64,000 nucleotides of DNA from Scyliorhinus canicula (Eukaryota): NCBI RefSeq assembly GCF_902713615.1, contig NC_052161.1:86778236-86842235 (forward strand), read 5' to 3'. Under the pieces are notes generated by a model. That model ran no database searches. It saw only the letters and a program-made list of their open reading frames with translations, and was not told the DNA's origin. Position numbers and translations under genes: made by a program. Positions 1 to 64,000 of the stretch are shown here, piece by piece. The number at the start of each line of letters is the position of its first letter. Within the stretch, counting starts at the first letter, position 1.

Positions 1-3000
1 GAAGGTGGATATTTTAAAAACTCCGAAACAACTTTGTGTAACCGGCAATGTTGATGCCGATTGGTGCACATTTAAACAACAGTTTACACTGTATGTAGCA
101 GCTCTAGGATTGCAGGTGCAGCCAGATGAAAGAAAGATAGCGTTGTTGCTAACGGTAGCCGGCCCACAGGTGATTGAGATTTATAACACCTTCGTATATG
201 AACAAGAGGACAATAGTAAAAGCTTCGATGCCCTCATCTAAAAATTTGACGAGCATTGCACATTGAAAAAGAATAAAACTTTTTGAGCGATACATATTTT
301 GAACACGCATGCAGAAGATGAGCGAGTCCTTTGATAGATTTCTTACTGACCTCAAGTTGAAAGCACAACGTGTAATTTCGCGGCTTTAAAATCTTCAATG
401 ATTCGGGATCAAATTGTCTTTGGAGTAAATGATGATAAGGTGCGTGAACTTCTCTTACAGGAGAATGAGCTTCAGTTAGAGGACACAATTAAGATTTGCC
501 CCGCTCGTAAACGAGCTGGGCAACATATCAGCACATTGAAGAACAAAGTTTTGGCGCGAAAATTGGGAGCAATGCTGGCGCCATAGTTGTTGTGATGTAC
601 TCAGAAATTAAACATGGACTCCGCAGCGACGGCCATTTTAAATGCTCGGTAGAAGCAGCCATTACATGGAAAAGATGTGGAAACTGGCACCTACCGAGAC
701 AATGTCCAACTTATGGCAAAATGTGCACAAAGTGCAAAGGGAAAAAACATTTTCCAAAACAATGTTTCACAAGCAAGAAAGTTAATGTAGGGAAGTCAAT
801 CAATGCAATTTAAGAAATTAACTTGGAAGGCACATTTTTATTGATGTAGACACAGATGAAGACAGGGCAAACATAGCCAAAAGGAATAAAATCTCACCTC
901 CAAGAACAAAAATGATAATGGAATAGTGACAAATGACAAATGGACAGTTTCTTTGTTGATAAATCGATCGCTTATCACTGTGAAGTTAGATTCAGGAGCA
1001 AGAGCAAACCTCATAAGCGTCAGTGATATCAAGGCTGTGCAATTAAAACCGAGAATATTGAACAAACCAGTCTTCTCGAAGGACTATAATGGTCAGAGAA
1101 TGGACACATTGGGAATGTGTGAATTGGACGCACAAGTAAAAGATAAAGTGCACAAAATTAAAATTCTCGATACTAGCTGCAGATTGTGAGTCATTATTAG
1201 ATGGTGAAGTGTGTGAACCACTGGAACTGGTGAGAAGAGTGTATAACACTGACTGTGTACTGAGCACACAGAGTGGATCAGTGGGGTCCATTGTGCTGGC
1301 TTTTCCAGAAATATTCCAGGGTTTTGGTGTTTTACCTTTCACTGACAGGATTCAATTAAACAATGATGCTCAATCAGTGATATATGTTCCAAGAAGAGTT
1401 CCAGCACCATTACGTGACCGTCTGAAAGCTGAATTAGACAGGATGACACATTTTGACGTTATAAAAAAGATTGAAGAGCCGACAGATTGGGTCAATTCGA
1501 TGGTATGTGTAAAAAAAAGATACAATGATCTTCGAATATGTATGGATCCCAAAAAATTTAAATGCAAATATAAAATGGAATCACTATTCGATACCTAAAA
1601 GAGAGGAGATCACAAGTGAGGTATCTGGTGCAAAATATTTCAGCAAATCTGATGCTTCGCAAGGATTCTGGCAGCTCAAGCTAGATGAAGAAAGTACCAA
1701 GTATTGTATGTTCAATACTCCGTTTGGTAGATATTGCTTTCTTCATATTCCCTTTGGCATAATCTCAGCATCAGGAATATTCCACAGAGCGATGGAACAT
1801 ATTACTGAAGGCATTCAGGATGTTCGAGTATACGTCGATGACATCATCATTTGGGGTTCCACCCAAGAGGAACACAATGACAGGCTAATTAGGGTATTAC
1901 AAAATTCAACAAAGCCAAATGTCAGTTTGGTGTAAATAAATAGCGTTCCTCGGAGAACGATTACCGGCTCAAGGAATAGAACCTGATGACATTAATAATA
2001 ATCTTTGTTAGTGTCACAAATAGGCTTACATTGACACTGCAATGAAGTTACTATGAAAAGCCTCTCGTTGCCACACTCCGTTACACTGAGGGAGAATTTA
2101 GAATGTCCAATTCACCTGACTGCACGTCTTTCTAGACTTGTGGGAGGAAACCGGAGCACCCGGAGGAAACCCACGCAGACACAGGGAGAAATTGCAGACT
2201 CCGCACAGACAAGCCTGGAATTGAACCTGGGTTCCTGGCGCTGTGAAGCAACAGTGCTAACCATTGTGCTTCCCATGCCGCCCATAAGATACAAGTCATC
2301 CTGAATATGCCTTGACCTACAGATTAAAAGGGAGTACTAAGAGTACTGGACATGATCAACTTCATTGGAAAGTTCATACCAAATCTCTCAGCAAAGACAG
2401 CAGGTCTCAGAGATATCCTGCAGAAAGTGAACATCACTTGGACTGAACAGTATGAACAAGAATGGATAAGACTAAAGAAAGGTCTCAAGACCACATCAGT
2501 ATTAACATTTCTCGATCCAACAAAAACTACCCCAAGATTTCAACAGATGCATTGAAGGATGGTCTGGGTGCAGTATTGCTGCAACAGGAAAATGGTAGTC
2601 ATTGGAAACCAGTGCCATGCTTCAAGATCTATGACAGAATCTGAATGTCTTTATGTACAAATAGAAAAAGAGTGTTTAGGGCTAGTGAATGGTTTGGAAA
2701 ATTGCCATAACTACCTATCTGGTCTACCTACTTTCATTGTCAAGACAGATCTAGCTCATCAGTAAATTGTGTAATCATGCACACAAAAGAACATTTGCAC
2801 GGCATGGAATAGCTGAGTTAGTAATGAGTGGTAATTGACCATGCTTCACAGTAAAGAATGGCTGGAATTTTCACAGCAATATGATTTTAAGCATTAACGT
2901 CAAGTCCATTATAACCGCAATCAAATGGCAAAGCAGAAATGGGGTTCAGATAGTCAAGCAATTACTGAAGAAGGCCATGGACAGTACAGATGATCCATAT

Positions 3001-3480
3001 TTAGCACTGCTCAGTTACCGAACATCTCCATTAAATTGTAGTTTATCGCCAGCAGAAATGTTGATGAATCTGAAACTATGAATAACTCTGCCATGTCAGA
3101 CCGAGCAAAGGCTGAATGAGAAGATAAGGGGTCAGATGGAATCTCAGAAGAAGAAACAAAAGGAATATTATGCCAAGTCTACCAGGAGTCTGAAACCTTT
3201 GAAACTGAATGACATGGTGAGAGTGGAGGATCCTGATGACTGGTCAAAACGTGCTAAGGTATTGCAGAAAACAGGTCCAAGGTCCTGTACTGTGATAACT
3301 GAGCAAGGACAGGTTTGAAGGGGGAATAGACCAGCACTCCTAAAAGTGAAGCAACCTGTTGCTGAACAGCGAGGGGAGGATGGATATGAAAGTTTACATT
3401 CATCGAAACCGACACAACCAGTGAACGGGCTAAATGTCAAAGTACAGAATGATGTTCAGAACAATGATACAATCACAGCA
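1..3480 (+). mobile_element. Degenerate Gypsy LTR retrotransposon, internal region (gag-PR-RT-RH-IN), copy 1
   Basis: Fragments match gag (IRDQIVFGV), protease (KLDSGA), RT (YVDDIIIWG), RNase H (YVQIEKECL) and integrase (SNGKAE, YRTSPL). Many stops and frameshifts. Confidence 0.92.
1994..2283 (-). mobile_element. tRNA-derived elasmobranch SINE
   Basis: Head with A/B boxes and conserved body. Duplicate at 54207-54496. Confidence 0.88.
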
Positions 3481-3494
3481 GATGGACCTACAGA

Positions 3495-3625
3495 ATAATA
3501 ATCATCTTTTTATTATCACAAGTAGGCATACATTAACACTGCAATCAAGTTACTGTGAAAAGTCCCTAGTCTCCACATTCCGGCGCCTGTTCGCGTACAC
3601 AGAGGGAGAATTCTGAATTCAGAAT
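3495..3625 (-). mobile_element. SINE 3' fragment
   Basis: Same tail as 1994-2283. Duplicate at about 55705-55840. Confidence 0.7.
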
Positions 3626-5089
3626 GGCAGCCATGGAGTAAGAGGTCGCTTATTTGGTAGCTCCCACTCATGGTGGACCTTTGGAACCCTTTCCCCCGAC
3701 TTATGGTGGATTTGATCAGCAAAGTAGGAGACTGGTGAAGTAGAGGAGAAGGATTCCCCACCAGTGTGTGTATTCATGGACCAGAAGTGGTCTGCAAAAG
3801 AGAGATTGTTGGGCAAAGAAGGGAGTGGAGACTGCAGCACAGGAGAATATGGTGAAGGCTCAGGGACTGGGATTGCTGAACCAGTGATCAATGGAGCAGC
3901 TGGTGGAATTCCTTCAGGAGAGCTTTGCCAAGCAAAGACAAGAGTACCTGGACCAGATTTAAGATGGGGATTGACCGGGTGGAGCAAAGATTGGAAGCCC
4001 AGGGCCAGGCCATCCAGAAGGTGGACGAGGTGGTGGCTGAGTATGAGGACCAGCTAGCCGCGATGGCGGCGGAGATGGGGATGATGAGGGACCACCAGAA
4101 AAGGCTGCAGAAGAAGGTGGAGCATCTGGAGAACAGGTCGCGTAGGCAGAATTGGAGGATCGTTGGCCTCCCGGATGGCAGCGCAGGATCGGACACAGGG
4201 GTATATGTGGCACGTATGTTCAAGATGCTGCTGGGGGAAGGTGCATTTACTCGACCCTTGGAAGTGGACAGGGCGCACAGAGCGCTAGTGAGGAAGCCAC
4301 GGATGAATGAGCAGCCGAGGGCGATGGTGATACGAATGAACTGGTTCCTGGATAAGGAACAGATCTTGGCCGTGGGCCAGGCAGACGAGGAGCTGTAAAT
4401 AGGAGAATAATCAGCTGTGCATTTACCAAGACGTGGGCACAGAACTGGCCAAAAGAAGGGCGAGCTTCAACAAAGTTAAAACGGCCCTCTTCAAGAAGGG
4501 GGTGAAGTTCGGCATGTTGTACCCAGCTCGTTTGTGGGTCACTTATGAGGGTTAAGAACTTTATTTCAGATCGCCTGGGGAGGCAATGAACTTTGTTAAG
4601 GACAGGGCACTGGCAGGTAAGGAGGACATTGAACTTGTGGACGAGTAATTCTGTGCCTATGCTGCTAAATATATTTTCTTTTTGAGCTGTGTATGTAGTG
4701 TTTTGTACCTTTTTTTGGGCCGTTGCTCAGTTTTGTACGTGGGTGAACTTTGCTCATAATGGGGGATGGTGGGTGGAATTTCCTTCTTTGTGTTTGTTGA
4801 GGATTGTTATGTTTTGCATATGTATGTTCGAGCAGTGGGGGGGGAGGGAGATCAGTGGGGGGTAGGATGCTTGGCGCCATGGGCGGGGGCTACCAGGTTA
4901 GCTGGGCGGGCTAGCTCACGGAAGCACAGAGGGGGGCGAGTAGGTGACAAGTTTGATATGGGGGGTTGGTATTGTTGTTACGATTGGGGGGCGGGGGGGA
5001 GCAAACTGGAGGTCAATGACAGTGGGCGCCTGAGGGCGGACCTGAGGAGGCACGGGATGCGGGCTGGCCTAAGAAGGGTGATGGTTGAT

Positions 5090-5123
<34 letters not shown>

Positions 5124-5174
5124 GACCAGGCTGATCACATGGAACGTGAGAGGGCTCAGTATGCCGGTCAAGAG

Positions 5175-5638
5175 CGTTTAGTTATGCTCTTGACTTAGCA
5201 TAAGCTGCTTCCTGATGTGCACTCTGACAAAGGAAGGTTCAGACTTGGAAATAGCTTTAACACATTTATTAAACTGTTAACGATTCTCCTACTTGGATTT
5301 GACTCTCCTGTTAATCCTGCTATAGTTACTCAGACTGACGAACCAGTCTGCTACAATCCAGGTGGTGGGTGTGATGTGTTTCAAATCAACCCTGTGTACA
5401 CACTGAGAGTCTCCACTGGAAAGTGGAAGATCATGTGTGTGGTGTCCTTTTATATGGATTGGTGTAATGCCCCTCTGTGGTAGTGTCACCTCTGTGTGCC
5501 CATTGGTTGTGTCCTATCTTACTGGCCTATTGGTTGAATGTCTGTGTGTCATGTCTCTGGTGCTCCCTCTAGTGTCTAGCTAGTTTTCGTGTATTAACAT
5601 TAACCCCTTGTGTATTTACAGTGATGCACATCACCACA
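5175..5638 (-). mobile_element. Solo LTR inserted in the L1 endonuclease region
   Basis: 464 bp, (T/C)G..CA ends, 5-bp TSD AAGAG (5170-5174 and 5639-5643). TATA and AATAAA lie on the minus strand. Confidence 0.88.
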
Positions 5639-7639
5639 AAGAGGGCTCGTGTGATCTCGCATCTGAAGAGGCTGAAGGTGGACGTGGCAATGCTGCAGGA
5701 GACACACCTGAGGGTAGTGGATCAGACTAGGTTGAGGAAGGGGTGGGTTGGGCAGGTATTTCATTCAGGGCTAGACTCTATAATTAGAGGGTTTGCGATC
5801 TTGATCAATAAGCAGGTGTCATTTGAGGTAGGGAATAATGTGGCAGACTCAGGGAGTAGGTATGCTATGGTGAGTGGGAAGCTGGAGCGGATGCCGGTGG
5901 TATTAGTGACTATCTATGCACCAAACTGGGACAACGCGGAGTTTACGTGTCAGGTGTTAGGGAAGATCCCGGACCTGGACTTACATAGGCTGATCATGGC
6001 ATGGGACTTTAATGCGGTCATTGATCTGAGGTTGGATCAGTAGAGTTCAAGGAACTAAAGGGGTTTATGGAACAGTTGGGGGGGGGGGGTTTGGGTAGAT
6101 CCGTGGAGGTTCGCATGGTCAAGAGCGAAGGAGTTTTCTTTTTCTCCCATGTTCACAAAGTGTACCGTACTGTTTTCATTTTGAATAGGGCTTTGCTGGC
6201 GGGGATGGTAGATGCTGAGTACTCAGCGATTGTTGTGTCGGACCATGCCCCACACTGGGTGGATTTACGGGTGAGCAAGGAGGGGGGTCAGCCTGCAATA
6301 GAGATTGGATGCAGGACTGTTAGCGAATGAGGGAGTGTGCGGACGGGTGGGGGAGGCCATCCAGAATTATTTGGAGATCAATGACACAGGGGAGGTTTCG
6401 GCAGCGACAGTGTAGGAGGCGCTGAAGGCAGTGGTTAGGGGGGAGCTAATTTTGATACGGGCTCATAGGGAGAAGGTGAAGCAGGCAGAGATGGATAGGC
6501 TGGTTAGGGAGATACTCCGGGTGGATAGAAGGTATTCTGACGCCCCGGAGGCGGGACTGTTGAAGGAGCGGCAGATGCTGCAGATGGAGTTTGGTCTGAT
6601 ATCCATAGGGAAGGCGGTGGGGCAGTTGAGGAAGGCGAGGGGGTCGGTATATGAGTATGGTGCTGGCACACCAGCTAAGGATGAGGGAGACAGGAAGAGT
6701 AAAGGACAGAGGAGGGAATACGGTCTTGGACCCAGCGGGGGGGGTGAACGGGGTGTTCAGGGAGTTTTACAGTCGGCTGTATGAGTTGGAGACCCCAGCT
6801 GGGGTGGAGGGGATGAGGCAGTTTTTGGAAGGGTAGAAGTTTCCGAAGGTGAAGGAAGGGTTGGGAGCCCCGATCGGGATTGTAGAAGTAACAGAGGGAT
6901 TGGAGGACATGCAGTAGGGGAAGGCCCCGGGACCAGATGGTTACCGAACTGGAATTTTATAAGAAGCTTTCTGGGATGGTGGGCCTGCTGCTGGAAAGAG
7001 CATTTAATGAGGCAAGGGAGTGAGGTGCCCTTCCCCCCCCAACAATGTCACAGGCTTCAATCTCATTGATCCTGAAGCGGGAGAAGGACCTAGAGCAATG
7101 CGAGACATTCAGATCAATCTCCTTACTGAATGTTGATGCCAAATCGCTGGCCAAAATTCTAGCCTCGAGGATACAGCACCGTGTTCCGGGGGTGATAGGG
7201 GAAGACCAGGTGGGGTTTGTCAAAGGCAGGCAGCTAACGGCCAAAGTTTGAAGGCTCCTGAATGTGACCATGATGCCCGCCGAGGGAGAGGGTGGGAGGG
7301 GGGTCACCATGGATGCGGAGAAGGCCTTTGACCGGATGGAATGGAATTATCTGTGGGAGGTCCTGGGACGGTTTGGGTTTGGGCAGGGCTTTGTTGATTG
7401 GGTTCGGTTGCTGTACCAGGCACCGGTGGCAAGTGTGCAGACAAACCGGGTGAACTCAAACTACTTTAGACTGCATCGGTGTACTTTAGACTCGCTGTAC
7501 GCAGACAACCTACTCCTGTATATTTCTGACCCGTATAGGGGGGATGGGATAGGTTATGCTGATATTAGGGGAATTTGGCCGGTTCTCGGGGTACAAATTG
7601 AATATGGGTAAGAGCGAGGTTTTTGAGATCCATGCGAGG

Positions 7640-7995
7640 GGGCAGGAGAGGAGGCGAGGTGTCAGGAGAGGAGGCTGGGGGGCAGGAGAGGAGGCGAGGT
7701 GGCAGGAGAGGAGGCGAGGTGGCAGGAGGAGGCGAGGCAGCAGGAGAGGAGGCGAGGTGGCAGGAGAGGAGGCGAGGTGGCAGGAGAGGAGGTGAGGTGG
7801 CAGGAGAGGAGGGGAGGTGGCAGGAGAGGAGGCGAGGTGGCAGGAGAGGAGGTGAGGTGGCAGGAGAGGAGGTGAGGGGGCAGGAGAGGAGGCGAGGTGG
7901 CAGGAGAGGAGGCGAGGTGGCAGGAGAGGAGGCGAGGTGGCAGGAGAGGAGGTGAGGTGGCAGGAGAGGAGGTGAGGGGGCAGGAGAGGAGGCTG
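7640..7995 (+). repeat. 20-bp G-rich minisatellite (ggcaggagaggaggcgaggt)n inside L1 ORF2
   Basis: About 18 units read directly. Confidence 0.95.
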
Positions 7996-9740
7996 GGGGA
8001 GCAGCCGTTCAAAGTGGTGGGAGCGAGTTTTCGCTACTTGCGAATTCAGGTGGCACAGGGATGGGAGCAGCTACAAAAATCAAATCTGTCCCAGTTAGTT
8101 GAGCAAATGAAGCAGGATTTCCGGAGGTGGGACATGCTCCCGTTGTCACTGGCGGGGGTGGGTACAGACTAAAAATGACAGTCCTCCCCAGATTTTTGTT
8201 TGTTTTCCAATGCCTCTATAATTTGATACCAAAGGCCTTTTTTAAGCGGGTAAATAGGGTCATATTTCTGTTTGTGTGGGCGGGTAAAACCCTGCGAGAA
8301 AAGACAGTGGTGCCGGGGGTGTGTGTGTGTGTGTGTGTGTGTGATGGGGGGGGGGGGGGGGGGGGGGGGGCCTGGCACTGCCGAACTTTAGGAATTACTA
8401 CTGGACGGCAAATATAGCCATGATTAGGAAGTGGGTAGTGGAGAAGGGGTCGGTGTGGAAGCGGGTGGAGACGGCCTCATGTAAGGGTACAAGTTTGGGG
8501 GCATTGGTAACGGCTCCTCTGCCGTTCTCGCCGGCCCGGTACTCTGCAAGACCGGTGGTAGTGGCGGTTCTGAGAGTCTGGGGCAGTGGCGGAAGCTTTT
8601 GGGAGTGGACGGTGCGTCGGTGTGGGCTCCAGTTTGTGGTAATCACCAGTTTGTACCGGGGAGGATGGATGAGGGGTTTCGGAGGTGGGAACGAACAGGG
8701 AGTGAGAGGCTGGGGGATCTGTCTATTGATGGCAGCTTTCCCTGTTTGGAGTATCTGGAAGAGGAGTTTGAATTGCCGGGAGGGAATGGGTTTCGGTATC
8801 TGTAGCTGAGGGATTTTGTGCAAAGGCAGGTTTCGACCTTTCCGCTTCTACCATCGCAGGGGATACAGGATAAGGTAGTCTCTAGGATGGGAGTGGGCGT
8901 AGGGAATGTATCGGAAATCTATAAAGAACTTAGTAATGGGAGGAAACCCAGATGGATGAGTTAAAGCGTAAATGGGAAGATGAGCTGGGAGGGGAGTTAG
9001 AGGCGGGTCTGTGGGAGGATGTCCTGAGCAGAATCAACACGTCCTCATCATGTGCCAGGCTCAGCCCCTGATACAATTCAAGGTGGTTCACTGGGCACAC
9101 ATGATGGTGGCCCGGATGAGCAGGTTTTTTGGGGTGCAGGATGAGGTGTGCAGGAGGGCCCACAAATCATGTCCACAAGGTTTGGGCACGTCTGAAGCTT
9201 GGGGGATTCAGGCAGAGATTTGCGGATGTCATGTCCACGGTACGAAAAACGAGGGTGGCACCGAATCCAGAGGTGGCGATTTCTGGAGTGTCGAAAGACC
9301 CGGGAGTCCAGGGGGCAAGAGAGGCTGACATCTTGGTCTTTGCCTCCTTGGGAGCCCAGAGGCAGATCTGATTGGCATGGGGAGACTCAAAGCCCCCGAA
9401 ATCGGGGATATGGGTTAGTGACATGGCCGGGTTTCTCAGGCTTGAGAAAATGAAGTTCGCTCTGAGAGGATCAACGTTAGGGTTCGTCAGGAGGTGGCAG
9501 CTGTTTATCAACTTCTTCGGGGAAAATTAAACTGTTAGCAGATACAATAAGGGGGAGGTTAGGGGGTAAAGGGGGGGGGGGGGGAGGGGGGAGTTAGGCT
9601 AGTTTTGGTCTAGATTGGACAGGAACAGTGGGAGATGGAGGGATGCGTTATGCACTGAATTATGTTTACATTTGTATTTGTATCTTTTATTGTCATAAAA
9701 CCATAAATACCTTAATAGAAAATGTTTGTAAAAAAAAAAA

Positions 9741-11373
9741 TGATGCCCTTGGAGGGACGGAGGTGGCAGTCGCTATGGACATGGAGGAGGCCTTTGATTG
9801 GGTAGAATGGGAATATTTGTCGGAGGTACTGGGACAGTTCGGTTCAGGTAAGGGTTTGTGGATTGGGTCCGGTTGTTGTATCGGGCGGCGGTAGCAAGTG
9901 TAAGGACGAATCGGTTGAGTTTGGGGTATTTCGGGCTGCATTGTGGGACAAGGCAGGTTTGCTCACTCTCCCCATTGTTTGCATTGGTGATAGAGCCACT
10001 GGTAATGGCACTGAGAGCTTCAAGAAGCTGGCAGGGCATAGTGCAGGGGAGGGGGCTGGATCACAGGGTCTCGCTATATGTGGACGATCTGTTGCTTTAC
10101 AGACCGGATCCATTGAAAGTATTGGAGGGTTTATGGACATTTTGGTGGAATTCGCGTGGTTTTCCGGGTAAAAATTAAACTTCGGGAAGAGTGAGGTCTT
10201 TTCGATCCAGGCGAGGGGCAGGAGAGGAGATTGGGGTGAGCTGCCGTTTAAGGTAGTGAAAATGAAAATCGCTTATTGTCACGAGTAAGCTTCAATGAAG
10301 TTACTGTGAAAAGCCCCTAGTCGCCACATTCCGGCGCCTGTCCGGGGAGGCTGGTACGGGAATCGAACCGTGCTGCTGGCCTGCTTGGTCTGCTTTAAAA
10401 GCCAGCAATTTAGCTCAGTGAGCTAAACCAGCCCTAATGGGGGTGAGTTTCCGGTATCAGGGCATCCAGGTGGAGTGGGGGTGGGAGCAGCTACATAAAT
10501 TGAATTTGGCACAGTTGGTGGAGCAGATGAAGGATGATTTTAAGAGGTGTGACGTGCTCCCATTGTCATTGGCGAGGGTAGGGTTTCGGAGATCTATAAG
10601 GTGTTAATGGACTGGGAGGGAGCCCCGATAGGAGACGTTAAGTGGAAGTTGGAGGGAGAGCTGGGGAGTGAGGTGGAGGCAGGGTATGGGAGCAGGGTCT
10701 GAGGAGGGTGAATGCATCTTCTTTGTGTGTTGGGCTTAGCCTTATTCAATTTAAGGTACTCCATATGGCGGTGGGCAGAATGAGCAGGTTTTTTGAGGGG
10801 GTGGGGGATAGGGGTGGGCGGTGTATGGGGGGACCTGCGAACCATATCCACATGTTCTGGGCCTGTCCGAAGCTGGAGGGATTCTGGCGAGGAGTCGCTG
10901 GTGTGATGTCTGAGGTGTTGAGGGCGAAGGTTGTCCCAAGTCCAGAAGTGGCGATTTGTGGAGTGTCGGAAGACCCGGAGTCCAGGGGGGGGGAGAGGCC
11001 GATCTTTTCACCTTTGCCTCTCTGGTAACCCGGAGACAGATCTCGCTGGCAGGGAGGGAATCGGGGTTGCCAAAACCAGGGGTGTGGGTCAGCGACCTCG
11101 CAAAATTCCTTCGGTTAGAAAAAATTAAGTTCACCTTGAAAGGGTCTGTGGAGGGTTTGCCCGGAGATGGAAACCGTTTATCGACTTCTTCAAGGATAGT
11201 TAAGAAGTCAGCAGTAGGGGGGGGGGGGGGGGTTAGAAAATGGTGGCAGGGAGAATGGAGGGGAACGGCAGGGAGGGTTTGTTAGGCAATTTCCTGTTCT
11301 CTTTTTGGTTTTGGTTGTGCTTGTTGTATGTATACAGTATAAATGCCTCACTATAAACATTTATTTAAAAAAA
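9741..11373 (+). mobile_element. Second L1 RT/3' fragment with poly(A)
   Basis: DMEEAFDWVEW, SLYVDDLLL, HMFWACPKL, ending aaacatttatttaaaaaaaa. Confidence 0.85.
10259..10434 (-). mobile_element. Short SINE present only in duplication copy 1
   Basis: Absent at the homologous site near 63560. Same family as 29769-29960. Confidence 0.85.
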
Positions 11374-11568
11374 AGAACTGGGGGAAGTCATGGAGAGCAT
11401 CAACTCCATGCAGGCAGGGTAGACGTTGGGACCAGATGGATTCCCGGCGGACTTCCAGAAAACATTTGCAACAGCACTGGCCCCACATTTGCGAGAGATG
11501 TTCGCATACTCACTAGTAAGGGGCTCCCAGCCACCAACAGTAGCACAAGCATCAATATAGTTCATACT

Positions 11569-11856
11569 TGTGGTGAACGTATTATAGTAACCATTCACCA
11601 CTGTACTACATTGGACCACGGTGTTGCCCATGTGGGCTCCACCTATGGACCATTGTACTGTACTACACTGATTGTATCATGTTGGTGCCATTGTGGGCTC
11701 CGCCCCTGGCTCCGCCCCCTTGAGGGGAGGTAAAAAGAGCAGCTTACCCTGTAGGCGGCTCTCATTGTAGAGCAGTCGCAGGCAGGCACTGTTCTAGTCG
11801 ATTAAAGCCACTGTTCACTTCAACTCTCTGTCTCATGTGAATTGATTGCTGCATCA
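11569..11856 (+). mobile_element. Solo LTR related to the LTRs of the 14702-18752 Gypsy
   Basis: TGTGGTGAACG..GCATCA, sharing the gcagtcgcaggcaggcac..attaaa block. Confidence 0.85.
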
Positions 11857-12628
11857 ATAAACAACAAGGACAAAGACTCGACTGAGTGCGGGTCCTCCAG
11901 ACCCATTCTCGCTGCTCAATGTAGACTCAAAGATCCTGGCGAAGGCCTTGGTGAGGTGGCTAGAGAGTGGCATTCCAGAGGTAAGTTGCGGAAGATCAGA
12001 GGGGCTTTTCAAGGGTAGGCAGCTAACATCGAACTTCAGGGGCCTGCTGAATATGACCCCATCTGAGGAGAGAACATTTGAAGTGATCATCTCCCTGGAT
12101 GCAGAAAAGACCTTCGACAGAATCGAGTGGAGGCTTCGACCAGGATTCCTGCCTGGGTGAAACTCCTGTACAACGTTCCCATAGAGAGCGTACGGACAAA
12201 CACCACCAGCTCTAAATACTTCCAGCTGCACAGAGGCACGAGGCCCAGGTTCCTCTTCCTGTTCAGATCCCTCCCGATCTACAGCCCCAAAGCCTTTTTC
12301 AACATGGTCAACAAACTAATCATGGCATTTGTGTGGCGGGGGGTGGAGGGGGAAGAGATCACGAAGATCCAAAGGAAGGTCCGACAAAGGAATAGAAGGA
12401 TGGGTGGCCTGGGCCCTCCCAAACCTACAATCAAGAGTGAGGGGATGGATGAAGGAACCGGGAGCAGCGTGGGCGAAGATTGAGGACAGTTCCTGCTCAA
12501 GGATATCCCTCTGAGCCCTTGTCACAGCCGCTCTCCTACCCCTCCCGGCCAAATACCCAAGAAGCCCAATAGTGGTAGCCACGCTCCAAATTTGGCATCA
12601 AATGAGGCAACACTTTGGCCTAACCAGA

Positions 12629-12975
12629 GGGCAGCACGGTAGCACAGTGGTTGGCACAGTTGCTTCACACCTCCAGGGTCCCAGGTCCAATTCCCAGCTG
12701 GGTCACTGTCTGTGCGGAGTCTGTACGTTCTCCTCGTGTCTGCATGGGTTTCTTCCGGGTGCTCCGGTTTCCTCCCACAGTCCAAAGATGTGCAGGTTAG
12801 GTGGATTGGCCGTGCTAAATGTTACCTCAGTGTCCAAAAAGGTGAGGTGTGGTTACTGGGTTACGGGGATAGGGTGGAGGCGTGGGACTTAAATAGGGTG
12901 CTCTTTCCAAGGCCCAGTGCAGACTCGATGGGCCGAATGGCCTCTTTCTGCACTGCAAATTCTATGATTCTATAT
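12629..12975 (+). mobile_element. tRNA-derived SINE
   Basis: gggcagcacggtagcacagtggtt head and (ttctatga) tail. Confidence 0.9.
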
Positions 12976-13177
12976 GTCTCCCATCTGCAATAACCATAGC
13001 TTCATTCCTGCATTAATGGATGCCACCTTCTAAATGTGGAGACAGGACGAGGGGACACTGATGGTTTGGGATATATACACGGATGATCAAGTAGCGACCC
13101 TGGGGGAACTCACGGAGATGCTCCAGTTAGTTACCAAGGCAAAATGAGCTCCGATCATTCAGGTCAAAAACCTCCTC

Positions 13178-13510
13178 TGTAAGCAAACTATGTTATTCTC
13201 TAAGTCTGAATAAAGATTGTAGACTTCCAGTTAACACAAATACTTTATTCAGTGGGTTTGTTCTGTTTCCAGAGCTTAACTAGATATAATACAGCCAAGA
13301 GTTATGACCAGTGAAGCTAAGGTAAGCTGCCTATACTGAGCTGTCTCTCTCCGCTGCTGCTCACTAGCCCTGTGCTTCTGGAAGAGGCAGATCCTCCCTT
13401 GGGCTGGACCCTTTATACCCGTCTCTGATGCTGCCCTCTGGTGATGCTGTGGCTGTTACATCTGTCTGTAGTCCCTGGTGTATGTGCAGATGTGTGTACA
13501 GATCACTACA
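13178..13510 (-). mobile_element. Solo LTR
   Basis: TG..CA ends, minus-strand TATA (gggtataaag) and AATAAA. TSD not clear. Confidence 0.7.
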
Positions 13511-14034
13511 GAAATGACAATGTAGCCCCCGATATCAGGACAAGCTAGTAGCAGAACTGCTGGACACGAGCGACTCAGGGAAGGGAAACAGGACGGACTG
13601 GTAGGGGAGACTGTTGGAGGAGGTGTGCTCCCCTCAGGATGAGACAAGGACAGAAAGGAATAGGAATAGAGGTGAGGGAGGGGGGGGGGGGGGGGGGATT
13701 CTGAATCAAAGCACTTTACAGGGTGAATTCCACATGCATGGGACTGAGCCAAACGCAGCTAAAGGCGGTGCACAGAGCGCACCTAACCAGAACCCGAATG
13801 AGTGGGTCCTTCCTGGAGGTGGAGGGCCAGTGAACGGTGCCAGGGAGGCCCGGCCAAACATGCACACCCATATATTCGGGGCCTGCCCCAGGCTTGTCGG
13901 GTTCTGGACAGCCTTCTTTGAGGCAATGTCATGGTTGTGGGAGTGAGAGTGGAGCCATGCCTGAAAGTGGCAGTGTTCAGGGTATCAGATCAGCCAGAGC
14001 TCCTTACAGAGAGAGGGGCAGACCCCCTAGCCTT

Positions 14035-14400
14035 TGTAGTGATCTCCATGTGTGCATGTGCAGAAGGGGTTAATGTGTAATCAGTAGCACCAGATGATCA
14101 CTAGAGGGCCGGACCAACAGGGGTATAAAGGCAACCACATTGGGTCTCTCTCGCTTTTGTGGGTGTACTGTGACCAGGGAAATAGCAGATTAGTTCAGAT
14201 GACTAGCGGAGTTATGTATAGTTACTGTAGTTAGATCTTGTCAACCTTACCATTAGTATCAAAGTTAAAATAAAGAACTCATGCAATTATTGTTATAGTT
14301 ACTCAATAAACCTTTTGTTACGACTGGACGAGTTTGAGTCTTCTTCATCGAGATTCAGAAGACCTCATCACTAACCGCGGTTTGAGTAACACATATTACA
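14035..14400 (+). mobile_element. Solo LTR
   Basis: TGTAGT..ATTACA ends, gtataaa and aataaa on the plus strand. TSD not clear. Confidence 0.72.
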
Positions 14401-14465
14401 CTCCGTAGTATATCAAGACACAGAGAGAAGTGTAATAAAAGATAATACAGCAGCGTAATTCATCA

Positions 14466-17400
14466 AATTTACAGTGTAGAAGGAGGCCATTCGGCCCATC
14501 AAGTTTGCACCGGCCCTTGGAAAGAGCAGCCTACTCAAGCCCACACCTCCACTCTATCCCAGTAACCCCACTCAACCTTTTTGGTGGCTAAGGACAATTT
14601 ATCATGGCCAATCCACCTAACCTGCACATCTTTGGACTGTGGGAGGAAACCGGAGCACCCGGAGGAAACCACGCACACACGGGGAGAACGTGCAGACTCC
14701 ATGTGGCGAATGTATTGCTACTACAATTCACCACTGTATTGTACTGGATTATGTTGATGCCCTTGTGGCCTCCGCCTGTGGCTCCGCCCCCTCGGGGGTG
14801 GTATATAAATCTGCAGCTTGTAGGCGGCACTCAGTACAGAGCAGTCGCAGGCAGGCACAGATCTAGCTTATTAAAACCACTGTTCACTTCTACAAAGCAT
14901 CTCGTGTAAATTGATGGTCGCATCAATTTAATTAGCTACGATATCGCAATGGAAGCCACCCTCAAACCTGATCGACTGGAACTCGACCCACAGGCAGCTG
15001 AAGCCAAAGGAATCTTCTCACATTGGCTCCGCTGCTTTGAGGCCTACCTCGTTGCCTCCTCCTCACTCGCCATCACCGAGGCACACAAGCTGAGTCTCCT
15101 CCACATCTGGGTGAGCCACAGAATCTCAGTACTAATCGAAGACGTGACCACGTACGCAGACGCGTTCGCAATCCTGAAAAGACATTATGTGAGGCCGGTG
15201 AACGAAGTGTTAGCGCGGCATCTCCTCACCACACGTCGTCAACGCCCCGGGGAATCACTGCAGGAATATCTGCGCGACCTGAGGGTACTCGCTCGGAACT
15301 GTAACTACAAGGACGTCACGGCCTCGCAGCACATGGAACTCGTCATCCGGGACTCCTATGTGGCTGGAGTCCGGTCCAACTATGTCAGACAGCGCCTGCT
15401 CGAAAAGGGCGCCCTCGACCTAGAAGAGACGGTAAAACTATCCACCTCGTTAGAGGTAGCCTTCCAGAGCGTAAATGCTTTCCCCTCTGACCACGCAATT
15501 TCCTCGTGGGCGCCGGAGGCGCGACCATCCCCCGACCCGAAGGTGTCCCATGTGCCGCGTGGCTGCCCGCCCAACCCGGAGGGCCGCCCTGCTATTTCTG
15601 CGGTCAGAACCAGCACCCCAGGTAACGTTGCCCAGCTCAGAATGCGACCTGCAGCGACTGCGGCAAGAAAGGACATTTTGCCAAAGTCTGCTTGGCCCGA
15701 CTCAAAGTTCCAAAATCGCAGGCCGGACTCACAGGCCCGCAGACCCCACAGCGTGACTGCATGCCTGCCGGTACCGCCCCCTTCTGACGCGTCATCCGCC
15801 TCGTGCTATCTGTGGGGGCCGCCATCTTTAACTCTGCCCGACACGTGCGACTCATGGGGGCCGCCAACTTGGCCGCCATCTTCAACCCAGCCCGCCATGT
15901 GCGACTCATGGGGGCCGCCATCTTCAATGCCGCCCAACGCGTGCGACCGATAGGGGCCACCATCTTGGCTGCCATCTTGGGACCACCCCGCTACCACCGT
16001 CCACACCGGCTACCCGCAGCTTGGCGCTGTCACTCTCGACCAGTCATGACCTAAGCACCTCAAGAACTCCATGATGACCGTCCGGGTTCATGGGTGCGAA
16101 ATGCACTGTCTGTTTGACTCTGGGAGCACGGAGAGCTTCATCCATCTGGACACGGTGAGGTTCTGCTCTCTCCAGATTTCCCCACATCCCAAACAATCTC
16201 GCTTGCTTCTGGATCACATTCAATGCAGATCCGGGGGAACAGTGTCGCGAACCTCGCGATACAGGGCACCGAGTATGCCAACTTTAAACTCTATGTCCTC
16301 CCCCATCTCTGCGCTCCTCTCTTGTTAGGACTGGATTTCCAGTGAAACCTCTGAAGCCTGACCCTCACGTTCGGTGGACCCCTACCCCCTCTCACCGTAT
16401 GTAGCCACGCGACCCTTAAGGTCGCCCCCTCCCTCGCTCTTCGCGAACCTCACCTCCGACTGTCAACCCGTCGCCACCAGGAGCAGGCGGTATAGTGCCC
16501 ACAATAGGACTTTTATCAAGTCCGAGGTCCAGCGGCTCTTGAGGGAAGGGACCATCAAGGCCAGTAATAGCCCCTGGAGAGCCCGAGTGGTGGTCATCAG
16601 GACTGGGTAAAAGAACCGGAGGTTGTAGACTATAGCCAGACCATGAATCGGTACACGCACCTCGATGTGTACCCCCTTCTCCGCATAGCAAACATGGTTA
16701 ATCAGATTGCACACTACCGGGTTTTCTCCACGGTAGATCTGAAATCCGCATGCCATCAGCTCTCGATCCGCTCGGCAGACCGCCACTACACTGCCTTTGA
16801 GGCAGACGGCCACCTCTTCACTTCCTCAGGGTCCCCTTCGGCGTCATCAATGGGGTCTCGGTTTTCCAAAGAACGATGGACCGAATGGTGGACCAGTACG
16901 GGATGTGGGCCACGTTCCCGTACTTGGATAACGTCACCATCTGCAGCCATGATCAGCAGGACCACAACGCTAACCTTCAGAAGTTCCTCCAAACCGCCCA
17001 AGCCCTTAATCTCACCTACAACAAGGAGAAATGCGTTTTCCGCACAACCTGACTAACCAAGCATTGTGGAAAACGGAGTCAGAGGGCCCGACACCGACCG
17101 CATGCGCTCCCTCCTGCAACTCCCCCTTCCCCACTGCTCCAAGGCCCTGAAAAGATGCCTGGGGTTCTTTTCATATTATGCCCAGTGGGTCCCTAACTAT
17201 GCAGACAAAGCCCGCCCACTAATCAAAGCCACCATCTTCCCCCTGACGACTGAGGCCTGCCTGGCCTTCAGCCACATCAAGGCAGACATTGCCAATGCAC
17301 GCTGTGGACGAGTCCATCCCCTTCCAGGTGGAGAGCGACACGTCAGATGTCGCCCTGGCCGCTACCCTTAAGCAGGCAGGCCCGTGGCCTTCTTTTCCTT

Positions 17401-18845
17401 CAACGCCTCCAAGGTTCAAGACTCCTCTGTCAAAAAGGAAGCTCGAACCTCCAGATGCCCTGTCCTGCGGCACATGTGCCAGCGCGCAAGATGACCGACT
17501 CCGGGCCATCCACAATGACCTCTGCCACCCAGGGGTCACCCGGCTTCTGCACTTCATCAAGGCCCGCAACCTGCCCTACTCCACCGAGGAGGTCAGGGCC
17601 ATGACCAAGGACTGCCAAATCTGCGCGGAGTGTAAGCCGCACTTCTATCGACCGGACAAGGCCCACCTGGTGAAGGCATCCCGCCCCTTTGAGCGCCTCA
17701 GCATCAATTTCAAAGGGCCCCTCCCCTCCACTGACTGCAATGTGTATTTTCTCAACGTCGTTGACGAGTATTCCCGTTTCCCCTTTGCCGTCCCATGCCC
17801 CGACATGACCGCGGCCACTGTCATTAAGGCCCTGCACAGCATCTTCACCCTGTTTGGTTTCCCCACTTACATCCACAGTGACCGGGGCTCCTCGTTTATG
17901 AGCGACGAACTGCGTCAGTACCTGCTCGGTAAAGGCCGTCCTTCTGGTGCTACGGTCTAGAAGTCTCCCGGTTTCCCGCTGGCAGGAGGTCCTCCCCAAC
18001 GTGCTCCACTCCATTCGGTCGCTCCTCTGCACAGCCATGAACAAGACCCCTCATGACCGTCTATTCGTCTTCCCCAGGAAATCCTCCAGAGTCTCGCTTC
18101 CGTCCTGGCTGACAACACCGGGGTCTGTCCTCCTCCGGAAGCACGTGAGGAGCCATAAGTCCGACCCCCTGGTTGAGAGGGTCCAGCTCCTACAAGACGG
18201 CCGACAAGATACAATCTCCCTCCGGGATCTGGCACCCGCCGGTTACCCAGCGACCTTCACCCCCCACACCGAACATCGCCCCTGTCCCTACACCCCCCCT
18301 CCCCCATCGCCGACCCACCGTGATGAAGCTCCAGACGACACGCTCCAAGAGTCAACGAACCCAACACCTGTGCCCGCAGCGACGAGTTCAACACCCGTGC
18401 CCGCAGCAAAGCCGGAGCTGAGACGATCACAGAGAACGATCAAGGCGCCGGACAGGCTTGATCTGTGAGCCCACTTCACCCCTGCTGGACTTCAATTTTT
18501 TTAAATTTTTTTGGACGTCAATTTTTTAACAGGTGGTGAATGTGGTGAACGTATTGCTGCTAAAATTCACCATTGTATTGCACTGTATTACGTTGATGTC
18601 CTTGTGGGCTCCGCCCCCTCGGGGGTGGTATATAAAACTGCAGCTTGTCGGCGGCACTCAGTACAGAGCAGTCGCAGGCAGGCACAGATCTAGCTGATTA
18701 AAACCATTGTTCACTTCTACTAAGCATCTCGTGTGAATTGATGGTCGCATCACTCCTGACAGACGGTGACCCAAGCCAGGAATCGAACCTTGGGACTCTG
18801 GAGCTGTGAAGCAACTGTGCTAACCACCGTGCTACCATGCTACCC
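14466..18845 (-). mobile_element. SINE split by the Gypsy insertion (14466-14701 and 18753-18845)
   Basis: The two halves join into one SINE across the TSD. Confidence 0.85.
14702..18752 (+). mobile_element. Gypsy LTR retrotransposon with both LTRs (14702-14925 and 18541-18752), inserted into a SINE
   Basis: gag ORF 14949-15953, protease FDSGS, RT YLDNVTI, integrase HSDRGSSF, and a polypurine tract before the 3' LTR. TSD CTCC(A/T). RNase H is partly deleted. Confidence 0.93.
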
Positions 18846-19100
18846 ATATGAAAGAGCCTTTTGACAAAAGAGCCTTTGCCTCCCTGATCACCCGCCGGAG
18901 AATCCTGCTCGGTTGGCGATCAGCAGCGCCATTCAAGGCTGCAGATTGGCCGGCAGACCTGGCAGAATTTCTCCAAATGGAGAAAATAAAATGTTTCCAT
19001 CTGGGGGTCGGAAGAGGGCTTCCACCGCAGGGGACTGGGCAAGGTGGAGCCCAAACCAAACTATAAATAGACACTTGTAAGTACGTGCTGTGGCCATACT
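18846..19100 (+). mobile_element. L1 3' fragment
   Basis: AFASLITRRRILLGWRS motif, as in the other L1 C-termini here. Confidence 0.7.
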
Positions 19101-19302
19101 GGGGACTGTAACATATGTATGCTGGCTAAAGGGGTGTCACAGCCATAGTGGGAGGGAAGACACTGGATTGGAAAGAGATGTGTTGGCTTCAGTTTCTCTT
19201 TTCCATTTTCATTTTTGCTGCGGTTTTGTAATTTGGAATTTATGAATTGTTGAATATAAAATATGAAAATCCAATGAAAGCATTTCTATTTCGTTATTTA
19301 AT

Positions 19303-19507
19303 TTTTAATTTAGTTTTTCCAATTAAGGGGCAATTTAACATGTCCAATTTACCGACCTGCACATCTTTGGGTTGTGGGGGTGAAACCCACGCAAAAACAC
19401 TGGGAGAAATGTGCAAACTCCACACGGACAGTGATCCGGGGCCGGATCGTACCTGGGATTTGGCGCCATGAGGCAGCAGTGCCAACCACTGTGCCGCCGT
19501 GCTGTCC
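19303..19507 (-). mobile_element. tRNA-derived SINE
   Basis: Conserved head and body. Confidence 0.88.
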
Positions 19508-19519
19508 TGAAAACATTTA

Positions 19520-20125
19520 AAAAAAATAAATACTGTGGTTACCAGAGCAGGTCAGAGGCTGGGAATCCTGTGGAGAGTAACTCACCTCCTGACTCCCCCC
19601 AAAGCCCGCCCACCATCTACAAAGACACAAATCAGGAGTGTGATGGGAAACTCTCCCACTTGCCTGGACGAGTGCAGCTCCCAACAACATTCGAGAAGCT
19701 CGACAACATCCAGGACAAAGCAGTCCGGCTTGACTGACACGCTAACCACAAATATTCACTCCCTCCTCACTGACGCACAGCGGCAGTCATGTGTAATGTC
19801 TATAAGATGCACCGCAGCCACTCGCCAAGGCTTCTTTAACAATACCTTCCAAACCCTCCACCACTACCGTCAAGAAGGACAAGGGGGGGGGGGTGGGTGG
19901 TCAGCAGATACATGGGGAACACCCACCAGCTGCAAAGATCCCCTTCCAAGCCCCACACACACCATCCCCACTGGCAAATATACTGACCCTTCACTGTCAC
20001 TGGGTCAGAATCCTGGAGTTCTCTCCCTAACAGCGCCATGGATGTACCTACACAACGCAGGGACTGCAGCGAGTCCAAGATGGCGGCTCACCCACCATCT
20101 TCTCAAGGGGGGCAATTAGGGGTGG
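19520..20125 (+). mobile_element. CR1-like LINE 3' fragment
   Basis: Degenerate RT C-terminal motifs (LDNIQDKAVRL, IYKMHC-like). Confidence 0.7.
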
Positions 20126-20194
20126 GGGGATAAACGTACCAACACATTCTAACCGGTCCCTGGAGATGCGCTCTCTCCCCGAGGAATGAGTTAC

Positions 20195-20563
20195 CTGTGA
20201 TCACGTCAAGATGTATTTTCGCGCGAGCTTCAGAAGACTTGAATCTGAATTCACACACGAAATAGCCGACGTCCCCAGGCTGAACGTTGGAGACAGTGAG
20301 CGAGAAGTTTCCAGACTGCCGCCTGCTGGATATGCGGCTCCTCTTCACCAGGTCAATGTTCCCCCTGCTGGGAATATTGCTGTAGTCATAGCGTAAGATC
20401 AATTTAGCAGACTGGTCGCTCTCGCTCGGATGCCATTTCCACCCGCCAGACATTTTGGTTATCGGGGTCTGACTCGGATTGTTCACCTGGCAGAGGAAGG
20501 TCACCGTGTCACCCACAGTGGCGTAGATTTTGTCCCTTTCAGTCACCGGCCGGGAATACGATA
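20195..20563 (-). CDS. Ig V-set exon, CD4/LAG-3 family domain-1-like
   Basis: 369-nt exon, phase 1 at both ends. The acceptor is (ct)n..ttggcAG at 20565-20564 and the donor is ACAG|GTAAC at 20194. It reads (V)SYSRPVTERDKIYATVGDTVTFLC..GGWKWHP..RQSGNFSLTVSNVQPGDVGYFVCEFRF..IHLDVIT, with B-strand Cys, C-strand Trp and a DxGxFxC F strand. Family assignment is from remembered similarity to LAG-3/CD4 D1, not a search. Confidence 0.85.
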
Positions 20564-20574
20564 CTGCCAAGGTG

Positions 20575-20950
20575 AAACACAGAGAGAGAGACAGGGTGAG
20601 AGAGACGGAGAGAGAGAGAGAGAGCGACAGAGTGAGAGAAAGAGAGATGGAGTGAGAGAGACAGCATGAGAGACAGGGTAAGAGTCAGATTGAGAGAGAC
20701 AAAGAAAGAGAGAGAGATAGAGAATGACACACAGAGACACCAAGAGACGGAGACAGACAAATAGAGAGCGACAGAGAGAGAAAGAGAGGGAGGCAGACAG
20801 ATAGGGAGAGCGACGGAGACAGAGAGAGCAGGAGAGAGAGAGAGAGAGGTGGAGAGCGAGACGGAATGGGGGAAAGATGGAGAGTGACGGAAAGAGTAAA
20901 ACGGAGGGAGAGAGAGAGAGTGTGAGAGAGGGAGAACAACAGAGACAAAG
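20575..20950. repeat. Degenerate (GA)n-rich tract next to the V-exon acceptor
   Basis: Seen directly. It is pyrimidine-rich on the gene strand. Confidence 0.9.
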
Positions 20951-20984
20951 AGTCAATTACAGTTTCAAACACAAGTCAATCTGC

Positions 20985-21705
20985 CACTCCCAGGACAGGG
21001 ACAGCACAGGGTTAGATACAGAGTAAAGCTCCCTCTACACTGTCCCCATCAAACACTCCCAGGACAGGTACAGCACGGGGTTAGATACAGAGTGAAGCTC
21101 CCTCTACACTGTCCCCATCAAACACTCCCAGGACAGGTACAGCACGGGGTTAGATACAGAGTAAAGCTCCCTCTACACTGTCCCCATCAAACACTCCCAG
21201 GACAAGTACAGCACTGGGTTAGATACAGAGTAAAGCTCCCTCTACACTGTCCCCATCAAACACTCCCAGGACAGGTACAGCACGGGGTTAGATACAGAGT
21301 AAAGCTCCCTCTACACTGTCCCCATCAAACACTCCCAGGACAGGTACAGCACGGGGTTAGATACAGAGTAAAGCTCCCTCTAAACTGTCGCCATCAAACA
21401 CTCCCAGGACAGGTACAGCACGGGGTTAGATACAGAGTAAAGCTCCCTCTACACTGTCCCCATTAAACACTCCCAGGACAGGTGCAGCACGGGGTTAGAT
21501 ACAGAGTAAAGCTCCCTCTACACTGTCCCCATCAAACACTCCCAGGACAGGGACAGCACGGGGTTAGATACAGAGTAAAGCTCCCTCTACACTGTCCCCA
21601 TCAACCACTCCCAGGACAGGGACAGCACGGGGTTAGGTACAGAGTAAAGCTCCCTCTACACTGTCCCCATCAGGACAGGTGCAGCACGAGGTTAAATACA
21701 GAGTA
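20985..21705 (+). repeat. 69-bp tandem repeat, about 10 units, in the leader-to-V intron
   Basis: Unit cccaggacaggtacagcacggggttagatacagagtaaagctccctctacactgtccccatcaaacact. Confidence 0.95.
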
Positions 21706-21714
21706 AAATCTTAC

Positions 21715-21772
21715 CATGTTGCAGTGATGTTAGGAACAGCACCAGCTCATATATTCTCCCTTGAGCACACAT
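21715..21772 (-). CDS. Signal-peptide exon of the same Ig gene (MCAQGRIYELVLFLTSLQH+G)
   Basis: ATG at 21772, then 19 codons plus 1 nt, then donor GTAAG at 21714. G+TA gives Val in frame with the V exon. Hydrophobic core LVLFLTSL. A likely acceptor (tttctaacttcacAG, 21834-21833) implies the exon starts at 21832 with a 5' UTR. Confidence 0.8.
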
Positions 21773-22094
21773 TTCAGTGATGGGTATTTTTCCTGTGCTT
21801 TTGTTAGTGCAGCTCGCTGATCTTTACCCCTTCTGTGAAGTTAGAAATTGATCATTTTGGTTATTGAATGTTTGGTGTAGTTAAGTCACTGATGTTGTTC
21901 ACAACTGTGGACACATGACCACCTTCGAAATGAGAGTACAGCTTGGATTCAGAAACTAGCAGCAGTTTTATATGACTTGCGCAGACCTCTTGTGGCGTTA
22001 CTGAAATGAAAATCCGCATGGACCCGTGCTGCCAATGGCATCACTCACGAACACTGACACTTGCTAAAGACCTCCATATATATATATATATAAT

Positions 22095-25000
22095 TGATAT
22101 GCCATCAATTAAGACGGAGAACGCAGAGTGAATTAACTATGGCTTTAATTGACTTACAACCGAACTGGCAGTGTGGCTCAGAATGAGGCAGTGTGAAAGG
22201 TCGGCAGCCAGGCCCTAGCGGGAGGAGCATGGGCCGAGCCAAAACCGTACAACATGTAATATAGTGTCAATACCATGCAATACGTAATACTGTGGCAGCA
22301 CAATACAACACAGTGGTTTCACCACATTCACCCCCTGTTTAAAAAAAGTCCGTCGGGGATGAAGTGAAGTGAAGCGTACAAATTGCGTCAGAGATTGAGC
22401 CTGATTGTCCGCCGTGACCGCCTGAGGTGTGGGCATAGTAGTCGGCGGAAGCGTTGAGGCTGGCGTGTCCGGGAGAATGACAGCTTCTGTGTTCCCAGAT
22501 GGGGGGGGGCAGCAACGGGGGAAGGGGGTATAGGGTTGGGTTGAGTAGTAGTAGTAGAGGGGAGGAATAGGGTCGGGAGCACCGGTAACAGTTGCTGGGG
22601 AACCTGCGGATGCCAAATCTCTAAGGGAGACTGTGTCCTCCTGCCCGTCATGGTGAGCCACGTAGGCGTACTGGGGATTCGCATGGAGAAGAAGAACCCT
22701 CGCGACCAGAGGATCTGACTTATGAGTCCTCACATGCCGTCGGAGGAGGACGGGCCGTGGAACCGTCAGCCAGGTTGGGAGCGAGACCCCCGAGGTGGAC
22801 CTTCTGGGGAAGGCAAACATCCTCTCGTGGGGGTCACATTAGTAGCGGTGCAGAGAAGCGACCGGATGGATTGGAGTGCCTCGGGAAGGACCTCCTGCCA
22901 GCGGGAGACTGGGAGACCTCTAGACCGTAGGGCCAGAAGGACGGCCTTCCAGACCGTCGCATTGTCCCTCTCCACCTGTCCCTTTCCCCGGGGATTGTAG
23001 CTGGTCATCCTGCTGGAGGCGATGCCCTTGCTAAGCAGGAATTGACGCAGCTTATCACTCATGAAGGAGGAACCCCGATCACTCTGGATGTAAGTGGGGA
23101 AACCGAACAAGGTGAAGACACTGCTCAGGGCCTTGATGACGGTGGCAGAGGTCATGTCAGGGCATGGGATGGCAAAAGGGAAGCGTGAGTACTCGTCAAG
23201 GATGTTGAGGAAGTACACGTTACGGTTAGTGGAGGGGAGGGGCCCTTTGAAATCCATGCTGAGGAGCTCAAAGGGGCGTGAGGCCTTTACCAGGCGTGCT
23301 CTATCTGGCCGATAGAAGTGCGGTTTGCAGTCCGCGCAGACCTGGCAGTCCCTGGTCGTGGTTCTGACCTCCTCGATGGAGTAAGGCAGGTGACGGGCCT
23401 TGATATAATGGAAAAGCCGGGTGACCCCCGGGTGACAGAAGCCATTGTCGAGGGCCCGCAGTTGGTCAACTTGTGCGCTGGCACAAGTACCGCTGGAAAG
23501 GGCATCTGGGGGCTCATTAAGCTTCCCAGGACGATGCTGGATATCATAGCTGTTGGTAGAGAGTTCGATCCTCAGCCGTCAGGGGAAATGTATTGGTTTT
23601 AATAAGTGGGCGGGCTTTGTCCGCTTAGTTGGGGTCCCACTGTGCATAGTAGGAGAAAAGCACCAGGCATCGTTTGAGGACCTTGAGGCTGTGAGGAGGG
23701 GGAAATTCTGTGAGGGGGCGCATGCGGTCGGGGTCGGGCCCTCTGACTCCGTTTTCACGACATAGCCGAGGATGGCCAGCCAGGTTGTGCGGAAAATGCA
23801 CTCCTCCTTGTTGTAGGTCAGGTTCAGGAGCTGGGCAGTGTGGAGGAATTTCTTGAGGTTAGCGTCGTGGTCCTGCTGATCATGGCTGCAGATAGTGACA
23901 TTATCTAAGTACAGGTATGTAGCCCGCAGCCCGTACTGGTCCACCATTCCATCCATCACTCGCTGGAAGACCGAGACCCCATTGATGACGCCAAAGGGAA
24001 CCCGGAGAAAGTGGTAGAGGCGGCCAGCTGCCTCAAAGGCAGTGTACGTGCGGTCCTCTGGGCGGATTGGGAGCTGGTGGTATGCGGACTTCAGGTCCAC
24101 GGTGGAGAAGACCCGGTACTGCACAATCTGATTGACCATGTCAGATATGCGGGGGAGGGGGTACGCATCGAGCTGCGTGTACCGGTTGATGGTCTGACTG
24201 TAGTCGATGACCAACCAGTGCTTCTCCCCAGTCTTGACGACCACCACCTGTGCTCTCCAGGGGCTGTTACTGCCCTCTATGATCCTTTCTCTCAGGAGTC
24301 GCTGAACCTCCGACTTGATGAAGGTCATGTCCCGAGCACTGTATTGTCTGCTCTTAGTGACGACGGGCTTACAGTCTGGAGTGAGGTTGGCAAAGAGCGA
24401 GGGAGGGTGACCCTAAGGGTCGAGAGGCTACAGATGGTGAGAGGCGCCAGGGGTCCATCGAACTTCAGGGTTCGGAGGTTGGACTGGAAGTCGAGACCCA
24501 GAAAAATTGCCACGCAGAGGTGTGTGAGGTCAAAGAGCTTAAAATTTTTGAAAGATGTGCCCCGTACCATGAGGGTCACAGCACAGTACCCACGGATTTG
24601 CTCGGTATGCGACCTAGAGGCCAGGCAGATTTTCTGGGCTGCGGGTAAAATGGGAAGGGAGTAGCGCCGGACCGTGTCCGGGTGTATAAAGCTGTCTGTG
24701 CTCCGGAGTCAAAATGGCAGGCCGTCTCGTGGCCATTGATCCGGACCACCATTGTAGATTTAGCGAGGCCACGAGGTTGAGACTGGTCTAGGGTGATTGA
24801 GGCGGCCACGGGACGGCGGGCTGGCTTCGGACGGCGGGTTGGGTTCGGACAGCAGGCGGGCTGGTCGAGAGTAGCGGAGGCCAGCTGATGGACGGGCGAG
24901 CCGGAGTCCCAGGAGGTGGCGGTGGACTTCAAAAATGGTGGAGATGGCAGCCCCCGCGATTCGCACGTGGCAGTTGGCGTCGAGGATACCGGACCCCGCG

Positions 25001-25875
25001 GGTCGCATGTGGCTGGTGGCGTCGAAGATGGCGGCCCCCGCGTCCCCAAGGGTGCCACGTGGTCGGAGGCACAGGCACCCATGTCACGGAAGGCCACCTC
25101 CAGCAACCTGCACCGTTTCCTGGAGGTCGAGTGCCTCCCTCTCTAGCAGGTGTTGGCGAACGCAGTGTGAGTCAATGCCGGCAACATAGGTGTCCCGGAT
25201 CAGGAGTTCGGTGGGCTTAGCAGCCGACACCGCCTCGCCGTTGCAGGCCCCGCCAAGCACCCGCAAAACGCACAGAAATTCTGCCAGCGACTCTCCAGGG
25301 AGCTGACGCCATGTGGCAAGGAGGTTCCTGGCGAACAGTCCGTTAACCCGCCTCACAGACCGTCCTTTCAAGAGAGAGTGATAGCTTCATCAAACGAGGC
25401 CGCGTCCCAGAAGATGAGAACAATTTGCGGGCTCACCCGGGAGATGAGGACTCGCAGCTTGTGTTCCTCGGAGACGGCGACGGCGGCAGAATTGATGAAG
25501 GATTCTAGACAACGAAGCCAGTGTGCGAAGAAGACATCGGCGTCGGCTCATTGGGGGTCGACCTGCGGGAGGTCCGGTTTGAGACCCGGATCCATGTTAA
25601 ACAGCTCTTTGATTCAATGTAAGTCAATTAAATTGATATGCCATCAATTAAGATGGAGAACGCAGAGTGAATTAACTATGGCTTTAATTGACTTACAACA
25701 GAATTGCCTGTGTGCCCCAGAATGAGGCAGTGTGAAAGGTCAGCAGCCTATATACCCAGGCCCTCGTGGGACGAGACACGGGCAGAGCCAAAACCGTACA
25801 ACAAATAATATAGTGGCAGTACTGTACAACATGTAATACTGTGGCAGCACAATACAACACAGTGGTTACACCACA
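22095..25875 (-). mobile_element. Gypsy LTR retrotransposon with both LTRs (25875-25634 and 22326-22095), in the putative intron 1 of the Ig gene
   Basis: Perfect 5-bp TSD ATAAT (22090-22094 and 25876-25880). RT ORF 23579-24328, integrase ORF 22766-23257, polypurine tract aaacagggggtgaa. Confidence 0.94.
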
Positions 25876-25899
25876 ATAATCAAATAGGAACATGCTTAC

Positions 25900-26090
25900 T
25901 ATAACAATCAGAACTTCTTCAACTCCAAATCTATTGTGTTCCACAATAACTTCTCTTCCACTGTCACAGTGCCACCTACATCCCTTTTCTATACAAGGAT
26001 CCACCTATTTAAACCTGGTTTCCCCTGTGTATTCTGTTTATCCTTCTGTTATCCTTTGCTATTATACCTTTTTGTGCCTGGACAGCTGCT
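25900..26090 (-). promoter_or_regulatory. Candidate promoter and non-coding exon 1 of the Ig gene
   Basis: Non-repeat DNA containing a TATA-like TTTAAATA (26013-26006), an E-box CAGCTG (26083-26088) and a strong donor ata|GTAAGC at 25899. Inferred from motifs only. Confidence 0.35.
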
Positions 26091-26125
26091 GAGATTAATG
26101 CCTTTTGAATGGGCTTGACTTAGAA

Positions 26126-26348
26126 TTTTTTAAATATAAATTTAGAGTACCCAATTCTTTTTTCCAATTTAGCAATTTAGCGTGGCCAATCTACCTAGCC
26201 TGTACATCTTTGGGTTGTGGGGGTGAAACCCACACAGACACAGGGAGAATGTGCAAACTCCACACGGACAGTTACCCAGAGCCAGGATCGAACCTGGGAC
26301 CTCGGCGCCGTGAGGCAGCAGCGCTAACCACTGTGCCATCATGCTGCC
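26126..26348 (-). mobile_element. tRNA-derived SINE
   Basis: Conserved head and body. Confidence 0.88.
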
Positions 26349-26419
26349 TTTTACACTTTACATTTTTAAACGATTACTCAAAATACCCCCCCCCCCCCCC
26401 CTCCCCCCCCCCCCCCTCT

Positions 26420-29400
26420 GGAGACCCCGTTATCAGCGCTATTTGGTCTGGCCCAGCGGAGGATGTTCCAGAATGTTCTGCCAAACTGAGACAGACTCCA
26501 TTTTGCCGGGGGAAGCATACTTCTTCTTTGGATATCGGCCTGAAGAGACAGTTAATCTCTCCCTTTCCTGATGAACACTCTTTTGATTACTAGGTTTGAA
26601 GCGGCAGGTTATCTCTTCTCGGCCTGGTGATTTCGAGAGCATCCGGCAGCCAGCAGATCTGGTTGAAGGCATCATTTGGCGATTACTGGCTACAAAGACC
26701 GCTATGTCGACAATAAATAACCATCTCGTATTGCTTAGTCCCTGTTACGCTTGAACCTTCCCCTCCCTCTCCACCATGTGTCTGTCCTGTGTGAGCCGGG
26801 GTGGAGGATGGGTCAGGGTTTTGGGAATGGTTAGATTAGCAGACCATTGTTCTATGTTTATCATTATTTACCCATCTTTTTTTTTGTTTCACTTCTAAAT
26901 CTGGTGTCTGTAACTCATTGGGACAGTCTACGGCCACAATCTCAACAGGTTTATAAGAATTATTTGTTAATTCACTTATGTTGTGACCTTGGGTCGATGG
27001 GGGGGGGGGGGGCTGGAATTGACCGCCCACTCGCCCAGGGGGTTGTAACATAAATTGGGGGCTCGGGTCTGGGATTTGAAACATCAGATGGTGAGTTTGG
27101 GGTACAGAGTAAATTATAAAGAGACACCAGGTTTGTAGTATTATAACACAAGGGCTTTAGAAACAGCTGAATATTTTCTCCAGGTGGAAGGCTTATCGCT
27201 GGTCTACTTATTGGGGCTTCCCAAAGGCAAGCTTGTCGAGTGGCAGGTGAATTTACAACTGGGAGTATCGGCTAAAACAGCGAAGGCGGAGTTGCTGTGA
27301 TTGCTGAACATTTCAATCTTATACAGGTGCCAGGAGCACAGGGAAGCCGAGGAGTGAGTGGAGCATCAGAGGCTTCGTCAAGTGGGGAAACGGAGCTGGA
27401 GAGATCCCGGTTACAGTTGGAGCATGAAAGGGAATGTTACAAAATGGAGAGGAAGCGGAAAGAAATGGAAATGAAGAGGAAAGAGAGAATGAGATAAAGG
27501 GAAGAGAAAGAGTGAGGGAGAGAGCAGAAGGGAAAAGAAATGGAGTTGGAAACGAGGAAGCTACTGAAGGTACTGGAAAGGGATGGGAAGCTTCCAGAAC
27601 GTATAGGGGAGCCTAGTCCAACAACAGAACTCAGTGGGGATATGTTTAAATTTATCCAGAGGGCGGGATTCTCCCAGCCCGCGGCAAAGTGTCCACGCCA
27701 TCGTAAACACCATTGCGTTTTACGACAGCGTCAACGGGTCACTCCCAGGACAGGTGGACAGCATGGCGCTGGAATGGTTCGCGACGCTCCTTCATCACGC
27801 CGGCCCCGACACAACATGGCGCAGGAATACAGGGGCCGGTGTGTAGGAAAGGAGGCCCCCAGCCATAGAGGCCGGCCCACCGATCTGTGAGCCCCGATCG
27901 TGGGCCAGGCCACATCGGAGGCCCCTCCCAGGCTCAGACCCCCCTCCCACCCCCCACAGGCCAGCACCCGACCCCTCCTCGCCGAGACCCCGCTGGTCCA
28001 GAGCAGGTTAGAACGGCGCCGGCGCCGGCGAGACTCGGCTCTTTTCCTACGGCCGCTCGGCCCATCTGGACCAGAGAATCGGCGGGCCGGCCGTGTAGAA
28101 CGACCCGCGACCGACGCCGCGCCACCCACGCCGGTGCCAATGGTGCCGATTCTCCGCTCAGCGGAGAATCGCGTGCCGGGTTTGGGGCGGCGTGGCCCGG
28201 TCACGAGGATTCTTCAGCCCGGCCCAGGGCTGGGAGAATCCCGCCCAGGGTCTCTCAAAATTTGAAGAGAAAGAAATATTAACGTTCTTTTGGGCTTTCG
28301 AGAAACTAGCAACCCAAATGGAGTAGCCAAAAGAGAAGTGGACATTACCCCTACAGAGTATGTTGACAGGGAGGGAACAGGAAGTTTATGCCACCTTGTC
28401 AGAGCAGGATTCTAGGGATTATAACACAGTAAAAAAGGCCATTCTGGAAGGATATGAATTGGTTCCCGAAGCATATAGACAAAAATATCTGAATTTGAAG
28501 AGACTGCCAGGACAGACATATGCAGAGTTTGAAAGGATTAAGCAGAACAATTTTAATAGATGTGTGTGAGCATTGGGAGTTGCGACTGTCTATGAGGCTC
28601 TGAGAGAGGTCATTCTCTCAGAAGAGTTTAAGAATTCCTTACCTTCGATAATAAGAACCCATGTTGAAGATCAGAGATTACAAACTGCTAGGCAGCAGCA
28701 ATTATGATTGACGTTACGAGCTAATCCATAAATTTAAACCTTTGTTCCATTACACGGGTAATTTTGCAAAGGATGGGAAATGGCGGAGTGAGAGGATGGC
28801 AGGTTGCCAAGGTCAGGAATGGATCGCTGGGAAGGCTCCGCGATCTCCGCCTCAGACCAGGAAGGTAGGTACTGGGGGTCGAAGTGAGACTTGGATGCCG
28901 AGATGTTACCATTGTAACATGGTGGGACACGTTCAGTCCGCATGTTGGTAGTTGCAGGGAAAGCCCGTGGCACTTGTGGGGGTTCGGAAGGAGGATTCTG
29001 AGAAGGGAGTGAAAGTGGAGAATGCTACGTTGCAGACGGTATCATTAGCTGGACTTAGGAGTCTCAAGGTGAACTCTGCTGTGGGAAGAGGCGTAGAGAA
29101 TAAAGTAGATGAGAGATATACTGGTTTTGTGCTGGAGGGAAAAGTCACCCCATTATCCTCGACAGAGGTAGCCAAAACTGACTGCACAGCATTAGTTAGT
29201 CAGTGCGAGGACAGTAAGGACCATGGTGTGATACCAAGCGAGTGACTGGTTGACCCACATCCTTTTGAAGGGTTACAGCCCTTGAGGTGGCAGAGGTGGA
29301 TAGCCAGGAACGTGAAGTAATTGGCCATCAGTTCCTTTCAAGAGTTAAAGGGAAGCTGGGTGGAAAATTCGGTGGCGGTTCTACAACTACAGAGGTCAGG

Positions 29401-29760
29401 AAAAGCCAAACTGTTCATGGAGTCAGTGATGTCCCAAACTCAAATTCCAAAAGTGGAAATGCAGACGGTGGTTACAAAAACTCAGATGAGGAAGTAAAAG
29501 TTGCCACCCCAGGAATAGGGCCTGTTGAATCAATTAACCCTGTGTGGATTGAACCCTTCAGTAGCTCCTGGTGCTGAAGGTGGCCCTGTGAAGGCCAAGA
29601 GCAAACGTGAGGCTGGTGGCATTGAACGTTGTCCGTTGGTTACCAGTGAACCCACTACTTTCAGCGTTCGCAATCCTACTCCTAGACTGGTGGTAGAAAA
29701 CTTTCAACAGTTAGGCAGACATTCGTCAGGCAATCAGGAAGGACTGTTGTTGGTACATGT
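26420..29760 (+). mobile_element. Truncated Gypsy element (Gmr1-like, SCAN-like gag) with probable 5' LTR at about 26420-27049
   Basis: LTR end ..gttgtaaCA followed by a tRNA-Pro-like PBS (TGGGGGCTCG). gag fragments MLTGREQEVYATLS..YELVPEAYRQKY and a zinc-knuckle remnant CYHCNMVGHVQSAC. LTR start uncertain. Confidence 0.72.
27661..28246. mobile_element. MITE (non-autonomous DNA transposon)
   Basis: Perfect 20-bp terminal inverted repeats gggcgggattctcccagccc / gggctgggagaatcccgccc. It interrupts the gag. Confidence 0.85.
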
Positions 29761-29768
29761 TGGTAACA

Positions 29769-29960
29769 GGGGCTGTTTAGCACACTGGGCTAAATTGCTG
29801 GCTTTTTAAAGCAGACCAAGGCAGGCCAGCAGCACGGTTCGATTCCCATATCAGCCTCCCCGAACAGGTGCCGGAATGTGGTGACTAGGGGCTTTTCACA
29901 GTAACTTCATTGAAGCCGACTCGTGACAGTAAGCGATTTTCATTTCATTTCATTTTCATT
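29769..29960 (+). mobile_element. Short SINE
   Basis: ggggctgtttagcac head and (ttcat)n tail. Confidence 0.85.
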
Positions 29961-30072
29961 ACATGTGGGTTAGGAAGCAGCAAGTGTAGTGAGGTTGCTG
30001 CTTCATAATGAGTAACAGGAAACACACTTATTCTTCGGCAATCGGCCCAGAGAGACACAATTAATATCTAAA

Positions 30073-30583
30073 TCCTGAAGGGACACAGTTAATCTCTCTC
30101 TCTCCTGAAGGTACACAGTTAATCTCTCTCTCTCCTGAAGAGACACAATTAATCTCTCTCTCCTGAAGGGACACAGTTAATCTCTCTCTCTCCTGAAGGG
30201 ACACAGTTAATCTCTCTCTCCTGAAGAGACACAATTAATCTCTCTCTCCTGAAGGGACACAGTTAATCTCTCTCTCTCCTGAAGAGACACCGTTAATCTC
30301 TCTCTCTCCTGAAGGGACACAGTTAATCTCTCTCTCTCCTGAAGGTACACAGTTAATCTCTCTCTCTCCTGAAGACACACAGTTAATCTCTCTCTCCTGA
30401 AGAGACACAGTTAATTTTTCTCTCCTGAAGAGACACCGTTAATCTCTCTCTCTCTTGAAGAGACACAATTAATCTCTCTCACTTTCCTGAAGAGACACAG
30501 TTAATCTCTCTCTCCTGAAGAGACACAGTTAATCTCTCTCTCCTGAAGAGACACAGTTAATCTCTCTCTCTCTCTCCTGAAGA
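30073..30583 (+). repeat. Satellite (cctgaagagacacagttaatctctctct)n, left part
   Basis: Units of about 26-32 bp with a variable (CT)n. Confidence 0.95.
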
Positions 30584-31320
30584 TGAGAATGTGAAGCAAG
30601 GGTTAATAGCTCGAAGAAGCCAGAATTAATGGGACGCATTAGTGGAAAATTACTAATAGGGGAGTTGTTATTGAATTTGTGAGCCGACTCATGACTGTAA
30701 GCCGAATAGCCTTGAGAAACAAGGAAGATGGCTGGATGACGGAATATGAAATGTGGGAGCCGCTTGCAACTATGGCTAAACACCTGCTGTTTATGCTAAG
30801 ACTATTATATACTCATGTGCCAATAGATAACCTCATAGTCTGTAAAATCATTTATCGAAACTATGGCAAAAACAAGTTTATGCTTTGTAATGGGGGCAAG
30901 CTCAAGTGAATGTAAGAGACAGACCCTTAAAAAAACATATTAAAAAAGGATGTTTTAAGCAGTACTTTGGCACTCTCCGAGGTGGTTCTCCGGAATACCT
31001 AGAGGGCTGCCCCGATCACAATAAAGAATATTCTGAAGTACGGATGTGTTTGAGAGCGTTTCTTCCGGACCGAGAGACAAGTGAATTAGAGACGCATTCA
31101 CATTTTGGTGGCAGCGGTGGGATTTCAAAAAGTCTCCGCTGAGACTGGCGGCATAAGCGACTGAGCGAGTTCGGGAGCAAAGAAGGAATTGGGCTACCAT
31201 TGTGAGTAAAGTTTTTGGCACTTTGGTATTTCCCTCCGCTGTACTGTCCGCGATTCGTGCCTGCTGCCAGCGCTCAGGAATGCTCTTACAAAATCCAGGT
31301 CAGTCCGGCGAACCCGTTTA

Positions 31321-31890
31321 AGGGAGGGAGTGTGACCCATACAGTTATAGTCACAGGCACAGTCAGGGACTAGTGTCTTAAGGGAGGGAGTGGGACCCCT
31401 ACAGTTATAGTCACAGGCACAGTCAGGGACTAGTGTCTTAAGGGAGGGAGTGTGACCCCTACAGTTATAGTCACAGGCACAGTCAGGGACTAGTGTCTTA
31501 AGGGAGGGAGTGTGACCCCTACAGTTATAGTCACAGGCACAGTCAGGGACTAGTGTCTTAAGGGAGGGAGTGTGACCCCTACAGTTATAGTCACAGGCAC
31601 AGTCAGGGACTAGTGTCTTAAGGGAGGGAGTGTGACCCCTACAGTTATAGTCACAGGCACAGTCAGGGACTAGTGTCTTAAGGGAGGGAGTGTGACCCCT
31701 ACAGTTATAGTCACAGGCACAGTCAGGGACTAGTGCTTTAAGGGAGGGTGTGTAGCCCCTACAGTTATAGTCACAGGCACAGTCAGGGACTAGTGTCTTA
31801 AGGGAGGGAGTGTGACCCCTACAGTTATAGTCACAGGCGCAGTCAGGGACTAGTGCTTTAAGGGAGGGTGTGTAGCCCCTACAGTTATAG
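31321..31890 (+). repeat. 60-bp tandem repeat in the ERV leader, about 9.5 units
   Basis: Unit agggagggagtgtgacccctacagttatagtcacaggcacagtcagggactagtgtctta. Confidence 0.95.
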
Positions 31891-32104
31891 CTACAGAAGA
31901 GGTTTCGACATCATCATGATCCTTGCCTTTGTCTAAAAGTGCCCCCGCGATAAAGATGCTTTAGAAGTGTGCGTGATCAACCCTAAGGTAACAATATAAC
32001 AAGGACGTTATAACATTGTAGTTAGATAGGCTTGCAGGCACGGATGAGCCTGCTGAATTGGGCAACGAAGCAGGATAACTCCGTTTAAATTCATGATTAA
32101 ATTT

Positions 32105-35100
32105 GGATCATTCGGGAGGCAGAGGGGGTCATAGATAGAAGCTTCAGGGAGGTAGTTACGCCAAAGAATAAAGATAGATGGGTGACGGTGAAAGGGGCTG
32201 GGGGTAAGCAGTCAGTACAGGGATCCTCTGTGGTCGTTCCCCTTAGTAACAGGTATACCGCTTTGGATACTGTTGGGGGGGGGGGGGGACTTACCAGGGG
32301 TCAGCCATGGGGTACAGATCTCTGGCACAGAGTCTGTCCCTGTTGCTCAGAAGGGAAGTGAAGGAAAGGAGTAGGACATTAGTCATTGGAGACTCCATAG
32401 TTAGGGGGATAGATAGGAGATTCTGTGGGAACGAGAGAGATTCGCGGTTGGTGTGTTGCCTCCCAGGTGCCAGGGTCCGCGATGTCTCGGATCGTGTTTT
32501 CGGGATCCTGAATGGGGAGGGGGAGCAGCCCCGAGTCGTGGTCCACATAGGTACCAACGACATAGGTAGGAAAAGGGATAGGGATGTAAGGCAGGAATTC
32601 AGGGAGCTAGGGTGGAAACTTAGAGCTAGAACAAACAGAGTTATTATCTCTGGGTTGTTACCCGTGCCACGTGCTAGCGAATCGAGGAATAGGGAGAGAG
32701 AGCAGTTGAACACGTGGCTGCAGGGATGGTGCAGGAGGGAGGGTTTCAGATTCCTGGACAATTGGGGCTCATTCTGGGGTAGGTGGGACCTCTACAAACG
32801 GATGGTCTACACCTGGACCAGAGGGGTACTAATATCCTCGGGGGGAGGTTTGCTAATGCTCTTCGGGAGGGTTTAAACTAGTTCAGCAGGGGATTGGGAA
32901 CTTGAATTGTAGCTCCAGTACACAAGAAGCTGAGAGTAGTGAGGTCATGAGTAAGGTTTCAAAGTTGCAGGAGTGTACCGGCAGGAAGGAAGGTGGTATA
33001 AAGTGCGTCTACTTCAATGCCAGGAGCATCCGGACTAAGGTGGGTGAGCTTGCGGCATGGGTTAGTACCTGGGACTTCGATGTTGTGGCCATTTCGGAGA
33101 CATGGATAGAGCAGGGACAGGAATGGTTGTTGCAGGTGCCGGGGTTTAGATATTTCAGTAAGTTCAGGGAAGGTGGTAAGAGAGGGGGAGGGGTGGCATT
33201 GTTAGTCAAGGACAGTATTACGGTGGCTGAGAGGATATGGGCTGAGTTAAGAAACAGGAAAGGAGAGGTCACCCTGTTAGGGCTTTTCTATAGGCCTCCG
33301 AAAAGTTCCAGAGATGTAGAGGAAAGGATTGCAAAGATGATTCTGGATAGGAGCGAAAATAACAGGGTAGTTGTTATGGGGGACTTTAACTTTCCAAGTA
33401 TTGACTGGAAACACTATAGTTCGAGTACTTTAGATGGATCCGTTTTTGTCCAATGTGTGCAGGAGGGTTTCCTGATGCAGTATGTAGATAGGCCAACAAG
33501 AGGCGAGGCCGTATTGGATTTGGTACTGGGTAATGAACCAGGACAGGTGTTAGATTTGGAGGTAGGTGAGCATTTTGGTGATAGTGACCACAATTCGATT
33601 ACGTTTACTTTAGCGATGGAAAGGGATAGGTATAAACCGCAGGGCAAGAGTTATTGCTGGGGGAAAGGCAATTATGATGCGATGAGGCAAGACTTAGGAT
33701 GCATCGCCTGGAGAGGAAAACTGCAGGATGGACACAATGGAAATATGGAGCATGTTCAAGGAACAGCTACTGCGTGTCCTTGATAAGTATGTACCTGTTA
33801 GGCAGGGAGGAAGTGGTCGAGTGAGGGAACCATGGGTTACTAAAGCAGTTGAATCACTTGTCAAGAGGAAGAAGGAGGCTTATGTGAAGATGAGACGTGA
33901 TGGTTCATTTGGGTCGCTTGAGAGTTACAAGTTAGCTAGGAAGGCTCTAAAGAGAGAGCTAAGAAGAGCCAAGCGAGGACATGAGAAGTCTTTGGCAGGT
34001 ATGATCAAGGATAACCAAACAGCTTTCTATAGGTGTGTCAGGAATAAAAGAATGACTAAGGTAAGAGTAGGGCCAGTCAAGGACAGTAGTGGGAAGTTGT
34101 GCGTAGAGTCCGAGGAGATAGGAGAGGTGCTAAATTAGTATTTTTCGTCAGTATTCACACAGGAAAAAGACAAAGTTGTCGAGGAGAATACTGAGATACA
34201 GGCTACTAGACTAGAAGGACTTGAGGTTCATAAGGAGGTGTTAGCGATTCTGGAAAGTGTGAAAATAGATAAGTCCCCAGGGCCGGATGGGATTTATCCT
34301 AGGATTCTCTGGGAAGCTAGGGAGGAGATTGCTGAGCCTTTGGCTTTGATCTTTAAGTCATCTTTGTCTACAGGAATAGTGCCAGAGGACTGGAGGATAG
34401 CAAATGTTGTCCCCTTGTACAAGAAGGGGAGTAGAGATAACCCCGGTAACTATAGGCCAGTGAGCCTTGCTTCTGTTGTGGGAAAAGTCTTGGAAAGGTT
34501 TATAAGAGATAGGATGTATAATCATCTGGAAAGGAATAATTTGATTAGAGATAATCAACATGGTTTTGTGAAGGGTAGGTTGTGCCTCACAAACCTCATT
34601 GAGTTCTTCGAGAAGGTGACCAAACAGGTGGATGAGGGTAAAGCAGTTGATGTGGTGTATATGGATTTCAGTAAAGCGTTAGATAAGGTTCCCCACGGTA
34701 GGCTATTGCAGAAAATACAGAGGCATGGGACTCAGGGTGATTTAGCAGTTTGGATCAGAAATTGGCTAGCTGATAGAAGACAAAGAGTGGTGGTTGATGG
34801 GAAATGCTCTGACTGGTGTCCAGTTACTAGTGGTGTGCCACAAGGATCTGTTTTGGGGCCGTTTCTGTTTGTCATTTTTATAAATGACCTGGAGGAGGGC
34901 GTAGAAGGATGGGTGAGTAAATTTGCAGATGACACTAAAGTCGGTGAAGTTGTGGACAGTGCAGAAGGATGTTACAAGTTACAGAGGGACATAGATAAGC
35001 TGCAGAGCTCGGCTGACAGGTGGCAAATGGAGTTTAATGCAGAAAAGTGTGAGGTGATTCATTTTGGAAGGAATAACAGAAAGGCAGAGTACTGGGCTAA

Positions 35101-35812
35101 TGATAAGATTCTTGGTAGTGTGGTCGAGCAGAGAGATCTCGGTGTCCATGTCCATAGATCCTGAAAGTTGCCACCCAGGTTGAGAGGGTTGTTAAGAAGG
35201 CGTACGGTGTGTGAGCTTTTATTGGTAGAGGAATTGAGTTTCGGAGCCATGAGGTCATGTTGCAGTTGTACAAAACTCTGGTGCGGCCGCATTTGGAGTA
35301 TTGTGTGCAGTTCTGGTCGCCACATTATAGGAAGGATGTGGAAGCATTGGAAAGGTTACAGAGGAGATTTACAAGAATGTTGCCTGGTATGGAGGGAAGA
35401 TCATATGAGGAAAGGCTGAAGGACTTGAGGCTGTTTTCGTTAGAGAGAAGAAGGTTAAGAGGTGACTTAATTGAGGCATACAAGATGATCAGAGGATTAG
35501 ATAGGGTGGACAGTGAGAGCCTTTTTCCTCGGATGGTGATGTCCAGCACGAAGGGACATAGCTTTAAATTGAGGGGAGATAGATATAGGACAGATGTCAG
35601 AGGTAGGTTCTTTACTCAGAGAGTAGTAAGGGCGTGGAATGCTCTGCCTGCAACAGTAGTGGACTCGCCAACACTAAACGCATTCAAATGGTCATTGGAT
35701 AGGCATATGGACGATAAGGGAATAGTGTAGAGGGACTTTAGAGGGGTTTCACAGGACAGCGCAACTTCGTGGGCCGAAGGGCCTGTACTGCGCTGTAATG
35801 TTCTATGTTCTA
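32105..35812 (+). mobile_element. CR1 LINE, 5'-truncated, inserted in the ERV
   Basis: ORF1 SGNH-esterase motifs (GDSIVRG, GTND), ORF2 APE and RT (GVPQGSVLGP, FADDTK), and an (atgttct)n tail. Several stops and frameshifts. Confidence 0.95.
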
Positions 35813-37711
35813 AGTGGTCCAGGACCATTTCGCCAAATAAACAATAATCGCAAGGATCATTAACTGCCAATAGTGTTAGAGATGGGTAATACATTAAATA
35901 CAACCTCTGATAGTGGAAGCGCGCTTCAAACCTTGTGTGAACAATATCCGGAATATTCCAAGCAACTGAGACAATTGTCAGGAGAATTGCATAAAAATTT
36001 AGGAGAAGAAAAATGGCCACTGGGGGAAAACTAATGCATTAAAATTGGGTATAAAATTGACAGAGAAATGAATAGCTAAAACAGCCAAGGTCTTAAAAAA
36101 AAAGGAATGCGCATATGGGAAAAGAACCAAGTCATTCGGCTATCCGCCTTGAATCTGTTTATTAATCCATGTGAGTTTAAGCTTAAGTGGGATAAGGTGC
36201 TGTCAGGGACTGCGGAGTTCCCAAATCTTATCTCCCAGAATTCTGACATCAAAAACTGATTTGTTACTGATACTCAGGCCTTCGTGTGAATATTTTCACC
36301 CTTAACATTTAGTGTAAGTCTGGAAGGATTTGCTGAGCTGGACGCCGCTCGAGCCGGTGGACAAGGCGAGTAGTCAAACCTTTGACCGCCTAAAATTAGA
36401 ATCACTTGGCAAGGCGGACAGACGGTGAGGTAACATCCAATAAATCTAGTATCAAGGCCAAATGAGTAAAAAAGTCAGTTTAAATTTTTTTTTTGGTTTT
36501 TGAAGAGCAAAATCCTCTGAAAAAAAACAATGATCAAAGATGGGTGTGATTTCTGTGGAACAGAGAAAAATGGTGAGATACACAGAAGTAAAGATAAGAC
36601 AAATAAAGTTAGAAGCACAAATGACATAAATTAAACCTTCACACCATTTGGAAGACAGGCAGGTTTGAAGGAATTGAGCTCTAACTCCTTTAAGCATAGC
36701 AATAAAGCGGGTAAAGATACTGCAGTACAGATTGTGAAAACTAGCAAAAGACATCACAAAACTGCCAACAATTACGGCTAATGGCTGACCCGGAATGTCT
36801 CAAGGAGGAAAAAAAAATCAAATTAAGTGAAGTCCAAAAGATCAGAAAGGGGCTAAAACACTCAATTAGTTTTGTTCAGGAATATCTGAGGATGACTAAT
36901 TCCCCCCTCCCAAAACAAAAAAATTGGGAGGAAAATCAATACAAGATTACGGTTAGAAATTTAACAATGAATACATGTCGAGAATAACTTCAGATTGTTT
37001 CAAGCCGTCCAGATAAATTCGGCAGTAATTCAACTCATTTGAAATAAAAGAAAAATAAACATCCAGTAATGTCTCTTTCCAAAAACCGGTTAAACAACGA
37101 ACATTGAAAATTGAAAGAAAGGATGGATAATGTCTGAGGTCACATGGCGGATGGAGATGGCATCATGCCAAGTTCTCCACCACTTTCGATTCTGTACAAA
37201 AGTTTAGCCATTTGAGGAAGCAGGTCATCTGCACAAAGACATATACACCTCTAAGAATAGCGAATGCCTCTAAATTAATCAGTGGAAATTGACTTAAATG
37301 GAATGACACAGATAAAGTTTTCGAAGGAGAATGAAAAATTTTGTTTAGTATTTTAATTGAGCTCCATTTTAGAGAAAGAGTGAGAGGGTTAGAGAGAGAG
37401 AGCCAGAGACTTAGAGAGGGACTGATAGAGACAGCGAAAGTTGAGAGAGCGAAAGAGAGCGAGTCAGGGAAAGACAGAGACGGGGAGAGGTAGTTAGATA
37501 AAGAGAAAGAGTGGCAAGAGTTCCAGAGACAGACAGAGTTACGTAGAGAGATAGACATAGAGAGAGAGAGTTTTAGGCATCTAAACTTTGTTCTGAACTA
37601 TTCACTGTCTCTGTATTCATGTTTCATTTTCAGACTTTGACTTCAGACTTTGACTTTTAAAAGTTTTGTTACGAGCTGTGATTATTTGAAAGCTTCAAAT
37701 TGTCTACGTAT

Positions 37712-37939
37712 GGGCAGCACGGTGGCGCAGTGGGTTATCCCTGCAACCTCACGGCGTCGAGGTCCCAGGTTCAATCCTGGCTCTGGGTCACTGTCCGTGT
37801 GGAGTTTGCACATTCTCCCCGTCTTTGCGTGGGTTTCACCCCCACAACCCAAAGATGTGCAGGGTAGGGGGATTGGCAACGTTAAATTGCCCCTTAATTG
37901 GAAAAAATGAACTGGGTACTCTAAATTTAAAAAAAAAAA
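37712..37939 (+). mobile_element. tRNA-derived SINE inside the ERV
   Basis: A-rich tail and TSD aattgtctacg(t/c)at. Confidence 0.92.
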
Positions 37940-38735
37940 TTGTCTACGCATTGCCTTTAAAGATTACAGTTTGAGTATAGTTAACAATTTTTTCTTTTCA
38001 AAAGCTATCATTGGCATTGCCAGGGTAATTTTGATACACAAGGAATTTTAATCAGGGTGCAAAATCACGTATGTAAGAATAAGAAAATATTAGTTTTATG
38101 GTGTTCAGTGGAAGTTAGGATAATTGAAATACATATGACAAGTTGCAATACATATGACAAATATGAACAAGCCGGTGTTTCATTAGTTCAGGGTTAAAAC
38201 TTCCCTGACACAAATAATCATCAGTAGGGTGAAACTTACCTGTCCAACAACGCAGATGCTTTAATTATGAGATTGCAGAATTACTTATTAACAACAGATG
38301 GGTAAATGAAATATGTCCATAATCATGCTCGTCTGGGAAAGAACCACGCAAAATTGGTTCACTCAGAGTTTCAATAACATATTGTGTTTGCTGAAAGACT
38401 TGATAACGAGAATTTGGCAGCACTCCAACTCTTACTTCCAGTTCATTTGAGTGAAAAATATAAAAAAACGTTTAGAGATGCGAATGGCATCATTCCAATT
38501 GATCCACCCACTATACGCCCCTTTTTGTCTCTGCAAGACAATTAACCCTTTCAACAAGCTCTTGTGTGTAATCCAGAAGATGTCTTGACACTCCCTGCTG
38601 GGTTTGCCTGTGAGCTCTGGCCCTTTTAATTCTGATAAAGTAATGAACAGTCCACACGGCTGAAGATGCATTTTAATTGGAACTTACCAATCTTAAATTT
38701 AGAATTTTCACCCCCTTAACGACCCAGACCTGACC

Positions 38736-40372
38736 ATGTTCACAGATGGAAGTGCTTCTATCGGTGAAAGGGGGGAGCGGTTATCAGGATATGCTATAGT
38801 CAACCAGGGTGGGGAGACAGTAGAATCAGCAGCATTTGAAACTCCATTCTCGGCCCAGCAAGTAGAATTGTTCGCACTAATATGCGCATGCGCACTAGGA
38901 GCAGGCAAAAAAGTAAATATTTATACAGACTCCAGATATGCCTTTGGAGTCGTACATGATTTTGGACAATTATGGAAGAACAGAGGATTTTTAACATCCG
39001 CTGGCACCCCAATTTCCCATCAGCAGCTAGTAACCCAGTTACTCCAAGCTCTTATGCTCCTAGAAAAGGTAGCAGTGATAAAGTGTACTGCCCATACGAA
39101 AGGAAAAACTCCAGTAGATGAAGGAAATAGGCAGGCCAACGACCAAGCAAAAGAAGCCTCAAAGTCAAAAGCCATGGTAGTGCCCAAAATGATGAGCCAG
39201 ACTAAAAACTCAAAGAACAAGTCTCCCTCTGAAAAACCTATGCCGACCATTACTGACATAATCCAGCTACAGGAGGACGCTCCTGCTAGCGATAAAAAGT
39301 TATGGGAAGAATTGGGATGTACATATGATAAAGAAAGTAAGCTGTGGGTCACCCCAGCAGGGCAGACATGTATGCCCGATGCTTTGGCAGCCTGGGTGGC
39401 CAAATGTGTACACTTTGCAACTCACTGTGGTGCTTGCGAGACAGGTGATATATTGTTAAAAACCTGGTGGCATCCTAGGTTGCAGGAGATAGCCCAACGA
39501 ATGAGCAGTCGCTGCTTGATATGTCAGCAGTATAACCCTGGGAAGGCTGTCCCCTGCGAGCAGGGGAGAACACCATTGCCCGAGGGTCCCTTTGAGACCC
39601 TGCACTACATTAAGTTGGAAAGATGCCAGTGTTATAAGCATGTATTAGTAATTGTTGATGTGTTTAGTAAATGGATAGAGGCCTATCCTACTGTAGATAA
39701 TAAGGCTTCAACTGTAGTAAAAGTTCTTATGCGTGAAATTGTACCAAGATTTGGAATTCCCTATCGTTGAAGCTCTGATAATGGACCTCACTTTGTGGGA
39801 CAGATCAATAAAGAATTCTGCACTCAACTGGGAATTAAACAGCAGTTACACTGCGCCTACAGACCCCAGGCAGCTGGGATAGTGGAAAGAGCTAACCAGA
39901 CTCTGAAAACCAAACTTGCTAAGCTACAAGCAGAGACCGGAGCCACTTGGCTCAAACTTTTACCTGTTGCACTTTTCCAGATCAGAACCACCCCTGCGGG
40001 AAAGACTCGATTGAGCCCCGCTGAAATCTTGTACGGAAGACCCCTTCGCACCCCCTGGGACTGTCATACATCCCGAGACATTCAGTTCCACCACATGACT
40101 ACAGAAATGGCTAATTACATAATAGCCTTGGCTAAAGTATTAAAGAGTCTCCACTTACAAGTACGTGCCGCACAAGAGGAAGTGCCACCCTTAGCTAGCT
40201 CCGATATTGTGCAACCGGGAGATCATGTGAAGATCCGCAATTGGATGTGGAAGGGGTTGGAACCACGTTGGGAAGGACCGTTCCAAGTTCTCCTAACCAC
40301 CCCCACGGCAGTCAAAGTTGAAGGACGAAATGCGTGGATTCACACCCACCACTGTAAGCTAGTGAAGTTTTC
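38736..40372 (+). pseudogene. pol: ERV pol remnant: RNase H and integrase
   Basis: FTDGS, YTDSRYAFG, HHCC zinc finger, SDNG..E, WEGPF. Stop at 39768-39770. The first catalytic Asp region appears deleted (TLHYIKL). No RT or protease upstream. Confidence 0.9.
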
Positions 40373-40442
40373 GTGGTTATTAACTCTTGTTTTAAGTTTT
40401 AGGTACATACGACCTTACTCGGAATAGGAGCAGGACCCCACA

Positions 40443-41441
40443 ATGAAGCTGCTCTTTTTACTAGTGATCCTCGCCAGCGCCATCCAGTTTACATTTACTA
40501 GCGACCGGCAATGTAGACCCGGCGGACGAATTCTGCACCTTTGTCGTGAGGACACCTTTAGCTGTGCCAACAGCACCACAGATGAGACCTTGCGGACGGC
40601 GACCCCGGTAGATACCTGCACCACCATCATTCATCAAGACGAGCAGAAGCCTCGGTTCCTGACTACCCGCGGATCCCTGACCTGCGATCGCTACGCTTGC
40701 CGGTGGGACTACCAGTGTACGAGGAAAGGCAAGCCACGAGTTCCTGAATGTAAGACTATCCATACTCACCCGCCTACCAGGAGGAAGCGGGCAATGCACC
40801 ATGTGACTGCAAATTCATTCCTGTTTATGTCTTATACTTATGCAAAGAAATTAAATGTCTCCTCTTGTTGGGAATGTACGCATGTTCCCAGCCATGCCCA
40901 TGGGGGTATTCCCTTGGTCCCTCTTTCCTATTTGATCGAGGAGGTTGCAGAATGGGCTCTGCGACATAATCGCACCGATCCTGATAATAATACCGCGGAA
41001 GGACTCAGTGAGCTCAACGTAGAGTTAGTAGCTGTTCGGACGGTCGCCTTACAGAACCGCATGGCTCTAGACTACCTCCTCGCCAGCGAGGGAGGTACGG
41101 GTGCTGTAGTGGGTTCGGATTGCTGTACTTATATCCCTGATAGCTCAGAGAACATTACTCACCTAGTGGACCACATTAGGGATGGGGTAAAGAGACTCCG
41201 CCAGTCCTCCTCAGACGACTGGTGGGGATGGCTGTGGTCTAGTTCCTGGACCACCTATCTGTTTCATGGATTTATTATCTTTATCGTTATTTGCCTTTTG
41301 CTATGTATCAACGTAACCTGTGTTAAATGCTTTTGTAATCGTTTAGGTGCCTCTGTGATGCCACAGATGCTGCAGCGGCTTCCCCAGTTAGACAAGCAGA
41401 ACTTAGTAGATGCCGGAAATGGTATTAGGACATTGGACTAA
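40443..41441 (+). CDS. env: ERV envelope ORF, 332 aa, open but internally deleted
   Basis: Signal peptide, RRKR, CWEC, immunosuppressive domain LQNRMALDYLLASEGG, the CX6CC position (first Cys reads Gly), TM helix and cytoplasmic tail. Confidence 0.85.
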   Translation: MKLLFLLVILASAIQFTFTSDRQCRPGGRILHLCREDTFSCANSTTDETLRTATPVDTCTTIIHQDEQKPRFLTTRGSLTCDRYACRWDYQCTRKGKPRVPECKTIHTHPPTRRKRAMHHVTANSFLFMSYTYAKKLNVSSCWECTHVPSHAHGGIPLVPLSYLIEEVAEWALRHNRTDPDNNTAEGLSELNVELVAVRTVALQNRMALDYLLASEGGTGAVVGSDCCTYIPDSSENITHLVDHIRDGVKRLRQSSSDDWWGWLWSSSWTTYLFHGFIIFIVICLLLCINVTCVKCFCNRLGASVMPQMLQRLPQLDKQNLVDAGNGIRTLD

Positions 41442-41635
41442 AGGATGATTTCCCGGAGGAATTCCTCAGACTCTCAAGGATATGGGTGGCTGTGTGATCA
41501 TGGAATGATCAAAGGGGGGAATGAGAATGTGAAGCAAGGGTTAATAGCTAGAACAAGCCAGAATGAATGGGACACATTAGTGGAAAATTACAAATAAGGG
41601 AGTTGTTATTAAATTCGTGAGCCGACTCACGAAGG

Positions 41636-44600
41636 GTCTCTCTCCTGAAGGGTCACAGTTAATCTCTCTCTCCTGAAGAGACACAGTTAATCTCTCTCTC
41701 TCCTGAAGGGTAACAGTTAATCTCTCTCTCCTGAAGGGTCACAGTTAATCTCTCTCTCTCTCCTGAAGAGACACAGTTAATCTCTCTCTCCTGAAGAGAC
41801 ACAGTTAATCTCTCTCTCTCCTGAAGGGACACAGTTAATCTCTCTCTCCTGAAGAGACACGGTTAATCTCTCTCTCCTGAAGGGACACAGTTAATCTCTC
41901 TCTCTCCTGAAGAGAAACAGTTAATCTCTCTCTCCTGAAGGGTCACAGTTAATCTCTCTCTCCTGAAGAGACACAGTTAATCTCTCTCTCCTGAAGAGAC
42001 ACAGTTAATCTCTCTCTCCTGAAGAGACACAGTTAATCTCTCTCTCCTGAAGAGACACAGTTAATCTCTCTCTCTCCTGAAGAGACACAGTTAATCTCCC
42101 TCTCTCCTGAAGGGACACAGTTAAACTCTCTCTCCTGAAGAGACACAGTTAATCTCTCTCTCTCTTGAAGAGACACAGTTAATCTCTCTCTCCTGAAGGG
42201 ACACAGTTAATCTCTCTCTTCTGAAGGGACACAGTTAATCTCTCTCTCCTGAAGAGACACAGTTAATCTCTCTCTCCTGAAGGGACACAGTTAATCTCTC
42301 TCTCTCCTGAAGAGACACAGTTAATCTCTCTCTCCTGAAGGGACACAGTTAAACTCTCTCTCCTGAAGAGACACAGTTAATCTCCCTCTCTCCTGAAGGG
42401 ACACAGTTAAACTCTCTCTCCTGAAGAGACACAGTTAATCTCCCTCTCTCCTGAAGAGACACAGTTAATCTCTCTCTCCTGAAGAGACACAGTTAATCTC
42501 TCTCTCTCCTGAAGAGACACAGTTAATCTCTCTCTCCTGAAGAGACACAGTTAATCTCTCTCTCCTGAAGGGACACAGTTAATCTCTCTCTCTCCTGAAG
42601 GGACACAGTTAATCTCCCTCTCTCCTGAAGAGACACAGTTAATCTCTCTCTTCTGAAGAGACACAGTTAATCTCTCTCTCTCTTGAAGAGACACAGTTAA
42701 TCTCTCTCTTCTGAAGAGAAGCAGTAAAACTCTCTCTCCTGAAGAGACACAGTTAATCTCTCTCTCCTGAAGAGACACATTTAACCTCACTCTCTCCTGA
42801 TGGGGCACAGTTAATCTCTCTCTCCTGAAGGGACACAGATAATCTCTCGCTCCTGAAGGTACACAGTTAATCTCTCTCTCTCTTGAAGAGACACAGTTAA
42901 TCTCTCTCTCTTGAAGGGACACAGATAATCTCTCTCTCCTGAAGAGACACAGTTAATCTCTCTCTCCTGAAGGTACACAGTTAATCTCTCTCTCTTGAAG
43001 AGACACAGTTAATCTCTCTCTCCCCTGAAGAGAAACAGTTAATCTCTCTCTCCTGAAGGGACACAGTTAATCTCTCTCTCTCCTGAAGAGACACAGTTAA
43101 TCTCTCTCCCTCCTGAAGGGATACAGTTAATCTCCCTCTCTCCTGAAGGGACACATTTAATCTCTCTCTCCTGAAGGGACAGAGTTAATCTCTCTCTCCT
43201 GAAGAGACACAGTTAATCTCTCTCTCTCTTGATGGGAGACAGTTAATCTCTCTCTCCCCTGAAGAGACACAGTTAATCCCTCTCTCTCCTGAAGGGACAC
43301 AGTTAATCTCTCTCTCTCCTGAAGAGACACAGTTAATCTCTCTCCTGAAGATACACAGTTAATCTCTCTCTCTTGAAGGGACACAGTTAATCTCTCTCTC
43401 CTGAAGAGACACTGTTAATATCTCTCTCCTGAATGGACACAGTTAATCTCTCTCTCTCCTGAAGGGACTCAGTTAATATCTCTCTCCCCTCAAGAGACAC
43501 AGTTAATCTCTCTCTCCTGAAGGGACACAGTTAATCTCTCTCTCCCCTGAAGAGAAACAGTTAATCTCTCTCTCCTGAAGGGACACAGTTAATCTCTCTC
43601 TCTCCTGAAGAGACACAGTTAATCTCTCTCTCTCCTGAAGGGACACAGTTAACCTCCCTCTCTCCTGAAGGGACACAGTTAATCTCTCTCTCCTGAAGAG
43701 ACACAGTTAATCTCTCTCTCTCTTGAAGAGACACAGTTAATCTCTCTCTCCTGAAGAGACACAGTTAATCTCTCTCTCTCCTAAAGGTACACAGTTAATC
43801 TCTCTCTCCTGAAGAGACACAGTTAATCTCTCTCTCCTGAAGGGGCACAGTTAATCTCTCTCTCCTGAAGAGACACAGTTAATCTCTCTCTCCTGAAGAG
43901 ACGCAATTAATCTCTCTCTCCTGAAGAGACACAGTTAATCTCTCTCTCCTGAAGGGACACAGTTAATCTCTCTCTCCTGAAGAGACACAGTTAATCTCTC
44001 TCTCCTGAAGGGACAGAGTTAATCTCTCTCTCCTGAAGAGACACAGTTAATCTCTCTCTCTCCTGAAGAGACACAGTTAATCTCTCTCACCTGAAGGGAC
44101 ACAGTTAATCTCTCTCTGCTGAAGAGACACAGTTAATCTCTCTCTCTCCTGAAGAGACACAGTTAATCTCTCTCTCTCCTGAAGAGACACAGTTAATCTC
44201 TCTCTCTCTTGAAGAGACACAGTTAATCTCTCTCTCCTGAAGAGACACAGTTAATCTCTCTCTCCTGAAGGGACACAGTTAATCTCTCTCTCTCCTGAAG
44301 AGACACAGTTAATCTCTCTCTCTCCTGAAGGGACACATTTAATCTCTCTCTCCTGAAGGGGCACAGTTAATCTCTCTCTCCTGAAGAGACACAGTTAATC
44401 TCTCTCTCCTGAAGAGACGCAATTAATCTCTCTCTCCTGAAGAGACACAGTTAATCTCTTTCTCCTGAAGGGACACAGTTAATCTCTCTCTCCTGAAGGG
44501 ACACAGTTAATCTCTCTCTCCTGAAGAGACACAGTTAATCTCTCTCTCCTGAAGGGACACAGTTAATCTCTCTCTCCTGAAGAGACACAGTTAATCTCTC

Positions 44601-47046
44601 TCTCTCCTGAAGAGACACAGTTAATCTCTCTCTCCTGAAGGGACACAGTTAATCTCTCTCTCCTGAAGGGACACAGTTAATCTCTCTCTCCTGAAGAGAC
44701 ACAGTTAATCCCTCTCTCTCCTGAAGGGACACAGTTAATCTCTCTCTCCCCTGAAGGGACACAGTTAATCTCTCTCTCTCCTGAAGAGACACAGTTAATC
44801 TCTCTCTCTCCTGAAGGGACACAGTTAATCCCTCTCTCTCCTGAAGGGACACAGTTAATCTCTCTCTCTCCTGAAGAGACGCAATTAATCTCTCTCTCCT
44901 GAAGAGACACAGTTAATCTCTCTCTCCTGAAGGGACACAGTTAATCTCTCTCTCCTGAAGAGACACAGTTAATCTCTCTCTCCTGAAGAGACACAGTTAA
45001 TCTCTCTCTCCTGAAGAGACACAGTTAATCTCTCTCTCCCCTGAAGAGACACGGTTAATCTCTCTCTCTCCTGAAGAGACACAGTTAATCTCTCTCTCTC
45101 CTGAAGAGACACAGTTAATCTCTCTCTCTCCTGAAGAGACACAGTTAATCTCTCTCTCCTGAAGAGACACAGTTAATCTCTCTCTCCCCTGAAGAGACAC
45201 GGTTAATCTCTCTCTCTCCTGAAGAGACACAGTTAATCTCTCTCTCCTGAAGAGACACAGTTAATCTCTCTCTCCTGAAGAGACACAGTTAATCTCTCTC
45301 TCCCCTGAAGAGACACAGTTAATCTCTCTCTCCCCTGAAGAGACACGGTTAATCTCTCTCTCCCCTGAAGAGAAACAGTTAATCTCTCTCTCTCTCCTGA
45401 AGGTACACAGTTAATCTCCTCTCCTGAAGAGAAACAGTTAATCTCTCTCTCTCTCCTGAAGGTACACAGTTAATCTCTCTCTCTCCTGAAGAGACACAGT
45501 TAATCTCTCTCCTGAAGAGACACAGTTAATCTCTCTCTCCTGAAGGGACACAGTTAATCTCTCTCTCCCCTGAAGAGAAACAGTTAATCTCTCTCTCCTG
45601 AAGGGACACAGTTAATCTCTCTCTCCCCTGAAGAGAAACAGTTAATCTCTCTCTCCTGAAGGGACACAGTTAATCTCTCTCTCCCCTGAAGAGAAACAGT
45701 TAATCTCTCTCTCCTGAAGGGACACAGTTAATCTCTCTCTCTTGAAGAGACACAGTTAATCTCTCTCTCCTGAAGAGACACAGTTAATCTCTCTCTCTTG
45801 AAGAGACACAGTTAATCTCTCTCTCCTGAAGAGACACAGTTAATCTCTCTCTCTTGAAGAGACACAGTTAATCTCTCTCTCCTGATTGGACACAGTTAAT
45901 CTCTCTCTCCCCTGAAGAGAAACAGTTAATCTCTCTCTCCTGAAGAGACACAGTTAATCTCTCTCTCCCCTGAAGAGACACAGTTAATCTCTCTCTCTCC
46001 TGAAGAGACACAGTTAATCTCTCTCTCCCCTGAAGAGACACAGTTAGTCTCTCTCTCCTGAAGAGACACAGTTAATCTCTCTCTCTCCTGAAGGGACACA
46101 GATAATCTCTCTCTCCTGAAGGGACACAGATAATCTCTCTCTCCTGAAGGGACACAGATAATCTCTCTCTCCTGAAGGGACACAGATAATCTCTCTCTCC
46201 CCTGAAGGTACACAGTTAGTCTCTCTCTCCTGAAGAGACACAGTTAATCTCTCTCTCCCCTGAAGAGACACAGTTAATCTCTCTCTCTCTCCTGATGGGA
46301 CACAGTTAATCTCTCTCTCTCCTGAAGGGGCAGAGTTAATCTCTCTCTCTCCTGAAGAGACACAGTTAATCTCTCTCTCTCCTGAAGAGACACAGTTAAT
46401 CTCTCTCTCCTGAAGAGACACAGTTAATCTCTCTCTCCCCTGAAGAGACACGGTTAATCTCTCTCTCTCCTGAAGAGACACAGTTAATCTCTCTCTCCTG
46501 AAGAGACACAGTTAATCTCTCTCTCCTGAAGAGACACAGTTAATCTCTCTCTCCTGAAGAGACACAGTTAATCTCTCTCTCCCCTGAAGAGACACGGTTA
46601 ATCTCTCTCTCTCCTGAAGAGACACAGTTAATCTCTCTCTCCTGAAGAGACACAGTTAATCTCTCTCTCCTGAAGAGACACAGTTAATCTCTCTCTCCCC
46701 TGAAGAGACACAGTTAATCTCTCTCTCCCCTGAAGAGACACGGTTAATCTCTCTCTCCCCTGAAGAGAAACAGTTAATCTCTCTCTCTCTCCTGAAGGTA
46801 CACAGTTAATCTCCTCTCCTGAAGAGAAACAGTTAATCTCTCTCTCTCTCCTGAAGGTACACAGTTAATCTCTCTCTCTCCTGAAGATACACAGTTAATC
46901 TCTCTCCTGAAGAGACACAGTTAATCTCTCTCTCCTGAAGGGACACAGTTAATCTCTCTCCTGAAGAGACACAGTTAATCTCTCTCTCCTGAAGAGACAC
47001 AGTTAATCTCTCTCTCTCTCCTGATGGGACACAGTTAATCTCTCTC
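41636..47046 (+). repeat. Same satellite, main array running into the gap
   Basis: More than 5.4 kb continuous. Confidence 0.97.
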
Positions 47047-47146
47047 NNNNNNNNNNNNNNNNNNNNNNNNNNNNNNNNNNNNNNNNNNNNNNNNNNNNNN
47101 NNNNNNNNNNNNNNNNNNNNNNNNNNNNNNNNNNNNNNNNNNNNNN
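47047..47146. other. Assembly gap (100 N)
   Basis: Run of N between two tandem arrays. Confidence 1.
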
Positions 47147-49625
47147 ACCACACCGGCAGCAGGGAATACCACCACCACACCGGCTGCAGGGAATATCACC
47201 ACCACACCGGCTGCAGGGAATATCACCACCACACCGGCAGCAGGGAATACCACTTCACCACACCGGCAGCGGGGAATACTGTAGAAGTGGATTTCATTTG
47301 GAACTTCGCTGATAGGGTTAATATAACAGTCTGAAAAGCTCTGTGAAAGAGATGTCAACAGGTCAAGGGATGAAATAAAGGGAGTGTGTCTGACCCGTAT
47401 CTGTAAAAGCAGAGAGGTCAAAAAGGCAAAGAATGGAATGAATGGGAAACCGTTACTTTATTGCAGAGATAAACATAATTAAGCTCGTTTGACCAGTTGG
47501 AACAATTAAACATTGAAATGTAAGGGGGACTGTCTTTGGAGTGAGTTGAGCCATATGGCCATGGGATACAAAAACCTTTGTATTAATATTGATAGTGACT
47601 TGTGCTAATGATTATGTCAAAAATAACCTCCCGACCTCGAAGAATAATTCCATATATGTACATGTTCTGGATCCTTGCCAAATCATAGGTGTATCTAGGA
47701 ATTTAAAGTGACCACCCCTAAGCTGTGATTGTATAAAGATACCGTCCATATTTTGGACTTTGGCACTTCTCGAAGGTGGTTACCCGACTGCTTAGAGATT
47801 TGTCCCGGCCGTAAATAAACGAATATTCGTTACTGACGTGTTCGAGTGTTTTACTTCTGGACTGACGATTAGATACGTGAAAGCGCAATTCACAATACCA
47901 CTTCACCACACCGGCAGCAGAGAATATCACTTCACCACACCGGCAGCAGGGAATACCACTTCACCACACCGGCAGCGGGAAATACCACTTCACCGCACTG
48001 GCAGCAGGGAATACCACTTCACCACACCGGCAGAAGGGAATACCACTTCACCGCACCGGCAGCAGGGAATACCACCACCACACCGGCAGCAGGGAATACC
48101 ACTTCACCGCACTGGCAGCAGGGAATACCACCACCATACCGGCAGAAGGGAAAACCACTTCACCACACCGGCAGCAGGGAATACCACTTCACCACACCGG
48201 CAGCAGGGAATACCACCACCACACCGGCAGCAGGGAATACCACCACCATACCGGCAGCGGGGAATACCACTTCACCACACCGGCAGCAGGGAATACCACC
48301 ACCACACCGGCAGCAGGGAATACCACCACCACACCGGCAGAAGGGAATACCACTTCACCACACCGGCAGCAGGGAATACCACCACCACACCAGTAGCAGG
48401 GAATACCACATCGCCACACCGGCAGAAGGGAATACTACTTCACCACACCGGCAGCAGGGAATACCACTTCACCGCACTGGCAGTAGGGAATATCACTTCA
48501 CCACACCGGCAGCAGGGAATACAACTTCACCACACCGGCAGCAGGGAATACCACCACCACACCGGCAGCGGGGAATACCACTTCACCACACCGGCAGCAG
48601 GGAATACCACCACCACACCGGCAGCGGGGAATACCACTTCACCACACCGGCAGAAGGGGATACCACTTCGCCACACCGGCAGCGGGGAATACCACTTCAC
48701 CACACCGGCAGAAGGGGATACCACTTCGCCACACCGGCAGAAGGGAATACCACTTCACCACACCGGCAGAAGGGAATACCACTTCGCCACACCGGCAGAA
48801 GGGAATACCACCACCACACCGGCAGCAGGGATTACCACTTCACCACACCGGCAGAAGGGAATACCACTTCACCACACCGGCAGCAGGGAATACCACTTCA
48901 CCACACCGGCAGCAGGGAATACCACTTCACCACACCGGCAGCAGGGAATACCACTTCACCACACCGGCAGCAGGGAATACCACTTCACCACACCGGCAGC
49001 AGGAAATACCACCACCACACCGGCAGCGTGGAATACCACTTCACCACACCGGCAGAAGGGGATACCACTTCGCCACACCGGCAGAAGGGAATACCACTTC
49101 GCCACACCGGCAGAAGGGAATACCACCACCACACCGGCAGCAGGGATTACCACTTCACCACACCGGCAGCAGGGAATACCACCACCACACCGGCAGCAGG
49201 GAATACCACTTCACCGCACCGGCAGCCGGGAATACCACTTCACCACACCGGCAGAAGGGAATACCACTTCACCACACCGGCAGCAGGGAATACCACTTCA
49301 CCGCACCGGCAGCCGGGAATACCACTTCACCACACCGGCAGCAGGGAATACCACCACCACACCAGCAGCAGGGAATACCACTTCACCACACCGGCAGCAG
49401 GGAATACCACCACCACACCGGCAGCAGGGAATACCACCACCACACCGGTAGCGGGGAATACCACTTCACCACACCGGCAGCAGGGAATACCACCACCACA
49501 GCGGCAGCAGGGAATACCACTTCACCACACCGGCAGCAGGGAATACCACTTCACCACACCGGCAGAAGGGAATACCACTTCACCACGCCGGCAGAAGGGA
49601 ATACCACTTCACCACACCGGCAGAA
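47147..49625 (+). repeat. 27-29-bp minisatellite (ccacaccggcagcagggaataccacttca)n, about 60 or more units, split by a solo LTR
   Basis: Seen directly at 47147-47279 and 47895-49625. Confidence 0.96.
47280..47894 (+). mobile_element. Solo LTR inserted in the minisatellite
   Basis: TGTAG..TTCACA ends, 4-bp TSD ATAC (47276-47279 and 47895-47898), gtataaa near 47731, aataaa near 47814. Confidence 0.82.
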
Positions 49626-49789
49626 GCAGACAAATTTATGCACAAGCACGAGCTGGGACGGCAATGACACCGGGGGTGAACTCTCGTCCCATTGGTTAAA
49701 AAAGAAGAGGCTAATTGCGCGGGACAGATCTGTCTGCTCTTCGATCTGACAATGAGTCTCAGGAAGGAGGGGACGAGAACGGTAAGAAA

Positions 49790-51851
49790 CAGAAAGGGAT
49801 GGTGGAGGGGGGGGGGGGGGAAATGTCATGGTTGGGGGAAGGTACAGGTTGCACCTGGCAGGAAGGGGGTTGCACCACATTAGCGGGTGAGCAAGTACAG
49901 GGAAGTGCGGGCGAGAAGGGGGGGTTGCGGCACAACGGGGGGGGGGGAGAGTGGGGGGAAAACAGGGGGCACAATGGGGGGAGAGTGGGGGGAAACAGGG
50001 GGCACAACGGGGGGAGAGTGGGGGGAAAACAGGGGGGAGGGAGCTTGGGGTGGGAGGGTTGGAGAAGGGGGAGGGCGGGCAGGCCCAGGGGGAAAGTGAG
50101 GTGTCGGGGCTAGAATACTGGCTACTACAGATCGTACACGGCGACAACACAACCAAGGGTGCCACAAACAGCCATCTTGTGTGACCCCCAAACAAAGGGA
50201 AACACTGGAGTCCAGAGGCACATGCACCAGGTGAGTATGGTTGATCCCACAGGAGTGGGGGGGGGGGGGGGGGGAACAGAAACCCCCCATTAGGATTGTC
50301 ACCTGGAACGTTAGGGGCTTAACGGCCCAGTGAAAAGATCCCGAGTCTTTACCCACCTGAGGAATATGAAAGCCGACATAGTCTTCCTCCAAGAGACACA
50401 CCTGAGAGAGCAGGGCTGACTGCTGGTGGGACAGACCTACCATTCATGCGATGGGATAAGAGTCAGGGGGGTAGCCATACTGCTAAATAAGAGGTTGGTG
50501 ATTACTGCCACAAGGATGGTTATGGACCCAGGGGGACGGTACATCATGGTTAGCGGTGCTCTGGCCAGGGCACCAGTGGTCCTAGTGAACATGTAAGTGC
50601 CCAACTTTTACACCATGGAATTCATGAAAAAGTCCATGGCAGAAATCCCCGATATAGACACACACGGACTCATCATGGGCAGGGTGGGGGACGGGGACGG
50701 GAGGGGACTTTAACTGTGTACAGGGCCCACGGACAGACAGATCAAACCCCAAATCAGGGGGGGAGAAAAAAAATCAAACATGGCGAAGGAACTAGACACG
50801 TTCGTGGAAGAGATGGGGCAGTAGAACCATGGAGGTTCACACACCCAGGGGAGAAGGAGTTTTCCTTCTTCTACCAGTTACATCGGGTCTACACCAGGAT
50901 CGACATCTTTGTAGTGGGGAAATCGGTGCTTCCAGGGATAGGAGCGGAATACTCGGCGACCGTAATTTCCAATCATGCTCCACATTACATGGATGTTAGG
51001 TTACAGATCGGCCAGGCCCAACACACCCAAAGGAGGTTGGACACAGCCCTCCTTGCCGTAAAGGCATTTTACAAAACGATATTACAAGATATAAACGGGT
51101 ATATTACCAACAACCAGAATTGGGAGGTCTCACCCTCCACCTTCTGGGAGGCGCTGAAGGCTGTGATCAGAAGAGAGATTATCACATACACAATGCTCAG
51201 AGACAGATAAGAGAGGGCGGCTAGGCAACAGCTAACCAACTCCATACCATAGGTGGCAATATTCCACGGCCCCAACCGTAGAGCTACTGGCGGAGAGGAA
51301 AAATTGCTACAAATGGACTTTGACCTGCTCTCCATAAGGAAAACAGTGAACCAACTCCGCCAGATGTTGGGGACCTTCTACGAACATGGAGACAAAGCCA
51401 GCCACCTTCTGGCCCACCAGCTGAGAAAGCAGCCAGCCACAAGGGAAAGATCTCAGGTTAAATACAGAAGCAGCAGGCAAAGATCAATGGGCCAACACGG
51501 TAGCATGGTGGTTAGCACAATTGCTTCACAGCTCCAGGGTCCCAGGTTCTATTCCCGGCTTGGGTCACTGTCTGTGTGGAGTCTGCACGTTCTCCCTGTG
51601 TCTGCGTGGGTTTCCTCCGGGTACTCCGGTTTCTTCCCACAGTACAAAGATGTGCAGGTTAGGTGGATTGGCCATGATAAATTGCCATTAGTGTCCAAAA
51701 TTTCCCTTAGTGTTGGGTGGGGTTACTGGGTTATGGGGATAGGGTGGAGGTGTAGGTTTGGGTGAGAGCCGGTGCAGACTCGATGGGCCGAATGGCCTCC
51801 TTCTGCACTGTAAATTCTATGATTTCTATGATAAACCGTTGCAACCTACAG
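49790..51851 (+). mobile_element. L1 family B, endonuclease and linker (5' part)
   Basis: RIVTWNVRG, VFLQETHL, YTRIDIF, SNHAPH, EHGDKASHLLAHQLRKQ. Confidence 0.82.
51490..51829 (+). mobile_element. tRNA-derived SINE in L1 family B
   Basis: Conserved head, body and tail. Confidence 0.88.
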
Positions 51852-54800
51852 TGATATGCAGAAGCAAGTGTAAGTGTAAATATGTTTAGCCTCCAAGCAG
51901 TAGGTGTTAGGTAAGTATAGCACGTGACACGTGGGAGTCTTGAGGAGAGATCATCGTGGTTGGTCATGTTTGTATTAGTTCCAGTTTGATAGCATTAGTT
52001 TCCTACCTAGTTTACTATGCTATGATAAAACTGATTCGTCTTGAACTAGATGTTCTTAGTACACCGACTCAGTAATTGTTTCTGTACAAGAACATAACAT
52101 GGTGCCAGGAGTAGTGATCAAAGATCAGAAATATGAACATTTGAAGGACATAGTCTTCAAATTTGGTGAAACAGTGCGACAAGGAAAACCTGGAATCTCA
52201 TAGGAAATCTCTGAAAACGCAAAACCTGTGCAAGAAGAAAGTGGATACTTTAAAACTCCGAAACAACTTTGTGTAACCGGCAATGTTGATGCCAATTGGT
52301 GCACATTTAAACAACAGTTTACACTGTATGTAGCAGCTCTAGGATTGCAGGTGCAGCCAGATGAAAGAAAGATAGCGTTGTTGCTAACGGTAGCCGGCCC
52401 ACAGGTGATTGAGATTTATAACACCTTCGTATATGAACAAGAGGACAATGGTAAAAGCTTCGATGCTGTCATCTAAAAATTTGACGAGCATTGCACATCG
52501 AAAAAGAATAAAACTTTTTGAGCGATACATATTTCGAACACGCATGCAGAAGATGAGCGAGTCCTTTGATAGATTTCTTACTGACCTCAAGTTGAAAGCA
52601 CAACGTATAATTTTGCGGCTTTAAAATCTGCAATGATTCGAGATCAAATTGTCTTTGGAGTAAATGATGATAAGGTGCGTGAACTTCTCTTACAGGAGAA
52701 TGAGCTTCAGTTAGAGGACACAATTAAGATTTGCCCCGCTCGTAAACGAGCTGAGCAACATATCAGCACATTGAAGAACAAAGTTTTGGCGCGAAAATTG
52801 GGAGCAATGCTGGCGCCATAGATGTTGTGATACACTCAAAAATTAAACATGGTCTCTGCAGCGGCGGCCATTTTAAATGCTCGGTAGAAGCAGCCATTAC
52901 ATGGAAAAGATGTGGAAACTGGCACCTACCGAGGCAATGTACAACTTATGGCAAAATTTGCACAAAGTGCAAAATAATGTTTCACAAGCAAGAAAGTTAG
53001 TGTAGGGAAGTCAATCAATACAATTTATGAAAATAACTTGGAAGGCACATTTTTATTGACGTAGACTCAGATGAAGACAGGACAAACATAGCCAAAAGGA
53101 ATAAAATCTCACCTCCAAGAACAAAAATGATAATGGAATAGTGACAAAGGACAAATGGACAGTTTCTTTGTTGATAAATCAATTGCTTATCACTGTGAAG
53201 TTAGATTCAGGAGCAAGAGCAAACCTAATAAGCATCAGTGATATCAAGGCTGTGCAATTAAAACCGAGAATATTGAACAAACCAGTCTTCTCGAAGGACT
53301 ATAATGGTCAGAGAATGGACACATTGGGAATGTGTGAATTGGACGCACAAGTAAAAGATAAAGTGCACAAAATTAAAATTCTCGATACTAGCTGAAGATT
53401 GTGAGTCATTATTAGATGGTGAAGTGTGTGAACCACTGGAACTGGTGAGAAGAGTGTATAACACTGACTGTGTACTGAGCACACAGAGTGGATCAGTGGG
53501 GTCCATTGTGCTGGCTTTTCCAGAAATATTCCAGGGTTTTGGTGTTTTACCTTTCACTGACAGGATTCAATTAAACAATGATGCTCAATCAGTGATGTAT
53601 GTTCCGAGAAGAGTTCCAGCACCATTACGTGACCGTGTGAAAGCTGAATTAGACAGGATGACACATTTTGACGTTATAAAAAAGATTGAAGAGCCGACAG
53701 ATTGGGTCAATTCGATGGTATGTGTAAAAAAAAGATACAATGATCTTCGAATATGTATGGATCCCAAAATTTAAATGCAAATATAAAACGGGAACACTAT
53801 TCGATACCTAAAAGAGAGGAGATCACAAGTGAGGTATCTGGTGCAAAATATTTCAGCAAATCTGATGCTTCGCAAGGATTCTGGCAGCTCAAGCTAGATG
53901 AAGAAAGTACCAAGTATTGTACGTTCAATACTCCGTTTGGTAGATATTGCTTTCTTCATATTCCCTTTGGCATAATCTCAGCATCAGGAATATTCCACAG
54001 AGCGATGGAACATATTACTGAAGGCATTCAGGATGTTCGAGTATATGTCGATGACATCATCATTTGGGGTTCCACCCAAGAGGAACACAATGACAGGCTA
54101 ATTAGGGTATTACAAAATTCAACAAAGCCAAATGTCAGTTTGGTGTAAATAAATAGCGTTCCTCGGAGAACGATTACCGGCTCAAGGAATAGAACCTGAT
54201 GACATTAATAATAATCTTTGTTAGTGTCACAAGTAGGCTTACATTAACACTGCAATGAAGTTACTATGAAAAGCCTCTCGTTGCCACACTCCGTTACACT
54301 GAGGGAGAATTTAGAATGTCCAATTCACCTAACAGCATGTCTTTCTAGACTTGTGGGAGGAAACCGGAGCACCCGGAGGAAACCCACGCAGACACAGGGA
54401 GAAATTGCAGACTCCGCACAGACAAGCCTGGAATTGAACCTGGGTTCCTGGCGCTGTGAAGCAACAGTGCTAACCATTGTGCTTCCCATGCCGCCCATAA
54501 GATACAAGTCATCCTGAATATGCCTTGACCTACAGATTAAAAGGGAGTACTAAGAGTACTGGACATGATCAACTTCATTGGAAAGTTCATACCAAATCTC
54601 TCAGCAAAGACAGCAGGTCTCAGAGATATCCTGCAGAAAGTGAACATCACTTGGACTGAACAGTATGAACAAGAATGGATAAGACTAAAGAAAGCTCTAA
54701 AGACCACACCAGTATTAACATTTCTCGATCCAACAAAAACTACCCAAGATTTCAACAGATGCATTGAAGGATGGTCTGGGTGCAGTATTGCTGCAACAGG

Positions 54801-55700
54801 ACAATGGTAGCCATTGGAAACCAGTGCCATGCTTCAAGATCTATGACAGAATCTGAATGTCTTTATGTACAAATAGAAAAAGAGAGTTTAGGGCTAGTGA
54901 ATGGTTTGGAGAAATTCCGTAACTACCTATCTGGTCTACCTACTTTCATTGTCAAGACAGATCTAGCTCATCAGCAAATTGTGTAATCATGCACACAAAA
55001 GAACATTTGCACGACATGGAATACCTGAGTTAGTAATGAGTGGTAATTGACCATGCTTCACAGTAAAGAATGGCAGAAAGTTGCACAGCAATATGATTTT
55101 AAGCATTAACGTCAAGTCCATTATAACCGCAATCAAACGGCAAAGCAGAAATGGGGTTCAGATAGTCAAGCAATGACTGAGGAAGGCCATGGACAGTACA
55201 GATGATCCATATTTAGCACTGCTCAGTTACCGAACATCTCCATTAAGTTGTGGTTTATCGGCAGCAGAAATGTTGATGAATCTGAAACTACGAATAACTC
55301 TGCCATGCCAGACCGAGCAAAGGCTGAATGAGAAGATAAGGGATCAGATGGAATCTCAGAAAAAGAAACAAAAGGAATATTATGCCAAGTCTACCAGGAG
55401 TCTGAAACCTTTGAAACTGAATGACATGGTGAGAGTGGAGGATCCTGATGACTGGTCAAAACGTGCTAAGGTATTGCAGAAAACAGGTCCAAGGTCCTGT
55501 ACTGTGATAACTGAGCAAGGACAGGTTTGAAGGGGGAATAGACGAGCACTCCTAAAAGTGAAGCAACCTGTTGCTGAACAGCGAGGTGAGGATGGATATG
55601 AAAGTTTACATTCATCGAAACCGACACAACCAGTGAACGGGTTAAATGTCAAAGTACAGAATGATGTTCAGAACAATGATACAATCACAGCAGATGGACC
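51852..55700 (+). mobile_element. Same Gypsy element, copy 2, with 5' LTR (about 51852-52099) and tRNA-Leu-like PBS
   Basis: Near-identical to 1-3480. The LTR ends ..aacataaCA at 52099 and is followed by TGGTGCCAGGAGT. The LTR start is approximate. Confidence 0.88.
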
Positions 55701-57380
55701 TACAGAATAATAATAATCATCTTTTTATTGTCACAAGTAGGCATACATTAACACTGCAATCAAGTTACTGTGAAAAGTCCCTAGTCTCCACATTCCGGCG
55801 CCTGTTCACGTACACAGAGGGAGAATTCTGAATTCAGAATGGCAGCCATGGAGTGAGAGGTCGCTTATTTGGTAGCTCCCACTCATGGTGGACCTTTGGA
55901 ACCCTTTCCCCCGACTTATGGTGGATTTGATCGGCAAAGTAGGAGATTGATGAGGTGGAGGAGATGGATTCCCCACCAGTGTGTGGATTCATGGACCAGA
56001 AGTGGTCTGCAAAAGAGAGATTGTTGGGCAAAGAAGGGAGTGGAGTCTGCAGCACAGGAGAATATGGTGAAGGCTCAGGGACTGGGATTGCTGACCCAGT
56101 GGTCAATGGAGCAGCTGGTGGAATTCCTTCAGGAGAGCTTTGCCAAGCAAAGACAAGAGTACCTGGGCCAGATTTAAGACGGGGATTGACCGGGTGGAGC
56201 AAAGATTGGAAGCCCAGGGCCAGGCCATCCAGAAGGTGGACGAGGTGGTGGCTGAGTATGAGGACCAGCTAGCCGCGATGGCGGCGGAGATGGAGCTGAT
56301 GAGGGACCACCAGAAAAGGCTGCAGAAGAAGGTGGAGGATCTGGAGAACAGGTCGCGTAGGCAGAATTGGAGGATCGTTGGCCTCCCGGATGGCAGCGCG
56401 GGATCGGACACAGGGGCATATGTGGCACGTATGTTCAAGAAGCTGCTGGGGGAAGGTGCATTTACTCGACCCTTGGAAGTGGACAGGGCGCACAGAGCGC
56501 TAGTGAGGAAGCCACGAATGAATGAGCAGCCGAGGGCGATGGTGATACGAATGAACTGGTTCCTGGATAAGGAACAGATCTTGGCCGTGGGCCAGGCAGA
56601 CGAGGAGCTGTAAATGGGAGAATAATCAGCTGTGCATTTACCAAGACGTGGGCACAGAACTGGCCAAAAGAAGAGAGAGCTTCAACAAAGTTAAAACGGC
56701 CCTTTTCAAGAAGGGGGTGAAGTTCGGCATGTTGCACCCAGCTCGTTTGTGGGTCACGGATGAGGGTCAAGAACTTTATTTCAGATCGCCTGGGGAGGCA
56801 ATGAACTTTGTTAAGGACAGGGCACTGGCAGGTAAGGAGGACATTGAACTTGTGGACGAGTAATTCTGTGCCTATGCTGCTAAATATATTTTCTTTTTGA
56901 GCTGTGTATGTAGTGTTTTGTACCTTTTTTTGGGCCGTTGCTCAGTTTTGTACGTGGGTGAACTTTGCTCATAATGGGGGATGGTGGGTGGAATTTCCTT
57001 CTTTGTGTTTGTTGGGTATTGTGATGTTTTGCATATGTATGTTCGAGCGGGGGGAGGAGGGAGATCAGTGGGGGGGTAGGATGCTTGGCGCCATGGGCGG
57101 GGGCTACCAGGTTAGCTGGGCGGGCTAGCTCGCGGAAGCACAGAGGGGGGCGAGTAGGTGACAAGTTTGATATGGGGGGTTGGTATTGTTGTTATGTTTG
57201 GGGGGCGAGGGGGGGGGAACAAACTGGAGGTCAATGACGGTGGGCGCCTGAGGGCGGACCTGAGGAGGCACGGGATGCGGGCTGGCCTAAGAAGGGTGAT
57301 GGTTGATCAGGGGGGGGGGGGGGGGGGGTGACCAGGCTGATCACATGGAACGTGAGAGGGCTGAGTGTGCCGGTCAAGAG

Positions 57381-57844
57381 TGTTTAGTTATGCTCTTGAC
57401 TTAGCATAAGCTGCTTCCTGATGTGCACTCTGACAAAGGAAGGTTCAGACTTGGAAATAGCTTTAACACATTTATTGAACTGTTAACGATTCTCCTACTT
57501 GGATTTGACTCTCCTGTTAATCCTGCTATAGTTACTCAGACTGACGAACCAGTCTGCTACAATCCAGGTGGTGGGTGTGATGTGTTTCAAATCAACCCTG
57601 TGTACACACTGAGAGTCTCCACTGGAAAGAAGAAGATCATGTGTGCTGTGTCCTTTTATATGGGTTGGTGTAATGCCCCCCTGTGGTAGTGTCACCTCTG
57701 TGTGCCCATTGGTCGTGTCCTATCTTACTGACCTATTGGTTGAATGTCTGTGTGTCATGTCTCTGGTGCTCCCTCTAGTGTCTAGCTAGTTTTCGTGTAT
57801 TAACATTAACCCCTTGTGTATTTACAGTGATGCACATCACCACA
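57381..57844 (-). mobile_element. Solo LTR, duplicate of 5175-5638
   Basis: TG..CA ends, TSD AAGAG, same insertion point in the L1. Confidence 0.88.
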
Positions 57845-59962
57845 AAGAGGGCTCGTGTGATCTCGCATCTGAAGAGGCTGAAGGTGGACGTGGCAATGCT
57901 GCAGGAGACACACCTGAGGGTAGTGGATCAGACTAGGCTGAGGAAGGGCAGGTATTTCATTCAGGGCTAGACTCTAAAATTAGAGGGTTTGCGATCTTGA
58001 TCAATAAGCAGGTGTCATTTGAGGTAGGGAATAATGTGGCAGACTCAGGGAGTAGGTATGCTATGGTGAGTGGGAAGCTGGAGCGGATGCCGGTGGTATT
58101 AGTGAATATCTAAGCACCAAACTGGGACAACGCGGAGTTTACATGTCGGGTGTTGGGGAAGATCCCGGACCTGGACTTACATAGGCTGATCATGGCATGG
58201 GACTTTAATGCGGTCATTGATCTGAGGTTGGATCAGTAGAGTTCAAGGAACTAAAGGGGTTTATGGAACAGTTGGGGGGGGTTGGGGGTTGGGTAGATCC
58301 GTGGAGGTTCGCATGGTCAAGAGCGAAGGAGTTTTCTTTTTCTCCCATGTTCACAAAGTGTACCGTACTGTTTTCATTTTGAACAGGGCTTTGCTGGCGG
58401 GGATGGTAGATGCCGAGTATTCGGCGATTGTTGTGTCGGACCATGCCCCACACTGGGTGGATTTACGGGTGAGCAAGGAGGGGGGTCAGCCTGCAATGGA
58501 GATTGGATGTAGGACTGTTAGCGAATGAGGGAGTGTGCGGACGGGTGGGGGAGGCCATCCAGAATTATTTGGAGATCAATGACACAGGGGAGGTTTCGGC
58601 AGCGACAGTGTGGGAGGCGCTGAAGGCAGTGGTTAGGGGGGAGCTAATTTTGATACGGGCTCATAGGGAAAAGGTGAAGCAGGCAGAGATGGATAGGCTG
58701 GTTAGGGAGATACTCCGGGTGGATAGAAGGTATTCTCAAGCCCTGGAGGCGGGACTGTTGAAGGAGCGGCAGATGCTGCAGATGGAGTTTGGTCTGATAT
58801 CCACAGGGAAGGCGGTGGGGCAGTTGAGGAAGGCGAGGGGGTCGGTATATGAGTATGGTGCTGGCACACCAGCTAAGGGTGAGGGAGACAGGAAGAGTAA
58901 AGGACAGAGGAGGGAATACGGTCTTGGACCCAGCGGGGGGGTGAACGGGGTGTTCAGGGAGTTTTACAGTCGGCTGTATGAGTTGGAGACCCCAGCTGGG
59001 GTGGAGGGGATGAGGCAGTTTTTGGAAGGGTAGAAGTTTCCGAAGGTGGAGGAAGGGTTGGGAGCCCCGATCGGGATTGTAGAAGTAGTAGAGGGATTGG
59101 AGGACATGCAGTTGGGGAAGGCCCCGGGACCAGATGGTTACCGAACTGGAATTTTATAAGAAGTTTTCTGGGATGGTGGGCCTGCTGCTGGAAAGAGCAT
59201 TTAATGAGACAAGGGAGTGAGGTGCCCTTCCCCCCCAACAATGTCACAGGCTTCGATCTCATTGATCCTGAAGCGGGTGAAGGACCTAGAGCAATGCGAG
59301 ACATTCAGATCAATCTCCCTACTGAATGTTGATGCCAAATCGCTGGCCAAAATTCTAGCCTCGAGGATACAGGACTGTTCCGGGGGTGATAGGGGAAGAC
59401 CAGGTGGGGTTTGTCAAAGGCAGGCAAGGTAACGGCCAAAGTTTGAAGGCTCCTGAATGTGACCATGATGCCCGCCGAGGGAGAGGGTGGGAGGGGGGGT
59501 CACCATGGATACGGAGAAGGCCTATGACCGGATGGAGTGGAATTATCTGTGGGAGGTCCTGGGACGGTTTGTGTTTGGGCAGGGCTTTGTTGATTGGGTT
59601 CAGTTGCTGTACCAGGCACCGGTGGCAAGTGTGCAGACAAACCGGGTGAACTCAAACTACTTTAGACTGCATCGGGGGACGAGGCAAGGATGTCCCCTCT
59701 CCCCACTGTTGTTTGCCTTGGCTATAGAGCCATCGGCGATGGCGCTGAGAGCGTCGAAGGACAGGAAGGGGCTAGCCCGGTGGGGGGGGGGGGGGGGGGG
59801 GGGGAGTTGGATCACAGGGTCTCGCTGTACGCAGACAACCTACTCCTGTATATTTCTGACCCGTATAGGGGGGGATGGGATAGGTTATGTGGATATTAGG
59901 GGAATTTGGCCGGTTCTCGGGGTACAAATTGAATATGGGTAAGAGCGAGGTTTTTGTGATCC

Positions 59963-60612
59963 AGGCGAGGGGGCAGGAGAGGAGGCGAGGGGGCAGGAGA
60001 GGAGGCAGGAGTGGAGGCGAGGGGGCAGGAGAGGAGGCGAGGGGGCAGGAGAGGAGGTGAGGGGGCAGGAGAGGAGGTGAGGGGGCAGGAGAGGAGGCGA
60101 GGTGGCAGGAGAGGAGGTGAGGGGGCAGGAGAGGAGGCGAGGGGGCAGGAGAGGAGGCAGGAGAGGAGGCGAGGGGGCAGGAGAGGAGGCGAGGGGGCAG
60201 GAGAGGAGACGAGGTGGCAGGAGAGGAGGTGAGGGGGCAGGAGAGGAGGCGAGGTGGCAGGAGAGGAGGTGAGGGGGCAGGAGAGGAGGCAAGGGGGCAG
60301 GAGAGGAGGCGAGGGGGCAGGAGAGGAGGCGAGGTGGCAGGAGAGGAGGCAAGGTGGCAGGAGAGGAGGCGAGGTGGCAGGAGAAGAGGCAAGGTGGCAG
60401 GAGAGGAGGCGAGGTGGCAGGAGAGGAGGTGAGGGGGCAGGAGAGGAGGTGAGGGGGCAGGAGAGGAGGCGAGGTGGCAGGAGAGGAGGGGAGGTGGCAG
60501 GAGAGGAGGTGAGGGGGCAGGAGAGGAGGCGAGGTGGCAGGAGAGGAGGTGAGGGGGCAGGAGAGGAGGTGAGGGGGCAGGAGAGGAGGCGAGGTGGCAG
60601 GAGAGGAGGCTG
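59963..60612 (+). repeat. Same 20-bp minisatellite in copy 2, longer
   Basis: About 32 units. Confidence 0.95.
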
Positions 60613-61662
60613 GGGGAGCAGCCTTTCAAAGTGGTGGGAGTGAGTTTTTGCTACTTGCGAATTCAGGTGGCACGGGGATGGGAGCAGCTACAAAAATCAA
60701 ATCTGGCCCAGTTAGTTGAGCAAATGAAGGAGGATTTCCGGAGGTGGGACATGCTCCCGTTGTCACTGGCGGGGTGGGTACAGACTAAAAATGACAGTCC
60801 TCCCCAGATTTTTGTTTGTTTTCCAATGCCTCTATAATTTGATACCAAAGGCCTTTTTTAAGCGGGTAAATAGGGTGATATTTCTGTTTGTGTGGGCGGG
60901 TAAAACCCTGCGAGAAAAGACAGTGGTGCCGGGGGTGTGTGTGTGTGTGTGTGATGGGGGGGGGGGGGGGGGGGGGGGGGGGGCTGGCACTGCCGAACTT
61001 TAGGAATTACTACTGGACGGCAAATATAGCCATGATTAGGAAGTGGGTAGTGGAGAAGGGGTCGGTGTGGAAGCGGGTGGAGACGGCCTCATGTAAGGGT
61101 ACAAGTTTGGGGGCATTGGTAACGGCTCCTCTGCCGTTCTCGCCGGCCCGGTACTCCGCAAGACCGGTGGTAGTGGCGGCTCTGAGAGTCTGGGGCAGTG
61201 GCGGAAGCTTTTGGGAGTGGACGGTGCGTCGGTGTGGGCTCCAGTTTGTGGTAATCACCAGTTTGTACCGGGGAGGATGGATGAGGGGTTTCGGAGGTGG
61301 GAACGAACAGGGAGTGAGAGGCTGGGGGATCTGTCTATTGATGGCAGCTTTCCCTGTTTGGAGGATCTGGAAGAGGAGTTTGAATTGCCGGGAGGGAATG
61401 GGTTTCGGTATCTGTAGCTGAGGGATTTTGTGCAAAGGCAGGTTTCGACCTTTCCGCTTCTACCATCGCAGGGGATACAGGATAAGGTAGTCTCTAGGAT
61501 GGGAGTGGGGAAGGGGAAGGTATCGGAAATCTATAAAGAACTTAGTAATGGGAGGAAACCCAGATGGATGAGTTAAAGCGTAAATGGGAAGATGAGCTGG
61601 GAAGGGAGTTAGAGGCGGGTCTGTGGGAGGATGTCCTGAGCAGAATCAACACGTCCTCATCA

Positions 61663-62009
61663 TTATTACATAGAATTTACAGTGCAGAAGGAGGCCATTC
61701 GGCCCATCGAGTGTGCACCGGCTCCTGGAAAGAGCACCCTACCCAAGGTTAACACCTCCACCCTATCCCCATAACCCAGTAACCCCACCCAACACTAAGG
61801 GCAATTTTGGACACTAAGGGGCAATTTAGCAGGGCCAATCCACCTAATCTGCACATCTTTGGACTGTGGGAGGAAACCAGAGCACCCGGGGGAAACCCAC
61901 GCACACACGGGGAGGATGTGCAGATTCCGCACAGACAGTGACCCAAGCCGGAATTGAACCTGGGACCCTGTGAAGCGATTGTGCTATCCACAATGCTACC
62001 GTGCTGCCC
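61663..62009 (-). mobile_element. SINE present only in duplication copy 2
   Basis: Empty site in copy 1 at about 9052 (tcctcatcatgtgccagg). Confidence 0.9.
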
Positions 62010-62703
62010 GTGTGCCAGGCTCAGCCCCTGATACAATTCAAGGTGGTTCACTGGGCACACATGACGGTGGCCCGGATGAGCAGGTTTTTTGGAGTGCAGG
62101 ATAGGTGTATGAGGTGTGCAGGAGGGCCCACAAATCATGTCCACAAGGTTTGGGCACGTCTGAAGCTTGGGGGATTCAGGCAGAGATTTGCGGATGTCAT
62201 GTCCACGGTACTAAAAACGAGGGTGGCACCGAATCCAGAGGTGGCGATTTCGGGAGTGTCGAAAGACCCGGGAGACCAGGGGGCAAGAGAGGCTGACATC
62301 TTGGTCTTTGCCTCCTTGGGAGCCCAGAGGCAGATATGATTGGCATGGGGAGACTCAAAGCCCCCGAAATCGGGGATATGGGTTAGTGACATGGCCGGGT
62401 TTCTCAGGCTTGAGAAAATGAAGTTCGCTCTGCGAGGATCAACGTTAGGGTTCGTCAGGAGGTGGCAGCCGTTTATCAACTTCTTCGGGGAAAATTAAAC
62501 TGTTAGCAGATACAATAAGGGGGAGGTTAGGGGTAAGGGGGGGGGGGTAGGGGGGAATTAGGCTAGTTTTGGTCTAGATTGGACAGGAACAGTGGGAGAT
62601 GGAGGAATGTGTTATGCACTGAATTATATTTACATTTGCATTTGTATCTTTTATTGTCATAAAACCATAAATACCTTAATATAAAATGTTTGTAAAAAAA
62701 AAA

Positions 62704-64000
62704 TGATGCCCTTGGAGGGACGGAGGTGGCAGCCGCTATGGACATGGAGGAGGCCTTTGATTGGGTAGAATGGGAATATTTGTCGGAGGTACTGGGACAG
62801 TTCGGTTCAGGTAAGGGTTTGTGGATTGGGTCCGGTTGTTGTATCGGGCGGCGGTAGCAAGTGTAAGGACGAATCAGGTAAGTTTGGGGTATTTCGGGCT
62901 GCATTGTGGGACAAGGCAGGTTTCTCACTCTCCCCATTGTTTGCATTTGTGATAGAGCCACTGGTAATGGCACTGAGAGCTTCAAGAAGCTGGCAGGGCA
63001 TAGTGCAGGGGAGGGGGCTGGATCACAGGGTCTCGCTATATGTGGACATAGAACATAGAACATAGAACAGTACAGCACAGAACAGGCCCTTCGGCCCTCA
63101 ATGTTGTGCCGAGCCATGATCACCCTACTCAAACTCACGTATCCACCCTATACCCGTAACCCAACAACCCCCCCCTTAACCTTACTTTTATTAGGACACT
63201 ACGGGCAATTTAGCATGGCCAATCCACCTAACCCGCACATCTTTGGACTGTGGGAGGAAACCGGAGCACCCAGAGGAAACCCACGCACACAGGGGGAGGA
63301 CGTGCAGACTCCACACAGACAGTGACCCAGCCGGGAATCGAACCTGGGACCCTGGAGCTGTGAAGCATTTATGCTAACCACCATGCTACCCTGCCGCCCT
63401 GTTGCTTTACAGACCGGATCCATTGAAATTATTGGAGGGATCGTGGACATTTTAGTGGAATTCGGGCGGTTTTCCGGGTAAAGTGAAACTTCGGGAAGAG
63501 TGAGGTCTTTCCGATCCAGGCGAGGGGGCAGGAGAGGAGATTGGGTGAGCTGCCATTTAAGGTAGTGGGGGTGAGTTTCCGGTATCAGGGCATCCAGGTG
63601 GAGTGGGGGTGGGAGCAGCTACATAAATTGAATTTGGCACAGTTGGTGGAGCAGATGAAGGGTGATTTTAAGAGGTGTGACGTGCTCCCATTGTCATTGG
63701 CGAGGGTAGGGTTTTGGAGATCTATAAGGTGTTAATGGACTGGGAGGGAGCCCCGATAGGAGACGTTAAGTGGAAGTTGGAGGGAGAGCTGGGGAGTGAG
63801 GTGGAGGCAGGGTATGGAAGCAGGGTCTGAGGAGGGTGAATGCATCTTCTTTGCGTGTTGGGCTTAGCCTTATTCAATTTAAGGTACTCCATATGGCGGT
63901 GGGCAGAATGAGCAGGTTTTTTGAGGGGGTGGGGGATAGGGGTGGGCGGTGTATGGGGGGACCTGCGAACCATATTCACATGTTCTGGGCCTGTCCGAAG
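62704..64000 (+). mobile_element. Duplicate of the 9741-10872 L1 fragment
   Basis: Collinear up to the window end. Confidence 0.85.
63048..63399 (-). mobile_element. SINE present only in duplication copy 2
   Basis: Empty site in copy 1 at about 10088 (gtggacgatctgttgc). Confidence 0.9.

What the first reader, a model, noticed from the sequence alone, without database searches (positions are those of the whole stretch)
20195..21832. 5' end of a CD4/LAG-3-like receptor gene buried in transposons
Seen: a 58-nt leader exon and a 369-nt V exon join in phase 1 to give MCAQGRIYELVLFLTSLQHVSYSRPVTERDKIYATVGDTVTFLC...HLDVIT. Established: the CD4 and LAG-3 D1 domains are V-set. Human LAG-3 D1 as I recall it has VTWQHQPDS..GRLPLQPRVQL..RQRGDFSL, and this exon has GWKWHPSES..GNIDLVKRSRI..RQSGNFSL. 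Inference: this is a shark CD4/LAG-3 family member. The tail motifs that separate the two (Cx(C/H) versus (F/Y)xxL(D/E)) are outside the window. Shark CD4 and LAG-3 have been described, so novelty depends on which copy this is.
Basis: partly seen in the sequence, partly recalled or inferred. Interest (0 to 1): 0.75.

Follow-up and report, generated by a model that had tools for sequence, protein, structure and literature searches.

The report
Catshark CD4 gene, first two exons
This is the start (signal-peptide exon and first immunoglobulin-domain exon) of the small-spotted catshark CD4 gene, which was hand-annotated at exactly these coordinates in a 2023 paper; the one new point is that this 5' module sits in three intact tandem copies, more than one of which seems to be expressed.

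Summary
On the minus strand, a 58-nt leader exon (window 21715-21772) joins in phase 1 to a 369-nt V-set exon (20195-20563). RNA contigs from two runs carry exactly this junction.

The window is chr16:86778236-86842235 of a 4.22-Gb genome. Takizawa et al. 2023 (PMC10768021, Suppl. file 3) place S. canicula CD4 at sScyCan1.1 chr16, reverse strand, 86751677-86800007, starting MCAQGRIYELV. That start is the ATG at window 21772. The finding is therefore the published CD4 gene, not LAG-3:
- D2, D3, D4 and the cytoplasmic exons follow on the same strand.
- D2 and D4 carry WxC.
- The tail reads RPLPPLPRYCPH (CxH).
- LAG-3, with tail FPALD, lies upstream head-to-tail.

Novelty: already known.

One addition. 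The leader+D1 module occurs three times in tandem, all intact, upstream of a single D2-tail body. The D1 exons differ by 13-15 residues. A cassette-2-like D1 sits at about equal depth to cassette 1 in two RNA runs, and other runs hold cassette-3-type words. The paper calls these copies pseudogene fragments. I could not tell whether the expressed forms are alternative cassettes or divergent alleles.

The parts
21715..21772 (-). Leader (signal-peptide) exon, coding part, 58 nt, ATG at 21772 (= chr16:86800007). It ends in phase 1 with a gtaag donor.
   Evidence: sequence; translation MCAQGRIYELVLFLTSLQH + first base of V; the published model starts at 86800007. RNA contigs join its 3' end to D1.
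21773..21832 (-).
   Evidence: Inferred. The X15 contig continues 206 letters past the D1 acceptor, which is 148 letters beyond the 58-nt coding leader. Only the first 30 of those letters were shown. This 100-nt upstream stretch is 98-99% identical in the three cassettes.
20564..21714 (-). Intron 1 (1151 nt). It holds a 69-bp satellite (20985-21672, 10 copies, 96% matches) and a GA/CT-rich tract (20581-20848).
   Evidence: The same satellite is about 11.8 kb long in cassette 2.
20195..20563 (-). D1 exon: a complete V-set Ig domain in one exon, phase 1 at both ends. This is the MHC class II-binding domain of CD4.
   Evidence: The paper states that shark CD4 and LAG-3 have no intron in D1. An exact-match RNA contig covers 20321-20564.
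1..20194 (-). The first 20.2 kb of intron 2 (about 25.6 kb in all), filled with retroelement remains. D2 lies outside the window at chr16:86772645-86772869.
   Evidence: Integrase at 17247-17957 (+).
22769..24412 (-). LTR-retroelement pol remnant (reverse transcriptase plus integrase) 1 kb upstream of the ATG. It is not part of the gene but bounds the promoter region.
   Evidence: RVT_1 1.6e-20, rve 3.3e-18.
51223..64000 (-). Paralogous copy (96.5-96.9% identical) of chr16:86777217-86791095. This is the intron-2 part of the next tandem unit, whose leader and D1 exons (cassette 2) lie just beyond the window's right end.

Best explanation
The finding is exon 1 (signal peptide) and exon 2 (D1, a V-set Ig domain) of the CD4 gene of the small-spotted catshark, Scyliorhinus canicula. 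This gene has already been described. Shown here: the two exons are spliced together in RNA; D2, D3, D4 and the cytoplasmic exons follow on the same strand over the next 41 kb; the tail carries a CxH motif next to RPLPPLP; LAG-3 lies upstream head-to-tail. Inferred from what is established for CD4 in other vertebrates, not tested here: the leader directs the protein into the secretory pathway and is cleaved; D1 sits at the membrane-distal tip of a four-domain V-C2-V-C2 rod and contacts MHC class II; the CxH tail recruits the kinase LCK through a zinc clasp, so that the molecule acts as the co-receptor of helper T cells.
For: Coordinates: the window is chr16:86778236-86842235, so the ATG at window 21772 is 86800007. 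Takizawa et al. 2023, Suppl. file 3, give S. canicula CD4 as sScyCan1.1 NC_052161, reverse strand, 86751677-86800007, starting MCAQGRIYELV...SYSRPVTERDKIYATVGDTV. Sequence: the best full-length D1 matches are shark CD4 at 39-46% identity, E 1e-19 to 1e-23, against 20% identity to the same genome's LAG-3 D1. Architecture: D1 at 86798434-798, D2 at 86772645-869, D3 at 86769682-770038, D4 at 86762265-567, cyt1 at 86759103-200 and cyt2 at 86757469-597, all minus strand and in order. Exon phases are 1/1. WxC is present in D2 (KWTC) and D4 (VWTC), and the tail reads RPLPPLPRYCPH. Synteny: LAG-3 exons lie upstream on the same strand, with an FPALD tail at 86991831-87000537. Expression: spliced leader-D1 contigs with zero differences from the window.
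Against: Nothing contradicts it. Three lines are weaker than they sound. A D1-only tree leaves shark CD4, LAG-3 and Ig kappa V in one unresolved group. Structure search returns generic V-set proteins (SCN2B, MPZ, JAML, CXADR; mouse LAG-3 at rank 26) and does not single out CD4. PDB sequence search gives JAML, CXADR and light chains first. Tissue of expression (thymus-high) could not be checked because run metadata are coded. MHC II and LCK binding are inferred, not shown.
Confidence: 0.95

Rival explanations
1. The window's leader+D1 is only one of three functional, interchangeable 5' cassettes of CD4. Each has its own promoter, leader and D1, and each is spliced to the single D2-tail body. 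On this reading catshark T cells can make CD4 with different MHC II-binding domains. This extends the main explanation rather than denying it.
For: Three cassettes lie in tandem on the same strand. In each one the ATG, donor, acceptor, phases and open frame are intact. The leader exon and the 60-nt splice flanks differ by 0-1 nt, while the D1 exons differ by 19-22 nt and 13-15 residues. The assembly holds only one D2-tail body downstream of them in the same orientation. Runs X16 and X17 hold two D1 forms at similar depth (4.7 vs 5.3; 19.3 vs 29.9). The second form carries 8 of 8 cassette-2-specific letters. In X16 both forms run into one leader-spliced unitig whose depth (11.1) is about their sum. 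Runs X29 and X30, from the same study, hold 0.66 of the cassette-3 D1 words, more than the 0.46 that cassettes 1 and 2 could supply. The D1 exon diverges 4.9-6.0% against 2.8-3.4% in the flanks (p 0.005-0.04).
Against: No read or contig was seen that joins a cassette-2 or cassette-3 D1 to D2. The second RNA form has 4 extra differences from cassette 2, so it is not that exact copy. A depth ratio near 1:1 is also what two alleles of one exon would give. pN/pS is 0.6-1.4, which is what neutral drift gives. The assembly in this satellite-rich region has gaps and may be wrong. The paper regards the extra copies as pseudogene fragments.
Confidence: 0.35
2. Cassettes 2 and 3 are dead duplicates, as the paper says. 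The extra D1 forms in RNA are divergent alleles of the single functional D1 exon, perhaps produced by gene conversion from the neighbouring copies.
For: Depth ratios are near 1:1 in three samples. Different samples of one study favour different forms. The X1 contig is a mosaic of cassette-1 and cassette-2 letters plus private changes, as conversion or recombination would produce. pN/pS is about 1.
Against: Alleles differing by 8% over 150 nt would be extraordinary for a single-copy exon. All three cassettes keep perfect splice signals and open frames.
Confidence: 0.45
3. The exon belongs to LAG-3 or to another V-set receptor family (JAML/CXADR, NITR, CD300, B7) rather than CD4.
For: PDB sequence hits and structure hits are led by JAML, CXADR, MPZ and light chains. 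The D1 tree is unresolved.
Against: There is an exact coordinate match to the published CD4 model. The tail is CxH, not (F/Y)xxL(D/E). LAG-3 is a separate gene 190 kb upstream. D1 is 20% identical to that LAG-3 D1 against 42-46% to shark CD4.
Confidence: 0.01

Closest known systems
Scyliorhinus canicula CD4 as predicted by hand in Takizawa et al. 2023 (Front Immunol 14:1267743, Suppl. file 3; sScyCan1.1 NC_052161, reverse strand, 86751677-86800007)
   Same: It is the same locus, with the same start codon to the base and the same leader and D1 peptide. It has the same exon logic (no intron in D1, an extra cytoplasmic exon), the same CxH tail, and the same position downstream of LAG-3.
   Different: Nothing differs in the gene itself. 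The paper mentions 'fragments of two CD4 pseudogenes' without showing them. Here the two upstream fragments turn out to be complete, intact leader+D1 cassettes, and at least one further D1 form is seen in spliced RNA.
Scyliorhinus torazame CD4 cDNA LC770928 and nurse shark KC707916/AGN91182
   Same: These are orthologues. S. torazame has the same leader (MCAQGRIYELVLFLTSLQHVSYS). The D1 framework is conserved (GDTVTFLC, GGWKW, KRSR, SGNFSL, GYF.C.F), as is the tail (RPLPPxP..CPH).
   Different: D1 is 46% identical to nurse shark. At several variable positions, as far as the OCR-damaged supplement text could be read by eye, S. torazame agrees with cassettes 2 and 3 (T74, K86, K100, A129) rather than with the window's cassette 1. 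If so, cassette 1 carries the derived states.
Tetrapod CD4 (human, mouse)
   Same: It has the four-domain V-C2-V-C2 ectodomain, WxC in D2 and D4, a zinc-clasp motif in the tail, and LAG-3 as a head-to-tail neighbour.
   Different: Tetrapod CD4 splits D1 over two exons and uses CxC. The shark gene encodes D1 in one exon, uses CxH, and has a longer tail with an extra exon and a class I SH3-ligand-like RPLPPLP.
LAG-3 (same genome, chr16:86991760-87000537)
   Same: It is a paralogue with the same domain plan and strand, and likewise has no intron in D1.
   Different: Its D1 is 20% identical. Its tail has FPALD, i.e. (F/Y)xxL(D/E), encoded in one exon, and has no Cx(C/H).

Membership tests
CD4 | Ectodomain of four Ig-like domains, V-C2-V-C2, encoded in order on one strand | tested here: met
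   D1 is Pfam V-set. D2, D3 and D4 exons were found by tblastn with nurse shark and horn shark CD4, in order on the minus strand.
CD4 | WxC motif in strand F of both D2 and D4 (a CD4/LAG-3 family hallmark, Takizawa 2023 section 3.1) | tested here: met
   D2 reads ...HAGKWTCNVEF and D4 reads ...EAGVWTCEIIQ.
CD4 | Cx(C/H) LCK-binding motif in the cytoplasmic tail | tested here: met
   The exon at 86757469-86757597 encodes ...TERPLPPLPRYCPHQPRRGR.
CD4 | Gene lies downstream of LAG-3, head-to-tail | tested here: met
   LAG-3 D1, D2 and D4 and an RRRNFPALDVTL tail lie on the minus strand at 86991831-87000537, upstream of all CD4 cassettes.
CD4 | Shark-specific: D1 encoded by a single exon; tail with an extra exon | tested here: met
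   There is a single 369-nt D1 exon. Two cytoplasmic exons were seen (cyt1 ...RRLRHPLCREHSHQ|gt, cyt2 with CxH). The published model runs on to 86751677.
CD4 | Closest sequence relatives are CD4 of other species | tested here: met
   The top single-domain hits are shark CD4 entries at 39-46% identity, E 1e-19 to 1e-23. The D1-only tree is unresolved.
CD4 | Highest expression in thymus; on helper T cells | not testable with these tools
   RNA contigs show that the gene is transcribed and spliced, but tissues of the coded runs are unknown. Thymus-high expression was shown for S. torazame and nurse shark in the paper.
CD4 | Binds MHC class II through D1 and LCK through the tail | not testable with these tools
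   Inferred from family knowledge only.
LAG-3 | (F/Y)xxL(D/E) inhibitory motif in a tail encoded by one exon, with no Cx(C/H) | tested here: not met
   This gene's tail is split over several exons and carries CPH. FPALD belongs to the separate upstream gene.

The most novel reading that the evidence does not exclude
Catshark CD4 may not have a single D1. Three intact promoter-leader-D1 cassettes stand in tandem upstream of one D2-tail body. Their D1 exons differ by 13-15 residues, many of them in the BC, C'C'', DE and FG loops. More than one D1 form is present in spliced RNA. If the cassettes are used alternatively, or serve as conversion donors that keep very divergent D1 alleles in the population, this would be a co-receptor with a diversified MHC class II-binding domain. 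To my knowledge that has not been described for CD4 in any vertebrate.
Probability: 0.35. Interest if true: 0.65.

Novelty: already known. Interest (0 to 1): 0.3.

Why it matters
As a gene call it adds nothing: the exons, their coordinates and their identity as shark CD4 were published in 2023. It does confirm that a reader without tools can recognise a split Ig-receptor 5' end inside repeat-rich shark DNA.

The surrounding structure is worth a short follow-up. The paper dismissed the extra copies as pseudogene fragments, without detail. The two upstream ones are complete leader+D1 modules whose D1 exons diverge faster than their flanks, and transcriptome contigs contain more than one D1 form. 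CD4 D1 is the surface that touches MHC class II. A multi-cassette or hyper-polymorphic D1 in an early-branching jawed vertebrate would bear on how co-receptors and polymorphic MHC co-evolve.

Tried and rejected
1. The search for homologous proteins with the 122-aa D1 gave no hit at E <= 1e-10, because its length filter admits only 67-213 aa proteins. With horn shark CD4 residues 30-235 it found only the query itself. Neither blank says anything about relatives.

2. PDB sequence search and Foldseek against Swiss-Prot models return generic V-set proteins (JAML, CXADR, MPZ, SCN2B, light chains). They show the fold but cannot assign the family. I considered a JAML/CXADR-type reading early (stated at 65%) and dropped it.

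3. A D1-only maximum-likelihood tree (17 rows) has only 3 well-supported inner branches. It leaves shark CD4, LAG-3 and Ig kappa in one open group, so it neither supports nor refutes.

4. Positive selection on D1: Nei-Gojobori pN/pS is 0.97, 1.42 and 0.59 for the three pairs. That is indistinguishable from 1, so I do not claim it. The variable residues lean towards loops (14 of 20, by eye, against the DSSP strands), but this is not significant.

5. I tested whether the two inverted D2-tail bodies (B, C) are the lost partners of cassettes 2 and 3. Body B carries intron-2 homology up to about 3.8 kb from where D1 should be. It then switches to sequence homologous to 86888933-86892585, with no D1 or leader. 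The history is complex and I did not resolve it.

6. Findings search by words returned nothing.

7. The first attempt at the second run search failed because the machine was busy; it was repeated.

Full report
**1. What is in the sequence**

Read on the minus strand, the window has an ATG at 21772. It is followed by 58 coding nucleotides ending ...GCAACATG|gtaagat (exon 21772..21715). Next comes an intron of 1151 nt, then an acceptor ...ccttggcag|TATCG at 20563. The following exon is 369 nt and ends ...GTGATCACAG|gtaactc at 20195. Both junctions are in phase 1.

The 122 in-frame residues of the second exon match Pfam V-set (E 4.7e-9, above the curated cut-off). With a nine-sequence alignment they fold into a confident V-type Ig domain (mean pLDDT 89.9, nine or ten strands).

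Intron 1 holds ten copies of a 69-bp satellite and a GA/CT-rich tract. An integrase ORF lies in intron 2. A reverse transcriptase plus integrase remnant lies 1 kb upstream of the ATG. The description '5' end of a receptor gene buried in transposons' is accurate.

**2. Is it transcribed and spliced as proposed?**

Yes. I laid the assembled contigs of four public runs on window 20120-20600. In X15, a 450-nt contig matches 20321-20564 without a single difference. It then continues for 206 letters that do not match the intron. The first 30 of those letters are the exact reverse complement of the last 30 nt of the leader exon. X16 has a 74-nt contig with the same junction. It also shows that these runs, whose kind was not on record, are RNA.

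**3. What gene it is**

The window is chr16 (C16):86778236-86842235 of a 4.22-Gb genome, so the ATG is at 86800007.

A search of 1.84 billion representative proteins gave large multi-Ig proteins with summed scores. Apart from these, the best full-domain matches were:
- great white shark 'CD4-2 tandem duplicate 2' (44% identity, E 9e-24);
- horn shark 'CD4-like' (39%);
- nurse shark AGN91182 (46%);
- sevengill shark 'CD4-like'.

AGN91182 is the KC707916 product, which Takizawa et al. 2023 (PMC10768021) re-identify as CD4.

[quoted passage not shown] The listed sequence begins MCAQGRIYELV...SYSRPVTERDKIYATVGDTV.... The start coordinate and the peptide coincide with the finding. The finding is therefore the published catshark CD4 gene.

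**4. Independent checks of membership**

- With nurse shark and horn shark CD4 as queries, the remaining exons follow on the minus strand: D2 86772645-869, D3 86769682-770038, D4 86762265-567, a first cytoplasmic exon (...RRLRHPLCREHSHQ) at 86759103-200, and a second at 86757469-597.
- Exon phases are 1/1 throughout the Ig exons.
- D2 and D4 carry the family's WxC motif (KWTC, VWTC).
- The second cytoplasmic exon encodes RPLPPLPRYCPH, i.e. the CxH motif that marks chondrichthyan CD4.
- LAG-3 is a separate gene on the same strand further upstream: D1 87000196-537, D2 86997761-955, D4 86994079-372, tail ...RRRNFPALDVTL.... This is the head-to-tail arrangement the paper describes.
- The window's D1 is 20% identical to that LAG-3 D1, against 42-46% to shark CD4 D1.
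- The single-exon D1 agrees with the paper's statement that shark CD4 and LAG-3 lack the D1 intron.

Three tests did not discriminate:
- PDB sequence search gives JAML, CXADR and light chains first.
- Foldseek gives generic V-set proteins, with mouse LAG-3 at rank 26.
- A D1-only tree is largely unresolved.

**5. How it works**

Shown: the exon structure, the splicing, the domain type, the tail motif and the synteny.

Inferred from established CD4 biology, not tested here:
- The leader is a cleaved signal peptide.
- D1 forms the membrane-distal tip that contacts MHC class II.
- The CxH tail forms a zinc clasp with the CxxC of LCK.

The paper supports the third step indirectly, by citing zinc-dependent binding of trout CD8alpha CxH to LCK.

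**6. What is around it**

The DNA of the D1 exon region occurs three times on chr16, all on the minus strand. Each copy has its own leader exon:

| Cassette | Leader | D1 | Intron 1 |
|---|---|---|---|
| 1 (the window's) | 86799950-86800007 | 86798430-798 | 1151 nt |
| 2 | ~86865174-231 | 86851734-852102 | ~13 kb (the 69-bp satellite there spans ~11.8 kb) |
| 3 | ~86914074-131 | 86911773-912141 | ~1.9 kb |

All three keep the ATG, gt donor, ag acceptor, phases and an open frame. The leader exons differ by 0-1 nt, and the 60 nt of splice flanks around D1 by 0-1 nt. The D1 exons differ by 19-22 nt and 13-15 residues.

The tandem unit (52-66 kb) runs from a 29-bp satellite in intron 2 to a 28-bp satellite upstream of the promoter. 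It does not include D2 to the tail. Only one D2-tail body follows the cassettes in the same orientation.

Two further bodies lie 0.22-0.37 Mb downstream in inverted orientation, 97-99% identical to body A in their exons. Neither has a D1 or a leader:
- B runs from D2 to cyt2.
- C has D2 to D4 only and contains a gap.
- B's intron-2 homology stops about 3.8 kb short of where D1 would be.

This is what the paper summarises as 'fragments of two CD4 pseudogenes ... details not shown'.

**7. Are the extra cassettes silent?**

Apparently not, but the evidence is incomplete.
- Over 20414-20564, X16 and X17 each hold two D1 forms. One is identical to cassette 1 (depth 4.7 and 19.3). The other has 11-12 differences (depth 5.3 and 29.9) and carries all 8 cassette-2-specific letters in that range plus 4 others.
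- In X16 both forms end 30 nt after their last difference. They are continued by a single leader-spliced unitig of depth 11.1, about the sum of the two. Both forms therefore appear to be spliced to a leader exon, which is identical in cassettes 1 and 2.
- X1 holds a third, mosaic form that runs 20 nt into the intron, so it may be DNA or unspliced RNA.
- A word search with the cassette-3 D1 exon finds four other runs of the same study. Two of them hold 0.66 of its words, whereas cassettes 1 and 2 together could supply only 0.46.
- No contig covered the D1 donor, so what the other D1 forms are joined to downstream is unknown.

**8. Selection**

The D1 exon differs by 4.9-6.0% between cassettes, against 2.8-3.4% in 6-9 kb of aligned non-satellite flanks (Fisher p 0.005, 0.019, 0.036). 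Within the exon pN/pS is 0.97, 1.42 and 0.59, i.e. about 1. This fits relaxed constraint as well as a mix of purifying and diversifying selection, so I make no claim of positive selection.

Of the 20 variable positions, 14 fall outside the modelled strands, in the BC, C'C'', DE, EF and FG loops. I mapped them by eye against the DSSP assignment. This is a tendency, not a significant one.

At several variable positions the S. torazame cDNA appears to agree with cassettes 2 and 3 rather than with cassette 1. I read this by eye from the OCR-damaged supplement text.

**9. Verdict**

The gene is already known at these exact coordinates, so novelty and interest are low.

The residual interest is the tandem triplication of an intact leader+D1 module with more than one expressed D1 form. 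That may mean alternative cassettes (about 35%), divergent alleles maintained by conversion (about 45%), or assembly and individual differences. Long-read cDNA and a phased assembly from one animal would settle it.

Noticed in passing
G000 C16:86851734-86865231 and 86911773-86914131 (loci L006-L008, L012-L013); beyond the window's right end: Two further complete leader+D1 cassettes of CD4 lie on the same strand, with intact ATG, splice sites and frames. Their D1 exons are 5-6% different from the window's, while leader and splice flanks are nearly identical. The 2023 paper mentions them only as pseudogene fragments.
   Followed up: yes
window 20414-20564 as read in runs X16, X17, X1; runs X29, X30 for cassette 3: RNA contigs hold a second, cassette-2-like D1 form at about the same depth as the exact cassette-1 form. 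X1 holds a mosaic form. Other samples of the same study hold cassette-3-type words. Alleles and paralogues could not be separated.
   Followed up: partly
G000 C16:86423940-86457655 (+) and 86528891-86543990 (+) (loci L014-L022): Two inverted D1-less copies of the CD4 body lie here. B has D2, D3, D4, cyt1 and cyt2, all open and 97-99% identical to the intact gene. C has D2-D4 only and contains a 100-N gap. Upstream of B, the intron-2 homology ends about 3.8 kb short of D1 and switches to sequence homologous to 86888933-86892585.
   Followed up: partly
window 20985-21672; C16:86853319-86865166; C16:86757641-86759064 and 86760595-86762264: The 69-bp satellite of intron 1 (10 copies here) is about 11.8 kb long in cassette 2. 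It also fills, in opposite orientations, two stretches of the same gene on either side of the first cytoplasmic exon, between D4 and the second cytoplasmic exon.
   Followed up: partly
G000 C16:86991831-87000537 (-) (loci L028-L029): The LAG-3 gene: D1, D2 and D4 exons and a tail exon encoding ...SRRRNFPALDVTLTTVEASVKKV*. It lies upstream of all three CD4 cassettes, head-to-tail.
   Followed up: yes
window 41637-47046 and window about 47000-47100: A 5.4-kb array of a 28-30-bp satellite marks the upstream end of the tandem unit. It is immediately followed by a 100-N assembly gap. A 29-bp satellite (C16:86775774-86777215 and window 47894-49669) marks the other end of the unit.
   Followed up: partly
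window 22769-24412 (-) and 17247-17957 (+): LTR-retroelement pol remnants (RVT_1 plus rve; rve plus Integrase_H2C2) lie 1 kb upstream of the CD4 start codon and inside intron 2. The upstream one is shared by all three cassettes, so it predates the triplication.
   Followed up: partly
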